Shown here one piece after another: positions 1 through 64,000 of a stretch of 64,000 nt of DNA. Location of the stretch: IMG/VR virus record IMGVR_UViG_3300042450_001219; one strand, given 5' to 3'. Position 1 is the stretch's first letter; each line of letters begins with the position of its first letter. Source of the stretch: an uncultured virus (IMG/VR IMGVR_UViG_3300042450_001219) (taxonomy: Duplodnaviria > Heunggongvirae > Uroviricota > Caudoviricetes). The translations under genes were made by a program, and so were the position numbers. Below the pieces are notes generated by a model. That model ran no database searches. It was not told the DNA's origin and was given only the letters and a program-made list of their open reading frames with translations.

Positions 1-240
1 GGTGGGAAGAACGGCGGGAAGAATGGGAAGAACGGTGGGAAGAATGGTGGGAAGAACGGTGGGAAGAACGGTGGGAAGAATGGGAAGAACGGTGGGAAGA
101 ACGGCGGGAAGAATGGTGGGAAGAATGGTGGGAAGAACGGGAAGAACGGTGGGAAGAACGGTGGGAAGAATGGTGGGAAGAATGGTGGGAAGAACGGGAA
201 GAACGGTGGGAAGAACGGCGGGAAGAATGGGAAGAACGGT
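1..240. repeat. 9/12-bp tandem microrepeat (GGTGGGAAGAAY) encoding PPFF/PFF on the minus strand
   Basis: Directly visible repeat. Confidence 0.95.
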
Positions 241-1670
241 GCTATGGTAGTAATATTAGCACTATTATTTGAAGCCAAGGAAGTTCCATTAGCATTAGTT
301 GCTGTAGCTGAATATGTTTGAGAAGTATTTGCTGTATCAGCAATAACTACAGAAGTTGCATTAGCCGCTAAATTTCCAGATGAAGATCCATCTGATCCAG
401 TAACATTATGTCGTGTTAATGCAGATCCTCCAGAAGCTCCTATTTGCCAGTTAATTGTATTTTGATTAACACCAGCAGTTGCAGTGAGTGATTGTGGGGC
501 TTGAGGAACTGTGGTTGCTGTAATTGATGACGATGTTGTAGCTGTTGAAGTTCCGTTGGCATTTGTTGCTGTTACCGTAAAAGCATAAGAGGTTGCTGAA
601 AGAAGAGATTGAACAGTTACTGGAGAAGCTCCAGACCCTGAAAAGGAGCCAGATGTAGCAGTGTAAGATGTAATTGCAGAACCACCAGTTGCACCACCTG
701 TTGCTGTAATAGTAGCTGCACCATTATTGTATGGGCGTCCTGTTCCTACGTCTGCTACTGTTACTGTAGGTGCCTGTGGAACTGTTGTTGCAGTTATTGA
801 GTTTAATGCTGTGGCTGTTGAATTTCCGTTGGCATTTGTTGCTGTTAAGCTAAAAGTATATGCGGTAGCAGAAGCAAGACCTCCAACTGTTATAGGAGAA
901 GATCCAGATCCTGTAAGAGCGCCTGATGTAGCAGTGTAAGATGTAATTGCAGAGCCACCAGTTGCACCACCTGTTGCTGTAATAGTTGCTGCGCCATTAT
1001 TATATGGACGGCCTGTGCCTACGTTTACGGATGTTCCAGTTGGTGCTTGAGGAACTGTTGTTGCAGTTATTGAATTTGTTGTTGTGGCTGCTGAAGTTCC
1101 GTTTGCATTTGTTGCTGTTACGCTAAAAGTGTATGCAGTAGCAGAAGCTAATCCTGTAAATGTTATTGGTGATCCAGAATTAAAAGATCCTGTCGATGGA
1201 TTTGATGTGGCAGTGTAAGATGTAATTGCAGAACCACCAGTTCCTCCACCTGTTACCGTGATCGTTGCAGCACCATTGTTATATGGGCGGCCTGTGCCTA
1301 CGTTAACCGCTGTTACGGTTGGTGCTTGTGGAACTGTTGTTACGGTTACTGCAGCAGAGGCAGCAGATGCAGCAGAAGTTCCTGCAGCATTAGTTGCTGT
1401 TACTGTAAATGTTGGAGTTGCTCCTGAAGCAATTCCAGTTACTGTCAAGGGAGATGCTGCTCCACTTGCTGTTTGTCCTGTACTTGCTGTTACTGTAAAA
1501 GAAGTGGCATTAGGAGAAAGAGCTGGTAAAGAAAACGCTACAGATACGGCACCGTCATTGAATGCTCTTCCTGTTCCAACGTTTGTTCCAGAAACACCTG
1601 TTGGTGCTAATGGCTCCAAAAAGTCATTTGACGCTTGGGACTTTTTACCTATTCTCTTGCCTGATGCCAT
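1..1670 (-). CDS. Fibronectin type III-repeat virion/tail-associated protein with a (P)PFFP low-complexity tract; partial, runs off the left edge
   Basis: Not in the ORF track. ATG at 1670 reads MASGKRIGKKSQASNDFLEPLAPTGVSGTNVG. About 91-93 aa repeats (TVPQAP...NVGTGRPYNNGAATIT...GGSAITSYTATS), and the frame stays open to position 3, ending in PFFPPFFP repeats. Confidence 0.8.
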   Translation of the reverse strand, partial: MASGKRIGKKSQASNDFLEPLAPTGVSGTNVGTGRAFNDGAVSVAFSLPALSPNATSFTVTASTGQTASGAASPLTVTGIASGATPTFTVTATNAAGTSAASAASAAVTVTTVPQAPTVTAVNVGTGRPYNNGAATITVTGGGTGGSAITSYTATSNPSTGSFNSGSPITFTGLASATAYTFSVTATNANGTSAATTTNSITATTVPQAPTGTSVNVGTGRPYNNGAATITATGGATGGSAITSYTATSGALTGSGSSPITVGGLASATAYTFSLTATNANGNSTATALNSITATTVPQAPTVTVADVGTGRPYNNGAATITATGGATGGSAITSYTATSGSFSGSGASPVTVQSLLSATSYAFTVTATNANGTSTATTSSSITATTVPQAPQSLTATAGVNQNTINWQIGASGGSALTRHNVTGSDGSSSGNLAANATSVVIADTANTSQTYSATATNANGTSLASNNSANITTIAPFFPFFPPFFPPFFPFFPPFFPPFFPPFFPPFFPFFPPFFPPFFPPFFPPFFPFFPPFFPPFFPPFFPPFFPFFPPFFP

Positions 1671-1703
1671 TCTTAATCTCCCATTTCTTATTAAATATTT
1701 GTA

Positions 1704-4700
1704 TTACGCTGTCAAGTCTCCAAAGACAACCCATGTATTTGCTGCTCTCTTTAAGAGAGTTGCAGATGACCAAGTTGTGCGAAGCTTCAAGCCAGGTGTT
1801 GCATTTACTGTAACTGTTTCAGATACTGGGGCAATTGTTACTTGTCCCGCTCCAGTTTGAAGAATATCAATTGATGTTCCAATTGGATAATTTAGTGTAG
1901 CATCTGTTGGAATTGTAAGGGTAATTGGTGATGCTGAACCCATTTCAATTAGATCATCTCTTTCAGTTAATGATGAAAGTGTGTATGATGCTGTCTTTTG
2001 TGAAATTGGTGTTAAGGAATCTACCTTAAGTCCAAGGCTAGTTGTTACTGATGCCGCAAAGTTTGCGTCATCACCAAGTGCTGCAGCAAGCTCATCAAGT
2101 GTGTTTAATGCTGCTGGCGCACCAGTTAGCAGTGCGTTTACTTGCGATGTTGCATCTGAGATTGCTTCTGCCTTTGCAGTTGCAATTGCTGAGGCCTGTG
2201 CAGTAGACACTGGCTTTGCTGTATCTGCTGTGTTATCAACAGAACCTAACCCAACCATAGATTTTGTAATACCAGATACAGTTCCTGTAAATACTGGATT
2301 GTTTCTTGGTGCAACCTCATCATTTACAGCTAGTCTATTGCCGTTGGCGTATAATGTTCCACCGCTGAATTTTATATTAGATGTGAAGGCGTTACCTGAA
2401 ATATGATCTGTTCCTTCAATGTTAATTCCATTTGATCCCATATTTAATTTTGGAATTGTTACTGTTCCAGTAAATGTAGGGCTTGCTATTGGAGCTTTTA
2501 ATGCTACATTAGAAATTGTTTCGTATGTAGATGCTGCTGTTGCTGAAGCAAGTTTTGTATCAATTTGAGTTTGAATTGCTGAAGTTACTCCATTAACATA
2601 TCCAATTTCAGTTGAATCAACTGTTGAAGATATTGCTAGCTTAGTCCAATCAATTGCTGCTTCTGCATTAATATCACTATTAGCAATTGTTCCAGCAACA
2701 ATTTTTGCTGATGTGATTGAATCATCTGCAATTTTAGCAGTAGTAACTGCTGCATCTGCAATTTTTGCTGTTGATATTGCTAAATCTGCAACATCTGCTG
2801 TTGCAACTGCTCCGTCAGCAATCATTCCAGATGTAACTGTTCCGACTGGAAGAGTTACTGTACCAGTAAATGTTGGTGAGGCTAGAGGGGCTTTGCTATC
2901 AATCTGAGTCTGAATAGATGACGTAACTCCATTTACATATCCAAGCTCTGATAGATCAACTAAGCCTATTGATGTTGTTGAAGGCAATACAACCGTGCCA
3001 GTAAATGTTGGAGAATTTAGCGGTGCTTTTAGATCCAGGGCTGTTTGAGTAGCAGTAGAAATTGGTTTAGCTAAATCCGAAGTATCGTTAGCGTTTGTTA
3101 AGCCTACCATTGCCTTTGTAATACCAGACACTGTACCAGTAAATGTTGGTGAAGCTAGTGGGGCCTTTAGATCAAGAGCTGACTGAGCAGCAGTTGAAAC
3201 TGGCTTTTCTGCATCTGTTGTGTTATCAACAGACCCTAGTCCAACCATAGACTTTGTAATACCAGATACAGTTCCTGTAAATGTAGGTGAGGCTAGCGGA
3301 GCCTTTAGATCAAGAGCTGTGTCGAGGCCTGAGATTTTAGATGTTGCAATTGCTGCTGCTCCGCTAATGTCTGAATCTACAATTGCTCCGTCGGCAATCA
3401 TTCCAGATGTAACTGTTCCAGCTGGAAGAGTTACGGTTCCTGTAAATGTAGGTGAGGCTAGAGGGGCTTTTAGACCAAGCGCTGTGTCTAGGCCTGCAAT
3501 CTTTGATGTTGCAATTTCTGCGGCTGCATTAATATCTGCATTCATGATTGCTCCGTCGGCAATCATTCCAGATGTAACTGTTCCAGCTGGAAGAGTTACG
3601 GTTCCTGTAAATGTAGGTGAGGCTAGAGGGGCTTTTAGATCAAGAGCTGACTGAGCAGCAGTTGAAACTGGCTTTGCAGAATCAGCTGTATTGTCTACAT
3701 TTGAAAGTCCAACATCTGATTTTGTAATACCAGTAGGTGTGTTAATTATTGGCGAGTTCAAAGTTTTATTTGTAAGATTTTGAGTTTCTGTTGTTCCAAC
3801 GACTACATCTGGAAGGCTTTTTCCAAAAATAGTAGTCAATGTTAATACTTCAATGTTGTTTATTTTAATAGATTTATCTGCAGGGATATTAATATTTTCT
3901 GAAACATCCCATGCTGATTTTGCAACGCTATATTTGATTGATTTATCAGTTGTTCCCTTTAATATAATTCCGCCGTTATCTGCAGCGGCATCTGTTGGGC
4001 TTGATGTCTGTCCCAAAACAATATCTTTATCTTGAACTGTAAGTGTAGTTGAATTAATAGTTGAAGTTGTTCCATTTACTGTCAAGTTTCCAGAAAGAGT
4101 TAAATTAACTGCAGTTGCATCGCCAGTAAGAGCTGGTGAAGATAGGGGTGCTTTTAAGTCTAACGCTGTAAGTGTGGCAGAAGAAACTGGCTTAGATAAG
4201 TCTGAAGTATTATCTACATTTGAAAGCCCAACTGAAGATTTTGTAAGGGCAGATACTGCGGTTGAAACTGCTGAATTTGCATATGTTTTTGTAGCAAGCT
4301 CTGCTGTATCTGCAATGCCGTGTACTCCTGTTGTGTCAACATCGTGAGTTGAAAGTGCGGTTCCTGCTGCAGTAGCGGCTGCAGAAATTGCTTCTGATTT
4401 AGCAGTTGCTACGTTTGCTGTAGTTGCTAGAAGTGAAGTGTCAGCAATTCCGTGTACGTTTGTTGTATCTGCTTCGTGAGTTGAAAGTGCGGTTCCTGCT
4501 GCAGTAGCGGCTGCAGAAATTGCTTCTGATTTAGCAGTTGCTACGTTTGCTGTAGTTGCTAGAAGTGAAGTGTCAGCAATTCCGTGTACGTTTGTTGTAT
4601 CTGCTTCGTGAGTAGCAATTGCTGCTGAGATTGCTGCTGTGGCGGATATTTCTCTCCAGTTGCCATTTGTGCTTGCAGGGGAAGAGGCAAGTACATATGT

Positions 4701-5063
4701 TGTTCCATTGTCTGACTGGATTGCAATATCGCCAGGTTCTGCGGTTAAAGCCAAACGTGCAGCTTCATTTGCTGCTGAAGAAACTGTAACTTTTGCTAAT
4801 GGGGGTAGCTGTGCTGATGGAATAAATCCTGATGAGTCCAATGACGCAACACCATTTGCAACACCTTTAGTGCTTAAAAGAATATAATCGTCTACTGTTT
4901 GTGAGAGAGCATAGCTTAGTGAATTCCAAGGGGTGCTTCCATCTCCAAATTTAAAAGTATTAGTATCTGTTTCAATACCAATTTCTCCTGGTGCTAGTGT
5001 TGGGTTGGCGGCAACCCATTGATCTGCTTCGCCTCTTCTTAATTGTAATCTTACTGTTGCCAT
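1704..5063 (-). CDS. Tail fibre-like protein with an Mtd_N/hyaluronidase-type N-terminal domain and KAPLASPTFTGTV repeats
   Basis: N-terminus LQLRRG...W...NPTLAPGEIGIETDT..FKFGDG; repeated SPTFTGTV and VGLxNVDNT motifs; APAALNTLDELAAALGDD motif. Confidence 0.8.
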   Translation of the reverse strand: MATVRLQLRRGEADQWVAANPTLAPGEIGIETDTNTFKFGDGSTPWNSLSYALSQTVDDYILLSTKGVANGVASLDSSGFIPSAQLPPLAKVTVSSAANEAARLALTAEPGDIAIQSDNGTTYVLASSPASTNGNWREISATAAISAAIATHEADTTNVHGIADTSLLATTANVATAKSEAISAAATAAGTALSTHEADTTNVHGIADTSLLATTANVATAKSEAISAAATAAGTALSTHDVDTTGVHGIADTAELATKTYANSAVSTAVSALTKSSVGLSNVDNTSDLSKPVSSATLTALDLKAPLSSPALTGDATAVNLTLSGNLTVNGTTSTINSTTLTVQDKDIVLGQTSSPTDAAADNGGIILKGTTDKSIKYSVAKSAWDVSENINIPADKSIKINNIEVLTLTTIFGKSLPDVVVGTTETQNLTNKTLNSPIINTPTGITKSDVGLSNVDNTADSAKPVSTAAQSALDLKAPLASPTFTGTVTLPAGTVTSGMIADGAIMNADINAAAEIATSKIAGLDTALGLKAPLASPTFTGTVTLPAGTVTSGMIADGAIVDSDISGAAAIATSKISGLDTALDLKAPLASPTFTGTVSGITKSMVGLGSVDNTTDAEKPVSTAAQSALDLKAPLASPTFTGTVSGITKAMVGLTNANDTSDLAKPISTATQTALDLKAPLNSPTFTGTVVLPSTTSIGLVDLSELGYVNGVTSSIQTQIDSKAPLASPTFTGTVTLPVGTVTSGMIADGAVATADVADLAISTAKIADAAVTTAKIADDSITSAKIVAGTIANSDINAEAAIDWTKLAISSTVDSTEIGYVNGVTSAIQTQIDTKLASATAASTYETISNVALKAPIASPTFTGTVTIPKLNMGSNGINIEGTDHISGNAFTSNIKFSGGTLYANGNRLAVNDEVAPRNNPVFTGTVSGITKSMVGLGSVDNTADTAKPVSTAQASAIATAKAEAISDATSQVNALLTGAPAALNTLDELAAALGDDANFAASVTTSLGLKVDSLTPISQKTASYTLSSLTERDDLIEMGSASPITLTIPTDATLNYPIGTSIDILQTGAGQVTIAPVSETVTVNATPGLKLRTTWSSATLLKRAANTWVVFGDLTA
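4342..4613. repeat. Exact 132-bp (44-aa) tandem duplication inside the tail fibre gene
   Basis: HEADTTNVHGIADTSLLATTANVATAKSEAISAAATAAGTALST occurs twice with identical DNA. Confidence 0.9.
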
Positions 5064-5116
5064 TTTGTTACCCCTTATATATTTTATTTATACTGCTTAT
5101 TGTATCATTTATTGCT

Positions 5117-5482
5117 TTAAGATATGACTCCAGAGTCAAAAACCATAGAAACATCGGCATCTGTAGAAGATGGAGATCCACCATCTACAAACTTGCTTGT
5201 TACTTCAGGAGTAACTCCATTTGCCTGCACTGTGTAGATTGGTTCTCCGTTATAATCAATGGCCAATCCGATATCCATAAAGCTAATTTGTGAAGCTGGA
5301 TCTGGTATATCTGAATTAAAAGCTATTGGGGTCCATGTCCCATTTAGCTGAATTTGTAGCTTATTTGTTGCTGTATCAAATCTAAGGGGGGTTTGTCCTA
5401 AAACGACGTTAGACCCAAATGTGGCAGTACCTGCTACATTGAGTCCATTTTTTACTTTAAAATTCTTATTTTCTGTTGCCAT
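5117..5482 (-). CDS. Putative virion structural protein
   Basis: N-terminus MATENKNFKVKNGL is shared with the next gene; lies in the tail module. Confidence 0.6.
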   Translation of the reverse strand: MATENKNFKVKNGLNVAGTATFGSNVVLGQTPLRFDTATNKLQIQLNGTWTPIAFNSDIPDPASQISFMDIGLAIDYNGEPIYTVQANGVTPEVTSKFVDGGSPSSTDADVSMVFDSGVIS

Positions 5483-5551
5483 TTAAGTTCACATATCCCC
5501 TAAGTGTTTTGGTGGGGTTTTTAAAAGGAACCCCATAACCTTGTTATTTAA

Positions 5552-7042
5552 TTATTTAATAAGTGTTGCTACTACGGTTACTGTTGTATTTGCATAAACA
5601 GTATTTACTTCTATTCCAATGTTTCCCGCCACATATGAGGCAGTAATTGTTCCAAGGGAACCATTTGTGCCAGTCTCAGCAAAATCAGTAATTGCTATAT
5701 TATTTGATGAGTCTGTAGTTAGTAGAATTTCTGAAATTTGTGAATGTGTTGCTGTTGCAAACTTTACCCACAATTTAGCTGTTGGATAGTCTGACTTAGC
5801 CCATGACATTACAGAAGAGCCTGTTGCTATTGAAGCAAGAACTGCCTGGGCTGCCCGCTGTGAAACTAGGTCATTTACGTTTACTGCTGTAAACTTTGTA
5901 GTACCATTCTTTACTGCAGTAAGTGCTGATGCTGCTGTAGCCTCTGCTGCTGCTTGAGCTGCGTTAGCCTTTGTGGTAGCATCTGCTGATGCTGTAGCCT
6001 CTGCTGCTGCTTGAGCTGCGTTAGCTTTTGTAGTAGCATCTGTCGCTGCTGTAGTAGTTGCTGCTGACTGAGCTGCGTTAGCCTTTGTAGTAGCATCTGC
6101 TGCTGCTGTGGCTTCTGCTGCTGCTTGAGCTGCATCTGCTTCTGCTTTTGCAAATGCTGTAGTTGCAATCTGAGTTGTGTCAGTGTTTGCTGCTGCAGTA
6201 GGTGCTGTTGGCACACCAGTAAGTGCTGGTGAAGCAAGAGGGGCCTTTGTTCCCAAGGCTGTGGTAATAGTTGTTGTGTAATTGGCATCATCATTAATTG
6301 CTGCTGCTAATTCATTTAATGTATTAAGAAGTGATGGTGCTCCGTCAACAAGGTTGTCTACCGCAGTTGAAATTGCTGTATTTCGGTTTGAAACTTCTGT
6401 TGAAATTGCAGAGGCTAATGCTGAGTTTGCTGCTGTTGCTGCTGCTGAAATTGCTGCTGCCTGGGCTGCGTTAGCTTTTGTGGTAGCGTCTGCTGCTGCT
6501 GTGGCCTCTGCTGCTGCCTGGGCTGCGTTAGCCTTTGTAGTAGCATCTGTTGCTGCTGCAGTCTGTGCTGCTGAAGCTGCACCGTATGCATCATAAGTAT
6601 TTGCAGTTACAGATATTGCACCTGTTGTGTCATTGTATGAAAGACCAGTGCCTAAAGAATTACCTATAGCATCTTGAGCTCTTTCATCTGTGTAATATTT
6701 ATTTGTTGATCCTTCTGAGATCTCGTCTGAACTATGTCCTGAAAGGCTTGATACTGTTCCAGCTTGACCGCTTACGTTACCAGTTACATCACCAGTTACG
6801 TTACCAGTAAGGTTACCCGTAAATGTTGCAGTAATTGTTCCTGCAGCAAAATTTCCGTTGGCATCTCTTTTTACAACAGTATTAGCTGTATTGGCTGAGG
6901 TTGCTGTACCACCAATAATACTAACAATGTAGTCTTGGTCCGCTTGGGCCTTTGTTAATACATCAAAACCATTGACGGTGGCCGAACCACCTTCAACGAT
7001 CAGACCATTTTTAACTCTAAAATTTTTATTTACTGTTGCCAT
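5552..7042 (-). CDS. Tail fibre-like protein with Ala-rich DATTKANAAQ repeats
   Basis: VVKRDANGNFAAG, YYTDERAQDA, APSLLNTLNELAAAINDD and SPALTGVPTAPT motifs. Confidence 0.7.
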   Translation of the reverse strand: MATVNKNFRVKNGLIVEGGSATVNGFDVLTKAQADQDYIVSIIGGTATSANTANTVVKRDANGNFAAGTITATFTGNLTGNVTGDVTGNVSGQAGTVSSLSGHSSDEISEGSTNKYYTDERAQDAIGNSLGTGLSYNDTTGAISVTANTYDAYGAASAAQTAAATDATTKANAAQAAAEATAAADATTKANAAQAAAISAAATAANSALASAISTEVSNRNTAISTAVDNLVDGAPSLLNTLNELAAAINDDANYTTTITTALGTKAPLASPALTGVPTAPTAAANTDTTQIATTAFAKAEADAAQAAAEATAAADATTKANAAQSAATTTAATDATTKANAAQAAAEATASADATTKANAAQAAAEATAASALTAVKNGTTKFTAVNVNDLVSQRAAQAVLASIATGSSVMSWAKSDYPTAKLWVKFATATHSQISEILLTTDSSNNIAITDFAETGTNGSLGTITASYVAGNIGIEVNTVYANTTVTVVATLIK

Positions 7043-7068
7043 TGATATGACTCCCTTTTACTGCTTTT

Positions 7069-7620
7069 TTATGCTTTTAGTGCTGTTCTAAAATATCTTA
7101 CTCTTATTGAGCCTGATATTGGCGCAACACATAGACTTATTATACCGCTATTTTCTTCAAAAGTTATATTACCCAAAACATCATTTGTATTTGAAATAAC
7201 ATTAGATTCGGACATGTAGACATTCGTTCCATCATTTAGAATCAGTACTGTTGAGCTTGTAGTTAAGTTTCCAGCCTGCTTATCAATCTGAATTTTATAC
7301 TCAACTGTTTTGTAAACATTTTTAGAAAACGAATCAATAGTTGTTTTGTTCTCTATACCGTTTATAGTTAAATCATTATTGCCATCTAGCCCCAAAAGTT
7401 CTGAAGCGTTTTCTGCATCAAGGGTAGCTAAGTTTGTTTCTAGCTGAGAAACCTTATAGTCTATTGAATTTACATCTGATGATCCGTTTACGCCTAGCTT
7501 GTTTTCAATTGCTTCAATTGCATCATTGACGTTGCCATGCAGAGACGCATGGCCTTCCATTGATTCAGTTGCGGCTGGATTAGTAAAGTTATCTTTTGAT
7601 GTAGGATAATTAGTCGCCAA
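7069..7620 (-). CDS. Putative virion structural protein
   Basis: ORF; TTG start at 7620 follows GGAGG; NDAIEAIENKLG motif seen in tail proteins. Confidence 0.6.
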   Translation of the reverse strand: MATNYPTSKDNFTNPAATESMEGHASLHGNVNDAIEAIENKLGVNGSSDVNSIDYKVSQLETNLATLDAENASELLGLDGNNDLTINGIENKTTIDSFSKNVYKTVEYKIQIDKQAGNLTTSSTVLILNDGTNVYMSESNVISNTNDVLGNITFEENSGIISLCVAPISGSIRVRYFRTALKA

Positions 7621-7984
7621 TTTGGCCTCCATCCAACAATGTTAACTGCGTGTAACTTGCATTTACATACGATGATGTTGGAGTACCACCGTCTATGCCT
7701 ATTATAGCAGGACTTGTTTCTAAAACTCCTGCGTTATTGTTAATATCAGAAAAATCAATTGTTTCTTGTAAATTAACTGTATGTACATTTCCATCATAAG
7801 AGTGAGTGTGCATATAAAATGGAGCGGGATCAGTAGAGCCAGGAGTTAAGTCAACCCACACTGCACCATTGTATATCTTAATGTTTTTACTTGTTACATT
7901 AAAATACACGTCTCCAGTTGACCCAATTACAGGATCTTCTGGAAGTGTAAGTAGATTTAATAATGACTTAAACTTTTTGGCCAT
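7610..7984 (-). CDS. Putative virion structural protein
   Basis: GDVYFN...IYNGAVW motif; tail module. Confidence 0.55.
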   Translation of the reverse strand: MAKKFKSLLNLLTLPEDPVIGSTGDVYFNVTSKNIKIYNGAVWVDLTPGSTDPAPFYMHTHSYDGNVHTVNLQETIDFSDINNNAGVLETSPAIIGIDGGTPTSSYVNASYTQLTLLDGGQIGD

Positions 7985-7993
7985 TTGAAATCC

Positions 7994-9289
7994 TTATCCT
8001 ATTACAACTACTCTATATTCTCCAATTGCTGGTGCAACTGCAAATCTAATAGTTACAACTGAATCTGATGTATGCTCAATGTCTGCCTCAATTTGTGCAT
8101 ATGGAGAAGCAACTTCATATATAGCAGCCACAACATCTTTTGTTCCTAAATTGTGAGTTACTGTATAAGATGTTGCTGAAGTATTAAGAGTTGTCTTATA
8201 CTTTCTTGTTATCTCATGATAATTTGTTCCATCATTAGTTAGTGTCCACTGATCTGATGTTTCATTCCACAATATTTCTGCATCTGCAGATGTTCCTCGT
8301 TCTACACGAATTCCAGCATCGACTGTTGGTGCTCCTGCAAAATCGGTATTTAGGTTAATCTTATTGTCAACAATATTTACCTGAGTAGTATTTACTGAGT
8401 TAATTGTTCCAGTTACATTCAAATTACCGCCAACTGTTAAATTATTAGTAATTGTTACGTCATCTGGCAATCCAATTGTTACGGCTGCTGACTCTCCGCT
8501 ATTTGGAGAAACAGTAACTTCATTGGCTGTGCCAACAATTGTTGCTACATAATCTCCAGTTGTATCTGTTCCAAGGGCAATTGAGTTTGGCTCAATTGTG
8601 GTTGATATTGTTACGTCTCCCAAATTGGTCATTGTTGCAGAACCAGTTACATCTCCTGAAAGTGTAATTACTGGATCTTTATTGAGAGATACTGCTCCTG
8701 CTGTAACTGTAAAATCTGTTGAATTAAATGAAGCAACACCCTTATTTGTATAAGTTGCATCTTCTGCAGATACCGTAATTGTGTTATTTGTTACCGCTAC
8801 ATCAATTCCTTCTCCGCCAGATACTGTAAGAGTGTCTGTAAGAAGATCGACTGTGTCTGTTCCAGTGTCTCCAGCAACTGAAAGATTAGTTGCTACGCTA
8901 ACTGTTCCTGCTGCAGTTAAACGACCTTGAGCGTCAACTGTAAATGTAGGAATTGCTGTTGTTGATCCATATGAACCAGCAGTTACAGCGGTATCGTCTA
9001 AATCAATTGTTGTTGTTCCAGCTGGGTCTCCGTATGTTGCTGTTAAGCCAACTCCGCCAACAATAGATGAACCGATTACATCTTGTATAACTTCTGTAGA
9101 GCCAGACATTGGCATCCATGGACCATTAGGTGATGATAGTCCATTATAGTAATACATTGTGTTATTTGATGTATCGTAGTAAATCTGTCCAACTACTGGA
9201 TTTGAAGGTGCTGAACCTAAGTTTTGGATTCTAGCATTGAGCAACTCATTCTTGTTGAGATCAACGCTAACTAAAAATTTTCTTGCCAT
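7994..9289 (-). CDS. Putative tail/virion structural protein
   Basis: Thr/Gly-rich; [19 protein letters not shown] and HNLGTKDV motifs. Confidence 0.65.
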
Positions 9290-9300
9290 TTGCTATCTCC

Positions 9301-9741
9301 TTATGACAGGTATGCTGTCCCTGAAAATGGTTGAGCCATTGTCAGTGTTATTTGGTTATTACTATTGTAATCTATTCCAGTTTCTAAAATATCTCCTGCG
9401 CTTGATTTAACTGTAACGTTTGGTTGATACCCAAGCCCATGGCTAATAACAACAGAATACACACCTAGGGTTGGCCCAGTGACCTGAGCGAGCTCCCAAG
9501 AATAAGCTAATGTATTATTTGTTAAAAATATTTTAGTAGATCCTGACCATGTTAAATCAGAAACTTTTGGTCCGTGAAAAGCAGAAGATACCGTGTCGTA
9601 ATAAAAATCTCCAGTAAGTCCTAAATTTGCTGCAGGATCTCCAGATCCATTTAGAATAGTTCTTCCTCTTGGGCCTTGTGGTCCAGGTGAAGAAATTATG
9701 ACTTTGTTTATTTGTTCTTTAACAACTACGGATTCTACCAT
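9301..9741 (-). CDS. Putative virion structural protein (short collagen-like GPQGPRG)
   Basis: ORF with RBS in the tail module. Confidence 0.55.
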   Translation of the reverse strand: MVESVVVKEQINKVIISSPGPQGPRGRTILNGSGDPAANLGLTGDFYYDTVSSAFHGPKVSDLTWSGSTKIFLTNNTLAYSWELAQVTGPTLGVYSVVISHGLGYQPNVTVKSSAGDILETGIDYNSNNQITLTMAQPFSGTAYLS

Positions 9742-10088
9742 TATATGGTCACCGACCTATTTAGGGTTATAAACCCTTCAAGGAGTTTTATTTTATTCGC
9801 ATTAGAATCTACGACCATGATGTCATATACAGACTTTGGGTAAAAGAGTTTATTTGTTTGAGTTGGTGTAAGTGTTACAGTTACTTTTCCAAGTGGGCCA
9901 TTTATTACTATTCCGCCACTTGGAGATGTTAAAGTTACTGCTAGCTTTGTTCCACCTTTTACATCACGTACCTGCATTTTTGCAGATGCGCCAGTAAGAT
10001 CAATCGCATTACCATTGTCGTCTTTATATTCTACTACAAAGCTAAATGTTGCATTCTGATCTACTTCGAAATTCTTTTGTCCTGCCAT
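9741..10088 (-). CDS. Baseplate/tail-associated beta-sandwich protein (BppU/LtfC-like)
   Basis: DQNATF...IDLTGASAKMQVR...YDI motif pattern. Confidence 0.6.
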   Translation of the reverse strand: MAGQKNFEVDQNATFSFVVEYKDDNGNAIDLTGASAKMQVRDVKGGTKLAVTLTSPSGGIVINGPLGKVTVTLTPTQTNKLFYPKSVYDIMVVDSNANKIKLLEGFITLNRSVTI

Positions 10089-10102
10089 TTGCCATAGTCT
10101 CC

Positions 10103-10148
10103 TAAATAGGAATACTCCTGTACTAATTTTAGCACAGGAGTATTTCTA
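10103..10148 (-). terminator. Intergenic stem-loop, probable terminator
   Basis: AATACTCCTGT...ACAGGAGTATT inverted repeat. Confidence 0.5.
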
Positions 10149-10160
10149 ATCGACTATTTT

Positions 10161-10394
10161 TTACTTATTTGTAAATCCGAACGATGGCTCGTTTGGATTA
10201 AGTGCTTTCAAAATTACGGGTGCTGTGGCAGCAAATCCGCCAAGTAGTAGGTCTCTTGGACTAGTGTTGCCAGTCATGTAGAGAGCAATTGCGGCTCCCA
10301 AGAAATGACGTCCATAACTTGCTAGTGCTGCTAGAATTTTCTCTTGCATTGTAACCTTTCCATCTCCATTAAGATCTTCTTTAGCTTTTGCCAT
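10161..10394 (-). CDS. Small membrane protein, holin-like
   Basis: Two hydrophobic segments; ALNPNEPSFG C-terminus; DLNGDGKV N-terminal motif. Confidence 0.5.
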   Translation of the reverse strand: MAKAKEDLNGDGKVTMQEKILAALASYGRHFLGAAIALYMTGNTSPRDLLLGGFAATAPVILKALNPNEPSFGFTNK

Positions 10395-10466
10395 TTTTGA
10401 TCCTCCTTATTTCTAGGCGGTAAGCCTAGGAATTTTGAGCCTTAGCCCAATTCTATAATTGTACCA

Positions 10467-12401
10467 CTATGCGCTAATATCTACCAATTCACAATTTCCA
10501 TCAGAACTGCAAGCCAAGGTAGCATTTGTTGAAGTTCCATCTTCTGTTTCATAAAAAGATAGATCTTCCCAGCGAATTTCCTTTGGCATCTTTGCAACAA
10601 GGGCCTCGTACTCCTCCTTGCTTACTTCTTGATAAGGGGCTTGCTTATAAGAGTGATCTGAATGTGGTAGGAATGAAATTCCAGACACTTCATCAAAATG
10701 CTTGTACACCCAGGCGCCAACTTCCATCCACTCATCTTCTTTTACAGAAACTGTAATAGATGGCTTATGCTCACACCATGCACGTTGGTAAACCAGCCAA
10801 ATATTAAGGTGCTCAATAGCTGTCAAATCATTTCTAACAATTGCACCTTCTGGTGCCTTTACTGGAAAAGAAAAAACATAAGTTTCATTTGGCTTCATTA
10901 CATCATCTTCTACTGGAATTCCAACTTCTTTAAGAAATACAGAAATAGGATCCCCCTTGGAACCACGAACAGTTCTAACGTAGTATGGAGAGTGCCACGC
11001 ATGCATGCCAGAAGACACTCCAACTAATTGGGAAACAGTTCCAGATGGCTTTACACATGTAATAGCTGCAGACTCGGGAATTCCAATTTTCCCTGCTTCT
11101 TTCTTATTTGCTTCTCTTGCTGATTCACGAAGATTCATCAAAAAAGCTTCGAGGGAAACCAGATCTTCTTTTCCTGACATAAACTTATTTCCAAATTGTC
11201 CTGTTAAAGATACTCCCAGCAAGCGTTCTTCTTCTGTATTATCTTTCCAGATTTTTCTAAGATATTTAAAATCAGTAAGCGTAGATTGCCACGTGCCAAG
11301 GATTGTAGCTAGCTCTACCTTGCGTTCAATATCTTTCTTTGTATCACCTTCACGTAATACGACTTCTGAAAGATTGCAAAACTGGTAAGGACGTAAAATA
11401 ATTTCTGAGCACGGGTTAGTGCCATAGTGTATATCTGGATCTCTTCTTCCATATTTGGCTGCTTGGGTTTGAGCTGCGGCCACATTGTATATACCTCGTT
11501 CTCCCGACTTTGAGTCATATAGAGATTTCCATTCTGCAATAAATTGCTCCATATCTGGCTTGCGTGAGTATGCAACAGAATTATTAGACAACGCTCTCTG
11601 AGGGCTTTGCTCCCACCAGTTTCCTGATTTAGCCTGTGCCATTTCAATATCATTAATGTTAGAAAGAGAAATCATTGCTGAGCGACGAACTCCTCCTACA
11701 ACAACTACTTCACCAATCTTGCACATAATATCATGGCATTCAATTGGCTTAAGGCTTCTTCCTGCGGCATTTTTAAATTTTGCAATTGTAAAATCAAACA
11801 AGTTAACCAATGGCTGCGGGCCAGATGATCTTCCGCCCATTGTCTTAAGTCTTGCGCCTGCAGGACGAACCTTAGAAACATCTATTGCTGGAATCTGACC
11901 CGACCAAAGAAGGGCTAGCAACTCACGATATGCTTTTGCCCATCCTTGCTTTGAATCTTCTACAGTAATAACTGTAGTTGATTTCTCTAAAGATTCTGGG
12001 ACGGCAGGAAGTTTATTAATGTATTTGTATTCAACAGAAAACCCTACACCCGTTCCACACATAAGGATATACATTGTTTCATCAAATGAACGTGGTGAGT
12101 CAACTGGCAAAAAAGCACAATTGTATCCTGCAACATTATCTCGTTCTAGTGCTGCTCCTGAAGTCATTACGGAGCGCATTGAGGGCATGACATTTCTTTT
12201 GAATACACCGTCTTTTAATTCCGCTACAAGCTTTTCAGTTGGAATATAATTGTGGTTTTGTTTTAAGTGATTCAGCATGTAATCAAAATATCTATCTACT
12301 GTTTCACCCCACGTTTCACGACGGTTCTCTTCTGGAATCCATCTAGCGTAACGCGATAACGCAATAAAATTTTCGTAAGGGTTTGCAATAGTATTTGACA
12401 T
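10467..12401 (-). CDS. nrdJ: Adenosylcobalamin-dependent (class II) ribonucleotide reductase
   Basis: TNPCSEI active-site motif, CVKPSGTVSQL, GGVRRSA, C-terminal CxxxxC. Confidence 0.92.
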   Translation of the reverse strand: MSNTIANPYENFIALSRYARWIPEENRRETWGETVDRYFDYMLNHLKQNHNYIPTEKLVAELKDGVFKRNVMPSMRSVMTSGAALERDNVAGYNCAFLPVDSPRSFDETMYILMCGTGVGFSVEYKYINKLPAVPESLEKSTTVITVEDSKQGWAKAYRELLALLWSGQIPAIDVSKVRPAGARLKTMGGRSSGPQPLVNLFDFTIAKFKNAAGRSLKPIECHDIMCKIGEVVVVGGVRRSAMISLSNINDIEMAQAKSGNWWEQSPQRALSNNSVAYSRKPDMEQFIAEWKSLYDSKSGERGIYNVAAAQTQAAKYGRRDPDIHYGTNPCSEIILRPYQFCNLSEVVLREGDTKKDIERKVELATILGTWQSTLTDFKYLRKIWKDNTEEERLLGVSLTGQFGNKFMSGKEDLVSLEAFLMNLRESAREANKKEAGKIGIPESAAITCVKPSGTVSQLVGVSSGMHAWHSPYYVRTVRGSKGDPISVFLKEVGIPVEDDVMKPNETYVFSFPVKAPEGAIVRNDLTAIEHLNIWLVYQRAWCEHKPSITVSVKEDEWMEVGAWVYKHFDEVSGISFLPHSDHSYKQAPYQEVSKEEYEALVAKMPKEIRWEDLSFYETEDGTSTNATLACSSDGNCELVDISA

Positions 12402-12556
12402 TTATAGTACCTGTTTCTCCGCCTAGCGGTCTAATTTAATTTAAGTAGAGTCCTATTCTACCAAACTTTTTTACGCATGGGAAGAGCATTAAATTAAAAC
12501 TAAAGAAAACAGCTTTATTATTAGTTAACTAAAACAAATATAACATAAACTCTAGG

Positions 12557-12586
12557 TTGACAGATTAAACTTTTTAATGGTATTCT
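12557..12586 (+). promoter_or_regulatory. Housekeeping sigma-type promoter for the transglycosylase gene
   Basis: TTGACA-N18-TATTCT. Confidence 0.55.
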
Positions 12587-12604
12587 TATAGTTCGTTATC
12601 TCTA

Positions 12605-13180
12605 TTGGAGGAAATGCCTATGGAGAATATAAAAGAAAAACTTAGCGATGTTTTACATCACTATGTTGCAATAGCAGTAGCTGTATTGTTTTTATTTACT
12701 GGTCAACCAGAAATGATTCAATCAGCATCTGCACTGGTTGTAAAACCAGATGTAAAAACCGAAGCACAACTTGACAAGGAAACGCTGAAGCAATTCAGTA
12801 ATACTGTGTGGAAACCATCCGAGTCTTTAACAGATAAAGAATTGGTTGAACTTCTCAAAGCTGTAGGCTTTGAGGGTAGCGCCCTTAAAATGGCGTGGGC
12901 CGTAGCTAAAAAGGAGTCTAATGGACGCCCAATGGCTTATAACGGCAACATAAAAACTGGAGACAGCTCTTATGGAATTTTTCAGATTAACATGTTGGGA
13001 AACCTAGGTGATAATCGTAAAGAAAAGTTCAAACTGGACAGTAACTATTCGTTATTTGATCCAGCAATCAACGCAGAGATAACGTATTATATGACCAATG
13101 GCGGTCAAGATTGGTCGTCATGGAAAGGTTTAACTCCTCGAACAAAAGAGTGGCTAAACAAATTTCCATCTAGAAGTTAG
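12605..13180 (+). CDS. Lysozyme-like/lytic transglycosylase (SLT-type) with N-terminal membrane anchor
   Basis: AVAKKESNG (catalytic Glu), SYGIFQIN, DWSSW motifs; exact start uncertain (12605-12620). Confidence 0.8.
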   Translation: MEEMPMENIKEKLSDVLHHYVAIAVAVLFLFTGQPEMIQSASALVVKPDVKTEAQLDKETLKQFSNTVWKPSESLTDKELVELLKAVGFEGSALKMAWAVAKKESNGRPMAYNGNIKTGDSSYGIFQINMLGNLGDNRKEKFKLDSNYSLFDPAINAEITYYMTNGGQDWSSWKGLTPRTKEWLNKFPSRS

Positions 13181-13204
13181 AAAGGATTTACTATTAAGAT
13201 ACAA

Positions 13205-13414
13205 TTGGTATCTGAATATCTGAGCCTTTCAAGAGAAGGTCTTGTTTCAGAAATGGCTTGTCCATTAGATCAAGGCCTTCTCTTTTCTAACACAGACAAC
13301 GAAGATAAAATTTTTATTTATTGTGTTTCTTGTAAATACAAAAGCTATGTCGGTACAGCCCTTTATAGCAAAATGGTGAAAGAAATAGAAAATGCAAATA
13401 GAAAGCAAGTTTAA
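13205..13414 (+). CDS. Small Zn-ribbon-like hypothetical protein
   Basis: CPLD...CVSC. Confidence 0.5.
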   Translation: MVSEYLSLSREGLVSEMACPLDQGLLFSNTDNEDKIFIYCVSCKYKSYVGTALYSKMVKEIENANRKQV

Positions 13415-13586
13415 CAAAGACTTAGTTCTAGACATGTCTTCTAATATTCCATGTGCACACATACCAAGAGCATTTCTTGCTGAAAAAGCATTAAATGTTA
13501 TTCAGTCATATTTAGAGCTAGCTAAAGCTCGCGGCCTGAATACAATTGATGAAGTGCTTGAAGATATAAAAGTGAAAAATGACTGA
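13392..13586 (+). CDS. Hypothetical protein
   Basis: Overlapping operon-like ORF. Confidence 0.5.
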   Translation: MQIESKFNKDLVLDMSSNIPCAHIPRAFLAEKALNVIQSYLELAKARGLNTIDEVLEDIKVKND

Positions 13587-13782
13587 AACTAATTCTAGTA
13601 ATCTAGAAGACAACCTTCCTATGGTAAACTACATAATGCTTCATAGAATATATGACGTATTATGTCTAATAGCCAAACAAGGGGGGGATTTTAAAGAAAT
13701 AGAAAAAATGGTAGAATACCATAAAGAAGGATTCTTGCTGGGACCCTCCCCAGCATTTATTTCTGAGGAGAATAATGAATAG
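13579..13782 (+). CDS. Hypothetical protein
   Basis: Overlapping operon-like ORF. Confidence 0.6.
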   Translation: MTETNSSNLEDNLPMVNYIMLHRIYDVLCLIAKQGGDFKEIEKMVEYHKEGFLLGPSPAFISEENNE

Positions 13783-13960
13783 AGAAGAAATAATCGACCT
13801 CATGACTGAGGTTTTTAGCGAAACAAATAAAAGCATGGCCCTTGCAAGTGGTATGGAAGAATCTGAAGTAGACAAATTTATTGAGCAAAGTACTCCTTCA
13901 ATTAATCACGCCTTGACTGCTGTTTATGATGCACTTCTTGAAAAAGAAGTTGTAAAATAG
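13775..13960 (+). CDS. Hypothetical protein
   Basis: GAGGAG RBS; ORF. Confidence 0.6.
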   Translation: MNREEIIDLMTEVFSETNKSMALASGMEESEVDKFIEQSTPSINHALTAVYDALLEKEVVK

Positions 13961-14035
13961 TATTGCTTTGTCAAAAAACCTATACTACAATATAAGTGTG
14001 TAATATTAATTACACTATGCGGATATAACGCAACT

Positions 14036-14071
14036 AAAACCCTAAAGGATCCGCCTCCTTTAGGGTTTTTT
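14036..14071 (+). terminator. Rho-independent terminator-like hairpin
   Basis: AAAACCCTAAAGGA-TCCGCC-TCCTTTAGGGTTTT followed by a T-run. Confidence 0.7.
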
Positions 14072-14085
14072 GTTTAAGGAGTAAA

Positions 14086-14718
14086 ATGGACTCGTATTTA
14101 AGCAGATGGACTGAAGATCAAGATTTTGTAAAACTACATAATGATTTTAATTTAATATGCAACATACAAAATTCTATGGATAATGCCCAGTACGGAAGAA
14201 TATCTATACTGAGACAGCTGGCAAAACATCAATCTGTAAAAAATCCAAATTTAAACTTTGCTGAGACTGGTGTTTATGCTGGAATGACAATGTTCTTTAC
14301 CGCCGAGTTTTGCAACAAATCTTTTATAGGAATTGATTCTTGGGAAGGTGTTTCTGAGCCAGGAGAGTTTGATACAGAATACTTTAAAACAGTAAAATTA
14401 AAATCTGAAATGGCGTGGGCAAAAAATAACCTATCTAGATACAAAAATATAGAATTAAAAAAAGGCTGGATACCAGAAGTATTTAAAGACCTTGAAGAAA
14501 AAGAGTATTCATTTGTACATGTAGATGTAGATTTATACGAGCCAACAAAAGAATCAATAGAATATTTTTGGCCTAAAATAGTTTCTGGCGGAGTGTTAAT
14601 ATGTGATGACTACGGTTCTTACAAAACAGAAGGATCTAGAAAAGCTGTAAAAGACGCTTTTGAAGATCACAATATACTTGAACTACCTACTGGCCAAGCT
14701 ATTATGTGGAAGGAATGA
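14086..14718 (+). CDS. TylF/MycF-family SAM-dependent O-methyltransferase
   Basis: ETGVYAG, DSWEG, KGWIPE, FVHVDVDLYEPT, GGVLICDDY motifs. Confidence 0.85.
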   Translation: MDSYLSRWTEDQDFVKLHNDFNLICNIQNSMDNAQYGRISILRQLAKHQSVKNPNLNFAETGVYAGMTMFFTAEFCNKSFIGIDSWEGVSEPGEFDTEYFKTVKLKSEMAWAKNNLSRYKNIELKKGWIPEVFKDLEEKEYSFVHVDVDLYEPTKESIEYFWPKIVSGGVLICDDYGSYKTEGSRKAVKDAFEDHNILELPTGQAIMWKE

Positions 14719-14730
14719 TACAATAATACT

Positions 14731-15381
14731 ATGACCACTTGGATGAAAAAAGAATTTGAAGAAAGCGGATATACCGTAGAAACTCCTATTGATGGATTGC
14801 TTGTTGTTAAAAACTTTATAACGAAAGAAGACATTGAAGAATACATGGGTATAATAAATAACACCTCTGAAGAACAATGGGATAAATGGTATACAGACCA
14901 ACTAAAGGTTTTCACAAAAGCAAAATTTGGCAGGGAAGATGTAGAAAACTTAGTTAAAGAAGGTTTATACGAAGTAACATTAAACTGGAATGATAAAAAC
15001 GTATCCTTCATTGACTCAGATATACACAGAAGAATAGATAAAAGATTTAATGATGTGCTTGAAAAAACCAAAGAAGGACTTTTACTAAGTGGATTTTATT
15101 TTATACAGAGAATGTATGATGGGGTACAGCTAGTATCTCATCATGATCAAAATACAGATGAATCAATACAACACGCTGGAGTTATATACATAAATAATGA
15201 TTATAACGGTGGTGAAATTTTTTGGGCTAAAAAAGGATTTGAAATGAAACCAGAACCTGGAGATCTTTTACTATTTGGTGGGGATCCAGAATGGGAGCAT
15301 GGAGTAAGGTTTGTAACAGAAGGACCTACAAGATATGTACTTCCAGCTTTTATAAAAATACCTAACTTTTACAAAAATTAA
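14731..15381 (+). CDS. 2OG-Fe(II) oxygenase, prolyl-4-hydroxylase-like
   Basis: HHD...YINNDYNGGE...PEPGDLLLF...HGV...R. Confidence 0.85.
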   Translation: MTTWMKKEFEESGYTVETPIDGLLVVKNFITKEDIEEYMGIINNTSEEQWDKWYTDQLKVFTKAKFGREDVENLVKEGLYEVTLNWNDKNVSFIDSDIHRRIDKRFNDVLEKTKEGLLLSGFYFIQRMYDGVQLVSHHDQNTDESIQHAGVIYINNDYNGGEIFWAKKGFEMKPEPGDLLLFGGDPEWEHGVRFVTEGPTRYVLPAFIKIPNFYKN

Positions 15382-15387
15382 TTTTTG

Positions 15388-15924
15388 TTATGCTAAAGTG
15401 AGGCCCAAAATAAGAGAATCTTCTTCTCCTGAACTCATGATGTTTTCATTCTCAGAATCTGATACAAAAAACACAATTTCTTTTGGTGCAAACACTTTAG
15501 AAATAATTCCATTTATTTTTAAGCTACCATCTAATACAATATAAGCTTTTACAACTATTGCATCTGGATCTAACTCTACAGAAATTGTATTAGTATACTC
15601 AAAAGGCTCGGCGTTAGAGTAAGCCATAGTGTAATAATTTTTTATGTTTGGTAGGCTTTTTAAATCAGATAGCTCTACAAACTTTTCTCTTATTGCAGTT
15701 AAAGTAGGTCTTACTGGAAGTCTTGGATGAGAGTAATTAATTCTAGTTATATTAGAATACTGAATTGTTTCTTTTTCCTCATCTGTAGCAGAATTTAGCC
15801 AATCTTTAATTTCAAGAACTTCTTCGTCTGTAATTTCAAAAGAAATAAATTCTCTTTCTGAGTTTGCAGGAAGAGTAATTACTGGTTGCTCTTCAGCATG
15901 TGTTACATCATCAAGGATTCCCAT
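15388..15924 (-). CDS. Hypothetical protein
   Basis: ORF; TAATG coupling to the upstream gene. Confidence 0.55.
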   Translation of the reverse strand: MGILDDVTHAEEQPVITLPANSEREFISFEITDEEVLEIKDWLNSATDEEKETIQYSNITRINYSHPRLPVRPTLTAIREKFVELSDLKSLPNIKNYYTMAYSNAEPFEYTNTISVELDPDAIVVKAYIVLDGSLKINGIISKVFAPKEIVFFVSDSENENIMSSGEEDSLILGLTLA

Positions 15925-16217
15925 TAATTTGCAGCCTTCCAAGATTCAAGATCTGCTATGTCAGACTCTGTGCCGAAGTTTGCTACTAGATACTCTTCAG
16001 ACTCTTCTAGCTTTAGATTTGCTGTTTCATAAAGCAATCCATCGTAGTTTTGATCTTCTTGGTATTTAATTGTTAGCTTGCCATCTTTTGTTGCTTCCAA
16101 GATTTCTTCGTCTGATAAAGATGGGTTTGCTTCTTTGAATTCTTTAACTAGAAAAAGATCGAACTTGTTCCAGATTGCGTTTACTCTTTCAGAGTCAATT
16201 GTACTAAAAAATCTCAT
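15924..16217 (-). CDS. Hypothetical protein
   Basis: AGGAG RBS; ORF. Confidence 0.6.
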   Translation of the reverse strand: MRFFSTIDSERVNAIWNKFDLFLVKEFKEANPSLSDEEILEATKDGKLTIKYQEDQNYDGLLYETANLKLEESEEYLVANFGTESDIADLESWKAAN

Positions 16218-16296
16218 CGTGTATCTCCTTTAATTTTTAAGAATAAGTATATTATACCCTACATATTCTACAGATTCAATGTCCTAAAAAGTGCGG

Positions 16297-16323
16297 CGAA
16301 AAGTGAGCCGAAAATTAGAGACC
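16297..16323 (+). repeat. Left copy of a 27/28-bp inverted repeat bracketing the plus-strand island (partner at 31547-31574)
   Basis: CGAAAAGTGAGCCGAAAATTAGAGACC versus the reverse complement CGAAAAGTGAAGTCGAAAAGTAGAGACC. Confidence 0.7.
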
Positions 16324-16475
16324 ATAGTCCTGAATTCTTTTTAACATCGCTATATACTCGTCCAATTGCTCCTCAGTAGGCCCTATATTATTTTCTGCTG
16401 GTACACCAGCATATACGATAAAAAGGAGGGCGGAAAGAGGAACATCATAGGCTAGCATAGTAATATTATACTCCA

Positions 16476-16491
16476 TGTTTCACGTGAAACC
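16476..16491. promoter_or_regulatory. parS: parS centromere-like site (ParB box)
   Basis: TGTTTCACGTGAAACC: perfect 14-bp GTTTCACGTGAAAC palindrome, 15/16 to TGTTTCACGTGAAACA. Confidence 0.75.
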
Positions 16492-16616
16492 AAGTAGATC
16501 TATAAATTAAAAAAAAGAAATAGTACTATAACGCCAAAGCATACAAGAAGGAATTTAGCCTTCTTAGTTTTTGGCCATTCATCTGGCACTCTTACATTAT
16601 CCATATTTCCTCCAAG

Positions 16617-16691
16617 TAGGCCTATTGGGATTTGAACCCAAAGTCGATTGCATATAAGACAATTGCTTTAACCAGGTTAAGCTATAGGCCC
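16617..16691 (-). tRNA. tRNA-Ile(UAU)
   Basis: Cloverleaf with GGGCCTA/TAGGCCT acceptor, ATTGT-CTTATAT-GCAAT anticodon arm and GTTCAAATCC T-loop. Confidence 0.85.
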
Positions 16692-17280
16692 TTATATTAG
16701 CCTATTATCTGATATATTATACCAAGGATAAAAGTCATTGCAGTTACTATGGCTATAGCCAAAAGAAGTTTCACTGTTCTATCCCCGTTTTTTTAAAAAT
16801 TGAATCTAGGACTTCATCCATAGAATCATCTATCGTTCTAGTATGTTGTCTTGAACAGTTTCCACATTCTCTACACATATCTATCACCTATTTGTCTTAT
16901 GTTCTTTATCTTGTTTTATAGATTTTATCTGGGTATATTAGATTTTAGGAAAGCCCCCCTACCCCCCAAATTTTTTCTTTTTGGAAAGATAGAGAAAGCA
17001 ATTCCTGGAACATATATCCACAGATGTTATCTGGTACATATTGAGTTTCAGGGTAAGCCCCCCACAAAGCAAACTAAGTGTAGCATTTTACTTTTACCAA
17101 AGTCAATAGCTTATATAACAGCTATGTTGATCAAGTAGTATCTTACCATATCCCCCGCCATTTATTCTAGTTGACTGCTTTTTCAGATTTAAGAAAATGT
17201 TAATATATTTTTTACATGTATGATACACAATTTAGGCAAAACGGACATTTCGGATAGTGCGCCCATAATGAATGGTCATT

Positions 17281-17321
17281 TGTGACTCATCTCACACGAT
17301 TTTTTTGTGATACACCTCACA
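17281..17321. promoter_or_regulatory. Two perfect CRP/GlxR-type boxes
   Basis: TGTGA-N6-TCACA at 17281-17296 and 17306-17321. Confidence 0.7.
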
Positions 17322-17414
17322 ATGTCCGAATTATACGCATTTTGGATTAGACATTTGTCAGACCCCCATGCTATGCTTAAGGTATAACAAAAACAAACGA
17401 AAGGTAATCATCTA

Positions 17415-17659
17415 ATGAATACACTAGAACGAATTAGAAAAGAACAACAAGAACGCTATGCGATACAGCGTGAAAAGGATAAGGCTAAAATAGAGGCTAT
17501 GTTTTCTAATAACCCTCGCCCTTTAAATAACGCCTACCTACTAGCGAAAGAGGAAAACTAATGAGCAACACAGTATTTGTTAGCACTTGGTTTTGCGACA
17601 TCTGCCAGATAGAAACAGGCGAGGACATCGCAGGCTCTATCTGGTGCGAGTGTGACTAG
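17415..17659 (+). CDS. Two tiny coupled early genes (17415-17561, 48 aa; 17561-17659, 32 aa with CxxC/CxC)
   Basis: GAAAGG RBS, TAATG overlap, directly downstream of the promoter. Confidence 0.6.
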
Positions 17660-17747
17660 TATCACACGACACACCCTAGCAACCTCCCCAATTTGTCAGA
17701 CCCCCATGCTACACTTACAACATAACAACAACGAAAGGTCAGAATAA

Positions 17748-18511
17748 ATGACACTAGATGAATACAAGCAAATGGTAGAGGCGCAACGCCTTGCCTCCCT
17801 AGCAATAGCCCTAGAGGCTTTGCGTAAGTCCGATACAATCGCTAAGGAGATGAATAAATAATGTCATACGCATACTCATACGAAACTAATAGCGTATCTA
17901 AATGGGATACTATCCAAGCAGATGTCGCAGACGCATACGCATACCTTGATGAGGTAGATGAGGAACAACCTCCACTAGATGAGTTTAATGATGAAGATAC
18001 AGACGAACTAGCAAAACTATACGCACTAACATGGGAGAACTAATAATGATAATTACTTACACACTTTGGCAAGGTAGCCAATTACTAAGCGTTAATAACA
18101 AGGCTACTAGCGCAGATGAACTGCTAACAGTAATGACCGAACTAAATAAACTAGGTAAGGGTTTCACTTACAACATTAGAGAAGTAGAGGTAAATAAGTA
18201 ATGACTATCGAACTAAATGAATACGGCTTTATGCTTGACATGGGTGATTTTATTTACTTATCCCTATCATGGGCTTTCCTTATCTTGTCCTCCGTTGTTT
18301 TTATCGGTTATAAGATTTATAAGAGAGTAAAGAATAATCGAACACTAGGCAATTGCTTGCCTACTAATACTAATGATACATGGGGAGAGTAATGAATAGA
18401 CTACTTACTACACTAGTCCAATTAGGTATTGGTATTCCCGCCCTAATTATGCTCCGCCTTGTATGGCGTGAGATCGTAGCGGATTACCGAGAGTGGGCTA
18501 ACTCACACTAG
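17748..18511 (+). CDS. Operon of five tiny early genes (17748-17861, 17861-18043, 18046-18201, 18201-18392, 18392-18511)
   Basis: Consecutive ORFs with RBSs and TAATG overlaps; the last two have hydrophobic segments. Confidence 0.6.
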
Positions 18512-18517
18512 CCTAAC

Positions 18518-18714
18518 GGCGTGTCGGCTTGACATTGTCAAGCTGGCCCGCAAGTACTTGCGGGAGTTATCCACAGGGTTACGGGGGTTATCCACAACCC
18601 CCAGGTTTTGCGACACGCCCGAGATTTTGTGATTACTATCACATAGGCTGAGCGTCTCATTATTTGGAATTACTGGCTAGTAGGTAGATAAATGTCAGAC
18701 CCCCGTGGTAAAAT
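18518..18714 (+). repeat. Composite intergenic cassette copy 1 (GGCGTGTCG, hairpin, 2x DnaA box, CGACACGCC, CRP box, promoter)
   Basis: TTATCCACA at 18567 and 18588; TGTGA-N6-TCACA at 18628-18643. Confidence 0.85.
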
Positions 18715-18736
18715 ACTACCATAACGAAAAAGAAAG

Positions 18737-19516
18737 GTGGTCACTATGACTACACTAACAAATACACATACACACACTCCACACATGGAGAGCGTATCTA
18801 CTACCTATGGCATGGGTGTAGATGTCGAATACACTTTCTGCGAAACATGCGAGCAGAACATAGATAGAGTCTATTTCTATGATGACTATGACCGCTTACC
18901 ATTTTATTCCGATTGGAGTTTAACTAAATGAAAACTAATTTTGAGGTAACGCAAGAAATAACAACTCTTGCTAAAAAGCACTATGGCGAAATGGATTTAG
19001 CCTTTAAGTGGGGTTGCGCTCAAGCGTTACTAAGCACTAAGCAATTAGAGATTATTCTAAACATACTAAAAGATAAGGAAACTAACTAAATGGCTGTATT
19101 TAATTTTGATTTATCCGTTACTGTTGAGGCAGATGATTTTGAGTCTGCCTTATCATGGTTAAAGGTTGTTCCATTAGAGCGACTTGATTTTATTGTTGTT
19201 GATTATACCGAATTGGAGTTAAGCGAATGAAATCAGATTTCGAAAAAGATTTAGAAATTAAAGAAAGCTTTATTGATTTACTAAATGATGTTTACCCTAC
19301 TGTAAAAATTGGTTACTCTACTTTTACTCCCGCCGAAATTTTGGAATGTTGCGACCCAATCGCTTTTTCAATCGGACTAATTGAACATGAAGATTATTTA
19401 GCAGAAATGGAAAACGAATAATGGATTTTTTTGGATTTGAAAAAGCAATTGAAATTGATCATTTAACAGATGAGCAAATTCTAAAGCTTGAAGAAATTTT
19501 TAAAGATTTCGAATAA
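18737..19516 (+). CDS. Cluster of about five small early genes (including 18737/18746-18931 and 19227-19421)
   Basis: Consecutive short ORFs with RBSs after the promoter at 18693. Confidence 0.55.
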
Positions 19517-19521
19517 ACAGC

Positions 19522-19714
19522 GGCGTGTCGACTTGACAAAAGTTGATGCGCCCGCAAAAGAGCGGGGTTATCCACAGGGTTACGGGGGTTATCCACAACC
19601 CCTGGAATTTGCGACACGCCCGAGATTTTGTGATTTTTATCACACGACTTGAGCGTCTCAAAATGTGGAATTACTCGCCAGTAATGTGAAAATGTCAGTG
19701 GCATAGGCTATAAT
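19522..19714 (+). repeat. Composite intergenic cassette copy 2
   Basis: TTATCCACA at 19568 and 19589; CGACACGCC at 19612; CRP box 19629-19644. Confidence 0.85.
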
Positions 19715-19746
19715 TGCCAGTATCAACAAACGAAAGGTGACAACTC

Positions 19747-19956
19747 ATGTCAGCAAAAGCATACACTATCGAAAGCCTCTTAGAGGGAAAACACTATCGC
19801 TCACACTCTCGCCATGACGAGGGAACTATCGTATACGCAACAAAGCGTGACGCAATTTGGTACGGAGAAAACCTAGAGGCTTACGCTATCGAGGTTCGCC
19901 CAACCCGTGGGATCAAAAACTTTTGGGCAACCATTGCGGTTAGGGTATCTGACTAA
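19747..19956 (+). CDS. Hypothetical early protein
   Basis: GAAAGG RBS after the promoter. Confidence 0.65.
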   Translation: MSAKAYTIESLLEGKHYRSHSRHDEGTIVYATKRDAIWYGENLEAYAIEVRPTRGIKNFWATIAVRVSD

Positions 19957-20312
19957 TTTGTCAGTGCTATCCGCTATAATTACAGAATAAACAAACGAAA
20001 GGAAAACTATGTTAAACATAATCGACAAAACCGATTTCTATGAAATCGCAGACGAGCAACATTTTTGTTGTGATGAAAGTCAATTTAAGTATTACTGTAT
20101 CGAACACCTAGAATTTATGGGTTGCTACTTTTGCGGATTTGACTATGACAAAGATTGCGAGGAACAACACTAATGATTAACTCAGTATTAACAATAGATT
20201 GCCAAGATTGCTTAGGTCATGGCGTAATCTTTTTTGGTGATGATAATGATTTTGATTGCGAGCCTTGCGATTGTCAAGATGGCTCTTTATTTAAGAACGG
20301 GGAAAATGACTA

Positions 20313-20707
20313 ATGTACCAAATAACAATTTCCTACGATAGCAAGCCTATCCATTGGAATAAAAACTATGATGACGCTTTAGAAGCGTTCACCGCATTTC
20401 TTTCATTTACCGATTGGGGATTTGCTAACGAATACTCAACTGTAAATTTAATGACGCCAACTGGCAAGATGTACACAAAAACATTTTATCGTGAAGGTCG
20501 AAAGGTCGTAACAAAATGATGACAAGAAAAGATTATGTCGCAGTAGCAGAAATTTTAAACTTTGCTAGTGATAAGGCGCACCCTGCTTTATTTTCTAAAA
20601 TTGTAAATGATTTCGCAGTTATGTTCGCAAAAGATAATGAGCGATTTGATGTAAACCGATTTCATAAAGCGTGTGGATACCATGTCACAAAATTCACTTC
20701 GAGATAA
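20313..20707 (+). CDS. Two small hypothetical early proteins (20313-20519, 20516-20707)
   Basis: Coupled ORFs; the second has an MTRKDY...NERFDxxRFxxAC phage motif. Confidence 0.65.
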
Positions 20708-20821
20708 AGTTAAACGCATACAGGAATTGCGTCGCAGTAATGCGGCGCAACCTGTACGCAATAAGAAAAAATATTTTAGAAAAATAAAACATAAAAATAA
20801 ATTTGATCAATGACGCTGCCC

Positions 20822-20957
20822 GCCCGTAAAGCTGCGGGGTTATCCACAGGGTTACGGGCGTTATCCACAACCCCCTGGAATTTGTGAGATTAATCACAAA
20901 ATAAATTAGATAAAGCTTGGGCGTGTTGAGCAATTTGTCAGTGGCATAGGCTATAAT
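20822..20957 (+). repeat. Composite intergenic cassette copy 3
   Basis: TTATCCACA at 20840 and 20861; CRP box 20883-20898; promoter at 20936. Confidence 0.85.
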
Positions 20958-20986
20958 ACTCTTATACCAACAACGAAAGGCAACAA

Positions 20987-21453
20987 ATGAGAATAGAACA
21001 CAACCTGAAGTTCGTAACAGAGTTTAAGGACGGCCATCCAGTAACTAAGCAAATAGAAATGCTTGATGAGGATACTCGTATCTTTATGCTAGAGTCAATG
21101 CTAAAAGATTTAGTCGGTAGCCGACTACAACCAATTCTTGATGAGATAAATGCTAATGGCTCATACGCAATTCTTAAGGTGGCAGAATAATGGGATACAA
21201 TACAGCATTAGATTTAACTGAATTAGATTTAGAGGTAGCACTAGGTTATCACTTACAGGGTAATCATTACCCGCCCGTCCCACTTTCTATGGTACAGCCT
21301 TGTATCGAGGCTATTGATGCTTACTATGATGAGGATTATAATAAGTTGATCGAAATGCCTGAAGGCGTATCTTATAAGGGTGACTCTCATGCGCCAGCGT
21401 GGGCTATTATCGAACAGCACCACTTAGACGCTTGGCTACCTGAAAGTGACTAA
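20987..21453 (+). CDS. Two small hypothetical early proteins (20987-21190, 21190-21453)
   Basis: RBS and TAATG coupling. Confidence 0.65.
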
Positions 21454-21550
21454 GGTCACACAATAACTTTCTCAAATAATGAGATAGGGCTAGACTAATG
21501 TCAGACCCCAATGCTATAATTACCAACCTAACAAAGAAAAGAGGCAATAA

Positions 21551-21733
21551 ATGACAATCAACGACAAGTTGTATCAGGTAGGCGATTTATTCACTACCCT
21601 TAAGTCAAAGAAAACAGGTGTGATTAAAGAAATCCACCCACAAACATCTGGCTCGGTGCGTGTGCTATTGGAAATGCCAAACAAGGAAACTCGTTGGACT
21701 TCCGTATCCGCTCAAACACTACTAGGCGTATAA
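21551..21733 (+). CDS. Small hypothetical protein (SH3/KOW-like)
   Basis: YQVGDLF...GVIKEI pattern; has its own promoter. Confidence 0.6.
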   Translation: MTINDKLYQVGDLFTTLKSKKTGVIKEIHPQTSGSVRVLLEMPNKETRWTSVSAQTLLGV

Positions 21734-21819
21734 TCTAAAGGCAGGGGGGTCGCAGAAATGTCAGACCTCCCTGCTATAATTACTTCATCAACCCAACCCA
21801 CAACGAAAGAAGGAAACAA

Positions 21820-22242
21820 ATGGCTAGAGGAAAAGCAATCTCGGTGAAAATCCCAACTCAGCGAGTAATCAAGGCTTTGGAAACAAAGTTGGCACAACTA
21901 AATAAAGACTTCGCATCACAAGAAGCAAACGAAGCAAAGTATAACAAGCAGGTAGAAGCGTGGAAAAAGGAAATTGGAAAGTGGGCTATTGCTAACTTCT
22001 CAAAGGCTGAAAACCTACGCACAAACTATCGCAACTGGAACAACACTCTCAATGTTGATTTTGACATCATCACAAAGGAAGGAAACTTCCCTGCTGAACC
22101 TGAGAAGGACTACGAAGTAATCCACCGCCACTCATACAATGAGATGAAAGAGGAAATGGAAAACGCAATTCGTATTCTTAAAATGACAGATGAGGAAGTT
22201 GTTAATACCAGCACTTACAATGCGGTTGCTCGTTATCTGTAA
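21820..22242 (+). CDS. Hypothetical early protein
   Basis: Own promoter and RBS. Confidence 0.75.
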   Translation: MARGKAISVKIPTQRVIKALETKLAQLNKDFASQEANEAKYNKQVEAWKKEIGKWAIANFSKAENLRTNYRNWNNTLNVDFDIITKEGNFPAEPEKDYEVIHRHSYNEMKEEMENAIRILKMTDEEVVNTSTYNAVARYL

Positions 22243-22251
22243 ATAATCCAA

Positions 22252-22278
22252 CGACCTGAGTATGTCGCCAAACTGCTC
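22252..22278 (+). ncRNA. Candidate mini H-type pseudoknot RNA motif, copy 1
   Basis: CGAC-CTGAGTAT-GTCG-CC-AAACTGCTC; loop GAGTA can pair with TGCTC. Confidence 0.55.
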
Positions 22279-22313
22279 TCCCTTTTGGGACAACTACTAA
22301 CAAAGGCAACAAA

Positions 22314-22568
22314 ATGAAAAATCGTTTCAGAGTAGAAATCTATGATGAGAACAAGTTAAATGATGTAACAATTTATTCAGAGCAAGGCGTTGATAAGGAA
22401 TACTTAACTGAATTAGCATTCTCTAATCGCCGTAACTTTTTTGGTGATGTTCGTGCTTATGTGTATGATACATTGAAGAAGACTAAGACAACTGCTCTTT
22501 ATCTTCCCGCCGAAGTTATTAACTTCAATCGAAAGAATCAATTAACCAGGGATGAGTTAGGTCTGTAA
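22314..22568 (+). CDS. Hypothetical early protein
   Basis: RBS; ORF. Confidence 0.65.
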   Translation: MKNRFRVEIYDENKLNDVTIYSEQGVDKEYLTELAFSNRRNFFGDVRAYVYDTLKKTKTTALYLPAEVINFNRKNQLTRDELGL

Positions 22569-22600
22569 AGATCTAACACTAGCTGCATATCCTGCAGCTG

Positions 22601-22737
22601 GCCCGTAAAGGTAAGGGGTTATCCACAGGGTTACGACTGCCTGTGGATATCCCTGGAATTTTGTGAGATTAATCACATGGATCAATTCGGACATATTGTA
22701 TCTAATCCTAGACAATGTCAGTGGCACCTGTTATACT
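22601..22737 (+). repeat. Composite intergenic cassette copy 4 (second DnaA box inverted)
   Basis: TTATCCACA at 22619; TGTGGATAT at 22642; CRP box 22662-22677; promoter at 22716. Confidence 0.8.
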
Positions 22738-22768
22738 TATGACTAATCAAACGAAAGGTAAAAAATAT

Positions 22769-23776
22769 ATGGCTCACAATCTAGAAATGGAAAACGGCGA
22801 AGTTGCTTTCGCTCTCCGTGGCGCACCTGCTTGGCACAACCTAGCAAATCGCATCTTCACAAAAGATGAAGAAGTTACTACCGCCCTAATGCTTGAAGAA
22901 GCAAAGTTGGCAAATTGGAATGTTCGTCTATCTCCAATCACTGAGCACATTCCAGAATCTTGGAATGATGTCTCTACCGCATCTCTTGTCATTCGTGACA
23001 ATCCATTCAATAAGGGAACTGATGTTCTTGCCACTGTTGGCAAGCGTTACAAGCCTGTACAGAATGAAGAATTATTCGCATTCGCTGATGCTATTCATGA
23101 TGCGAACGCTGACTGCCGTTGGGAATCTGCTGGCTCATTGAAAAAGGGCAAAGTTGTATTCGGCACTGTTGATATTCCTCGCACAATGGTTCTTGACCCA
23201 CAAGGTGCCAACGATGAAACTAAACTCTATTTAATTGTATGGACATCACATGACGGGTCAGTTGCTGTTCAGGCTGCTGTTACTCCTGTTCGTGTTGTAT
23301 GCCAAAACACATTGAATCTTGCCATGCGTAACGCTAAGCAATCTTTCAAGATTCGTCATACGCAATCTGTTGAAGGTCGCATTCAAGTTGCTCGTGAAAC
23401 TCTTGGGCTTGCTCTTGGTTACTTTGATGAATTCGAGAAGGAAGCGCAAGCACTTTATTCTCAGTCAATTACTGATGCTGAATTCTCAAAGTTAATTCAC
23501 ACAATTTATCCAAAGCCTGCTGATGATGCTGCTAAAGTTGCGCTAACTAAATGGGAGAATAAGGTCGTGCTACTTGATGACCTTTACCATAACTCACCAA
23601 CTAATGCTAACATCAAGGGAACTAAATGGGGTGCGTTTAATGCTCTCACCGAACGCCTTGATTACTATCGCTCAGGTCGTGGAAATTCTGAAACGCTTAT
23701 GGCTGGCGCATCAGGATTTGACCCAGTGCTAACCGCTGAGAAAAACAAAATCAAGAAATTGATTTCTGCTTTCTAA
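22769..23776 (+). CDS. DUF932 family protein (TIGR03299-like phage/plasmid protein)
   Basis: PAWHNL, YKPVQNEE, ESAGSLKKG, SHDGS, TPVRVVCQNTL, GTKWGAFNALTE; start moved to the MAHN codon after the RBS. Confidence 0.88.
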   Translation: MAHNLEMENGEVAFALRGAPAWHNLANRIFTKDEEVTTALMLEEAKLANWNVRLSPITEHIPESWNDVSTASLVIRDNPFNKGTDVLATVGKRYKPVQNEELFAFADAIHDANADCRWESAGSLKKGKVVFGTVDIPRTMVLDPQGANDETKLYLIVWTSHDGSVAVQAAVTPVRVVCQNTLNLAMRNAKQSFKIRHTQSVEGRIQVARETLGLALGYFDEFEKEAQALYSQSITDAEFSKLIHTIYPKPADDAAKVALTKWENKVVLLDDLYHNSPTNANIKGTKWGAFNALTERLDYYRSGRGNSETLMAGASGFDPVLTAEKNKIKKLISAF

Positions 23777-23784
23777 ATAAAAAT

Positions 23785-23811
23785 AATCCTGAGCAAGATT
23801 TAAAACTGCTC
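23785..23811 (+). ncRNA. Candidate mini H-type pseudoknot RNA motif, copy 2
   Basis: AATC-CTGAGCAA-GATT-TA-AAACTGCTC. Confidence 0.55.
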
Positions 23812-23823
23812 ACATTTTTTCTT

Positions 23824-23900
23824 GGTCCATTAGCTCAGTTGGTTAGAGCGCTACCCTGTCACGGTAGAGGCCGACGGTTCAAGTCCGTTATGGATCGCCA
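23824..23900 (+). tRNA. tRNA-Asp(GUC)
   Basis: Cloverleaf, anticodon arm CTACC-CTGTCAC-GGTAG, encoded CCA. Confidence 0.92.
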
Positions 23901-24001
23901 AGCGCCCTCAAAGCTAAGGGGGCAAAAAGTGTGTTACGACTCACATTTAAATTCCCTGGAATCTATTGTAAATGTCAGTGGGGTCCTGTATAATTCTGTA
24001 C

Positions 24002-24676
24002 ATGACCAACGAACTAGTATCAAGCGTGTACACATTTGTCTGTGACCCAGATGAGTGTGATTGTTTAATCCAATTAACATCATCTGATGGATTTGGCTTT
24101 CCATCAGGTGTGACAGAACTCACATGCCCGTGTGGCCGTAAGACCACATTAGTGTCAGTGGAGCATGCTACAATTACATCCTTAAACCAAACGAAAGAAG
24201 GAAGCAATATGGACGGAATGACAGTAGAAAACCTGCCTCTATCAGATGCAGAGAAGTACAACCCTGACCAATTAGTTACATACAAAGTAATCCGTGGTTA
24301 TTCGGATGCTGAATATGCTACAGATAAAGTTCGCAACATTGAATACGAACTGCATAATGGTCGCACAAATTCTAAGGCAGTCTCATCTTTACAGAATAAG
24401 ATTGGCTTAGTTAAAGATATTATTTCAGAGGCATATGCTGATTCAGAAGACCAAGAAACTTTGCAAGCAATTGCAGAAGCGCTTGAGATTGAATTAATTA
24501 GAGAGATTGAATGGTCTGCATCTATTGAAGTTAGCGGAACTATTTCAGTCAACCTACTTGAGGATACTCATTTTGACTTAGATTCAGAAATTGAAGATGC
24601 TCTTTATGCTGATTCACACAATGGCAACATTGAAGTTGTTGACCAAGAAATCTGCAACATTAGGGAGAACTGCTAA
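24002..24676 (+). CDS. Hypothetical protein with an N-terminal Cys-rich domain and a likely internal in-frame start at 24209
   Basis: Leaderless ATG 7 nt after TATAAT (23989-23994); a second promoter (24153) and RBS precede ATG 24209. Confidence 0.65.
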   Translation: MTNELVSSVYTFVCDPDECDCLIQLTSSDGFGFPSGVTELTCPCGRKTTLVSVEHATITSLNQTKEGSNMDGMTVENLPLSDAEKYNPDQLVTYKVIRGYSDAEYATDKVRNIEYELHNGRTNSKAVSSLQNKIGLVKDIISEAYADSEDQETLQAIAEALEIELIREIEWSASIEVSGTISVNLLEDTHFDLDSEIEDALYADSHNGNIEVVDQEICNIRENC

Positions 24677-25241
24677 TGTATTTTGAGTTGACTGCTCCTG
24701 ATAGGCTATCCATGGAGATGGCCTATTGGGATGCACAAATTATTGGGCTGGACCCGCAAGCAATGTCACCGTTGACATTCAACATTGGAACTGGTAGTAT
24801 TGAGAAAGTAAGTAGAATTCGTGATAAGTATAACTTAACTGAATCTTACATATCAGACTACGAAACCACAGGTTATTAAGGAGAAATTATGTCAGACTAT
24901 AAAGATGGTTGGGACGATGGGTATAAGTTTGCCCGTGATGAAATCATGGAAAAGTTATCAGAGATTGATATCAACGACATTGATTCCTGGATCCTTGATC
25001 GTCTTTCTGAGATGATTGAAGGTGGAGCACTATGACAATGGAAGATCTAACAAGATGGATAGCATGTGACCAATGTGGCACAGCCCAAGCAATGTATATG
25101 GTTAAACTAGTAGATGGTGAGCTTTTCTTTTGCGGTCACCACTACAACGCAAGCAAGCGTGGCCTTGACAAGGTCGCATACGAAGTGATAGAATTAAACA
25201 AAACGGAAGAAGCAATCCCTCAACTAGAAACGGCGGAATAA
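24676..25241 (+). CDS. Three small hypothetical genes (24676-24879, about 24889-25035, 25032-25241 with a CxxC...CxHH Zn motif)
   Basis: Coupled ORFs with RBSs. Confidence 0.6.
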
Positions 25242-25242
25242 A

Positions 25243-25608
25243 ATGGGCGACAGAGCAAACTTTGGATTCAGAGATTCCAAGGAGAATGTACTATTTCTAT
25301 ATGGACACTGGGCTGGGCATAATATGCTAGCCAAGTTGGCCAATGCTGTGCAGGCTGCAGAGCCTCGCTGGCAGGATGAATCATATGCAACACGCATTGC
25401 TATATCTAATCTAATTGGAGAAGACTGGACTGAAAAAACAGGCTGGGGTATCTACATTAATCAATTAGGAGATAATGAGCATAAGGTGCCTGTTATTGAT
25501 TGGTCCAATCAAACTTTTACACTGTATGAAGAGGACCTGAGCACGGTAGTGTTTACCTCGTCCCTTGCAGCATTCGTAGATAAATACAGTCGACTAGTTA
25601 TGGTATAA
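25243..25608 (+). CDS. Hypothetical protein (MGDR...LYxHW phage family)
   Basis: ORF; motif typical of actinophage early genes. Confidence 0.7.
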   Translation: MGDRANFGFRDSKENVLFLYGHWAGHNMLAKLANAVQAAEPRWQDESYATRIAISNLIGEDWTEKTGWGIYINQLGDNEHKVPVIDWSNQTFTLYEEDLSTVVFTSSLAAFVDKYSRLVMV

Positions 25609-25730
25609 TTAGACTAGGACTTTGGTCCTGGTTTTAATAGGAAATGAAATGGTGCGTCTATTAGTCTTTAGGGCCAGGCGCTAAGTAAAGCGGTTTATTT
25701 CTTTCGTTGGAAATCAGCAGCCATATTCAT

Positions 25731-25757
25731 AACCCCCAGCATAGCTGGGGGTTTTCT
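25731..25757 (+). terminator. Rho-independent terminator
   Basis: AACCCCCAGC-ATA-GCTGGGGGTT-TTCT. Confidence 0.75.
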
Positions 25758-25935
25758 ATTGCCCGCAAAGACTTGAGGGTAGCATGTTTGTTTTACGACG
25801 TCAAGTTAATTTTCCCAGGAATTTGTGTGATCTTGACCACAAAGCTGAATCATGTGGCATGTATCACATGCCAATTCTATTCCATTTGTCAGTGGTCCAA
25901 TGTATAATTATCACATATCAACGAAAGGATATAAA

Positions 25936-26670
25936 ATGCCAAATTGGGTATTTAATGGATTAACAATTGAAGGTAATCCTGAGCAAGTAAAATCTCTAAT
26001 CAAGCAAATGAATAAGCCATTTGTTTATTCTATTACTGCAGTAGGTGATTTATCATATGATGTCAAGCAGACTAAGTATGTTAATCCTATCTTTGCTTTT
26101 CATAATATATATAACTATAGAGATGCTGGTATTACTGATGAGGTATATCATGGACAACCTCCTCGTTCCACCGATTTTTCTCAGGCAATGAAGTTTGAGA
26201 CCAATGACTGGTACAACTTTAATGTGCGTGAGTGGGGAACCAAGTGGGATGTTGCTGTAGCCGAGGGTAATAAGTATCCTGATACAACTATTGAAGAAGC
26301 AGAAAACGGTGAGAACTATGTAGTTCATTACAACTTTAACACTGCATGGTCACGACCTCTCGGTGCTATCTCTAAACTATCTGCACAATACCCCAATCTA
26401 CTATTTACTTTATCATATGAAGAAGAAACAGGTTGGGGTGGGGAAATGGAATTCCTCCGTGGAGAAGTTATCTCAGAATCAGAATACGATAATATGTGCC
26501 GTGATTGTGATGCAACCGACCAAATGGAATACTGCGACAATGACTGCGGTGAAATCTGTGGCAACTGCAACTGGCTAGGCAATGCTGACCTAGAGGCTGT
26601 AGCAATTTGTCAGACCCATAAGATATACTTAGACACTAAAGTACCCGAATATAGAAAGGCGGAAGCATAA
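25936..26670 (+). CDS. DUF1281/YubB ferredoxin-like domain protein with a Cys-rich C-terminus
   Basis: MPNW start, WYNFNVREWGTKWD, FNTAWSRP, YEEE motifs. Confidence 0.75.
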   Translation: MPNWVFNGLTIEGNPEQVKSLIKQMNKPFVYSITAVGDLSYDVKQTKYVNPIFAFHNIYNYRDAGITDEVYHGQPPRSTDFSQAMKFETNDWYNFNVREWGTKWDVAVAEGNKYPDTTIEEAENGENYVVHYNFNTAWSRPLGAISKLSAQYPNLLFTLSYEEETGWGGEMEFLRGEVISESEYDNMCRDCDATDQMEYCDNDCGEICGNCNWLGNADLEAVAICQTHKIYLDTKVPEYRKAEA

Positions 26671-28479
26671 TGGAAGCATTTACAGATACAGTAGGAGAAC
26701 ATATCCTTGGAGCAATTCAAGTAGATATTGAGCAAGCATTATTTGAAGATTGGAATCAATCTAACTTAGATGAGGGTGAAGCATATGCTGAGTGGAGATT
26801 TATGCAATTTGCTCCTGATAACTTAAAACAATCATACAATGAATACTATGGTTATATTGAAGGAGATGAGTATTGCTTATGATTACCAGCCAAGAACTAA
26901 TTGATTATATTTATGATGACAACTTAATCCATTTTGATGACAGAGACACATCTGATGATTGTGATTGTCACATTCACATAACATTAAACACTATGATTAA
27001 ATATATGGAGGCAATAGAATGCTAGGTTATACATTAGATGATCTTGATGAAATGAGGGCTGTTGTTACTAAGGCTCTATATGATTCTAAAGGACTGCCGA
27101 CTGAAAAAGGATTAGAAAAGACAGCAGACTTTTTAGACGGGCTTTGGGCGGAGGGTTACTTTGACTAAGTCATCACATTTTATGGAGTATCTAAAGATAC
27201 ATAAGATTAGTTTAGAACAAGATTTAGAAGATGCTAGAAATAATATTCCTATTCCTGAAGATGAATACTTCGAATCAGATAGTTATTATATGGGTGCCAT
27301 TGATACTATGGAACATATTTTGTCAGTGGCTACTGATATAATGATTGATAACGAAAGGGTATATTAATGAACATATCATCTAGAGAAGTTACTTATCGTT
27401 CCGCCGTTGAACAAATATTTTTTGAGGACGGGACAGAATTGGTAATCACAATTGGTGCTCCTGCCGAAGGCGGAGGAGATATCGATATTGAATATGATTG
27501 GGTAGAAGGAAAGCCTGATTGGGCAAACAACTTAAATGAATCAACACTAGTGAACTATGAGGTAATATAATGAATCAAGAAGACATTGGGCTCCCTCCGC
27601 ACCTACAGCGTTTGGTTAATGCGGGTGTTAGCGGATTAGATATAATGCACGGAGAACTAAAGAACTTAATGCTAATTGCCGAGCAAGATTTAAAGGACGC
27701 ATTAGCACAGGAGGAGTTGTCTGAAGAGGCAATGGATTCTATGGTCCGAACAGAATGTGAAGGACGACTAGATACTCTAGTCGAACTATATCAACTAACA
27801 TATGAACTATCATTTGCAATTCAATCAAGAATAGATTTGGAGTTTGCTAATGAAGCCTGACGATAAAGATAAACTAAACAAGTGTTTAGAGATTCTAGAC
27901 AGCACTGACCTAGGTCTATCATTAGTTTGGTTGTGGACTTGGTCAACAATTAACAACATATTTGAGGATGAGACCTACAAGCAGAACTGCACCCTAGATG
28001 ACATGTGGGGCCACCTCTGTGAGGCTGTGGAGGCTGGACAAGGGTTCTCCCTGGAATGGGGAGCAGAACAGCACCAAGAAGAAGTTTTAGAATGGATGTT
28101 AAACAGGGACTACATCGTAGACCCTGAAGATGAAGAAGAGGAGGACGAAGATGAAGATGAGTGATAAGTACTTAAACGATCAACTTAGTAAGGCCCAAGC
28201 TTTGCTGTGGGGTGGCAGCGAAACAGAAAACATCGAGGCCCATAACATAATTGCTAAACTAATTAAAGACAAGATAGAACAGGTGGAACTATGACTAAAC
28301 AGTTTAAAGTATATGGCGACATCATTCAGGAATTTTACATTGTAGTAGAAGCCAAGGACAGTGATGAGGCATGGTACAAGGCAGTGGCCACACCTAAGAA
28401 AGAATGGCAAAAGGGTGTCAATCGTAAAGATAAGATAGAACCTTATCAAGTAGAAGAACTAGAACTTACAACTAAATAA
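26670..28479 (+). CDS. Run of small acidic hypothetical genes (26670-26882, 27161-27367, 27367-27570, 27570-27860, about 27850-28164, 28291-28479 and others)
   Basis: Contiguous coupled ORFs. Confidence 0.6.
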
Positions 28480-28625
28480 AGATAGGTTAGGCCGTTATGG
28501 ACAATTCGGACATAACGGTCATAATCTAAGGGCACGGGCAAAAATTTTGCTTTACGGCACCTATTTACAAATCGCCGAAATTCGGATATAATATATATAA
28601 CAAAGATCTAGAAAGGATCAAACAA

Positions 28626-28778
28626 ATGACATCAACACCAACAACAACTCGTGAGTACCTCAAGACCCAGGGAATTTCTGTGGGCAAGCGTGGCCGCTTT
28701 TCAGCTGCAGCTCTAGGCGTTATCAGCAAGGCAGCACAAGAAGGCGTAGTCTTCACAGACAAGAAGAACGTCAAGTAA
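28626..28778 (+). CDS. Stand-alone Lsr2-like DNA-binding domain protein (50 aa)
   Basis: Not in the ORF track. MTSTPTTTREYLKTQGISVGKRGRFSAAALGVI; promoter TTTACA-N17-TATAAT at 28564-28592 and a GAAAGG RBS. Confidence 0.65.
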   Translation: MTSTPTTTREYLKTQGISVGKRGRFSAAALGVISKAAQEGVVFTDKKNVK

Positions 28779-28891
28779 TAAACTAAGTGTGGGGTTCCTC
28801 CTCTCTGTGGGAAAACGGGAAAGGGGAGGAACCTCGCTTCATTTACAAATGTCAGTGGTCAATGGTATAATCAAAACGAAAGGCGGAACTC

Positions 28892-29236
28892 ATGGCTAAA
28901 GCGAACGAATTCAAAGCAGCAGAAAAACTAACAGACTATCTAAACAATGCTAACTTCTCCCCTGCCGTAATGGCAAATGTATTAACAACTGAACATACCT
29001 TATACACCCAAGACAGGCTAATGGAACTAGTTAGATATATTATCCAATACAATTCCCTTAGATTAAAGTCAGAATGGGATAAGGGATATACATCCGAAGG
29101 ATTGCTTCTGGCTGATGCTCTCAACGATATGATTGAGGCAAAATACGGGGCGGTGGATAGAAACCTAACAATTAAATCCCTTGAAGAAACAAGAGTAAGA
29201 GACCCTAAGTACATAATGGATCTAGATTCATTCTAA
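28892..29236 (+). CDS. Hypothetical protein
   Basis: Promoter at 28850 and RBS. Confidence 0.7.
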   Translation: MAKANEFKAAEKLTDYLNNANFSPAVMANVLTTEHTLYTQDRLMELVRYIIQYNSLRLKSEWDKGYTSEGLLLADALNDMIEAKYGAVDRNLTIKSLEETRVRDPKYIMDLDSF

Positions 29237-29632
29237 TATAATTTCCCCTATGGGGCATATGGCTTTCCAGCTATATGTCCCATTTTTGTATGCCCATCTT
29301 ATGGGCCAAATTTCTTCTTTACGACGCATATAAAAATACGCTGGAATTTGTATGCATATTGATCAAAATCTGTCAAAATCTGTATAGAATATCTCATTAT
29401 ATGAGACAAATTATACAGAATTAGACATAATTTTTTGCCATAAATATGGGCCAAAATTGCTCTTTACGAACAAATAAAAAAATTTCCTGGAATATCTATT
29501 GACAAATATTGGCCAATATGCTTTATATGGGCGCTATTGACATTATGACCCATCATATGGTAACGTTCCATTACATAGATATGTTTAGATAGTTATAATG
29601 ATAGTATTTAGACCTAAATTGATAGTATGATT

Positions 29633-29658
29633 CTCCACTTTACTCCACAATACTCCAC
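29633..29658 (-). promoter_or_regulatory. MraZ-type triple direct repeat
   Basis: GTGGAG-TATT-GTGGAG-TAAA-GTGGAG with exact 10-bp period. Confidence 0.55.
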
Positions 29659-29873
29659 TAAATAAGCCTCTAGGAGGCTGATACAAGGGAGATAAAAGGG
29701 AGGGGGGATATAATGGGTAAGGACCCAATTGCTTAAATTTCTACAGCTATTTTGCTGAGCATGTAAGGCATATGAATGGGTCATCATCTTGCTTAACATA
29801 GAGTTGCTTACATTGAGTACATGCTACCTTATATGGCTCTGTATTTACATACTTCTCATAGGATGATTGAAAC

Positions 29874-30926
29874 TTATCCATTGGTTCCCCCGCCCTCACC
29901 TTTTCCAACCAGGTATTCTCTCTTTGATATAAAGTATTTAGATAAATCTATCCCTATCTTATTATAATACTCAGCAATTGATTCCTTGTTTGGTGCTCCC
30001 CAATATCCTAGATATTCCCCAGAAAATATTTCAGTTTGATCAAATTGAGAGTTAACTTCGTTAAATTTTCCAATTTTGCCTCTATCAAGAGTTCTCCAGT
30101 CATCGTCAGACAAAAGCTTACCATCGTTAAACTTGTCTTTAGACCACATTATACACTTCTTGATTGAGAACATTCTGTATCCTCTAGTGCCCGCTCTAAA
30201 AGATAGATTAATTTGATCACCGTTGAAAGGGTTTGCTGGATCATGCATCAGCTCACGAGTAAAACCAAATTTTGTAAACATAAATGAAGCAAATATCAGT
30301 CCGTGCTCAACAAAATCTTGCCCCTCTTGCCAATCCACATGACAACCCTCAATAAAAGCATAATCCATCATTTCTTCGCTTGGTACTTGAGCGTTTGCAT
30401 ACGAGGAAGCATTTATGGAAATAACCTGTATTTTTAATGAACCAAAATTTTCATCAGTTTTAAAATCAAATGGGTCTACCGCTATACCCCTCAAATTGTT
30501 ATGCAGAAATACCTCTTTATTTGGTCCATCTATCCATCTAAGAGGATTTGTAGATATGATAGGCTTATCACAAATCTTTAACAGATCGTTATAATGTTGC
30601 TTTAGGGTAGTGTCCCATCCTTTTTCAAAAACATTGTGTGCGTCAACTTGCAGCAAATACTCATGGTCTCTATAATTTATAATAGAGGCCATCATCCTAC
30701 CAATACCAGTGCCTAGTGGGCGCTCATGCTTTATATCTACATAGGTTAGTCTGGGATGATTAAATATTGGATCTGACAAAAAGTCTTTTTGATCTATAAC
30801 CATATTGGCTATTCCAAAATACAATAGGTCTGGATTGTCTGCGTTAGCTAGTGCGCTTTTGATTGTTTGAACTAAAAACTCTTCTTTGCATGCTGCTATA
30901 GATATATAAATTGTTTCGTTGTTCAT
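29874..30926 (-). CDS. GlcNAc-transferase-like glycosyltransferase (Gnt1/GT60-like)
   Basis: IYISIAA...TIKSA...A.NP..LYFGI, EYLLQVDAH..F..GWD, F.G.QI.LS.RA.T.GY. Confidence 0.7.
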   Translation of the reverse strand: MNNETIYISIAACKEEFLVQTIKSALANADNPDLLYFGIANMVIDQKDFLSDPIFNHPRLTYVDIKHERPLGTGIGRMMASIINYRDHEYLLQVDAHNVFEKGWDTTLKQHYNDLLKICDKPIISTNPLRWIDGPNKEVFLHNNLRGIAVDPFDFKTDENFGSLKIQVISINASSYANAQVPSEEMMDYAFIEGCHVDWQEGQDFVEHGLIFASFMFTKFGFTRELMHDPANPFNGDQINLSFRAGTRGYRMFSIKKCIMWSKDKFNDGKLLSDDDWRTLDRGKIGKFNEVNSQFDQTEIFSGEYLGYWGAPNKESIAEYYNKIGIDLSKYFISKREYLVGKGEGGGTNG

Positions 30927-31150
30927 AGATGAATCTCATTTACTGGCTCTTTCGACCAGTGTATGTAAGATCTAATATAAACTGCTGCATATGCTATTGC
31001 TGAGGCTATAAATCCATATTGCTTTGTTATTAGGGCATATGCTATCCACAAAGCCTCATTAAATAATAAAACCCACCATCCCCATATTGTCTTTCGACCA
31101 ACAAAGAATATGCCTGTTACACCTATAATAGCTAATACCCATGACCACAT
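30923..31150 (-). CDS. Small PnuC-like membrane protein
   Basis: Trp-rich TM segments with a GW...NEALWIAY...QYGF pattern. Confidence 0.55.
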   Translation of the reverse strand: MWSWVLAIIGVTGIFFVGRKTIWGWWVLLFNEALWIAYALITKQYGFIASAIAYAAVYIRSYIHWSKEPVNEIHL

Positions 31151-31295
31151 TATTTGTCACCCCGTTCTTTTTCCCAATACGGGATCCCGTTTTTATCACG
31201 ATCATTCCACTTTTCACCGCTCATATCAATATCTTTAAGCATCTCTTCTATAACTAATTTAAGACGCATTGATCTGTCAGGATCAATATCGCTCA

Positions 31296-31508
31296 TCAGT
31301 ATCCACCAAGACATTCATTACGAGTATGATATAGCCTGATCTTAGTCAATATCTTTTTAGTTGGAGCGTTTAATGGCTCTTGGCATGCACCGCATTCCAT
31401 ATCCCATTCACCGCTAAAGAAGTCATATCTAGCACCATATTTTTGTTTTGCGTATTTTGCTATACGAAAAGCAGTAAATGGATCAGGTATCTCTAAACTC
31501 TGCAACAT
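31296..31508 (-). CDS. Hypothetical protein (CxxC), leaderless
   Basis: TTGTCA-N17-TATACT ends 6 nt before the ATG. Confidence 0.6.
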   Translation of the reverse strand: MLQSLEIPDPFTAFRIAKYAKQKYGARYDFFSGEWDMECGACQEPLNAPTKKILTKIRLYHTRNECLGGY

Positions 31509-31546
31509 GTATTTAGTATATCATTTATGTCAGGTACTGACAAGGG

Positions 31547-31574
31547 GGTCTCTACTTTTCGACTTCACTTTTCG
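31547..31574 (-). repeat. Right copy of the inverted repeat bracketing the island
   Basis: See 16297-16323. Confidence 0.7.
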
Positions 31575-31591
31575 GTCAATATTAGATTATA

Positions 31592-31994
31592 TTATGAGCT
31601 TAACCCTTTAAATGAATGGCATTCACATACGCCTACTACATCATATCTACATGTATCTACTTCTGCTAAATCATTATACTTAGCTGCTTTAGTGCAGTAA
31701 TGACATTTTTCTGGCTCTTCCGCCTCTAGATAGGCTTCAAGGTTATCTAATATGCCCATGCTACTTATTCCTTGGGATGAGACTCTGTGGTCCTTCTGTG
31801 CCAAATAGAGACTTCTTTACTGGTACACAGTTAGGGACTTTCTTTCCGCCCTTATCTTTCATACCAACCTGCTTGTATCCGCTCCAGCAAGCCTTTTCTA
31901 GGTTGTCCCATTTATCTTCATCTGGGTTATCTGATTCATATCCCTTTGAGATCTCTTCATCTGTTAAATTAATATCATTATTGTCCATAATCAT
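31592..31994 (-). CDS. Two small hypothetical genes (31592-31759 Cys-rich; 31761-31988/31994 with a CWxGY...VPNCVP motif)
   Basis: ORFs. Confidence 0.55.
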
Positions 31995-31995
31995 A

Positions 31996-32367
31996 TTATA
32001 TCATATTCTTAGGTTTATCTTTTGACACTTGCTCTAAGTATATTTTAGCTGAAATTGCAAGCTCTTCGTATGTCATTGCTGTATGCTTATGCTCTTTATC
32101 TTTTCCAAACAAGTTTTTTAATAGCTCTATAGGGGTGATAACCTTATCTTCTGGCAACCCGCCGTGTTTATAAAGCATTTTAAGCAGGACGCCTGCAATA
32201 AATATATCATCGGTAAATGCAGCCCAAGGGAAAAGTATATCGAATAGGTCAATCGGTGAAGCCAGCCAGACAACACACAAGATAGAAATAACCTTTATGT
32301 GTCTTGGTGATCTATCAAATTGTGCCCTATACGGCTTTAATAATATCTTTAATTTGTTATACTTCAT
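31996..32367 (-). CDS. YkvA/DUF1232-like membrane protein
   Basis: WLASPIDLFD..FPW.AFTDD motif. Confidence 0.65.
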   Translation of the reverse strand: MKYNKLKILLKPYRAQFDRSPRHIKVISILCVVWLASPIDLFDILFPWAAFTDDIFIAGVLLKMLYKHGGLPEDKVITPIELLKNLFGKDKEHKHTAMTYEELAISAKIYLEQVSKDKPKNMI

Positions 32368-33007
32368 CTATTGGCATTACCATTCTTATTTGATTTTCAT
32401 GATACTGAATATGATAATCTCTTAGTTGATGTGTTACTGCACAATAGCATATTGGACAGCTGGTGATCCATTGAGATTTATCCTCCCAATGTTTAGGCAT
32501 CTGCCCTTTTTAACCATTGATCTTCCCACAATCCAATGAGAGACTTATTGCCAATGTCATCAAAATAGTAACGCTTGGCGTTACTATCGTAGTTCCAGCC
32601 ATACCACATGTCGCCTTCCATCCAGCTAGATGATGCAATCTTCATTCCTTCTGGGTCATTAACAATTGTATCTAGATGATCGTAAAGGTGAACTTCATCA
32701 AAAATATATTCTCTGAGATTAGTCCAGCTAAATATGCGCCTTGCTATCCATTCAATCATCTTTTGGATCCTTTTCCCATGTAAGCTTTCCATCTTTATAT
32801 ACTGGCCAATATCCTAAAGGACGCCAGTCCATTTTCATTATCTTAGGCTCTTTCATTGCGCCGCCTGAATTGGTATCATTAATCTGCATCTCTCGCAGTA
32901 CTGATAAGTTGATCCTGTATATGGGCATGAGCCTGCTGCTACGAGAATGTGTCCCTTGATGCGACAAATTATTTTATTTATCATTATAGTTCATTATATA
33001 ATATGAA

Positions 33008-33808
33008 CTAAATGTTGTCAATAGTATTATTGTTATTAAAACTTATTAGCTTTTCTTCCATATTTTGGTAAGGCTCTCCAAGAGCTGAAGTTATTCCTGT
33101 TCCAGTATGCATAAACAAAAATATATAAGTTTTGTTTCCAGAAATCACTTCACTAACTTCATGAGAAACCAAGCATGGAAGAAAAACTATGCTCCCAGCT
33201 GAAGGCTTTATTGAATATCCTAGCTGATCAAACACTAGTTCTCCGCCTTCGTAGTCATCATTTAAATATATGAGAGACGTCCAGTCCATCGAATTTTTTG
33301 GGTTTAAAATGTTTCTGTCTATGTGTGGCCCCATGAAACCACCAATTCTATACTTTCTAATACAGTAGTTTCTGGTTATGTGATGCGGTAGATCATTGTT
33401 TGTCTTTTCTGACCAAATTTTTAAAGCGTTAATATAATCATCTTCTATCATTTTGATAGCTGGCAATGCCAATTGATGAGCTTTGCTTTCTTGAGCATAA
33501 TTAGAAATATCTTTGCGGGGCCAATATTGATTGTCTTCATTATAAGAAAGGTCCCAGTCTAACATCTTAGCAACTCCTGCTAAGGCTCCTTCGTTGTCTG
33601 GAAATATCTGTTCCCATTTTGTCAAATCATTTTCGTCTAAGCTAACTGGATAGCCGTTAATCCATGTGCTCCATGAAGGGAAAACTTTTAAAATTTCAGG
33701 GTTTTGATCATTTGATTCCACAAAATCTAAAAACTCTTTAGATTTAGGAAATGCATTCTCAATGTATATTACGCCACCAGGCATATCGTGAATTATTGGA
33801 GTAGTCAT
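33008..33808 (-). CDS. 2OG-Fe(II) oxygenase, prolyl-4-hydroxylase-like
   Basis: MGPHID, YLNDDYEGGEL, KPSAGS, HEV. Confidence 0.85.
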   Translation of the reverse strand: MTTPIIHDMPGGVIYIENAFPKSKEFLDFVESNDQNPEILKVFPSWSTWINGYPVSLDENDLTKWEQIFPDNEGALAGVAKMLDWDLSYNEDNQYWPRKDISNYAQESKAHQLALPAIKMIEDDYINALKIWSEKTNNDLPHHITRNYCIRKYRIGGFMGPHIDRNILNPKNSMDWTSLIYLNDDYEGGELVFDQLGYSIKPSAGSIVFLPCLVSHEVSEVISGNKTYIFLFMHTGTGITSALGEPYQNMEEKLISFNNNNTIDNI

Positions 33809-33815
33809 GAATTAA

Positions 33816-34004
33816 TTATAGCATTTCTTTGTTTATTGCGTCTTTAATCACTGGATCAAGTCTGTCCCAATGTCCTTTTTCGCTTCCCTGGTAAACCTGA
33901 CCAGTTTCTCTATCCACAAGAAGCCACTTTTCTGGACACTTAGTTTTAACAGTTAAATTGACAGATTTTAAAATTGTTTTAAACTTAAATTGTTTACGCA
34001 ACAC
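33816..34004 (-). CDS. Hypothetical protein, paralog of 54944-55210
   Basis: TKCPEKWLLVDRETGQVY. Confidence 0.55.
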   Translation of the reverse strand: MLRKQFKFKTILKSVNLTVKTKCPEKWLLVDRETGQVYQGSEKGHWDRLDPVIKDAINKEML

Positions 34005-34301
34005 TTATCCTTTTATTGCAAGCACACTTTTTGTATTTAAAAGTAAGTACTTTTCTCCATCTGTATCTTCAATATCTGTTCCGCTATTTTGGTTGTAATA
34101 AACTATATCATTAACATTGAGGCCCGTTATAGGAATGAGCTCGCCTTTATAGTTATATTCTCCGTTTCCCATTTCTACAATCTTACCAGTTCTAAGGTTA
34201 GATTCACTTAATGATGCCATAAGAACTATGCCAGACGTTGTGGTTCTGTCCTCAACTTTATCTTCTTTTACTAACAACAAGTTGCCAAATGGTTTAATCA
34301 T
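34005..34301 (-). CDS. groES: Co-chaperonin GroES (Cpn10)
   Basis: IKPFGNLLLVK, TTSGIVL, G.IV..G.G motifs. Confidence 0.85.
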   Translation of the reverse strand: MIKPFGNLLLVKEDKVEDRTTTSGIVLMASLSESNLRTGKIVEMGNGEYNYKGELIPITGLNVNDIVYYNQNSGTDIEDTDGEKYLLLNTKSVLAIKG

Positions 34302-34501
34302 TTGTTATTACTCCTCAAAAGATTCTTGTGTTTCCCAAAAGCTATCCTTTTTGAACTGCTCTTGTATTCTTTTTGCATCTAAAATTACAGACATTTCTCT
34401 ATAAAGTTTTATTCCCATGTAAACACACACTGCAAATATAGCTGCGGCAAATATAATAAAGTTATTCATATCTATATTATACAGCACTATAAGTAAAGCT
34501 G

Positions 34502-35182
34502 TCAATCCTTATATATATTTTTTAATACTTCTCTAGAATCAAAACCTTTAAATTCATATTCCTTTTCTTTAACAAGCCATAGAATTACAGCATACTTAGT
34601 TCCGTCTGATATCATCCTGCCACCGTGCCACTGATCGGCTGGGAAAACAAATGCGTCCAAGGCTCTTGGCTTGCACACAAGACCGCCTGCGCCATCTTTA
34701 TATAAATAAAATGTATCACCGTACCGCGCTGCATGTGGAGATTCTTCAAAATCAGCTTCGTCAAAGCTCTCCAAGAAAACAACTTCTCCGTCTGAATAAT
34801 TATCGTTAAGGTATATAACACAGCTCCAAACTAAAGATGAGAAATCGTTGTGGACGTCCTGATGTATTCTAAGCTGTATATCTTTTGATAGTTTTGTTAT
34901 AGAAACTCCATAAAAATATAAATCTTGATCTATTTTATATTCTGATTTAACAGTGTCTATAAATTTTTTAGAATACTTATTTATAATTGGCTCTAGATCT
35001 TTAAACAAATACGGTGGCTTCTGGTCTGGGAATATTGCTCTAGATGCCAATCCTTTATTTACTGCTATGCCAACTCTACTTTTAAACTTTAAATCATCAT
35101 CCGAATTTTTATTAATCCAGTCTATTAAAAACAAAGAGTCTTCCTCAGATATAAAGTTGTTAATTAATTTTATATCTTTCAT
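34502..35182 (-). CDS. 2OG-Fe(II) oxygenase
   Basis: IHQD, YLNDNYSDGE, HGG...KY. Confidence 0.8.
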   Translation of the reverse strand: MKDIKLINNFISEEDSLFLIDWINKNSDDDLKFKSRVGIAVNKGLASRAIFPDQKPPYLFKDLEPIINKYSKKFIDTVKSEYKIDQDLYFYGVSITKLSKDIQLRIHQDVHNDFSSLVWSCVIYLNDNYSDGEVVFLESFDEADFEESPHAARYGDTFYLYKDGAGGLVCKPRALDAFVFPADQWHGGRMISDGTKYAVILWLVKEKEYEFKGFDSREVLKNIYKD

Positions 35183-35772
35183 TGATTAACTGAATCTGGG
35201 AATATGTCTATTAATAAATGAACTCTGTCTATGCTGCTATCATTTAAAACAGAATGTGGCTTTAAGTTATTTATCTCCCAACATTCCCCGCACTTCATGT
35301 TAATTTTTTCTCCATTAACAGTATAATAAACACTATCATTTGTTATAATCGGTATATGGAATCTCTTTACAGTAGATAGGTAATCTCCTTTATCGGTATG
35401 CTCTGGAACATCCTTATTAGATTCAAGCTTAATTAGAAGGACTCTTCCAGAAGTGCCGCCGTAGATTGACTCTAGATCTTTTACTATAGGTGACACTAAG
35501 TCAAAAATGTTTTGATCCTTAATGACTGTATCTATTTTTGTTCCAAAGTCCCACTGTAGGCTGTGGTCTTGTACTATAAATGTTTGTGTGTGTGCGTGTG
35601 GATTTGCTCTGCCTGCGTAAACCACATTTTGCCTATTCTGATCAATTAGCCATTCAGAGCTAAATTTTTGTAAGGCATCTTCAATATGAACTACATCATA
35701 AGTTTTATTAAATCTAAAATTAAAATCTTCTAATTCTTTTTTTGGAGTTAGATCTCCTCTAAGAAATGCCAT
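35179..35772 (-). CDS. Aspartyl/asparaginyl beta-hydroxylase-like 2OG oxygenase
   Basis: HTD, RFHIPIITN, GECWEINN..PHSV, RVHLLID. Confidence 0.8.
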   Translation of the reverse strand: MAFLRGDLTPKKELEDFNFRFNKTYDVVHIEDALQKFSSEWLIDQNRQNVVYAGRANPHAHTQTFIVQDHSLQWDFGTKIDTVIKDQNIFDLVSPIVKDLESIYGGTSGRVLLIKLESNKDVPEHTDKGDYLSTVKRFHIPIITNDSVYYTVNGEKINMKCGECWEINNLKPHSVLNDSSIDRVHLLIDIFPDSVNQ

Positions 35773-36628
35773 TTGTCTCATTATCCCTAACATAGTTATA
35801 AATAAAGTAATCAATGTTGTTATTCTTTATAATCAATTCAGCGTCTTCTTCAGATATAAGAGACATTAGGTACTCAGTAGTAATGTTTTTCTCATCTCCG
35901 TATGAAAAAGATCCGTAGTTTATAATATTGTTTTGGTCAAACTCTACCTCTATTTGATAGTTATTATTAAACCAATCGCTGATATTTTTTTCAAACATAG
36001 CAATATTGTCTAAAGAGTTTACAATTTTAAACTTTTTTATCGCCTCCATTGCATTTTCTTGAGAAGTTTTTTCGTTTCCAACAAACCAAGTAAACGCCTC
36101 TCCCTTTTTAAAAAATGGATCCATCATTTCTTCATGATTTTTTGTGTAAAAGCTTCTAGGATCAAATGAACGCTCATCAGCTGAATTGCAAATAAACCTG
36201 GATTGATAGTTATTGTGTAGCTTAAAATTTGGATCTTCAAAAAGATAGTATCTTAATTTTTCCAGCGTGGACTTTCTTTCAATATACTCATCTCTTAAAA
36301 AAAGAGCACGATTATATATAAAATTAAAATAGCTTAGTCTAGCTTCAACTGGGTGTCTTACTACAACAGCAACATCTAAAGAGTCTATTAGATCAATTGG
36401 ATAGGTACCAGCATGCATAGATATGTAAGCCTTGTTAACAAAATTTTTATTGTTTGGATAGTGTGTACTTATATAGTAAGGTATATTATTTTTATCTAAA
36501 GATTTCTTTATATTTGCAGATACATATTTACCAGCAGTTTTTGGTATGTGCAAAAAATATAGCTGCTTTAGACTTCCTTCTTGATTAAGTTCTTGTTCCA
36601 GCCGTTCTCGATTATTTTCTCGTTCCAC
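35759..36628 (-). CDS. Sulfotransferase-family protein
   Basis: FLHIPKTAG (5'-PSB) and RHPVEARLSYF (3'-PB); start uncertain. Confidence 0.75.
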   Translation of the reverse strand: MERENNRERLEQELNQEGSLKQLYFLHIPKTAGKYVSANIKKSLDKNNIPYYISTHYPNNKNFVNKAYISMHAGTYPIDLIDSLDVAVVVRHPVEARLSYFNFIYNRALFLRDEYIERKSTLEKLRYYLFEDPNFKLHNNYQSRFICNSADERSFDPRSFYTKNHEEMMDPFFKKGEAFTWFVGNEKTSQENAMEAIKKFKIVNSLDNIAMFEKNISDWFNNNYQIEVEFDQNNIINYGSFSYGDEKNITTEYLMSLISEEDAELIIKNNNIDYFIYNYVRDNETNGIS

Positions 36629-37434
36629 TTATTAAGGCTCCTTCCTTGATTATAAGAGCCTTCCTTGTGTCTTTCACGAAGAATTTCTGTCCACTCTTCT
36701 TCAGAGTGTTGAGCTTTTTCAGAATGCCAGGCTTCTGATCCTGGGTACTCGTATCTCCAGTAAGCTCTAATTAGCGCTTTAGATCCGCCCTTAGCAACCA
36801 TTGGGCTATGGTAAAAAGGGTGACCAGAAGGGAACATTATTAAGTCACCAGCATTTGGCTTGTAGTATACGTGACTAAGTAGATCTTCCTTATCATCACT
36901 TAGCTCTATGATGTTTACTCCACCATCTTCATAATCATCATTCAAATAGAATAAGCATGTTGTTCCAAACTTTAGGCCAGGATCTTCTCTTCTTTCTTCT
37001 TGGAAATCAGTGTGGTAGTTCATGCCCTGGAAATCGTTAACTCCCATTCCGTCTTTATAGTAAGCTATATCAACCGAATCCCAGCACCAGTTATCGTAAT
37101 CCACTTTAACTGAGCCAAAGTACTGAACTGAAGATTCATGAAACACTTTAAACAAATCTTTAACGTACTCATTATTTGTAATTCCAATTTCTTTATCAGA
37201 AAAATTTTCATCCATAAACTTTTGCCAATCATCTTTGCTGGGAAATGATTCAAAGTATCCTCTAGATGTTGGTATTATTATATGAAAACCAAACGTATAC
37301 CAAGGAATTGATTTATCTTCATGGTTACTTAGGTAATATTCTAGCATCTCTTTAGAGTTACTTAGGGCATTTTTAAATACCCAAACTTTTTCATGAAGTT
37401 TTTCTACCTCAATCTCTTTACCATTTATAATCAA
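36568..37434 (-). CDS. 2OG-Fe(II) oxygenase, prolyl-4-hydroxylase-like
   Basis: YHTD, YLNDDYEDG, KPNAGDLIMFPS..P.YH. Confidence 0.82.
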   Translation of the reverse strand: MIINGKEIEVEKLHEKVWVFKNALSNSKEMLEYYLSNHEDKSIPWYTFGFHIIIPTSRGYFESFPSKDDWQKFMDENFSDKEIGITNNEYVKDLFKVFHESSVQYFGSVKVDYDNWCWDSVDIAYYKDGMGVNDFQGMNYHTDFQEERREDPGLKFGTTCLFYLNDDYEDGGVNIIELSDDKEDLLSHVYYKPNAGDLIMFPSGHPFYHSPMVAKGGSKALIRAYWRYEYPGSEAWHSEKAQHSEEEWTEILRERHKEGSYNQGRSLNKWNEKIIENGWNKNLIKKEV

Positions 37435-37789
37435 TTGATAGTTCCTACCTTTAGAAAGATAATAGATAGTCTATTTCTTTGGATGTTTTGGAGAGTAATC
37501 TCCTACGATAGCTTTTATTCTACCGTCTTTTCTTAATCTCACAATTTTACCATCACGAATAATCGTGTCGTTAAAAGGTACTTGCCTGCCAAATTTTTTT
37601 GGAGGCATTATACTTTCTTTCTTCCAGTTTTTCTAGGTGCTTGAGGAACAGCTGGTGTTTCTCTTCTAATACCGTGCTTGTTGACATCGATTTTCATTGG
37701 AGGTCTTTTAGGCTGTACGCCAGATTTAAATTTACCCTGAGAAGGATTCTTTTTTGTTGCTTCTCCAGAGCTTACAACGTTTTCTGACA

Positions 37790-37897
37790 CTACGCTCCCT
37801 TAATTTGTGAGATAGTTACAACATTATTGTTAGCTGGTGATGGAGCTGATTCATACTGAATTTGCTCGTCTTTACCGCATGCACAATCTTTACACAT
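37790..37897 (-). CDS. 35-aa peptide MCKDCACG
   Basis: TAATG-coupled ORF, not in the track. Confidence 0.55.
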   Translation of the reverse strand: MCKDCACGKDEQIQYESAPSPANNNVVTISQIKGA

Positions 37898-37989
37898 TAT
37901 TGATCCCTTTGATCTGATACATCCTGGATATTAACTTCTTTAATTCCAGTTTCGCTTCCTACGCTTTCGCAACCGCATTCAAAGCACAT
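37897..37989 (-). CDS. 30-aa peptide MCFECGCE
   Basis: ORF abutting its neighbours, not in the track. Confidence 0.55.
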   Translation of the reverse strand: MCFECGCESVGSETGIKEVNIQDVSDQRDQ

Positions 37990-37990
37990 A

Positions 37991-38143
37991 TTACTTTGGA
38001 CCCTGAGCCTGCGCTTGGTTTGAAACGTCTGTTGATGGGAATGCTGCCTTTGGGTCAGCTGCGTACTGCTCGTTGTTACCCCATACTGTTGAATCGTTTA
38101 CTTTTGGTGATGTAAATCCGTTTAAATCTTTTCCGTCTGACAT
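37991..38143 (-). CDS. 50-aa hypothetical peptide MSDGKDLNG
   Basis: AGGAG RBS. Confidence 0.6.
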   Translation of the reverse strand: MSDGKDLNGFTSPKVNDSTVWGNNEQYAADPKAAFPSTDVSNQAQAQGPK

Positions 38144-38190
38144 GTTATTGCTCCTATAGGTTATTTATTTAAGCGGGACTAGTATTCCAC

Positions 38191-38295
38191 TTATGAATCT
38201 ATTATATCATTTAGTTGATTAGGATCAACCTCTGCCTCTGTGGGCCTCTCATTGCCAAGACCCACGTGGTCTGCACATCCGCATATCCAACACAT
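38191..38295 (-). CDS. 34-aa peptide MCWICGCA
   Basis: Starts 5 nt after the radical SAM stop codon; not in the track. Confidence 0.5.
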   Translation of the reverse strand: MCWICGCADHVGLGNERPTEAEVDPNQLNDIIDS

Positions 38296-38300
38296 CTGCG

Positions 38301-39299
38301 CTAGCCCCAGATGGCCGCTGAGCACTTGGTACACATATTAGAGTATGAGTCTTCTATCATGCTTGTTCTCTCTTTGCTAAACCATATATCTTTAATTGTA
38401 GATTTATTAGAATTTCCGTACACTGTCTTAAAATCAAAATCAGCACAGCAGATAAATAAGTCACCATTTGGGTTAATATGTATCCACTCATTAGTTCTGC
38501 TTCTTACGCCTAATCCACCATTGCATCCTATTACCTTCTTGCCTTCTCCCGCCAAATATTTATTAATAGCTGAAGTCTGATCAATTATTCCTGAATCAGC
38601 AAGGTGGCCTGCTCTGTCGTATAAATGGTGGGCTGGGAAAACTTCAATTGAAGGAAATATAGATTTTAATAGCTTAACCTCTTGAGCTAAATCTCCAGAC
38701 TCTACATCTAAATTTAAATCTGGGGCCCCAGGAAGTATGTCTAACCACCCACCATTTTCAACTAATGAATTATTATTTAGACCATTAACCATTAAAAAAA
38801 ATCTATTTTCTAAAACTAATTCATTTAGTTCTTCTGCAGCATATAAAACATTATCTACCATTTTATCAAACATTTTTTCATTTAAATTTACATACTTAGA
38901 CCATCTGGTTTTATCTCCAGATGGTATATTTAAAAGAATTCCACCAATCACATCGATATTTTTTTTAATTATATCAACTTTTTTCTTGGTAAGTGGAGTA
39001 CCATTTGTAAGTATGTTTATTGTAAAGTTATATTTTCTATACAAATCAAACATCTCTTCAAAGTTTTTATACAATAGCACTTCGTTGTAATTAGCTGTAT
39101 AAATGTTTTTTAGATTAGGGTCTACAAAATCACTTTTGCCATTATGAAGTTGAGAGAGTATATTTTCTAACTCCCCCAACTCCATATCTCTAATAGCAGA
39201 TTTTGGGTTTCCTTCATAAGAAACTGGGCAAAACCAACATCCAGCATTACATAGACCGTTTACATCTATTTGTACTGCGCTGATCTTGTATTGTGACAA
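38301..39299 (-). CDS. Radical SAM enzyme with a SPASM/twitch-like C-terminal domain
   Basis: CNAGCWFC; C...INPNGDLFICC.D...CTKC. Confidence 0.85.
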   Translation of the reverse strand: MSQYKISAVQIDVNGLCNAGCWFCPVSYEGNPKSAIRDMELGELENILSQLHNGKSDFVDPNLKNIYTANYNEVLLYKNFEEMFDLYRKYNFTINILTNGTPLTKKKVDIIKKNIDVIGGILLNIPSGDKTRWSKYVNLNEKMFDKMVDNVLYAAEELNELVLENRFFLMVNGLNNNSLVENGGWLDILPGAPDLNLDVESGDLAQEVKLLKSIFPSIEVFPAHHLYDRAGHLADSGIIDQTSAINKYLAGEGKKVIGCNGGLGVRSRTNEWIHINPNGDLFICCADFDFKTVYGNSNKSTIKDIWFSKERTSMIEDSYSNMCTKCSAAIWG

Positions 39300-39300
39300 C

Positions 39301-39771
39301 TTAGTCTTTTAGTGACTTCCATGGGTTAGGAGGAAGCTTTAGGCTTGACTCCAAGAACCAGTTCCATTCTTGATGGGCTGAAAGTCGTTCAGATAGATAT
39401 GATGATAGTCCGTACTCTTTGTTTTCATTTGCAACAGAGATAAGATTTTTAATCTCTTCGATCATCTTCTTATTAATTGGAACTAAGTGAATTGCCATTT
39501 CCACGCCACAGTATGTATCTGGCTTAACATTTCCTAGAGTTTGGTTGGATGCATACTCTTCTAGGGTGTAAGGCGCTTCTCCGCCTAATCGGCGAAGCCA
39601 TGTTGAGGTGTTGTGTACGCCATCTTCAGAGTCTAAATAGATATCCTCATAGACAATTCGTGATTGACGCATCAATACAGATTCTGTATTCCAGAAGAAC
39701 CCTCTTACAAGGTTTGTATAAACAACCGAGTTAGCTTGGAAGGTCTTCAATAGATTGATTAGCTTTTCCAT
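39301..39771 (-). CDS. Dps/ferritin-like protein (degenerate)
   Basis: GFFWN, LRRLGGEAP, AHQEWNWFLES resemble Dps; the ferroxidase His residues are partly lost. Confidence 0.6.
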   Translation of the reverse strand: MEKLINLLKTFQANSVVYTNLVRGFFWNTESVLMRQSRIVYEDIYLDSEDGVHNTSTWLRRLGGEAPYTLEEYASNQTLGNVKPDTYCGVEMAIHLVPINKKMIEEIKNLISVANENKEYGLSSYLSERLSAHQEWNWFLESSLKLPPNPWKSLKD

Positions 39772-39918
39772 TTTTTTCCTTTTACGATTACCTTTTATAA
39801 ATTTTATTATAACAGGTCTTACATACTTGAATCATTTTGGTTTCTGTAGAAGTTATATATTTTGCTTCTTCAAAACAATCTTTAATTTCACATTTATCTA
39901 AATCGGTCATTAATTTAA

Positions 39919-40134
39919 TTACTTAGCCTTAATCTTTTCCCAGATTTTTTCATGAATATAATAAAATGACATCTCTACAAGCAAATATGAAATTGCCCCA
40001 ATGCCAATATACTCCCATTCAGCTTCTCCTGTGAGAAGCTTAGTTACAATATAAAGTAATCCACCTACAAAGAATACATGTACAAATGGCCATGTGATTG
40101 ATTTGTATAGACTTTTCTTCTTTGGGTCGATCAT
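39919..40134 (-). CDS. DUF2061-like membrane protein
   Basis: KSLYKSITW...YYIHEKIW. Confidence 0.65.
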   Translation of the reverse strand: MIDPKKKSLYKSITWPFVHVFFVGGLLYIVTKLLTGEAEWEYIGIGAISYLLVEMSFYYIHEKIWEKIKAK

Positions 40135-40346
40135 GCTACTGAGTTACCCTTTGATCCCGCCGATTTCTTGGCTGGTGCCTTCTTGGCTGGTGCCTTCTTT
40201 GCTGGTGCCTTCTTGGCTGGTGCCTTCTTGGCTGGTGCCTTCTTGGCTGGTGCCTTCTTAGCCGAAGTCTTAATTTCTTCTAGCATGGCTTCAACCTGAG
40301 ATTCAACTGAATTGAATCCTAACCAATTTTTTAAATTCTTTAACAT
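40131..40346 (-). CDS. Small basic histone-H1-like protein with AKKAP repeats
   Basis: (AKKAP)x6, a 15-bp repeat. Confidence 0.65.
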   Translation of the reverse strand: MLKNLKNWLGFNSVESQVEAMLEEIKTSAKKAPAKKAPAKKAPAKKAPAKKAPAKKAPAKKSAGSKGNSVA

Positions 40347-40509
40347 GATTCCTCTTTTTCTTTTAATTTTCTAATTACTAAACTCAAGACCTCTCTTGGT
40401 CTCCAGTCTGGCGGTATTTCTAAACTTTCCATATCTTTAATCAATTCACCTAAAACTTTTTTTTGTATTACGTGAAAGTGATCCCATTCATTATTTAATT
40501 GTACCATTA

Positions 40510-41139
40510 TTAAAGATCATCCGCAATAGGATTATTTCTATCAGCATTTACTAGAAAACCTGTCCTTGGGCCAGGGGCCCAAACACGATGTGTTGTTTTT
40601 TTAGGGAAAAACAATAGGTCTCCCTCTTTTAACTCATAAGTTGTTGTTGAGTTTTTTCCTTTTATTTCCCAAAAAGAAGTACCAATTGATTGAAGGTAGC
40701 AAGCTGGCCAAGGGTCGCTATGCTCTCCTACAGATTTTTCTCCCAATGAAACTTTTATGCCTTCTGTGTGCCACAAAGCTCCGCAGGTACATCCTCTGGC
40801 ATCCCATTCTTTATAATAATTACAATTTGAAAAGTCTGCATTAAAACCTGATTCTTTATTTATCTTAACTAAAAAATCTTTCATTTCAGGAAAATGTTCC
40901 CAAACTAATCCAGTTTGAGGAGCAAGCCACATAGGTTTTTGGGCTAGAATATTACCGTATGTGTCTACGCCTGGGCCCTGTTCCTTATTTTTTGATTCCA
41001 GGTCGGGGTTATTTATTTTTGTTTGATCGTATACAAAATCTAAAACATTTTGCCAAGTAAATTCTGTTTTAAAATAATCTTTAATCAAAACAGCTTCTTC
41101 ATTTATGGCTGCTTTTTTAAATTCTAAAAGTAAATTCAT
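40510..41139 (-). CDS. Cupin/JmjC-like protein
   Basis: HSD...GTSFW...LKEGDLLFFPK..THRV. Confidence 0.7.
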   Translation of the reverse strand: MNLLLEFKKAAINEEAVLIKDYFKTEFTWQNVLDFVYDQTKINNPDLESKNKEQGPGVDTYGNILAQKPMWLAPQTGLVWEHFPEMKDFLVKINKESGFNADFSNCNYYKEWDARGCTCGALWHTEGIKVSLGEKSVGEHSDPWPACYLQSIGTSFWEIKGKNSTTTYELKEGDLLFFPKKTTHRVWAPGPRTGFLVNADRNNPIADDL

Positions 41140-41151
41140 ATTAGTTTCCCT

Positions 41152-41187
41152 AATTAAGGGCAGTGGTTTCCCACTGCCCTTAAAAAA
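41152..41187 (-). terminator. Rho-independent terminator
   Basis: TTAAGGGCAGTGG-TTT/C-CCACTGCCCTTAA hairpin after the stop codon. Confidence 0.7.
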
Positions 41188-42432
41188 TTACTTAACTAGG
41201 GTTACCTTAGCTTTTGGATTCTTTGCATTCCACTTTGTAGCGAGTGCATTGAATGACTTCTTTAAAGAAGCAAGTGCTTTAGCATTGTCTGCTGTCAGCT
41301 TAGCAATAGTTGCATCCTTAGCAAGGACAACTGCATCGTGTGCAGTCTTTGCATCAGCAAGTGCCTTAGCAGAAGCAGCCTTCTCAGCAGCAAGTGCTGC
41401 ATCTGAAGCAGTCTTTGCATCTGCAAGTGCTTTATCTGAGGCAGTCTTGGCAGCCACTGCATCTGCAGCAGCCTTTGCAAGAGCAGCATCTGAAGCAGCC
41501 TTAGCAGCAACTGCATCCGCAGCAGCCTTTACAACTGCAGCATCTGATACAGCCTTAGCGGCGAGTGCTGCATCTTTTGCAGCCTTCTCAGCAGCAAGTT
41601 CTGATACTAGATCACGAACTGCAATCTCTGCGAATGGCGCTAGTACACGAGCAGGTAGACCAACTACATCGGTAGTGGTTGCATCTCCAGCAGTTGTTGG
41701 ACTAAATGTGATTAGTGATCGTGTTCCAGCAGCTGGAAGCGTTGCCTTAAATGTTGCAACTCCAAAGTCTGAAAGAGTTGCACCAGTTGTTGCTGTTGCT
41801 GTATCCATAACTGCTGTAGCAGCAAACACTGTTGCAGTAATTGACTTACCAGACACCTTGTTGCCAAATACATCTGTTGCAGATACTGTAATATCTTGTC
41901 TTGTTCCTGCAGCGCCTGTAGCAGGAGCAGAAACTGTTAGATTATTAATAAGACCAGCAGTACCTTGAACATAGTATGTCAAAGTTACTGGGCCATTTGT
42001 AATTACAATTGTTCCAATTGCTGTTGTCTTTGTGTAGACATAAAATGTTGCTGTTGTTCCTGTACCAGTTGCAACTGTCAAAGATGATGATCCTGATGTT
42101 GCTCCTACTGGTGCAGCAGTTGAGTGTAGTGCAGATACGATTGTTGCATTTGTTGAAGTCGCAGTAACTGATGTTCCTGCTACTACTGTTGCCACGATCT
42201 GAACAACGTCTGTATTGTCAACAGTGTTGTCTGCAGGTACTGGACGTACGATTGCAGTCGTTAGCGCTGTTCCAGCAGTTGCTGGAGTGTCGTACCCTGC
42301 GCCACCTGTTTTTGCAGCATTCCATGTGGATGCTACAACTGACATGGTGTTAGCACTTGCAGGTGTTGCTACCATTGTGCCCAAAGTCATGGCTGCAACC
42401 ATGGCTAGTGCGATTTTCTTAAATGAGTTCAT
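41188..42432 (-). CDS. Secreted Ala/Thr-rich surface protein (Ig-like domains, coiled-coil tail)
   Basis: Signal peptide MNSFKKIALAMVAAMTLG...PASA; DVFGN motif. Confidence 0.7.
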   Translation of the reverse strand: MNSFKKIALAMVAAMTLGTMVATPASANTMSVVASTWNAAKTGGAGYDTPATAGTALTTAIVRPVPADNTVDNTDVVQIVATVVAGTSVTATSTNATIVSALHSTAAPVGATSGSSSLTVATGTGTTATFYVYTKTTAIGTIVITNGPVTLTYYVQGTAGLINNLTVSAPATGAAGTRQDITVSATDVFGNKVSGKSITATVFAATAVMDTATATTGATLSDFGVATFKATLPAAGTRSLITFSPTTAGDATTTDVVGLPARVLAPFAEIAVRDLVSELAAEKAAKDAALAAKAVSDAAVVKAAADAVAAKAASDAALAKAAADAVAAKTASDKALADAKTASDAALAAEKAASAKALADAKTAHDAVVLAKDATIAKLTADNAKALASLKKSFNALATKWNAKNPKAKVTLVK

Positions 42433-42480
42433 TTAATTTATTCTCCTTATTTCCTCTGTGACCTTTGCGATTACAGAAAC

Positions 42481-42675
42481 TTAATGTAGTGCATTTATTT
42501 TTACATGGAAAGAGCAGGGATCTCCTCCTTCTTCCCATTCTTGCATTTCTTCATCTGTTAAAGGTGGCCCATCATGTGTATCGCAAAATACATCAGATAC
42601 CCAGCCTCTGTCGTAACCACTTTTGAGCCATATCTCAAACTCTAAATGATCTGAATCTATATTCTCTAGATCCAT
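42481..42675 (-). CDS. Hypothetical protein
   Basis: CDTHDG...EGGDPC motif. Confidence 0.6.
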   Translation of the reverse strand: MDLENIDSDHLEFEIWLKSGYDRGWVSDVFCDTHDGPPLTDEEMQEWEEGGDPCSFHVKINALH

Positions 42676-42968
42676 TCTGAAAGCTCTTCTAGCATAATAT
42701 GCTTAGGTTTTGCACCAGTAATAGTTTTTACTGGCTTCCCCGACTTAAATAGTACCATATAAGGGATAGAAGTTACAGAGTATTCTGCTGATTTTATAGG
42801 ATTTTCATCAACATTTAACTTGCCTACCCATAATCCACGCTCTTTAGATATCTCATCTAGTATGGGAGACACCTTTAAGCATGGTCCGCACCATGGAGCC
42901 CAAAAATCAATAAGGACTAAATTATGAGAATCTAGAACCCTATTGAAACTTTCATCTGTAACTATCAA
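42666..42968 (-). CDS. trxA: Thioredoxin
   Basis: DFWAPWCGPC. Confidence 0.92.
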   Translation of the reverse strand: MIVTDESFNRVLDSHNLVLIDFWAPWCGPCLKVSPILDEISKERGLWVGKLNVDENPIKSAEYSVTSIPYMVLFKSGKPVKTITGAKPKHIMLEELSEWI

Positions 42969-42969
42969 C

Positions 42970-43179
42970 TTACTCTCCCTTTAGTTCGTCCGCTGCATTA
43001 TTAAACTTATTCATAAATGTTTGGATTACCCACAAGGCTGTCTCACCAGCATTTGTAGACATTGCTTTTGATGCTTCTTCTGTTCTATCTTCAATGGCGA
43101 GGGCGTTGTACCATTTCTGGTACAACTCCTCACCAATCTCCTTGATTATTTCTTCAAGGATAGTTAACTTACTATCCAT
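42970..43179 (-). CDS. Hypothetical protein
   Basis: ORF. Confidence 0.55.
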   Translation of the reverse strand: MDSKLTILEEIIKEIGEELYQKWYNALAIEDRTEEASKAMSTNAGETALWVIQTFMNKFNNAADELKGE

Positions 43180-44137
43180 TGATTACTTTACTCAAGTTAA
43201 ACAAATAAACGTTTTGTCCATAAGAGTTTTCTATTGGATCAGAAGCTTTCTTCATTAATGAAATAAGCTCTGTTGATGTCAGCGTTGGCTTCATGGTCTT
43301 TAATTGTACGTACTTTGCAGCAATTACTTGAACAGAAACAGATGTTCCATAAGAATATCCACTAACATTTCCAGGATAAATTGTTGGTTGCTGGATTTCA
43401 CCCCATAGATCTACAAGGTTGGCATCATAGTTGCTTGTTAAAGAAACTTGAGGCTTATCTAGATTTAGAGTTTCAACTCCACCAACTGCAATTGACTGGC
43501 TAATACATGCTGGCCATTCGATCTTGCCCTTCATGCTTGGATTTCCAGCACTATTTCCAGAAGGAAAGAATACTGGTACGCCAGAGTTATTTAAACTAGA
43601 AATTACTGTATCGACTGCTGTTGGCAGACAATAAGCAGATGAAGCGCTTCTCTTAATAACTGGAGCATTTGTAGCATGTGCTGATGCAACTGCTACAATA
43701 TTGTACTTAGCTTTGTTGTTATTAACCCATGTTAAAGCATTGACAAGAGTATTGAGTCCATAAGTTTGTACCTTGCCCGCTGATGTATTGCCAACAATTC
43801 TAATGAATACGATATTAATGTTTGGATTAGCTGCGATTGCTGCAGAAACCATTTGTGTTCCATGGTTAAAGTTATTTGTTGATAGCATGCTCATTGGAAG
43901 AACTGATGCTCCTGTGCCCTCCATAAATTTAGTTTTGTTGGGACATGATGCCCAATCTAAAATGCATACTTCAGCAACTAGTCTTGACTTAATTGATGGG
44001 ATTGATGTGTCTAGCGCTGTGTCTAAAATAGCCAATGTTGGGACAACTGTTTTTGGCTTTAGATTTGCCTGTGCAGGCATTGAGGTAATTGCGATTGTTG
44101 TGGCGATTAATGCCATAATAGTTATTAGTTTTTTCAT
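43172..44137 (-). CDS. Secreted S8 (subtilisin-like) peptidase
   Basis: Signal peptide; ILDT, HGT, SGN and GTS catalytic motifs. Confidence 0.8.
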   Translation of the reverse strand: MKKLITIMALIATTIAITSMPAQANLKPKTVVPTLAILDTALDTSIPSIKSRLVAEVCILDWASCPNKTKFMEGTGASVLPMSMLSTNNFNHGTQMVSAAIAANPNINIVFIRIVGNTSAGKVQTYGLNTLVNALTWVNNNKAKYNIVAVASAHATNAPVIKRSASSAYCLPTAVDTVISSLNNSGVPVFFPSGNSAGNPSMKGKIEWPACISQSIAVGGVETLNLDKPQVSLTSNYDANLVDLWGEIQQPTIYPGNVSGYSYGTSVSVQVIAAKYVQLKTMKPTLTSTELISLMKKASDPIENSYGQNVYLFNLSKVING

Positions 44138-44353
44138 AAAGCTAATCTTACTAAATAGAGTGGTGTTTGTCAACAGATCAGGAATTCTGATTTGGGTTTT
44201 TGCGTGGATACCACTTGCCAGAATCCATATTTCTTGCTTCCGCCGCTTGGGTCTGTACGTTTATAATGTTGCTCATTATTTCGTGCATTATATCTAATTC
44301 AATTCTAATTTTGTACAGTTCAAGTTCTAGCATGTCAATTCTTCTTTGTGATC

Positions 44354-44566
44354 TCATTCTTCTTCTTCTCTATCCAGTGGCGTTGGTGCTGTTGCCAGTG
44401 TGCCACAATTAGCACACTCCATATCTAAAAAATAAGTTGCAATTTCACAACTATCAAAAATAACTTTAAGGTTCCATATTTCACAACCGCATGGACATAC
44501 ATGTGTTGGTACACCTCTTATGTCCATTGATTTTGAATAGTCTGGTCTTAAGTCGTTTATATCCAT
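44354..44566 (-). CDS. Small Zn-finger protein, leaderless
   Basis: CPCGC...CANCG. Confidence 0.65.
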   Translation of the reverse strand: MDINDLRPDYSKSMDIRGVPTHVCPCGCEIWNLKVIFDSCEIATYFLDMECANCGTLATAPTPLDREEEE

Positions 44567-44580
44567 TAACTAATTATACA

Positions 44581-45138
44581 CTAAACTTGAATGTATGTAT
44601 AGGGGGCAGCTACGCTCATATTAAACTCAGTTGCTGCTTCTAATGCTGCTTTAAGCCTTAGTCTTGGGTTCTTTTGATTCTTTGTAGCATGAAGTGCTCC
44701 TAGTGCTATCTGTCCGCCGCTTCCTTCTGCCATATAGTTTACTATGTTTTCTCCAACATGAAAGTCTTCATCTATAGTAAAGATTCTACCTTCAAGACCT
44801 ACTATAAAAATTCCACCAGTATCTTCCTCAGAGGATGATCCGATGCTTCCATATCCATGCTCTTTAAATGCAGCCTTGACTGAATCAACAAACTTAGTTC
44901 TCATAAACTTATCTAATCCAGAATTAGTTTTTGTTGGTGTGTATTTTGGTGGAGTCCACATATACTGAAGAATTTGCCCCATGCGAAATGAATCTGTAAA
45001 TGCAATAGCATACTGACCAACTTTAAAACACTTTGGTTCTTTTCTTGACAGGATCCAACCAGTTTTATCATCTGAGGCAGCATGATCTGATGCCATATAA
45101 ACGACACCACTCTGAGCAATAGCAACAATACAAGTCAT
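44581..45138 (-). CDS. Ntn-hydrolase, HslV/proteasome beta-like protein
   Basis: N-terminal MTCIVA, GSGGQIALGAL. Confidence 0.75.
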   Translation of the reverse strand: MTCIVAIAQSGVVYMASDHAASDDKTGWILSRKEPKCFKVGQYAIAFTDSFRMGQILQYMWTPPKYTPTKTNSGLDKFMRTKFVDSVKAAFKEHGYGSIGSSSEEDTGGIFIVGLEGRIFTIDEDFHVGENIVNYMAEGSGGQIALGALHATKNQKNPRLRLKAALEAATEFNMSVAAPYTYIQV

Positions 45139-45159
45139 ACCTTTATTGTACTATTTTAA

Positions 45160-46048
45160 TTATTCTGTGTCCAGCATTTCATGATATTCTAAGTGATTTA
45201 ATTGATTAATTACACTATCTAATTCAGACTTCATTTCAATTAAATCCTGTATGGCTTTATAATATTTATCTTTCCACTCAGTTAATTCTTTCTCTAATTG
45301 ATATAACTCAATCTTAAGATCTTTCATATCTAATCTGAGCTGGTCTTTTTCTTTTTCTTCCCGCCTATTTTTTTCCTTTTTGGCGTCCCTAATTCCAGCA
45401 ACAATAGCAGTTCCAAAACCACTTAGGCTTGCCGCTAATATTGAAACCACTATGGTTATGTATGATATTTCCATTATATATCATATTATACCTTATATTT
45501 AGTTTAAATTAATAACTCTGAAGCTGTTATCTCATTTCCAATATACTTTCTTTTTTGGATAAAATCCTTAACTGATTCATGTCCATTTTGCCTTCCAGCA
45601 ATTAAAACTACCCATCTTGGCTCAAGCTTTTCGTCTATGCATGTTTGGCAAAGGAATAGGTTAATCGGTAGAAGAGAAGACTTCTTTAAGTTAAGCTTGT
45701 TCTTTGTTTTATTACATGAATAACAAAATATTTTTTCGTTCAATTTGTTGGTTTCCCTTCAAGTTCTACTCGAACACCATAAGACTCAAGTAGTTTTTTA
45801 ACCTTTGTAACATAATCAATAACTTTTTCTTTTTCTAACCCGTCAAACTGAATGAAGTTATCTTCATACAATCTTAACGCCAGAAAGTCTGGATACTTTA
45901 CTATATCCATTAAAAGAAACATAGGCTTCTTTAGCTCCCATACTTTCTTTTTCATTTCTTCTGTATAGAATACTGGCTTATTAGGTTCACCAGTCCACTG
46001 ATTCATTCCATACTTAAAGTGCTTATTATCATATACATTAGAGACCAT
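45160..46048 (-). CDS. Three hypothetical genes (45160-45474 TM plus coiled coil; 45504-45743 Zn finger; 45740-46048)
   Basis: Contiguous ORFs. Confidence 0.6.
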
Positions 46049-46349
46049 GCTTTACCTTTAGCTGCTTCCATGTATCTTTAGTTTTATGTGCATTCTTGAT
46101 TTTATCAACCAGTCCAGAAGATAAAAATACTCCGCCCCAAACGCCGTACTCATCTTGGTCTACTCCAGACTTGTAGCACATGCTTATAACTGGGCAGGAC
46201 AGGCAACATTGATCAATTGCGTTAGCCATTTGAATATCGGACTCGTATTTATCAAAGAACAGGTTTGTGTCCATGCCATTACATGCTGCTAGATCCCACC
46301 ATCTTATAGAGTCTTGGTCTGAATTTAATTTATTTAAAATGTCTGACAT
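46038..46349 (-). CDS. whiB: WhiB-family Fe-S transcription factor
   Basis: AAC...FF...C.SCPV..C...GVWGG. Confidence 0.88.
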   Translation of the reverse strand: MSDILNKLNSDQDSIRWWDLAACNGMDTNLFFDKYESDIQMANAIDQCCLSCPVISMCYKSGVDQDEYGVWGGVFLSSGLVDKIKNAHKTKDTWKQLKVKHGL

Positions 46350-46551
46350 GTTTTAGCGGAATTGACCATATACCTTTGGAATTAACTGGAAACTCATTTG
46401 CGATTCCCCAGGAATTATTTCTATAAATACCTTTGAGATTAAAATATCCGCTACTATTTTTTTCCCACGCTATTAAATTATAGTTGTTCCAGTAAAAATT
46501 ATTTGATCTTTTAATCAGAATTTCTACGCCTCGCTCTGTTAAGTTTAGCAT
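46330..46551 (-). CDS. Hypothetical protein
   Basis: ORF. Confidence 0.55.
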   Translation of the reverse strand: MLNLTERGVEILIKRSNNFYWNNYNLIAWEKNSSGYFNLKGIYRNNSWGIANEFPVNSKGIWSIPLKHVRHFK

Positions 46552-46752
46552 CCTTAAATTGCCTTATCTATACAATTATACATTACGACCGCAAGAGAAG
46601 TCAAGCTATTTTTTCTCTTTTATACTCGCAATTTTTACTGATTGAACCTCTTCATCAGTACCAAATATTTCATTAACATAGTCTCTGGCATCATCTTCAT
46701 TAAAAGCTTCAATGACTGCTGTTATTTCTATCTTAATAGAGTATTTATTCAT

Positions 46753-47382
46753 TTATTTTGATACAGTGTATCCGTTTTTAGTTAATAAATCAATCGCTGC
46801 TTTTACTTTAGGATCAGTCTTTGCTGGTATCTTTTGTGCAGTATCTTTTGATACCGCCGCCTTTTTTGCTGGAGTTGCTGAAGCACCAAACTTTGGTCTT
46901 CCAAATCCAACAATAGAAATTAAAACTCCAGCTTTATTTTTCTTGTATGCACGAAGCTGTTTGCAAACTTCTCCGCCATTGCGTTGGCTTCCAGACTTCT
47001 TAGAAGACGTATTTCCTTCTATACACCAAACTGTTCCATCTTCATTATCTTTAACAACAATACCTACGTGAGAAATTCTATCGACGCCATCTGAAGGGAA
47101 ATCAAAATACGCTATATCTCCTGGCTCTGGATCTGCAACATCTACATCAATCCAAGCACCAGCTTTTTTAAATGCTGCTGCACCTCCTGGTGTGTAAACA
47201 GTATTAGGAATCTTTACGCCAGATTCTGACCCGCACCAGTTTACGAAACTTCCGCACCATGGTTGGAAGTTTGCTTTCATAAAAGCGCCGTATTTAGTTT
47301 CGTTGTCTTTAGGACCTTCAATAGTTCCTAGCTCTGCTGTAGCAACTTCTATTAGACGAGCTGCTGTACCTTGTTCTGCCAT
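46753..47382 (-). CDS. CHAP-domain cell-wall hydrolase (endolysin candidate)
   Basis: QPWCGSFV, PGDIAYF, SHVGIV, IEGNT. Confidence 0.85.
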   Translation of the reverse strand: MAEQGTAARLIEVATAELGTIEGPKDNETKYGAFMKANFQPWCGSFVNWCGSESGVKIPNTVYTPGGAAAFKKAGAWIDVDVADPEPGDIAYFDFPSDGVDRISHVGIVVKDNEDGTVWCIEGNTSSKKSGSQRNGGEVCKQLRAYKKNKAGVLISIVGFGRPKFGASATPAKKAAVSKDTAQKIPAKTDPKVKAAIDLLTKNGYTVSK

Positions 47383-47792
47383 TAGTCTTTATCCCAATCT
47401 AGATCAACTGGTTGCTCTTCTGGCATTGCTCCATCTGGCTTTGCTGCCAAACGAGCTGCAGTTGCATCAATTTCTGCTTCTAATTTTTTATCTGCCTGTG
47501 TATTTTTTGCATCTACTTCTTTATTTTGTATCTGTGCTGCCATAATATCTTTAGCGCCTGAGTTACCAATTAGAATTCCTGCAAGTGTTCCTGTAATAAA
47601 TGTTGCAATGCTACCTAGAACATTGAAGAACATTTTGTCATTTTCTGACTGAGCTCCAATAGGTTGTGTTACAAACAACAGCCCATAGATAATTCCAAGA
47701 GCTGTCATAAAAAGAATACTTCCAAGAGTTATTCCTAGAATAAACTTTAATCGAGCATCTAAATCTGCGGGCGTTAGTTTTTGTTTAGCCAT
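47382..47792 (-). CDS. Two-TM membrane protein (holin candidate)
   Basis: Hydrophobic segments; adjacent to the lysin. Confidence 0.55.
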   Translation of the reverse strand: MAKQKLTPADLDARLKFILGITLGSILFMTALGIIYGLLFVTQPIGAQSENDKMFFNVLGSIATFITGTLAGILIGNSGAKDIMAAQIQNKEVDAKNTQADKKLEAEIDATAARLAAKPDGAMPEEQPVDLDWDKD

Positions 47793-48006
47793 TTGTTATT
47801 TCCTGTTCTGGTGTGTTAGGTGTAATTTTTATTACATCTTTTGTGCAAGTCTGCGTAGCTTCGCATTCTGGAGGATTACATTCTGCAATTTCCCAATTCT
47901 TAGGATCTTGGCATGGATATCGGTATCTATTTAAAGAGTCTGGTGAACATGCACTTAATGATATCATTAGTAAGCCTGCTAAAGCAATAGAAAATATTTT
48001 CCTCAT
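47785..48006 (-). CDS. Small Cys-rich lipoprotein, leaderless
   Basis: LSAC lipobox; RYPCQDP.NW...C.PP.C. Confidence 0.6.
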   Translation of the reverse strand: MRKIFSIALAGLLMISLSACSPDSLNRYRYPCQDPKNWEIAECNPPECEATQTCTKDVIKITPNTPEQEITNG

Positions 48007-48020
48007 AGTACAATTATACA

Positions 48021-48251
48021 CTATTTATCGTCTTTTCTAAGTGGTATAGTTATTAGCCAAATTACAGTAGTTATTAATACTGCAATTCCAACAATATCTC
48101 TAGCTGAGCCCGTCAAAGTTAGCCATGCGATAAAGAAGCCTAGGAGGGTGAATGCCTGGGCAATTAGCTCCATTCCCGCGTCTTTAAGCCATTTAGCCAA
48201 GCCCTTAATTGCCTTGCCTATAAGATTAAACATCTTTTTGATTATCTTCAT
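48021..48251 (-). CDS. Small membrane protein
   Basis: Two TM segments. Confidence 0.6.
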   Translation of the reverse strand: MKIIKKMFNLIGKAIKGLAKWLKDAGMELIAQAFTLLGFFIAWLTLTGSARDIVGIAVLITTVIWLITIPLRKDDK

Positions 48252-50377
48252 TTGTTCCTCCTTATGACTGCCCCTGCAATTTGTGATACGATGATCACTG
48301 GGACAATTACTTCTTGCGCTTTTTCTCTCTGATCATCTGTCATATCCATACCTAATTCAGAGAAATTAGATAGTAGTTCTACTGGGTCCACCGCAAATAC
48401 CGCTCCAAGTGGGTCTGCCAAGAATGCTTCTGTTTGTACTTCTGTTACTGCATCTGCTAATGTAAATGGCATTGTAGTTTCTCCTGCCTCCGCCTCTCTA
48501 TCTGTAAACTCAACGAATGCTTCTGCCAGTGCTGGGTTAGACTTCATCTGCTCAGCAATTTGTGCAACCTCTGAAGGCTTAATGCCAAGGTCTTCTGCAA
48601 CCTCAGCCTTTGCTTCTTGAGTCAAGGCTCTAAGTGTTTGGCTAACTGCTGTTACTTGTTCAGGGGAAAGAGTAACTAACTTATTATCACTACTTGTAAG
48701 GTTAGCAATAACATTAGATAAATCTTCTTCTGTTCCAGTTCCCTTTTCAGGAACAAGGGCTGCTAATACCTCATCAGTAATTTCCACATCTGGTTCATTC
48801 CAAGGATTCTCTTCTGGTTTTGGATCTGGTCCAGGTTCTGGAGATGGTTCTGGGGCAGGCTCTTCAGTAGTTTCTGGGGCAGGCTCTTCAGTTGGTTCTG
48901 GGCTTGGCTCAGGAGTTGGTGGTTCCTCTGGGGTAGGCTCAGGGGTAGGCTCGTCTGTAGGGTCCACTGTAGGCTCTGGAGAAGGCTCAGGAGTAGGTGG
49001 CTCTTCTGCTGTAGGTTCAGGGCTTGGTTCTGGTGTAGGAGGCTCTTCTGGTGTTGGTTCTGGACTTGGCTCAGGAGTAGGTGGCTCTTCAGCAGTTGGC
49101 TCTGGGCTTGGTTCTGGGGTAGGCTGATTGGCTGCAGCATTGGCTGCTGCTTGTGCAATAGCAGATTGAATTTCTCTTTGTGATTGCTCGTCATAATAAC
49201 GCCATGCATCATCAATTGCGCTGTTGACATTATTAATTGCTTGATTATATGCGCTAATAGCATTGTTTTTATTTTGCAATGCCGTTGCAACATTTAAAAC
49301 TGCGTTGTTATACTCATTTGTTTTATTAGTTAGTGTTTGACTGTAACCATTAAGTGTTGATACTGCTTGGTTATAAACATTTAATTTATCATTATATACA
49401 TCTTGGGCTGAGTTCTTTGCAGCAAGTGCGTTGTTGTAGGCGTTTGTTTGTTCTTGGGTTGCTCCAGATCCATGAGAAAATGTATTAAGATTGCAACTAA
49501 AGTCTTGTCCCCATACTCTTGGGTTGCCAGCATAGTCACAACCTGCACCAGTCCATCCTCCAGGGATAGCCCAGCCAAGATGATAGGAACCTGGTCCTCC
49601 ACCGTTATACCACCATATTTCTACATCTAAAGTTTTGTCTTCACTAACATCATATACGGGAGAGTAGTCACTCCAAGTTGTCCCCTGCTCTACCCAGTTG
49701 TTAACGGCAAGTTGGCCATCTATATACATTCTAAAACCATCATCTGTATATCCCGCAAAGTAGGTTTGTGTAAACCATGAAGGAACTGTTATCTGTCCAG
49801 TAAATTTAACTATAAAGTTTTCGTATCTATTACCGCAAACTGGACGAGTCATATAGTTTCCATTTATTGTTCCGCTACATAAGAATTGATCTGTGGCTGC
49901 AAGGCCATTAACCCTAATTAAACTATAAACATCATATGCCAGACCAGCAGAACCAGCACTGTCTAATGCTTGCTGAGCGTTTGACAGATTGATGTTTGCT
50001 ACTCCAAGGGCATCGTAGGCATCATTCTTATTATCTAAAGCAGTGTCTACTGTTACTGTTTGTCCGTCTACTGCTGATTGGGCTAAGTCTTTTTCTTCAA
50101 GTGCCGTTGCTTCTGCGTCAAGGGAGTCGTCGTACAGGTCAGAGGTTTGAGTCTGTGTTTCTTTTGCAGATGCTGCAATGTCGTACTTGTCTTCTGCTTC
50201 TTGGATTAAGGATATGAATTCATCTTTGTATCCTAGGTCATCAATGCTACTATTTAACTCTTCAATTTCTTGAGCTGCTAAGCTTAGTGGGTCATCAGAA
50301 TAAGCGGGTGACATAAAGAGCCAACCAAATGCAAGCATTGTGGCTGCTGTTATTCTAAATAACTTATTCCTTGTCAA
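48248..50377 (-). CDS. Secreted PA14-domain protein with a Pro/Glu-rich repeat stalk and C-terminal anchor
   Basis: Signal peptide; TDDGFRMYIDG...WWYNGGG PA14 motif; (PTPEPSPE)n. Confidence 0.75.
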   Translation of the reverse strand: MTRNKLFRITAATMLAFGWLFMSPAYSDDPLSLAAQEIEELNSSIDDLGYKDEFISLIQEAEDKYDIAASAKETQTQTSDLYDDSLDAEATALEEKDLAQSAVDGQTVTVDTALDNKNDAYDALGVANINLSNAQQALDSAGSAGLAYDVYSLIRVNGLAATDQFLCSGTINGNYMTRPVCGNRYENFIVKFTGQITVPSWFTQTYFAGYTDDGFRMYIDGQLAVNNWVEQGTTWSDYSPVYDVSEDKTLDVEIWWYNGGGPGSYHLGWAIPGGWTGAGCDYAGNPRVWGQDFSCNLNTFSHGSGATQEQTNAYNNALAAKNSAQDVYNDKLNVYNQAVSTLNGYSQTLTNKTNEYNNAVLNVATALQNKNNAISAYNQAINNVNSAIDDAWRYYDEQSQREIQSAIAQAAANAAANQPTPEPSPEPTAEEPPTPEPSPEPTPEEPPTPEPSPEPTAEEPPTPEPSPEPTVDPTDEPTPEPTPEEPPTPEPSPEPTEEPAPETTEEPAPEPSPEPGPDPKPEENPWNEPDVEITDEVLAALVPEKGTGTEEDLSNVIANLTSSDNKLVTLSPEQVTAVSQTLRALTQEAKAEVAEDLGIKPSEVAQIAEQMKSNPALAEAFVEFTDREAEAGETTMPFTLADAVTEVQTEAFLADPLGAVFAVDPVELLSNFSELGMDMTDDQREKAQEVIVPVIIVSQIAGAVIRRNK

Positions 50378-50428
50378 GTAGGGCCCCTAAGTAAACAATA
50401 TGTCTACATAGTAATTATACCACTTTAG

Positions 50429-51472
50429 TTATTTAGAGCTTATCTCATTAACTCTAGATTTAGAAAACTTTAGCATAGATGATCTTATTGGAGAATACCC
50501 AAGATCTTCCGCCTTTTTGCCGCAAGTATCTAACATAAAATTAAAGAACTTTTTTACTGAATCATTCTTTGAGTTCTTTTCTTTGTATGCTATGCCATAA
50601 GTAAATGTAGATATGTTATAGGATAGTTTATTAGGGTTCTTATAGTTAATCTTAACTACCCCGCTTTTATCTGGAACAAAGTCTCCAAGGAATACTGAGG
50701 CTGCGCCTACTGTTGGCTGCATAAACCTTCCAGCCTCATTCTCAATAGACACTGTCTTTAGTCCTCTTCCATATGATATCTCATTGTATCCAATAGATCC
50801 ATTTGTTGTTCCTTGTACCATTGCAATTCCATGAGACCCAGAAGCGCTGGTCATATAACTCTTAGATATATCTCCAGGGAATGCAGTACCAAAGTTTTTA
50901 TTCCCTGGCTTGTTCCATATAGTTGGAGCAACTGCATTAAGGTATGAAGTAAAAACCTCTGAAGTCCCAGAACCATCAATGCGGTATACAACTCTAATCT
51001 TTGTTGCTGGTATCTTAGGTAGTTTTCCTGATATAAGGTTTTCTTTTAATATCTGTGGGTCGTTCCACATTGTTATTTGTCCCGCAAAAACTTTAGCAAG
51101 GGTATCTTTGCTCATCTTGATAGTAATTTTATATCCATCAAGTTTGTAGATAATTCCAATTGGCCCTGCTACCAATGGAACATATGTAAACTCTTTTGAT
51201 GGCTTTAGTTCTGTACCAGAGTAAGGAACATCTGACATAGCAAAGTCTGTTACTCCATTTGAAAACATATTCTTTCCAGCACCTGAGCCAGATGCTCCAT
51301 AGACAACAGAATCTCCTGTTGATTTCATAAATTCGACCCTGCATCTGTCTATAAAATTAGCAGCAAATGTAGATCCAGCACCTTGAAGGTTATCAGCATG
51401 TGAAGGGGTAATAAAAAAAGCATTAGCAAATATGGCTAATGCTGCTGGGAAAGCAATGAATTTAAATTTCAT
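50429..51472 (-). CDS. pstS: Phosphate ABC transporter substrate-binding protein
   Basis: GAGSTF, GSGAG, DFAMSD, R.DGSGTS..FT motifs. Confidence 0.9.
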   Translation of the reverse strand: MKFKFIAFPAALAIFANAFFITPSHADNLQGAGSTFAANFIDRCRVEFMKSTGDSVVYGASGSGAGKNMFSNGVTDFAMSDVPYSGTELKPSKEFTYVPLVAGPIGIIYKLDGYKITIKMSKDTLAKVFAGQITMWNDPQILKENLISGKLPKIPATKIRVVYRIDGSGTSEVFTSYLNAVAPTIWNKPGNKNFGTAFPGDISKSYMTSASGSHGIAMVQGTTNGSIGYNEISYGRGLKTVSIENEAGRFMQPTVGAASVFLGDFVPDKSGVVKINYKNPNKLSYNISTFTYGIAYKEKNSKNDSVKKFFNFMLDTCGKKAEDLGYSPIRSSMLKFSKSRVNEISSK

Positions 51473-51549
51473 AGTATCAGTATAGTATAATTAAATTGGC
51501 AGGTGTTTGAGATACGGTTAACTAAGAATTAACTTTAAGCAAACTTTAG

Positions 51550-51738
51550 CTATTTAGGATTATCTGTTTTATAGAAGCCATTACCTTTAAATTGTACACC
51601 AACTGTAGTAAAAAACCTTGTCATTTCAGACTCACATTCAACACATGTATATCCAGGATCATCTTCAGTCATTGACCTATGGACTGACATCTTTGCATGT
51701 GCATCATCATATGAGCATTTGTATTCGTATACTGGCAT
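51550..51738 (-). CDS. FmdB-family zinc-ribbon protein
   Basis: MPVYEYKC...CVEC...FKGNGFYKTD. Confidence 0.85.
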   Translation of the reverse strand: MPVYEYKCSYDDAHAKMSVHRSMTEDDPGYTCVECESEMTRFFTTVGVQFKGNGFYKTDNPK

Positions 51739-51758
51739 ACCTATTCCTTAAAGTTAAT

Positions 51759-51785
51759 GAGCAGTTTGCGGACATACTCAGGTCC
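51759..51785 (-). ncRNA. Candidate mini H-type pseudoknot RNA motif, copy 3
   Basis: GGAC-CTGAGTAT-GTCC-GC-AAACTGCTC. Confidence 0.55.
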
Positions 51786-51850
51786 ATCCAACGGGCAGCG
51801 CCCGTTATTGTCTGCGACTCCCCAGTGACGGGGTGCAGATTTCTATTATA

Positions 51851-52324
51851 CTATTTCTTTCTCTTACTTACAACAGGAGGTAATACAGCCTCTTCTGGAG
51901 TAAATGAATCGAGGATTTCAAATGTCTTTGGCTTTGCTTCTTCAGGTACATTTCTAACAATGAATACCTTCAAGATTCCGTCAGACATTGCCACCGCTGC
52001 AACTTCCATAAACTCAGATAATGAGAATGTTCTTGCAAAAGACCTTGCCCCAATACCCTTATGAATATATGTAGTTTTATCTTCGGTTTCTGATGAACCC
52101 TTAATTGTTAGAACATTCTTTTCCTGTTCAACAGAGATATCTTCACGCTTAAAGCCTGCCAAAGCAAGCTCAATCATATAGCTATCTTCACCTACCTGAG
52201 CCAAGTTGTACGGCGGATAGTTTGTTGAATTATGCATTACCTTTTCGAGATCTTTGAATTGGCGATCCCAGCCAATAAAAAATGGATCCTTAAAAAGATC
52301 CAGTGTGAATGTGTTGTTAACCAT
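51851..52324 (-). CDS. Small heat-shock protein Hsp20 (IbpA-like)
   Basis: NYPPYN, ELALAGF, HKGIGARSF.RTF.L, DGIL. Confidence 0.92.
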   Translation of the reverse strand: MVNNTFTLDLFKDPFFIGWDRQFKDLEKVMHNSTNYPPYNLAQVGEDSYMIELALAGFKREDISVEQEKNVLTIKGSSETEDKTTYIHKGIGARSFARTFSLSEFMEVAAVAMSDGILKVFIVRNVPEEAKPKTFEILDSFTPEEAVLPPVVSKRKK

Positions 52325-52412
52325 GTTATTCCCCTTTCAAGCGAATAAATTAATATATGGACCCTCTATTGAGCGGTCCATATATTATTATAGCAAAATA
52401 TTTATATCTTGT

Positions 52413-52817
52413 CTATTTCTTCTTAGCCCTTACTTTAGCAAGTGCTTCAAAGTCCTTTACCTTCGTATCCCCTAGGTATCCCCAAGCATATCCATCGGCA
52501 ATCATTTGTTCATTGACTGATACTTTAGATCCGTCTAGGAATAGCCATCCAAGGATACGCCCGTATTTTTCTGATGAGTCCATTTTTTCTGTTTTAATAA
52601 CAACAGTCTTAGACGCATCAATTGCCTTCTTTAAATACTCTTTAGACTCAAGGCCAAGTGCTTTTTCCATTTTGTCTGTGGTACGGCTTTCAGGAGTATC
52701 TATTCCCGCCAACCTAACTCGTGAGCTAAATGAGATATCAAATCCAAGATCAATATCTACATCAATAGTATCTCCGTCTACAACTTTACTTACTTTCTTT
52801 ACATAATATTCAAACAT
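52413..52817 (-). CDS. Thermonuclease (SNase-like)
   Basis: VVDGDTID, RLAGIDTPE, KYGRILG. Confidence 0.9.
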   Translation of the reverse strand: MFEYYVKKVSKVVDGDTIDVDIDLGFDISFSSRVRLAGIDTPESRTTDKMEKALGLESKEYLKKAIDASKTVVIKTEKMDSSEKYGRILGWLFLDGSKVSVNEQMIADGYAWGYLGDTKVKDFEALAKVRAKKK

Positions 52818-53029
52818 TATTTTCTCCCCCATTGTATATAATTCCATCCACGCTCATGTGCGTAGTAAATAAATATTTTAACTACCGTTTCCCAAAATGC
52901 AATCGTTACAGATAGAGAAGCGTTTCTTGTAATAACATAAGCAACAACAACAGAGGAAAGCGTTCCCCATATGCGATAACTTAATGCTTTGGCAAATGAC
53001 CTAGCCTTGGTTACTTTCATGAAGGCCAC
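52817..53029 (-). CDS. DUF2061 membrane protein
   Basis: RSFAKALSYR...YYAHER.W. Confidence 0.75.
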   Translation of the reverse strand: MAFMKVTKARSFAKALSYRIWGTLSSVVVAYVITRNASLSVTIAFWETVVKIFIYYAHERGWNYIQWGRK

Positions 53030-53065
53030 TCCATATTGTTTGGCTTAGTTATCCAAACCCAAACC

Positions 53066-53827
53066 TTAGATGCCCATCTCTTTACGTTTTTGCGTAGCCG
53101 ATATAGCATGAATGTCTGCCCCCAAATCTACTTGTTCAATCTTGTACCCAACATCTCTACCGTATACAATGTTGGTAATGTTAGGCAACCTTAGTACCAA
53201 TGCACCGTCCATGAACTCATCCTTAGCAATATACTCTTTTACCTGATCAAATTTAAGTGGATCTTTTTCACTTGTATTGTATGTATTACGGACTCCAAGA
53301 AGTACCTGATCTGTTCTTTTACCCGCCTCTTTGTATAGAGCGTGGTGGCCTTCATGCCAAGGCTGGTACCTGCCAAGCATCAATGTTGTAGGTGCAGACC
53401 AGTCATGCAGATTAAAATATTTAATTATTACAGTTGCTTTTTGTTCAGCAGATAGCCTATGATCTTCAAATGTTGCATCGAATTCTGTTGGTCTCTCAAA
53501 CATTTTGTTTGTGTCCTCAAATCTGCCCTCAGCAATCGTGTCCATAAATATTAGGATGTCTGGCTTACCAAATGCTGCACGAGTTAAGCCTGTTGGACAA
53601 ACAAAGTCAACAATTACTGGAGCAACACCCTGCTTAGAAATAAGTCTTGCCATCTCACCCATACGACGAGCCTGCTCAAGTCTATCCTCTGGTGCAAAAC
53701 CTAAGTCTGAATTTACAGTTGCACGAACTTCATCCGCATTAAGATGAATAGCATTAATTCTTTCTTTGAGTGCTTTTGAAAGCTCCGTTTTGCCAGAGCC
53801 AGGTAGCCCCATAATCTGTATAATCAT
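53066..53827 (-). CDS. Adenylylsulfate-kinase-like P-loop domain fused to a HxGH nucleotidyltransferase domain
   Basis: GLPGSGKT, NADEVR..DLGF..EDR; GRYQPWHEGH. Confidence 0.8.
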   Translation of the reverse strand: MIIQIMGLPGSGKTELSKALKERINAIHLNADEVRATVNSDLGFAPEDRLEQARRMGEMARLISKQGVAPVIVDFVCPTGLTRAAFGKPDILIFMDTIAEGRFEDTNKMFERPTEFDATFEDHRLSAEQKATVIIKYFNLHDWSAPTTLMLGRYQPWHEGHHALYKEAGKRTDQVLLGVRNTYNTSEKDPLKFDQVKEYIAKDEFMDGALVLRLPNITNIVYGRDVGYKIEQVDLGADIHAISATQKRKEMGI

Positions 53828-53891
53828 TTATTATTCCTAATCTGTAGTAAGCAGTATTAATTATATCATTATTTAATGAAATAACAAGGGG

Positions 53892-54947
53892 TCAGACTCT
53901 TTTTCCAGACTCTAAATTAGACATTGGCGATACCTCAATATAGGTAGAATTATCTCTAAATGAAACTAAGTCTTCAGATCCAGAATACGACATGGCGCTT
54001 TTAATATTATTAATTAGCATAGTTAAAGAGTATTCAACTGGACCCTTAGACTGAATAAATCCAGAAGCCCCTTCTACATATACATTCTTTAAGTCATTAA
54101 TAATTTCTGGGTTATTTTCTTTTTGAACCTCAATTGATGCAGACCCTCTAAAAACATGCCTACCATCTTTATCTGTATCGCACTCATCATGACCAGAAAA
54201 AAAGGATCCCATCATTACAGCAGAAGCACCAGCAGCCAGAGCTTTTGCAACATCTCCGTTGTTCTTAATACCTCCATCAGATATTATCCCATTTACATTT
54301 TTTATATCAATTCCATCATAAACATCCATAACAGATGCAAGCACTGGGACTCCGAATCCTGTAACAACTCTAGTTGTGCATGCTGCACCACCGCCTATGC
54401 CGACCCTTACTGAATCTGCACCAGAATCCATTAAGCTTTTATAAGCCTCATAGGAAGAAACATTTCCAACCATAATGTGCACATCAGAATTTACTGTGCT
54501 TCTAAGCTCTCTTACTGCGTCAACAACAATTTGTAAATGCCCAAATGCAACCTCTAGAAGCAATACTGTTACTCCAAGATCCTTTAAGTCTTTAATGCAC
54601 CTTGCATCCCTAGACTCTTCAATAGATATAGCAAAGCCGATTAGATTTTTATCGACACTTGCAGGAATTGTCTTTAGCCTATTAATTCTTTCTTCAAAGT
54701 TAGCGTACCTTGGCAGTATTGCCATTCCGCCAAACGATGTAACCTTTTCTATCATAGAGTTGCTTGTAATAAAATCCATAGGAGCCATAATTATAGGAGC
54801 TTTTAAATGTACAAAAGCTTCTGGCCTAATTGGATTTCCAATTATAGTATCTAATTTTATGGCACCTCTTGTTATTATGTTAGACTTTTGAGGTACAAGT
54901 AGTATGTCATCAAAGCATACTGATCTAGTGTTTGTATCTTTTTTCAT
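53892..54947 (-). CDS. IMP dehydrogenase/GMP reductase family protein
   Basis: FDDILLVP, VGIGGGAACTTR, DGGI..GD.AKALAAGA. Confidence 0.88.
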   Translation of the reverse strand: MKKDTNTRSVCFDDILLVPQKSNIITRGAIKLDTIIGNPIRPEAFVHLKAPIIMAPMDFITSNSMIEKVTSFGGMAILPRYANFEERINRLKTIPASVDKNLIGFAISIEESRDARCIKDLKDLGVTVLLLEVAFGHLQIVVDAVRELRSTVNSDVHIMVGNVSSYEAYKSLMDSGADSVRVGIGGGAACTTRVVTGFGVPVLASVMDVYDGIDIKNVNGIISDGGIKNNGDVAKALAAGASAVMMGSFFSGHDECDTDKDGRHVFRGSASIEVQKENNPEIINDLKNVYVEGASGFIQSKGPVEYSLTMLINNIKSAMSYSGSEDLVSFRDNSTYIEVSPMSNLESGKRV

Positions 54948-55210
54948 TCATCCTCCTTCAACTCATGTCTTTTATTAAACTTTATCCATGATCCATAATG
55001 AATATTGATAGATGGAGATAGGCCATTTTTTATTGCTGTTAAAATATCTACATTAGGATTTTCTATATCCTTGGTTGCTAGATATTCTTGGCCAGTCTCC
55101 ATGTCTATCAATTTCCATTTGTTAGGACACTTAGTATATATTGTAACAGTTATAGGGGTATCATATTCTTTAGCAGAAGTTCCGTCTAACAGCTTTCTAT
55201 ATTTCCCCAC
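54944..55210 (-). CDS. Hypothetical protein, paralog of 33816-34004
   Basis: TKCPNKWKLIDMETGQEY. Confidence 0.6.
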   Translation of the reverse strand: MGKYRKLLDGTSAKEYDTPITVTIYTKCPNKWKLIDMETGQEYLATKDIENPNVDILTAIKNGLSPSINIHYGSWIKFNKRHELKEDE

Positions 55211-55221
55211 ACTGCCTCCTT

Positions 55222-55734
55222 TTAAGCAGACAATATTTTTGACAAAGCATTGATGGTTGCTGCAATTCTTCCGATATCACGCAATTGCTCAACACTGTAT
55301 CCCTCTTGCTTCAATGTTTCATAATGTGCTTTAACACAAAAATGACACTTTCCAATTATGGAAGAAGCCAGTGAGTATGCTTCGAACTTAGCCTTTGTGG
55401 TTCCACCGTGAGATGAAATGGCATTCATTCTTAATTGTGCTGGCAGCCCTTTGAGATTAGCATCATCTGCCATCTCAATAAAGGGATACCAAATATTGTT
55501 TTGAGCCATGATAGAACCAGCAGAAAGAGCAGCATTTTTTTCAACTTCATCTGATGCGCTTGATACAATAAACGAAAGTAGTTTTGCATTTCCTGTAGCA
55601 AACGCTGCTGCAATTGCAATATATGTTGCATCATCAGGATCAATAGTAGACCTATTAATAACAGCGTCTAGATTTAGCTTTATATCTTTTGCGTAATCTG
55701 GAATTGATTCTTTAAGCTGTTCTACCCATGTCAT
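55222..55734 (-). CDS. ahpD: Alkyl hydroperoxide reductase AhpD
   Basis: PDYAKDIKLNL, CHFCVKAH; adjacent to ahpC. Confidence 0.88.
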   Translation of the reverse strand: MTWVEQLKESIPDYAKDIKLNLDAVINRSTIDPDDATYIAIAAAFATGNAKLLSFIVSSASDEVEKNAALSAGSIMAQNNIWYPFIEMADDANLKGLPAQLRMNAISSHGGTTKAKFEAYSLASSIIGKCHFCVKAHYETLKQEGYSVEQLRDIGRIAATINALSKILSA

Positions 55735-56270
55735 TATAGAGTCTCTCCTCCGAGTGGTCTGTTGCAAGCACACAGTTCGCCAGTCTGCAATGCATCCAGA
55801 ACACGAAGTGCTTCTTCTGCATTACGCCCTACATCAAGGTTATTACATGTAACGTGCTGAATAACATTATCTGGATCGATAATAAATGTTGCACGGTATG
55901 TAACTCCAGAAGAATGGTGGACTCCTAGATCGTTTGCTAATGTGTGTGCTGTATCAGCAAATGACCATGAGTTTGTCTTCTTTAGATCTTCATGGGCATT
56001 ACGCCATGCAATTTTACAGAATTCGTTATCAACAGATCCTGTTAGCAATACGGTATCTCTATCATTAAAATCATTCACTAATGCATCGTAAGCAACAATT
56101 TCAGTTGGGCATACAAATGTAAAGTCTTTTGGATAGAAAGCAATAATTTTCCATTTGCCTGGAAAAGAATCTTGTGTAATTACTTCAAATGAGGAATCAT
56201 CGTAAGACAATGCCCCAGGCTTAACTCCAGTAACGGCAAAGTTACCGATCTTATCTCCTACAGTTTTCAT
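55734..56270 (-). CDS. ahpC: Peroxiredoxin AhpC
   Basis: FYPKDFTFVCPTE, LQTGELCAC. Confidence 0.92.
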   Translation of the reverse strand: MKTVGDKIGNFAVTGVKPGALSYDDSSFEVITQDSFPGKWKIIAFYPKDFTFVCPTEIVAYDALVNDFNDRDTVLLTGSVDNEFCKIAWRNAHEDLKKTNSWSFADTAHTLANDLGVHHSSGVTYRATFIIDPDNVIQHVTCNNLDVGRNAEEALRVLDALQTGELCACNRPLGGETL

Positions 56271-56303
56271 TTATTCTCCTTATATAAGTTGGATATTTAT
56301 CCG

Positions 56304-56376
56304 CTGGGGGTATAGGACTCGAACCTATGGCCTAGAAGTTAACAGCTTCCCGCTCTGCCGACTGAGCTAACCCCCA
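56304..56376 (-). tRNA. tRNA-Asn(GUU)
   Basis: Cloverleaf; loop CTGTTAA. Confidence 0.9.
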
Positions 56377-56379
56377 TTG

Positions 56380-56452
56380 TGTCCCCAGATGGTCTCGAAC
56401 CATCGACCCGCAGATTAAAAGTCTGCTGCTCTACCAACTGAGCTATAGGAAC
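56380..56452 (-). tRNA. tRNA-Lys(UUU)
   Basis: Cloverleaf; GCAGA-CTTTTAA-TCTGC. Confidence 0.9.
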
Positions 56453-56458
56453 GTCTTG

Positions 56459-56530
56459 TACCCCTGGCTGGATTCGAACCAGCGGCCAACAGATTAGAAG
56501 TCTGTTGCTCTTCCTCTGAGCTACAGAGGT
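56459..56530 (-). tRNA. tRNA-Arg(UCU)
   Basis: Cloverleaf; ACAGA-CTTCTAA-TCTGT. Confidence 0.9.
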
Positions 56531-56547
56531 ATATCTAAATAATATTA

Positions 56548-56877
56548 CTAAAAATCAAAGTCTTCAATATCTTCTAAAGGAATAATTCCTTTTCTTTTAG
56601 CAATATCAAATCCTTCTTTAGTAAAGTTATAAGTAGCATTCAGATCCTCATCATACTCAACCTGCATCAAATCATTATTAACTAAATCTATTAATTCAGA
56701 CTCTATGTAGTCTTCATGAGCCTGCCATAAATCTGGAGCAAGCAGTGGGGTAACGTCTTCATTTAATTCAAAAATGGCTTCTCCATCTTTTGTAAAGCCC
56801 GCAACTCTTATTGCACCAATATCTAGATAATGTTGAATTTTTAACATTATCTCTTCTTCATCATAATCTTCAAACAT
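56548..56877 (-). CDS. Hypothetical acidic protein
   Basis: ORF with RBS. Confidence 0.65.
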   Translation of the reverse strand: MFEDYDEEEIMLKIQHYLDIGAIRVAGFTKDGEAIFELNEDVTPLLAPDLWQAHEDYIESELIDLVNNDLMQVEYDEDLNATYNFTKEGFDIAKRKGIIPLEDIEDFDF

Positions 56878-56889
56878 TTTACCCCCTTG

Positions 56890-56963
56890 TGCAACAGGTA
56901 GGACTTGAACCTACGATTACCGAATTATGAGTTCGGGGCTTTAACCAACTAAGCTACTGTTGC
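56890..56963 (-). tRNA. tRNA with CAU anticodon (elongator Met or Ile2)
   Basis: CCGAA-CTCATAA-TTCGG; GCAACAG/CTGTTGC acceptor. Confidence 0.85.
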
Positions 56964-56972
56964 CTAGTTGAA

Positions 56973-57221
56973 TTATAGTATTTTACTATCAGTTTTGTCA
57001 ATAGATTGCTCAACTATCTGCTGAACATACTCTGAAAAATGTTTTCTAATGCTTCCTGGAGGCCTATGCCCAATGTCAGACCAAACTCTTTTATACTCAT
57101 GAATGTTATCAAATGTAGTGGGGCAGATTAGAATACCATTGTATTCTTTTAATCTTGTAGGGAGCGGAACATGCTTACTGCAACACTTACATTCTTTGGC
57201 TTTCTCTTGATATATACTCAT
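56973..57221 (-). CDS. Hypothetical protein
   Basis: ORF overlapping the terminase stop codon. Confidence 0.6.
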   Translation of the reverse strand: MSIYQEKAKECKCCSKHVPLPTRLKEYNGILICPTTFDNIHEYKRVWSDIGHRPPGSIRKHFSEYVQQIVEQSIDKTDSKIL

Positions 57222-59008
57222 ACTATTTCCATTCCACTTAGTGCATCATAAAGATCTCTTGGCATTTGAGAAGGCGCTCTAATTAGATTAGGGGCATCAG
57301 CTGCTATAGATTCCCTATACTGTTTCTTGACAGATGAATAATCATGAACTTCTATGTCTCCAAACGCCGCCCTAGTTAAACTAATTGCATTATAGATTGA
57401 CCCGCAAACTGCGTCAGCTAAGTCCTTAGAACCTTTTCTAGGGTGGTCTACCTTATCTCTCATAATTCTTAGCTCTAGCAATTCATCAACAAGCAATGGT
57501 ATGTGGGGTCCATTTAATCTTTCTTCCAATACAACCATAGCCATGTCATCATAATGTTTTTTAGCTACAGATAAGGTCTCCGTATTAATTCCATACTGTT
57601 TTAGCTGCTGCATCATATCATGAGAGTTCCATCTGTCAAATGTACATATCCTGATATTAAAACCTCTTGATCTTAAAGATAATATGTAATCTCTTACCTC
57701 TCCAAAGTCTACAGACTTATCCGAAGTAGGAGTCCAATACATTACGGCATCCACCTTAACAATTGGCGCTGGCTGTGAGTATGTGTCAGTAACCTTTACG
57801 CTAACAAACTTTTCAATATGGGCCATAGAAACGGCACAGTGGTCATGCTTCTGAGCTAAGTCAACGTGTATAAAATACTCTGTGTCATCTTTTGGGTTAA
57901 ACCATTCTTCAAATCTTCCAAATCCATCTACAGCTAATGATAAATCGTTAAACGCCATCTCAATTTTTTCACGTGATTTAAAGAAAGCGTCAATTGCTTC
58001 TGGCGGCATGCAGGCAAATCTTCCTAGTGCATCTGTAACATCTCGGTAGAAAGCAATCTTAAAATCTTCAATACTTCTGGTTGGGTTAACCTCCCATGTT
58101 GGTCTACGTATCGCATAAACCCTAGGATACTTATAAGAAATAATTTGGTCTTCATCCCAAAAGATTTCAAATTCGTTGCCTACAGTATTATCTGGTAACT
58201 CTGGGTCTAATTTAAACTTATGAGACCTAGATATAATTTCTTTTTCAGATATAATGTTGTCATATCTTTGCTGGATATAGTCATTCTTAAATCTTGGGAA
58301 AGAAAGAAGTATAACCTTGCCATAATCTGGGAAACGAGAATCAACAGATGCCCTGTACATGTCGTAGATTCCGCTAGCAGTCTTTGCTTGATCATGTCCG
58401 CTGGTGCTATCTAGGGCAAAGCCAGAAATTTCATCAAGCACTGCAACAAGAACGTTGTAGCCTTCGAACGCTTCTCTTTCTGAGTGTCCAGAGTATACTG
58501 TTACATTCTTATCAAATTTAATTTCAGAAGCTTTTTCAAAGTATCTTCCAGCAAACCAGGGTGAGTGTGTTACCCTATTCTTAAATCCTTTAAAGAAAAC
58601 GTTGTTTGCTTGCTGGGCGTTAATAGCAATGTTAATGATATCGATTGAGTCACCTGGAGGCTTGCCATAATACGAGGCAGGATCTTTTAGGCACAATAGT
58701 AAATAAACTATATAGGCCACAGATATAGTAGAGCAGTAGTCTTTACCGCTTCCCTTGCCTAGTTGGGCTACAACTTCGTTGCAGGTCTGCCTATATCTAA
58801 GAGAACCTTCCTCTTCGCCAAATAGCTTAATCAAAGTTGATTCTTTATATATCTGAGATGATTTTTCTATAAGAGTATATTGATGATCAGATAGTCCTGG
58901 TAATCCTAAGTAATCTTTATCTGTTACAAAAGTTTTAAGATCTACTGGTCTTTCATCAAACTCTTCGCCATCTAAGATGTCAATTAGATCATTAAAATCA
59001 AACTCCAC
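57218..59008 (-). CDS. terL: Terminase large subunit
   Basis: Walker A GKGSGKD, Walker B VAVLDE, nuclease motifs HVDLA/DRWNS/KDLADA; GTG start likely. Confidence 0.88.
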   Translation of the reverse strand: MEFDFNDLIDILDGEEFDERPVDLKTFVTDKDYLGLPGLSDHQYTLIEKSSQIYKESTLIKLFGEEEGSLRYRQTCNEVVAQLGKGSGKDYCSTISVAYIVYLLLCLKDPASYYGKPPGDSIDIINIAINAQQANNVFFKGFKNRVTHSPWFAGRYFEKASEIKFDKNVTVYSGHSEREAFEGYNVLVAVLDEISGFALDSTSGHDQAKTASGIYDMYRASVDSRFPDYGKVILLSFPRFKNDYIQQRYDNIISEKEIISRSHKFKLDPELPDNTVGNEFEIFWDEDQIISYKYPRVYAIRRPTWEVNPTRSIEDFKIAFYRDVTDALGRFACMPPEAIDAFFKSREKIEMAFNDLSLAVDGFGRFEEWFNPKDDTEYFIHVDLAQKHDHCAVSMAHIEKFVSVKVTDTYSQPAPIVKVDAVMYWTPTSDKSVDFGEVRDYILSLRSRGFNIRICTFDRWNSHDMMQQLKQYGINTETLSVAKKHYDDMAMVVLEERLNGPHIPLLVDELLELRIMRDKVDHPRKGSKDLADAVCGSIYNAISLTRAAFGDIEVHDYSSVKKQYRESIAADAPNLIRAPSQMPRDLYDALSGMEIV

Positions 59009-59534
59009 TGACTTCCTCAATAATCTCTATAGGCTCAACAATTCCAGTAATCTGAGATAAACGTTTAGCAACTTCCATCTTACACTTTGGGCATGACGCC
59101 GTCACTTCTTTTAATATTTTTACTAATACTTCTTGCTTTCTTTCTGACTCTGCAATCTGTCCTGCAAGCTCTGCGTTGTCAAGTAAGCCAACTTCTTGGA
59201 GCATGCCAATTCTTTTACCTTCAATATCAGCAATTAGTTTTAGCGCTCCAGATTTAACACTAAGCTGACCAGCCTGATCTGCATCCTCAACTGTTTTCCA
59301 AGCTTCTTTGATAAGCATTGCGTAGTGTTGGTCTGCTCCAGAGATAGCCTCTTTAGCACGTTCACGGGCTGATGTGTCGTTGTGTACGACGTTCTTCCAC
59401 TCATCTATCAACGCAACAACATCCGCCCTCTTAAGGCCTGTTAGTGTGGCAATTTGGGTAGGGTTATTTCCTCTAAGTAGTTCTTCAACTACTTTGTTCA
59501 TGCGATCAAAGTGATCAGCTAATTCAATTTCCAT
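58998..59534 (-). CDS. HTH protein, terminase small subunit candidate
   Basis: N-terminal HTH; directly upstream of terL. Confidence 0.55.
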   Translation of the reverse strand: MEIELADHFDRMNKVVEELLRGNNPTQIATLTGLKRADVVALIDEWKNVVHNDTSARERAKEAISGADQHYAMLIKEAWKTVEDADQAGQLSVKSGALKLIADIEGKRIGMLQEVGLLDNAELAGQIAESERKQEVLVKILKEVTASCPKCKMEVAKRLSQITGIVEPIEIIEEVSGV

Positions 59535-59551
59535 ATGACTTTATTATACTT

Positions 59552-59911
59552 CTAGTCGACTGAAATAGCAAATTCCTTAGCAACCTTTAATAATATAAGA
59601 TATCCAATAAGGTCATCAATATCATTATCTCCTGGATAATCTTCACCCTTAATTAATCTATTTAGCTTATCATCAATTCTTACATATAGCTGCTCTTTTG
59701 GTCCCGCCTTTGAAAATATGCGAACTGGATCTAAGGCAGAGTTTCCGTATGAAATATTCTTTTTAATCAGCATGTGAGCAATTTCAAGACAGGTATTTAA
59801 AATTTCGTGGCCCGCTTCAGTTCCAACTGTAAGCATATAAAGATCATCAAACCTAAACTCTTTTGAATCTTCAAAAATTGGGGTTAGCTTAATTTTTATT
59901 ACCGCCTTCAT
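59552..59911 (-). CDS. Nucleotide-modification-associated (DUF1599/Nmad1-like) protein
   Basis: KKNISYGNS, VRIDDKLNRL, DLIGYLIL; start uncertain. Confidence 0.65.
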   Translation of the reverse strand: MKAVIKIKLTPIFEDSKEFRFDDLYMLTVGTEAGHEILNTCLEIAHMLIKKNISYGNSALDPVRIFSKAGPKEQLYVRIDDKLNRLIKGEDYPGDNDIDDLIGYLILLKVAKEFAISVD

Positions 59912-60521
59912 TAAATGTAAATCTTCCAACCAAGGAAGATCTGGGTTCATCATTGGAAAGTTTATGCTCAACTTCTTCTTTAAAAAACAAACAGTCTCCT
60001 GGCTCAAGAAAGTACGTCTCGTCAAGATCAATTCTTTTATCTCTTAAGTACCAATGGTTGATTCCCTTTAATTGAATAATGCATGTGTGCCAACTATGGG
60101 ATTCATACGGGACAAACTTATCTGAAAGAGAAATCTTTAAAGAGTTGAAGTCTGATTCTATACTAAGCTTTTTATCAATGCTTTTAATTTGATTGTATAA
60201 AGATTCAGAAAGTCTAGTATTAATATCTTTAGCAGAAAAGAATAAAGAAAAGAAAAATGTGGCGTCAGATTCAATTTTAGGCTGCGGGATAGGAGCATCA
60301 TCGTATACAACTTTTTTTACGGCAAGCATGTTCTTATAAGGAATCTCAAACTCAGGCGGGTTAACAAATTTTTGATGCTCCCCCGTGCTTCTTGAAGCCA
60401 TGTTTAACATTTTTAAAATCTTTTCCCAATCTGGCAAATCACTAACACAATCTTTTATATGGGCTACACCGTTATTATTCCATTGCTTATAAAAATCTTC
60501 TTTGAGCGAGTCTACGTTCAT
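59889..60521 (-). CDS. Cupin/JmjC-like protein
   Basis: QLKGINHW...LEPGDCLFF..EVEH...PRSS. Confidence 0.65.
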   Translation of the reverse strand: MNVDSLKEDFYKQWNNNGVAHIKDCVSDLPDWEKILKMLNMASRSTGEHQKFVNPPEFEIPYKNMLAVKKVVYDDAPIPQPKIESDATFFFSLFFSAKDINTRLSESLYNQIKSIDKKLSIESDFNSLKISLSDKFVPYESHSWHTCIIQLKGINHWYLRDKRIDLDETYFLEPGDCLFFKEEVEHKLSNDEPRSSLVGRFTFNEGGNKN

Positions 60522-60658
60522 TTAATTAAACCTTTTTCTTTTAATGCTCTATATATGGTCATAACCGTTACGCCACATTCGCTAGCAATTTCTTCCATAC
60601 TTTTCCTTTGGATGACATATCTTCTATGTAGCCAGTCTTTATTCTTGTACAATTTCAC
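60518..60658 (-). CDS. Small HTH protein (46 aa)
   Basis: Not in the track; KSMEEIASECGVTVMTIYRAL. Confidence 0.65.
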   Translation of the reverse strand: MKLYKNKDWLHRRYVIQRKSMEEIASECGVTVMTIYRALKEKGLIK

Positions 60659-61221
60659 CTCTTTGTCAACACTTCATTTGCGTAATGGGCGATACCAAAA
60701 CTATCTGCGACGTCAAAATCAATTACATTTAATCCATACTTCTTGTTAAAATAATCAGCAGTTCTTTGCTTTCTCATGTTACGCAATTTGTTTTTATACC
60801 ATGAGTCTGCGTATCCTGGGTTTAACAATCTTATTGCTTCCTTCTCATCTTTGGTTGGATTCTTGTTTCCTATATGTGCCTGCCAAGAGCTGGGTGATAT
60901 AGTTATGACAGAGGCACCAGTAGACATAAGCTCGGCAATCACAACACCATAGACATATGACAATTTTATCACAGCATCTGGTGATCTGACAAGTATGGCT
61001 CCTTCAACTGCTATATAGTCTGACTTAAGCTCATCAAGCATGAGGGCTGTTTTTACTTTAGCATCGTATATCTTTTCATATATATCATTGCCGAGTATGA
61101 TTATCTTGCCCCACTTTATTGGCTTGTTGTTTTCCATTAGACAGAATGCAACCGAAGATGTTGAGGCATCTATGCCCAGCACCCTACTAGCTTTAGTCTT
61201 GGCTAATTTGGCCAGAGTCAT
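60655..61221 (-). CDS. ruvC: RuvC-like Holliday junction resolvase
   Basis: LGIDAS, IAVEG, DVADSFGIA. Confidence 0.8.
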   Translation of the reverse strand: MTLAKLAKTKASRVLGIDASTSSVAFCLMENNKPIKWGKIIILGNDIYEKIYDAKVKTALMLDELKSDYIAVEGAILVRSPDAVIKLSYVYGVVIAELMSTGASVITISPSSWQAHIGNKNPTKDEKEAIRLLNPGYADSWYKNKLRNMRKQRTADYFNKKYGLNVIDFDVADSFGIAHYANEVLTKR

Positions 61222-61492
61222 TTAGCATCCTTAACACTTTTTCTTTATCTGAAGTTGATATGCTTTTGTCGCACTTAGCACATACAGTTGACGTGTTATA
61301 TCTACTTAAAATAGAGTTACACTTCTTACAGTGTCTTTTTTGTCCAGATCTTATAGCTTTTTTCTCATAATATTTTTCCATAATCTTTTTGTTTGTTGCT
61401 ACCCTACAGCATTCATCGCAGCAATACTTTTGATTATGAGTTTTTGGCTCAAAGTTTTTATCGTTAAGACAATCTGAATTGGCGCAAATCAC
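61193..61492 (-). CDS. Cys-rich Zn-binding hypothetical protein
   Basis: Several CxxC pairs. Confidence 0.65.
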   Translation of the reverse strand: MICANSDCLNDKNFEPKTHNQKYCCDECCRVATNKKIMEKYYEKKAIRSGQKRHCKKCNSILSRYNTSTVCAKCDKSISTSDKEKVLRMLNDSGQISQD

Positions 61493-62280
61493 AGCGTAGG
61501 TACCTTAAATCTTTCTATTTGAACTGTTCCAGTAGGAGTTTCTTTAGAGTAGCATTGCTTTTTAATTGGGCAATAGGTGCAAGGCATCTTTGTTTTTGTA
61601 GCACCTTCTGGCTTCATTGGAAGATCGCCATCCTTAAAGTTATCCCAAACTTCTCTCATCCAAATAAATGTATCCTCAATAATCTTTTTATTTTTGTCAT
61701 TCATAACTACTGGAATAATAAGTATCTCTTGAGTGTTCTTATTCTCGTACAAGAAGAAGCCTTCTTTTGCATCCTTAAGCTTCATATATGTTAAAAGCTG
61801 AAGCAAATGGTTTGCTGAAGGGCTCATCTCTGCCTGCCTTGCATCCCAAACTTCTTGCTTTGCAGTTTTAATTTCTCCAATTACAGTCTCATCATCATAC
61901 TTCATGATAAGGTCTATAAATCCACGGATTGGAGGGTACTCGTTAATAATTTCTTCTTCTTCTGCAACCCATTGAGGCATTGTTTTAATTAGATTCTGTA
62001 GCCTTTCATGCGCTTGTGTTCCTTGTGCCATGTTTGCAACTGCAACAGCATCATTGTTATCAATAAATACTGCTCCTGAAAACGCCATGTACCAATATCT
62101 TGGGCAAGTTCCATGACCATATCCAAGCGAGCTTGGGCTAAATGATTTCTTTGTCATTTCTCCATCAGCTCTTTTGGTATTCCTGTAGGACTCATCAAGC
62201 ATTTCTGCAAAGCCTTCAGGGTCAAAGAACTTCCCTGTGTGCTTTTTAAACTTTAAGTTCTTTACTATATTTCTTCCCAT
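61489..62280 (-). CDS. Cas4-like PD-(D/E)XK exonuclease
   Basis: CPR, GFIDL, GEIKT, QLLTY, CTYC....C. Confidence 0.82.
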   Translation of the reverse strand: MGRNIVKNLKFKKHTGKFFDPEGFAEMLDESYRNTKRADGEMTKKSFSPSSLGYGHGTCPRYWYMAFSGAVFIDNNDAVAVANMAQGTQAHERLQNLIKTMPQWVAEEEEIINEYPPIRGFIDLIMKYDDETVIGEIKTAKQEVWDARQAEMSPSANHLLQLLTYMKLKDAKEGFFLYENKNTQEILIIPVVMNDKNKKIIEDTFIWMREVWDNFKDGDLPMKPEGATKTKMPCTYCPIKKQCYSKETPTGTVQIERFKVPTL

Positions 62281-62618
62281 TACAAATTATACCTAACGAC
62301 ATACTTAAGTGCATCTACAAGTTTGTCTATGGACTCCTTTGCTGAGTAATATATATTCTTTTTATTATTGTTTGTTGTTCCAGCTTTATCTTTTGCTATT
62401 GTTGAATAGTAAGAAGCCATCATGGCAAACTTAGTGGACATGGCCTGAAGCTCAATAATAAGTTGTGGTGCTTTAGCAGCAGGAACATCTGGGTTCAATA
62501 AAAGCTTTACTATAACAGCCAATGCCCTATCTAATTGAGCATCATTCATGTACTCATGCAGATCATTGAACTCAGTTATAGAGTTTATTAACTCTAATGT
62601 GTTTTTATCTTCTGTCAT
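62280..62618 (-). CDS. Hypothetical protein
   Basis: ORF. Confidence 0.7.
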   Translation of the reverse strand: MTEDKNTLELINSITEFNDLHEYMNDAQLDRALAVIVKLLLNPDVPAAKAPQLIIELQAMSTKFAMMASYYSTIAKDKAGTTNNNKKNIYYSAKESIDKLVDALKYVVRYNL

Positions 62619-62708
62619 TTTTAATCTTCTTGTCCCATTTATCCATTAAAAGTCCCATGCCGTAGCCGACCACAAAACCAATCATTGCTCCTAAAGTAAA
62701 CATTATCA

Positions 62709-62864
62709 TTATATCAGCCTTTGAACAAGTCCGTACCCAAGCCAAAGCCCAAAGATACCCATAAGCCCAGAGAATACTGGCGGAGCTGGAATAGGAAGTT
62801 TAAACAAACTAAATATTCCGCCCACTCCAATTCCTACTACTGTTGTAAGAATTATCTCTTTCAT
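62709..62864 (-). CDS. XapX/DUF1427-like small membrane protein
   Basis: Not in the track; FKLPIPAPPVFSGLMGIFGLWLGY. Confidence 0.7.
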   Translation of the reverse strand: MKEIILTTVVGIGVGGIFSLFKLPIPAPPVFSGLMGIFGLWLGYGLVQRLI

Positions 62865-63256
62865 TAAAATGGAACCTCTGCATAAGTTTTATATGATGGG
62901 AACTGATCATTATTTGGCGCCTTATCCTTAGATAAAGTATAAGCTGTTACAGAAATCGAATCAGCATTAATTTCATAAGATGTTCTATTTACGCCTTCTT
63001 TGTCTGTCCAGCTTTCTTCGTAAATCTTTCCTACAATAATAACTTCCATGCCCTTTTTAATTACAGACTTTGATTGCGCTGCAAGTGTGCGCCAAGCCTT
63101 GACTGTCCACCAAGAGGTGTTCTTGTCTTCCCACTCTCCAGTGGTGTCATTCTTAACGCGATCATTTGTTGCAACTCTAAAACGAAGACCATTTGATCCT
63201 ACAGTTTCTGGTTCGCTACCAACTCTGCCTACGATTGTAATCATTGGATTAGCCAT
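62864..63256 (-). CDS. ssb: Single-stranded DNA-binding protein
   Basis: ITIVGRVGSEPE, FRVATN, KGMEVIIVG, C-terminal VPF. Confidence 0.88.
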   Translation of the reverse strand: MANPMITIVGRVGSEPETVGSNGLRFRVATNDRVKNDTTGEWEDKNTSWWTVKAWRTLAAQSKSVIKKGMEVIIVGKIYEESWTDKEGVNRTSYEINADSISVTAYTLSKDKAPNNDQFPSYKTYAEVPF

Positions 63257-63557
63257 TTTTATTTTCCTCCCAAAATGCAATCAGCTCTTCTAGAACTGAC
63301 CACTCTATGATTCCAAGACGAACCTTGGAATCCTCACCGATAATAATTTTAAGTGCTGGATGCATATCCCTGCTTACCTTAAAAGTATCTGTACATATTT
63401 TAGCCCATACATCTTTATTTAAATTAAATGATGATTTAGACTCTTTGTAATCTACTACAAAGCTTTTCCATTTTGCATCACCTTTTTGATAAGCGCCTCT
63501 ACCGCTATTCTTTTGTGCTTTAGCGCCATCTCTTTTTACTTCTGCTCTTTCTGACAT
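63249..63557 (-). CDS. Putative Holliday junction resolvase/PD-(D/E)XK nuclease
   Basis: NSGRG..KGDA...VDYKE. Confidence 0.6.
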   Translation of the reverse strand: MSERAEVKRDGAKAQKNSGRGAYQKGDAKWKSFVVDYKESKSSFNLNKDVWAKICTDTFKVSRDMHPALKIIIGEDSKVRLGIIEWSVLEELIAFWEENKNG

Positions 63558-63751
63558 CAGTTTAGCTTGTACCTTGTTTCATGCCCATCTGGACATTTCC
63601 AATACATTTCTAAAGTTACCTGATTAAAATTATAAAACGGAGAAGACAGTTTGCATTTACTGCATGGTCTTTCCTGATCTATTCTTTCAACTCGGCCATC
63701 CTGAATGTCTTCTGGTTTAGAAGTAAAAAACTCATTAATTTTTGGCATCAA
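63557..63751 (-). CDS. Small Zn-ribbon protein
   Basis: CSKC...CPDGH. Confidence 0.6.
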   Translation of the reverse strand: MMPKINEFFTSKPEDIQDGRVERIDQERPCSKCKLSSPFYNFNQVTLEMYWKCPDGHETRYKLN

Positions 63752-64000
63752 TTTCTTTCCTTATGTCTTCAAGTACTTCTTTGTTGTCACGCAGATATTG
63801 AACAGCCTTTGCACGTCCCTGAATTCTTTCTTTATTAATAGTATACCAAGCTCCGCCTTTTTCAATAGCTCCGCACATCTCTGCAACGTCTAACGTTTCT
63901 CCAACGTAATCTATACCAAGAGCTTCCCCTTGGTAGTAAAAGTCGTATTGTCCTGATAAATTTGGGGGGCCCACCTTGTTGTAATCAACAATCCAGTTAA
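63735..64000 (-). CDS. recA: RecA-like recombinase, C-terminal part (partial)
   Basis: NKVGPP...GID...IEKGGAWY...QGR..AV.YL. Confidence 0.8.
   Translation of the reverse strand, partial: NWIVDYNKVGPPNLSGQYDFYYQGEALGIDYVGETLDVAEMCGAIEKGGAWYTINKERIQGRAKAVQYLRDNKEVLEDIRKEIDAKN

Follow-up and report, generated by a model that had tools for sequence, protein, structure and literature searches.

There are several classes of regulatory motif in the 64-kb stretch of viral DNA analysed here (the window), and they are concentrated in one plus-strand block of about 12 kb at 17.3-29.7 kb. These motifs are real, occur far above chance and are conserved among related phages as well as confined to the block. 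They look like control switches of the phage's own genes rather than a decoy for host proteins. In the reading that we favour, to which we give slightly better than even odds, host PafBC would switch the block on, upstream cassettes would tune the promoters, and a small RNA would damp translation later.

Judged from its sequence, the source phage is a ~115-kb siphovirus and kin of the Streptomyces cluster BE phages, and it is probably lytic and from freshwater actinobacteria. Identities to cluster BE phages such as NootNoot are 60% for the portal, 57% for DnaE and 50% for the DUF932 protein. Despite a G+C content of 38%, the host is very probably an actinobacterium, as had been claimed earlier, because these portal and DnaE identities are 57-60% and because WhiB is encoded both in the window and in all five complete relatives.

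46038..46349, minus strand: WhiB-family gene (Pfam PF02467 at 46.8 bits, cut-off 23.6), outside the block

Conservation was assessed in 58 related viral loci or contigs and in five complete relatives, one of them 114,966 bp long. The phage encodes DnaB, primase, DnaE, SSB and RecA and has no recognised replication initiator. None of the five complete relatives encodes a WYL protein, a DnaA C-terminal domain or ParB, and there is no CRP homologue in the phage, where the best HTH_Crp_2 match scores 13 bits, below the cut-off of 27. Among the 137 ORFs of one complete relative there is no HTH, WYL or sigma-like match, and neither those ORFs nor the block proteins give a Pfam match to MotA or AsiA. 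IMG/VR gives end repeats for three genomes (G003, G005 and G006), which do not in themselves mark the physical ends.

The block and its borders contain the following features.

17415..29236, plus strand: small-gene block, ~38 genes (products of 31-335 aa) grouped into at least 15 short operons, from ORF and RBS calls
22769-23776, plus strand: DUF932 gene (Pfam family), in the block
25032-25241, plus strand: DUF7455 gene (Pfam family), in the block
25936-26670, plus strand: DUF1281_C protein gene (Pfam family), in the block
16925..17075, plus strand: ~95-bp element, left-border copy (repeat families D9 and D20)
29265-29420 and 29410-29570, plus strand: right-border copies of the same element
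29237..29700, plus strand: conserved non-coding end region with hairpins, three GATAGT, three ACTCCAC (10-bp period, 29633-29658) and a terminal hairpin at 29665-29679

Beyond these three families, about 35 of the 38 block proteins have no Pfam assignment, and a PHROGs search returned only families of unknown function. Contigs from four RNA libraries cover 23-24 of the 30 bins of positions 16000-31500; being assembled contigs, they count as weak evidence. The block is probably a separately controlled set of early or host-takeover genes, and it is its early timing that we infer.

All main motifs lie far above the expectation set by 100 dinucleotide shuffles of the window, and they are kept in the 58 related contigs. 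There are 5-18 promoter motifs in each related locus, all on one strand in 58 of 58 loci, while TTATCCACA is found in 57 of the 58 and the TGTGA-N6-TCACA palindrome in every one. In the 114,966-bp relative, nearly all copies fall in a single 11-kb block (promoter motifs, 14 of 15; DnaA boxes, 6 of 7; CRP-type palindromes, 8 of 8). The earlier note's remark that each motif is restricted to the block stands for TTATCCACA, for the TGTGA palindromes and for the GGCGTGTCG pairs. It does not stand for three matches to the promoter motif TGTCAG-N10-TAnnnT (coding-repeat copies at 4439/4571 and one minus-strand match at 46327), nor for GTGGAG, whose reported triplet is present as CTCCAC at 29633/29643/29653 but which has 16 other single GTGGAG or CTCCAC copies spread over the window.

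There are 15 promoters in the block, one more than the 14 first reported. They take the form AAA-TGTCAG-N7-TGn-TAtAAT, in which there is no -35 element and TGTCAG lies exactly 10 nt ahead of an extended -10.

17356, 17694, 18693, 19693, 19959, 20936, 21499, 21759, plus strand: TGTCAG starts of promoters (overall range 17356..28871)
22716, 23973, 24153, 25887, 26608, 27321, 28850, plus strand: TGTCAG starts of the remaining promoters

The core TGTCAG-N10-TAnnnT occurs 18 times in the window, and 0.71 occurrences are expected from shuffles. Its spacing is strongly preferred: of 599 unique contexts of TGTCAG, 405 have N10, and no other single spacing accounts for more than 6. Among 606 unique plus-strand extended -10 sites of the phage family, the hexamer at the box position is TGTCAG in 246, TGTCGG in 20, AGTCAA in 13 and AGTCGA in 10, and no comparable preference is seen on the opposite strand. 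Position weights from 539 unique contexts give less than 0.3 bit of -35 information at each of the positions -13 to -4 counted from TGTCAG. Similarly, the block shows no enrichment of sigma-70-type -35/-10 pairs (54 versus 42.4 +/- 6.2), and perfect TTGACA-17/18-TATAAT promoters lie outside it at 33021-32993 and 34505-34476. Predicted leaders measure 14-34 nt for 14 of the 15 promoters. We found no description of this promoter class in the literature.

This architecture agrees with the published PafBC motif, as the earlier note had proposed. In the available text of the source, that motif is tGTCgg(N10)tA(N3)T, with an invariant GTC, the box at -23 to -28 and no -35 (PMC8635444). The phage promoters thus share with the PafBC-dependent promoters of actinobacteria (RecA-NDp, recA P1-type; Mycobacterium) a GTC core at -28 to -23, the N10 spacing and the missing -35. 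They differ in forming a viral array of about 15 before tiny genes without assigned function, in having mostly A as the fifth base and a strong TGn extended -10, and in that many carry CRP-type, DnaA-type and GACAC-type sites upstream.

A metagenome scan for the promoter motif ahead of the RecA N-terminal motif yielded loci of which all 80 fetched are recA. The 71 bacterial recA promoters compared were chosen with the core motif itself, and many are mutually related, so that only unconstrained positions are evidential; at these positions (-3, -2 and +6 to +9) they agree with the 539 phage promoters. Position +6 is T or A in 60/71 recA and 506/539 phage promoters, +7 is G or C in 65/71 and 505/539, +8 is G or C in 68/71 and 516/539, and -2 is A in 37/71 and 374/539. 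In contigs below 60% G+C, TGTCAG is the commoner form of the recA box (8 of 14).

Many of the promoters are preceded by perfect palindromes that equal the CRP consensus, TGTGA-N6-TCACA in the available text of the source (PMC10187061). There are eight such palindromes in the window, against 0.12 expected, where the earlier note had correctly recognised the boxes and counted seven.

17281, 17306, 17651, 18628, 19629, 20883, 22662, 24109, plus strand: TGTGA-N6-TCACA palindromes (overall range 17281..24124), 43-75 nt ahead of the next TGTCAG

Among relatives the palindrome is found in 184 unique contexts, and its distance to the promoter follows a ladder of about 10 bp: 155 of 214 unique pairs lie at 43-45, 53-55, 63-65 or 75 nt, and 24 of 214 are off phase at 48-50 nt. 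This helical phasing argues for transcription control. The basis of comparison is the class I CRP-dependent promoters of E. coli, with their palindromes at set positions upstream of the core promoter. As there, a perfect palindrome stands ahead of the core promoter in steps of about one helical turn. In the phage, however, the palindromes stand before a PafBC-type core promoter, their centres would lie near -64.5, -74.5, -84.5 and -95.5 for a transcription start 7 nt past the -10, and by sequence they are putative CRP/GlxR sites.

There are seven perfect copies of TTATCCACA in the window, as first counted, all on the plus strand at 18567-22627; 0.70 are expected, and none of 100 dinucleotide shuffles reaches seven. 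This 9-mer matches the form that defines DnaA boxes, TT(A/T)TNCACA, clustered and in either orientation.

18567/18588, 19568/19589, 20840/20861, plus strand: direct pairs of TTATCCACA, 21 bp apart
22619, plus strand: single TTATCCACA, opposite an inverted copy matching 8 of 9 positions at 22642-22650
20753..20815: AT-rich stretch (at least 86% A+T across 50 bp, unique within the block), ending 24 nt before the third DnaA-box pair

Pairs among relatives are direct at 21 bp in 24 unique contexts and inverted at 23 bp in 13. AT-rich DNA adjoins the boxes in only 15 of 58 loci, and the sites are cis elements in fixed order before phage promoters, which argues against the notion that the block mimics a host oriC.

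The third upstream element is a GACAC-bearing 9-mer. There are two copies of GGCGTGTCG on the plus strand and two on the minus strand (0.03 expected), which form the two inverted pairs that had been noted before.

18518, 19522: GGCGTGTCG, exact match (overall range of the 9-mers 18518..19620)
18611, 19612: CGACACGCC, exact match

In relatives the element is mostly solitary, and for GGCGTGTCG an inverted partner occurs no farther than 300 nt away in 26 of 152 copies. Its position is nevertheless recurrent, with CGACACGCC 26-27 nt ahead of TGTCAG in 39 of 58 unique cases and GGCGTGTCG 16-18 nt ahead in 21 of 150. The WhiA sites described for dual activation in Streptomyces have GACAC on one strand or the other, lie at varying distances upstream of the -35 and are used by WhiA jointly with WhiB (PMC10243135). 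The phage sequence has the same components, namely GACAC on either strand just upstream of the -35 position, variable spacing to the promoter and a WhiB that is here phage-encoded; this WhiB may serve as partner at the GACAC sites. It differs from WhiA/WhiB promoters in that the conserved unit is a 9-mer (CGACACGCC) and there is no -35, and the pairing with a -26 box is not known in hosts. By comparison among relatives, the DnaA, CRP and GACAC look-alikes are conserved elements.

There are two other host-like sites. The end region at 29237..29700 remains almost identical even in a relative at only 73% identity in the marker protein, and the exact CTCCAC triplet with its 10-bp period is found in 34 of 59 sources. 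There is no promoter downstream of this triplet, and its MraZ-type label presumably calls for three direct repeats of 10-bp period before a regulated promoter. The second site, described earlier as a perfect parS palindrome, is perfect over 14 bp (16477-16490) and departs from the 16-mer parS consensus at one base, with 15 of 16 matching. With up to one mismatch, it is patchily distributed, with occurrences in 11 of the 58 loci and two of the five complete relatives.

16476..16491: parS-like palindrome TGTTTCACGTGAAACC, single copy, 0.8 kb before the block

A variant promoter precedes a candidate small RNA within the block.

25588-25609, plus strand: variant promoter AGTCGA-N10-TATAAT
25588..25762, plus strand: candidate ~140-nt small RNA with its promoter, comprising a 5' hairpin, the invariant CTTTCGTTGG (25701-25710) and a terminator hairpin (25731-25753)

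The candidate RNA is conserved, and in an alignment of 15 sequences 5 of its 27 predicted pairs show compensatory changes. The exact complement of CTTTCGTTGG, AACGAAAG, is found in 11 block leaders and has 14 copies in the window, against 1.76 expected.

In our preferred reading, each short operon would start at a hybrid promoter, in which an extended -10 serves the host housekeeping sigma factor and a wGTCrr box at -28 to -23 replaces the -35. Actinobacterial PafBC reads such an architecture by sigma adaptation after binding single-stranded DNA. Most likely, single-stranded DNA from incoming or replicating phage DNA would trigger host PafBC and thereby turn the block on. The upstream cassettes may then tune individual promoters via CRP-family, DnaA and possibly WhiA/WhiB proteins; they combine a terminator hairpin with a single or double DnaA box, a GACAC-bearing 9-mer and a CRP-type palindrome that faces the correct side of the helix. 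We infer both the identity of these binding proteins and the direction of each effect. Later, the small RNA from the block, which carries the complement of the shared leader box, would probably damp translation. Since PafBC and WhiB both contact sigma region 4, their simultaneous action at one promoter would be difficult, and the near-consensus extended -10 might fire without any activator.

Perhaps the boxes are instead read by phage-encoded factors of unrecognised families, for example a MotA/AsiA-like activator or a block-closing repressor at TGTCAG and others at TTATCCACA, the palindromes and the 9-mers, so that likeness to host sites is convergence or coincidence. We regard this as the leading alternative, at roughly one chance in five. 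The many block proteins without a family leave room for such factors, and T4 middle promoters offer a precedent in which a MotA box near -30, with AsiA, substitutes for the -35 in a phage promoter class ('sigma appropriation'), as described in the available text of PMC8635444. In addition, cluster BE phages (Stanwilliamsviridae) have long-terminal-repeat blocks in which small genes are similarly arrayed, with a terminator-operator-promoter cassette ahead of each, and NootNoot uses its own TGTCC-N5-GGACA palindromes there and keeps a TTGnnn -35 in its promoters. However, the phage box equals a host activator's site rather than a phage-specific one, there are four distinct boxes that each coincide with a host consensus in the literature, and the sequence flanking the -26 box agrees with that of bacterial recA promoters. 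The 137 ORFs of the complete relative, as described above, also lack recognisable candidates. Moreover, the box is present in every block promoter including the first, and a block-encoded activator therefore could not start the block.

It is a good deal less probable that the DnaA-box cassettes, the AT-rich stretch and the parS-like site form a DnaA-dependent origin or positioning site, or that the block is a collapsed long terminal repeat with T5-type first-step-transfer boxes. The replication genes without a recognised initiator would suit an origin, as would the AT-rich run before one box pair. A repeat would fit the ~95-bp element common to both block borders, the ~11-kb terminal repeats of cluster BE relatives (available text of PMC5764925) and the DUF932 gene that sits inside the repeat in those relatives. 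T5-like phages, in the available part of bioRxiv 10.1101/866236, carry eight paired DnaA boxes amid repeats and palindromes in the left terminal repeat (first-step-transfer/injection-stop); they too are ~110-120-kb siphoviruses with a distinct block of small, presumably first-expressed genes. Yet the paired T5 boxes are separated by 3 bp and lie within a large untranslated region, whereas here the separation is 21-23 bp with one pair per promoter cassette, and the pairs are scattered over 4 kb, each tied to a promoter. The host phylum also differs, the present block is known from assembled contigs, and its terminal repeat is only a candidate. Only one of 38 block proteins (DUF932) is common to the NootNoot repeat region, AT-rich adjacency is infrequent, and GC skew merely follows gene strand.

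Very improbable, and the least supported of the options, is the leading idea of the earlier note, a decoy in which replicating phage DNA soaks up DnaA, ParB, CRP, WhiA and MraZ and so stalls host replication, segregation and division: several high-affinity consensus sites multiplied by phage copy number, with no phage homologue of the binding proteins found, would suit it, but the sites are few (seven DnaA boxes and one parS-like site), the parS-like site is missing from 3 of 5 complete relatives, and a sponge needs no fixed order or helical phasing relative to phage promoters. Of the three options, the use of host proteins to read host state fits best with sites ordered and phased in this way.

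Returning to promoters read by host PafBC, a broader proposal, which we hold at somewhat below even odds, is that an abundant family of lake actinophages has copied the promoter type of an entire host stress regulon. Its takeover genes would start in response to the single-stranded DNA alarm (PafBC, sigma adaptation), individual operons would be gated by cAMP-CRP, DnaA and WhiA/WhiB, and the phage's own anti-leader small RNA would close the programme. If the proposal is true, it would be the first known case of sigma adaptation being exploited by a virus, and the promoter array would be unusually multi-input for a phage.

The array of short motifs in the window is made up of promoters and operators that control a separate block of phage genes, the + strand run of about 38 small genes at 17.3-29.7 kb. 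All motifs claimed in the earlier note are present where it placed them, with counts above those in every one of 100 dinucleotide shuffles, none of which equals the observed count for any motif; its tallies of palindromes and promoters were each one too low. There are 7 copies of the DnaA-box 9-mer TTATCCACA in the window (0.70 expected from the shuffles), 8 of TGTGA-N6-TCACA (0.12 expected), 4 of the GACAC-bearing 9-mer GGCGTGTCG (0.03 expected) and 18 of the promoter motif TGTCAG-N10-TAnnnT (0.71 expected), 15 of which lie on the + strand of the block. The proposed confinement to the block holds in a relative of 114,966 bp, where 14 of 15 promoter motifs, 6 of 7 DnaA boxes and all 8 palindromes fall within the homologous block. 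Conservation among kin is likewise borne out, since 5-18 promoter motifs are found in each of 58 related IMG/VR loci and a single opposite-strand copy occurs in only two of them. A match at 46327 (-) beside whiB is attributed to chance, given that 0.71 matches are expected per window; in the relative G003 the vicinity of whiB is free of promoter motifs, and the sole copy beyond the block is located at 68163. The two + strand matches at 4439-4460 and 4571-4592, identical and 132 bp apart, were rejected as promoters; they are a coding repeat within a - strand gene for a 1,119-aa tail-fibre-like protein.

The window has a G+C content of 38%, and its + strand carries a single 12-kb run of small genes. 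Genes on the - strand encode tail-fibre-like proteins, ribonucleotide reductase, many 2OG-Fe(II) oxygenases, PstS, Hsp20, AhpC/AhpD, GMP reductase, a CHAP lysin, RuvC and a PD-(D/E)XK nuclease. A megablast search of the window against the phage collection gave no match, and a block protein used as query recovered the 58 related loci (42-100% identity, contigs of up to 116.5 kb). The complete relative that was annotated (114,966 bp, 137 ORFs) is a siphovirus whose genome encodes a tape measure protein of 2,826 aa, a DnaE-type polymerase, DnaB, primase, RecA, SSB and WhiB, and its portal and DnaE are about 60% and 57% identical, respectively, to those of Streptomyces cluster BE phages. An Rfam search of the window returned only two tRNAs at E<0.2, listed here with the WhiB gene.

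46038-46349, WhiB gene
23824-23900 (+), tRNA-Asp(GTC), within the block between DUF932 and the following promoter
16616-16691 (-), tRNA-Ile(TAT), just beyond the left block border and adjoining the parS-like site

WhiB is encoded in the window and in all five complete relatives, and it has served as a marker by which lake actinophages are recognised (PMC6802176, PMC10914622). The actinobacterial host that had been assumed is therefore borne out by WhiB, together with the kinship to cluster BE, despite the low G+C content. A scan of genome contigs for the host, with a 52%-identical PstS homologue as query, gave only matches of 29-38% from Acidobacteriota, Lysobacter and Chloroflexia, and a look-up of GMP reductase in a protein atlas gave mixed taxa that point to no host. 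Members of the family are frequent in lake metagenomes, with half or more of the sampled words present in 18 DNA runs listed under 18 study codes, and the runs containing window DNA carry a lake-water label. On the - strand at 33008-44173 there is a run of auxiliary genes that resembles a peptide-modification cluster. It codes for four 2OG-Fe(II) oxygenases or hydroxylases, a radical SAM/SPASM enzyme, a ferritin-like protein, a cupin/JmjC protein and a subtilase, and the annotated complete relative has over 12 genes for oxygenases.

The 539 unique contexts of the phage promoter yield the consensus AAA-TGTCAG-(T/A)(G/C)(G/C)-N4-TGn-TAtAAT, with no conservation at the place where a -35 element would be. 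Of 599 unique TGTCAG contexts, 405 have a spacer of exactly 10 nt, and any other length occurs at most 6 times. All extended -10 matches were also collected without requiring the box. Among the resulting 606 unique + strand sites, the hexamer at -28 to -23 is TGTCAG in 246, TGTCGG in 20, AGTCAA in 13 and AGTCGA in 10, and no hexamer is enriched at this place on the opposite strand. For 14 of the 15 block promoters, the predicted transcription start lies 14-34 nt before the next start codon. The block shows no enrichment of ordinary -35/-10 pairs (54 versus 42.4 +/- 6.2). Outside it, two perfect TTGACA-N17/18-TATAAT promoters are found.

33021-32993 (-), perfect TTGACA/TATAAT promoter
34505-34476 (-), perfect TTGACA/TATAAT promoter

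Thus, there are two promoter classes in this phage, and canonical housekeeping promoters are predicted to be used outside the block. The PafBC motif is described as tGTCgg(N10)tA(N3)T, with the box at -23 to -28 and without a -35 element, a GTC that is near-invariant across actinobacteria, and PafBC slotting between sigma region 4 and the DNA (PMC8635444). The phage class fits this published architecture at each point, and in its sequence the core promoter of the block is a copy of the actinobacterial PafBC promoter type. No description of PafBC-type phage promoters was found at title and abstract level in the literature on PafBC/RecA-NDp and on PafBC with phage.

The phage RecA shares no more than 58% identity with any representative, which is too little to identify a host RecA, so bacterial recA promoters were sought with a DNA pattern. 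Metagenome contigs were scanned for TGTCRG-N10-TAnnnT located 88-118 nt upstream of a degenerate (F/Y)GKGS(V/I)M coding motif, which gave at least 120 matches, and 80 loci (L084-L163) were examined. All 80 read on as RecA; the Walker A motif is present in 69, and in the other 11 a contig end intervenes or one residue differs at Walker A. The core motif is built into the pattern, so only the free positions are taken as evidence, and the counts in the following table carry no claim of independence, as rows within each set are mutually related.

Preferences at free positions, counted relative to TGTCAG, in recA promoters (71 unique) and phage promoters (539 unique, 38% G+C DNA)
+6 T/A: recA 60/71; phage 506/539
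+7 G/C: recA 65/71; phage 505/539
+8 G/C: recA 68/71; phage 516/539
+9 C/T: recA 67/71; phage 412/539
-3 A: recA 35/71; phage 309/539
-2 A: recA 37/71; phage 374/539

The same preferences are seen in phage and recA promoters, including A at -3 and -2, although most recA contigs are 63-74% G+C. Both phage sub-types, TGTCAG-TGG and TGTCAG-ACC(CC), are also seen in recA promoters. The TGTCAG box is present in 8 of 14 unique recA promoters from contigs below 60% G+C, versus 13 of 57 above it. At two loci, L107 and L127, the RecA N-terminus seems not to be actinobacterial when the sequence is judged by eye.

Upstream of the core promoters are element groups (cassettes), whose order was obtained by aligning the four large cassettes of the window with examples in relatives. 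The common order begins with one or two hairpins that terminate the preceding operon, followed by a DnaA box and another in direct (21 bp start-to-start) or inverted (23 bp) orientation, then by the TGTGA-N6-TCACA palindrome and, in many, by CGACACGCC, the other orientation of the GACAC-bearing 9-mer, 26 nt upstream of TGTCAG, or else by GGCGTGTCG 16-18 nt upstream. A perfect palindrome is located no more than 220 nt upstream in 227 of 541 unique promoters, a perfect DnaA box in 86 and both in 83. The distances between palindrome start and TGTCAG start form a ladder, with 42 pairs at 43-45 nt, 67 at 53-55, 41 at 63-65 and 5 at 75, so that 155 of 214 unique pairs are on it; 24 others are at 48-50 nt and 18 at more than 200 nt. 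Within the window the rungs 43, 44, 53, 54, 64, 65 and 75 are used, and the presence of different rungs among cassettes of one genome indicates phasing rather than inheritance alone. A ladder with a step of one helical turn is required by an upstream activator that touches RNA polymerase. TTATCCACA is by far the most frequent NNNNNCACA word, with 128 unique contexts on the + strand and 31 on the - strand, and its use in both orientations is as would be expected of an asymmetric site bound by a monomer, such as a DnaA box.

One cassette has a multi-branch RNA fold closed by GGCGTGTCG/CGACACGCC (z = -4.7). However, such a stem was rejected as a general explanation, as the partner is present for only 27 of 64 CGACACGCC and 26 of 152 GGCGTGTCG copies. 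Most of these 9-mers are unpaired across the family, and thus they are read as a DNA site. WhiA sites are reported to have a GACAC core, in either orientation and with varying spacing directly upstream of the -35 position, and WhiA to work by way of WhiB, which is bound to sigma region 4 (PMC10243135). The phage 9-mer resembles them in core, orientations and variable distance, and the phage genome itself supplies whiB. These likenesses offer a lead, in which the 9-mer is a putative WhiA/WhiB site.

Homologues of the binding proteins were sought in the five complete relatives; WYL, DnaA C-terminal and ParB N-terminal domains are found in none, and the best CRP-type HTH match reaches only 13 bits, below the cut-off of 27. 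This fits the use of host proteins, and phage proteins of an unrecognised kind may bind the sites instead. Wiring of the block to host regulators is the best reading of the array, as judged by sequence geometry alone.

Within the block there is also a candidate small RNA of about 140 nt, with no ORF downstream of its promoter.

25588-25609 (+), variant promoter AGTCGA-N10-TATAAT
25588-25762 (+), candidate small RNA behind this variant -26 promoter, with a 5' hairpin and a conserved core
25731-25753 (+), terminator hairpin with T-run of the candidate small RNA

For 15 aligned sequences out of 24 (23 unique relatives and the window), RNAalifold predicts 27 pairs, 5 of which show compensatory changes, and CTTTCGTTGG is without variation in all 15. 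The window has 14 copies of its complement, AACGAAAG (1.76 expected), of which 11 fall within the leader of a promoter-proximal block gene, 10-20 nt upstream of the start codon. The candidate RNA probably pairs with the ribosome-binding region of block mRNAs.

The borders of the block carry additional elements.

29237-29700, non-coding end region of about 450 bp (counterpart in locus L074 at 6060-6530)
16925-17075, border element of about 95 bp (hairpin, CAAATTTCTTCTTTACG, TTCCTGGAA), left border
29265-29420, border element, first copy at the right border
29410-29570, border element, second copy at the right border

The end region holds three GATAGT, three ACTCCAC with a 10-bp period and several hairpins, and it is almost identical in L074, a relative with proteins of about 73% identity. 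Its possible roles include an origin, a packaging or end site, and an RNA gene. The MraZ-type triplet of the earlier note is real as a conserved CTCCAC triplet, found in 34 of 59 sources (13 of the 25 sources without it end less than 1,500 nt past the last promoter), but it is not in front of a gene. The triplet may be comparable to MraZ operators.

The block may be a collapsed terminal repeat. Direct terminal repeats of about 11 kb are reported for cluster BE1 phages (PMC5764925), and the DUF932 homologue has two matching places per BE phage record, one of which lies 1.4-2.4 kb from the left end in Streptomyces phage NootNoot. As in the block, the left 10 kb of NootNoot consists of small genes, each behind a terminator-operator-promoter cassette. 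Unlike the block, these cassettes (1-10100) have palindromes of their own and a TTGnnn -35, and are composed of a terminator hairpin, TGTCC-N5-GGACA, GGACA repeats and TGTCCn-N10-TAGACT; only 1 of 38 block proteins is common to NootNoot. In this cultured relative, too, the PafBC position carries a GTC, with exactly 10 nt separating TGTCCn from TAGACT. For the paired DnaA boxes, the closest precedent is the left terminal repeat of T5-like phages, whose non-coding part is reported to hold eight paired DnaA boxes of unproven function (bioRxiv 10.1101/866236).

The framing of the array as an oriC mimic or a decoy that titrates host cell-cycle proteins is not supported: a sponge would have no need for a palindrome-promoter ladder of one helical turn, the parS-like site occurs once, beyond the block (11 of 58 loci, 2 of 5 complete relatives), the AT-rich stretch adjoining a DnaA-box pair is present in the window yet in only 15 of 58 loci, and GC skew, rejected as an origin locator, mirrors gene strand only.

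When 16000-31500 is divided into 30 bins, contigs from four metatranscriptome libraries with four study codes match 23-24 of them, with identities mostly of 90-95%. This lends weak support to transcription of the block, or of a relative's block, in lakes, as RNA-library contigs give neither strand nor ends and may include DNA carry-over; the bins at 29442-30992, without cover, provide no evidence.

If host PafBC reads these promoters, then single-stranded DNA, a defence-type signal, would turn the phage on. Phage infection would thereby be tied, in a directly testable way, to the DNA-damage response of actinobacteria, and the promoters would provide a natural collection of more than 500 variants of the -26 element for studies of sigma adaptation. 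To judge by the phasing of the CRP-type sites and the pairing of the DnaA boxes, these abundant freshwater phages may sense the energy and replication state of the host. The parallel with T5 hints that DnaA boxes in the first-expressed phage DNA are possibly a recurrent solution.

Follow-up and report, generated by a model that had tools for sequence, protein, structure and literature searches.

To our knowledge, PafBC is known solely as a host DNA-damage activator, and WYL-type nucleic-acid sensors form a family that is often tied to anti-phage defence. Phages that are wired to the host LexA/SOS system, such as CTXphi, GIL01, and 186, are temperate and use the repressor for induction. According to two reports, PafBC-dependent promoters of Actinomycetota (RecA-NDp, recA P1-type) carry a GTC triplet at -27 to -25 within a hexamer at -28 to -23, followed by exactly 10 nt and TANNNT, and have little -35 (PMC8635444, PMC11804915); the published consensus is tGTCgg(N10)tA(N3)T (PMC8635444), and PafBC both binds solely with polymerase on the promoter and is silent in vitro without single-stranded DNA (ssDNA) (PMC11804915). 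T4 middle promoters are alike in that a non -35 element and an adaptor redirect the housekeeping sigma (MotA/AsiA sigma appropriation; PMC8635444). No phage PafBC promoter is reported in the literature searched, and Rafique et al. 2025 (ACS Infect Dis), cited in PMC12848934 on pafBC and mycobacteriophage resistance, may bear on novelty.

The promoters described here share the PafBC-dependent layout. They lie in a lake actinophage whose TerL is 58-64% identical to that of Streptomyces BE/BK phages; the whole 64,000-nt stretch analysed is referred to as the window. Unlike the known PafBC promoters, they occur in 15 copies on a virulent-type phage and stand before small genes of unassigned function, not repair genes.

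A promoter array in a block of small genes

The pattern TGTCAG-N10-TANNNT is matched 18 times in the window, where 100 dinucleotide shuffles average 0.71 (maximum 5), and 15 of the matches lie on the plus strand between 17356 and 28871, or 15 copies in 11.5 kb. The preliminary description had counted 14; its array, strand, and spacing of 10 stand, and the true number is 15. The three other matches look like chance, two (4439 and 4571, plus strand) lying opposite a tail-fibre gene and one (46327, minus strand) within the WhiB ORF. The promoters, together with one degenerate box, are:

17356..17377, plus: PafBC-type promoter 1, heads ORF 17415; 5/6 -35 match, spacer 18
17694..17715, plus: PafBC-type promoter 2, heads ORF 17748
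18693..18714, plus: PafBC-type promoter 3, heads ORF 18746
19693..19714, plus: PafBC-type promoter 4, heads ORF 19747
19959..19980, plus: PafBC-type promoter 5, heads ORF 20009
20936..20957, plus: PafBC-type promoter 6, heads ORF 20987
21499..21520, plus: PafBC-type promoter 7, heads ORF 21551
21759..21780, plus: PafBC-type promoter 8, heads ORF 21820
22716..22737, plus: PafBC-type promoter 9, heads the DUF932 gene; 5/6 -35 match, spacer 17
23973..23994, plus: PafBC-type promoter 10, leaderless geometry, ATG at 24002
24153..24174, plus: PafBC-type promoter 11, within the end of ORF 24002-24187; heads ORF 24209
25588..25609, plus: degenerate box with GTC triplet, perfect -10, and the same spacing; heads a non-coding stretch ending in a terminator-like hairpin
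25887..25908, plus: PafBC-type promoter 12, heads ORF 25936 (DUF1281_C/Api92-like)
26608..26629, plus: PafBC-type promoter 13, within the end of ORF 25936-26670; codons fixed in relatives
27321..27342, plus: PafBC-type promoter 14, within the end of ORF 27182-27367; codons fixed in relatives
28850..28871, plus: PafBC-type promoter 15, heads ORF 28892; 5/6 -35 match, spacer 18

Between 17000 and 29100, TGTCAG occurs 17 times on the plus strand and never on the minus strand. TANNNT follows at spacing 10 in 15 of the 17, the remaining two being ATG-TCA-G gene starts, and this spacing alone is enriched, as the others within 4-21 give 0-3 matches. An ATG lies 1-34 nt downstream of the predicted start site at all 15 promoters, a GAAAG/AAGG-type ribosome site is found at 14, and three (24153, 26608, and 27321) overlap the end of the upstream ORF. 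The GTC triplet sits within tGTCrg at -28 to -23 in 15/15, and the likeness to the PafBC (RecA-NDp) promoter proposed earlier is exact in sequence and spacing when set against PMC8635444. Of the form tTGTCAGtg, described as frequent, the trailing TG is found in 9/15 (AC in the other 6), but the preceding T in just 6 (A in 8, G in 1). Similarly, the contrast drawn with a normal -35/-10 promoter holds in that there is no conserved -35 column, but 3/15 keep a 5/6 -35 match. Minus-strand phage genes use TTGACA-type promoters (6 sites), and the TGTCAG box is thus block-specific. The block contains the following features:

17415..29236, plus: block of about 40 mostly small ORFs, function unassigned; the rest of the window is on the minus strand
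22769..23776, plus: DUF932 gene, about 50% identical to a terminal-repeat gene of Streptomyces BE phages
28564..28778, plus: Lsr2-like gene (28626-28778) and its ordinary TTTACA-N17-TATAAT promoter, an exception inside the block

In carrying DUF932 and Lsr2 within a small-gene block, with one promoter per 1-3 genes, the phage resembles the terminal-repeat block of Streptomyces BE phages (Stanwilliamsviridae; PMC5764925, PMC8612146), and from this homology the block genes are predicted to be early. BE phages differ in that their homologous block is run from TTG..-N17/18-TAGACT promoters; BE genomes give 0-3 chance-level pattern matches each, and the cultured BE/BK relatives are without the array. 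No expression time course for a BE-type block was found in the literature searched. RNA contigs of relatives cover the block in 3 public runs, although DNA carry-over is possible for these contigs, and in one DNA run contig depth is 41-63 inside the block versus 28-34 outside, values that are no measure of copy number. An Rfam search returned tRNAs only.

The array is kept in 80/80 related phages examined, with 1162 pattern matches on the plus strand versus 6 on the minus strand. When promoters were chosen without using the box, by ribosome site and -10 (108 after deduplication), 103 had GTC at -27 to -25 and there was no conserved -35. In boxes that lie partly inside a gene, TGT-CAG-ACC does not vary across 49/49 aligned homologues, against a background codon use of 161/357 for TGT and 135/308 for CAG; likewise, TTG-TCA-GTG is kept in 45/46 and TCA in 43/43, the homologues in each case being related to one another. 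This conservation indicates that the box is probably under selection at the DNA level, even at synonymous codons.

CRP-type and DnaA-type boxes upstream of the promoters

Most of the promoters are preceded by palindromes of CRP type (listed without strand; offset is the distance before the promoter):

17281..17296: offset 75 nt, to promoter 1
17306..17321: offset 50 nt
17651..17666: offset 43 nt
18628..18643: offset 65 nt
19629..19644: offset 64 nt
20883..20898: offset 53 nt
21445..21460: offset 54 nt, one mismatch
22662..22677: offset 54 nt
23930..23945: offset 43 nt, one mismatch
24109..24124: offset 44 nt, within ORF 24002
25826..25868: two palindromes at offsets of 61 and 34 nt, each with one mismatch

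All 12 CRP-type boxes of the window lie within 75 nt of a promoter and are helically phased (p ~0.0014), on one helical face upstream of 10/15 window promoters; in relatives, such boxes accompany 132/223 promoters. The arrangement is like that of class I CRP-dependent promoters (E. coli lac type), which have TGTGA-N6-TCACA at ~10.5 bp steps upstream. The centres here, at about -54.5, -63.5/-64.5, -73.5/-74.5, -84.5/-85.5, and -95.5, are 2-3 bp off the E. coli series, and, unlike in class I promoters, the boxes precede a PafBC-type promoter instead of a -35 promoter. A cNMP-binding domain is found in 0/5 near-complete phage relatives, and a Crp-family protein in 41/41 genomes of the order Nanopelagicales, the inferred host order. 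None of the 26 host recA promoters that carry a PafBC-type box has a CRP box, so the combined CRP and PafBC layout is without host precedent here. Further boxes (TTATCCACA) are of DnaA type:

18567..18596, plus: pair of DnaA-type boxes TTATCCACA
19568..19597, plus: pair of DnaA-type boxes
20840..20869, plus: pair of DnaA-type boxes
22619..22627, plus: single DnaA-type box

The phage promoters also differ from known PafBC promoters in this combination with phased CRP-type and DnaA-type boxes and in a much stronger, extended -10. Among 223 deduplicated promoters of relatives, G is at -14 in 176, TG at -15/-14 in 136, and the -10 is a perfect TATAAT in 93; a 5/6 -35 match is present in 26, versus 1.5% in the background. 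The strong extended -10, the residual -35, the phased CRP-type boxes, and the DnaA boxes were absent from the preliminary description. Taken together, these elements suggest that PafBC would act as one input among others and might boost transcription without being its only switch; the extended -10, being strong, may permit PafBC-independent activity, and PafBC may be dispensable.

Candidate readers of the box

In the likely host lineages, yGTCRG-N10-TACCTT/TACCGT stands at 26/30 recA genes, and the phage box has the form of the Nanopelagicaceae recA promoters. WYL proteins are encoded in 101/101 genomes of the order Nanopelagicales, most of which also carry a third WYL-domain protein, and PafB of the order keeps both DNA-reading arginines (R46/R50), with an RMFER helix in 14/14 non-Aquiluna PafB. 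The inferred host lineage carries PafBC, with the box at recA. In three Ilumatobacteraceae, the helix is RAAFER and the same recA position reads TGCAAC/TGCCAC; box and PafB helix thus appear to vary together, the changed form coming from 3 genomes. Of 13 genes scanned downstream of other host boxes, 6 are dnaN, three DnaQ-like exonucleases, DinB, and a DNA methylase, and 7 are no obvious repair genes; across 5 host genomes the pattern is not enriched over a reversed control (8-13 vs 9-12). A start codon lies at +28 to +31 of 8/30 host boxes, and phage leader lengths fit a start ~7 nt past the -10. Comparisons of PstS (just 36% like that of Planktophila), tRNA-Asp (77-84% like both Nanopelagicales and Microbacteriaceae), and IMPDH singled out no single host.

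From the match in sequence and spacing, we consider it probable that the array consists of promoters at which host PafBC adapts the housekeeping RNA polymerase of the host. The preliminary interpretation is upheld in the box match and in the presence of PafBC in likely host lineages, for which the refuting condition it had named, a lineage lacking PafBC and a phage with no analogue, does not hold, while its alternative, a PafBC-like activator encoded by the phage, is unsupported. In five near-complete relatives that stand in for the source phage (G007-G011), we found no WYL, sigma-70 r2, or cNMP domain, and six-frame searches gave no PafB/PafC-like HTH (best E 0.87). This sets the lake phage apart from T4, which brings its own adaptors, as no adaptor was found and the element equals that of the host. 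An activator of another fold, encoded or injected by the phage (cf. T4 MotA/AsiA), could still read the box, its PafBC likeness being convergence or a relic. With such an activator, no ssDNA would be required when infection begins, and the silence of PafBC in vitro without ssDNA (PMC11804915) is awkward for immediate-early genes. Most block ORFs are without any family, which leaves room for a new kind of activator, and the phage does encode WhiB and an Lsr2-like protein and, in G007, a 160-aa HTH_17 protein. We nevertheless regard this as unlikely, given that the box is the host recA box base for base, TG extension and spacing included, that the five relatives lack a PafB-like HTH, WYL, or sigma protein, and that Lsr2 is present too in the cultured BE/BK relatives without the array. 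Another host factor of lake actinobacteria, either a different activator or a sigma factor, is allowed for by the third WYL-domain protein, yet it is very unlikely to be the reader of a box that equals the host recA box and changes when the PafB helix does (a change seen in 3 genomes). Neither a WhiA-type GACAC layout nor a sigma-54 layout fits in sequence or position.

The extended -10 statistics and the ordinary promoters of the homologous BE block are also consistent with constitutive promoters, at which the box would serve largely as a decoy for PafBC or some other host factor, or would give just a minor boost. This reading is quite improbable, as the -35 is largely gone, yet the box never varies at its single spacing, synonymous sites included, and a fixed distance from box to -10 implies polymerase contact. 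Moreover, if PafBC binds solely with polymerase on the promoter, as stated in PMC11804915, a decoy role would itself amount to transcription. There is hardly any chance that the array has no part in regulation and arose as a side effect of cassette duplication or as a recombination repeat. Breaks or skips between the intergenic modules of the block are frequent in assemblies, and some promoters are near-identical (for example 19693 and 20936), but spacers vary freely while box and -10 are fixed, every copy points into genes, and codon constraint inside three genes appears to have largely refuted the idea already.

A proposed switch and its implications

If host PafBC does read the promoters, it would be switched on by ssDNA that arises either through damage to the host or when phage DNA is processed on entry or during replication. 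PafB would read the GTC triplet and PafC would hold sigma region 4, as in mycobacteria. Host CRP would act from upstream as another input, and the output would be about 40 small takeover-type proteins, probably early ones. The extended -10 may give basal activity, in which case PafBC may boost rather than gate. The phage -10 is nearer consensus than the TACCTT of host recA, so the phage promoters might, speculatively, divert activated PafBC-polymerase from repair and defence genes of the host. Phage genes would be under a host DNA-damage regulator, as in the LexA/SOS-wired phages, although the lake phage would use an activator; no integrase or repressor was seen among the ORFs of G007. A fuller picture, which we offer tentatively and think doubtful as a whole, is that of an abundant lytic lake actinophage family with takeover genes under the host ssDNA alarm (infection or sunlight damage), a two-input gate of PafBC and CRP on the same helix face, and 15 strong promoters that also divert PafBC-polymerase from repair and defence.

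Beyond the lake phages, 19 cultured phage records have 0-4 matches each, 20 in total versus 21 for a reversed control. Six of the 20 sites, picked post hoc (5 of the 6 with the TG extension, plus PegLeg), were inspected and serve as leads only: single boxes precede recombination genes in mycobacteriophages (cluster S, Patience) and in Microbacterium phage Bush, and in cluster S one box stands before an exonuclease gene, at leaderless distance. With a pafBC-deletion strain of M. smegmatis already available, the phages of this host that carry a single box offer a bench model. If the reading is true, actinophages would use PafBC more widely than has been recognised.

If the lake phage reading is true, it would raise the structural question of how CRP acts on a promoter whose DNA path PafBC straightens, and it would provide a sequence-based host clue, since the box changes with the PafB helix. 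It would also link how active the phages are to DNA stress and UV in surface waters, and would mean that, in one of the commonest lake phage groups, a virus uses a WYL-type nucleic-acid sensor as the switch for its own genes.

A plus-strand promoter array and its gene block

The window is a portion of a tailed phage (38% GC) that encodes WhiB, a class II ribonucleotide reductase, PstS and six tRNAs. Its terminase shares 58–64% identity with the Streptomyces BE/BK phage enzymes, and the runs that represent it best are lake metagenomes. The pattern TGTCAG-N10-TANNNT occurs in it 18 times against 0.71 in shuffles, with 15 matches on the plus strand at 17356–28871. The preliminary description had counted fourteen promoters here; the array stands, with the number corrected to 15, as does its placement ahead of genes, each of the 15 having an ATG 1–34 nt past the predicted start site. 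TGTCAG occurs 17 times on the plus strand of the array region and never on the minus strand, and a -10 element follows at a spacing of 10 in 15 of the 17, with at most three matches at each other spacing from 4 to 21.

The box promoters serve some 40 ORFs, most of them small, that form a plus-strand block; few can be assigned to families (DUF932, DUF1281_C, DUF7455 and an Lsr2-like protein). An 11-kb terminal repeat contains DUF932 and Lsr2 in BE phages (PMC5764925, PMC8612146), and because of this homology the block genes are presumed to be expressed early; we found no expression time course in the literature. The Lsr2-like gene, though inside the block, has an ordinary promoter, and six TTGACA-type promoter sites with spacers of 17–18 nt, likewise ordinary, serve the minus-strand genes. 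Other features of the window are as follows.

12605–13301: SLT/lysozyme-like gene with the sequence that follows it; RNA contig depth, a poor measure, is by far the highest in public RNA run X19 and is also high in X21 and X22
14086–15381, 33008–37434 and 50429–55773: abundant auxiliary genes, including several 2OG-Fe(II) oxygenases, GroES, a Dps-like ferritin, PstS, Hsp20, IMPDH/GMP reductase, an AhpC/AhpD-like pair and an APS-kinase-like protein
18546–29490, one strand: eight TTACG-N14-24-G(G/A)AAT modules, several with GCCC..AAA ahead and holding DnaA- or CRP-type boxes; two are bounded by an inverted GGCGTGTCG/CGACACGCC pair
25588–25755: degenerate box with a perfect -10, then 140 nt of non-coding sequence that finish in a terminator-like hairpin; a possible small RNA (fold z -2.97; no Rfam match)
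29240–29720: AT-rich and non-coding; TATGGGC-like words recur, and the cumulative GC skew turns here; candidate origin or genome end

Conservation of the box and its upstream elements

Among relatives, taken as the 80 IMG/VR loci with DUF932 out of 271 found, the array is present in 80 of 80 fetched loci with 6–18 copies each, although these loci are not independent because they are 92–100% identical. The box lies on the gene strand 1162 times versus 6 on the opposite strand (window slice included), and four near-complete relatives have 14–16 boxes inside the block and 0–2 outside. To avoid circularity, promoters were also selected from the ribosome site and -10 only, with the box unused. The 108 that remained after deduplication carry GTC at -27 to -25 in 103 cases and TGTCRG in 98, with no conserved -35 column; three of the five misses have a box ahead of a neighbouring -10. 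The motif is under selection: in reading frames that share sequence with a box, the synonymous sites within it are fixed and adjoining codons vary (49/49, 45/46 and 43/43 aligned homologues). That the array is functionless is scarcely conceivable.

CRP-type boxes (TGTGA-N6-TCACA, at most one mismatch) number 12 in the window against 2.8 expected. All 12 lie 34–75 nt upstream of promoters (34, 43, 43, 44, 50, 53, 54, 54, 61, 64, 65 and 75), in helical phase (p ~0.0014), equipping 10 of the 15; identical offset peaks occur in relatives, at 132 of 223 promoters. This phasing, and seven DnaA-type boxes within repeated intergenic modules, had been missed in the preliminary description. A Crp-family protein is found in 41/41 genomes of the order to which a Ca. 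Planktophila MAG belongs, and none of 26 host recA promoters has a CRP-type box.

PafBC and PafBC-type boxes in lake lineages

PafBC acts at promoters of consensus tGTCgg(N10)tA(N3)T. R46 and R50 of PafB read the GTC triplet of the element at -28 to -23, PafC holds sigma region 4, and activity requires ssDNA (PMC8635444, PMC11804915). WYL proteins occur in 101/101 genomes of the same Planktophila order, the presumed host lineage, as adjacent pairs where inspected. The PafB helix reads RMFER in 14/14 non-Aquiluna sequences. The phage boxes resemble those of host recA, as yGTCRG-N10-TACCTT/TACCGT lies within 260 nt at 26 of 30 Nanopelagicaceae recA genes, one of the misses having its box slightly past that limit. 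PafB helix and recA box co-vary across lineages: three Ilumatobacteraceae genomes have RAAFER with TGCAAC or TGCCAC at an unchanged position, and Aquiluna has KMFDR with TGTCTT. From these three genomes, PafB possibly has altered specificity in Acidimicrobiia. Of the lake lineages compared, Nanopelagicales best match the phage box, but direct evidence for the host is weak.

Genome-wide, the pattern shows no enrichment in five host genomes (8–13 versus 9–12 in a reversed control), so it does not serve there as a general promoter. We examined 30 of 54 host sites; the 13 downstream genes scanned comprise dnaN, three DnaQ-like exonucleases, DinB, a D12 methylase, two DUF6504 genes and five others. 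Both DUF6504 genes have a LexA-like palindrome. In the host-lineage genome G038, a 30-kb island (C1 477153–506363; L432–L433) holds 9 of 13 pattern matches, with boxes upstream of a C5 methylase (leaderless), an Nhi/AbiO-like helicase and HD, vWA and LysM genes. This hints at PafBC control of the island's defence genes as well.

Cultured phages and the reader of the box

In the BE phages Jay2Jay and Karimac the homologous block is driven, unlike the window's, by TTG..-N17/18-TAGACT promoters, a few of which carry GTC at the position it has in the window's boxes, and the TGTCAG array is absent. Several promoters of the Jay2Jay terminal repeat (L001) combine a TTG -35 with GTC at -27 to -25, by chance, duplication or as a hybrid state. 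Nineteen cultured actinophage records hold 0–4 matches each (20 in total versus 21 in the control). Six sites, examined post hoc, are suggestive leads, and useful because a pafBC deletion exists in M. smegmatis, a mycobacteriophage host.

Blackbeetle (cluster S mycobacteriophage), MK494123.1 36672–36702 (L238:1173–1203): single TGTCAGTG box ending 6 nt before the GTG of a Cas4/RecE-like exonuclease, a leaderless geometry shared with host boxes; the stretch is 98–100% identical in 19 records, Marvin among them
Bush (Microbacterium phage), PP978824.1 23078 and 28602 (L237): boxes ahead of an exonuclease-RecT pair and SSB
Patience, JN412589.1 42516 and 55263 (L236): boxes upstream of an AAA_24 protein and gp57
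PegLeg, 46306 (L239): single box ahead of a putative PDDEXK nuclease

The promoter class itself is already known; we found no report in the literature of such promoters as a phage array. Lake actinophages are described without promoter analysis in the relevant parts of PMC10914622 and PMC10202952, and PMC12848934 cites a 2025 paper tying pafBC to mycobacteriophage resistance.

The preliminary description had also proposed that the phage might encode its own PafBC-like activator, which is not borne out, as no WYL, sigma or PafB/C-like HTH reader is recognisable. Five relatives (completeness 96–100%) have no WYL, Sigma70_r2 or cNMP-binding domain, and six-frame searches of the window, of two whole relatives and of the 80 loci with profiles of the PafB and PafC N-termini turned up nothing (best E 0.87). 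Near-complete relative G007 has 53 ORFs unmatched in the window; the 51 scanned (49 within one longer list; a 2826-aa ORF left out) include genes for replication and for the virion, a single HTH_17 protein and no integrase. It is unlikely that the block's small ORFs include an activator of new fold. Constitutive promoters with a decoy or minor role for the box are a quite unlikely alternative, and a different host factor as the reader is very improbable. The array promoters are strong, a point overlooked earlier: among 223 deduplicated promoters, TATAAT occurs in 93, TG at -15/-14 in 136 and a 5/6 -35 match in 26 (background 1.5%). They may be active in part independently of PafBC.

We consider it likely that host PafBC reads the array, with host, timing, binding and trigger inferred. 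Single-stranded DNA arising from host damage or infection would turn on PafBC, which would adapt the housekeeping polymerase to the array promoters, and CRP would add a second input beside it; PafBC may serve the phage as a gate or as a mere booster of the block.
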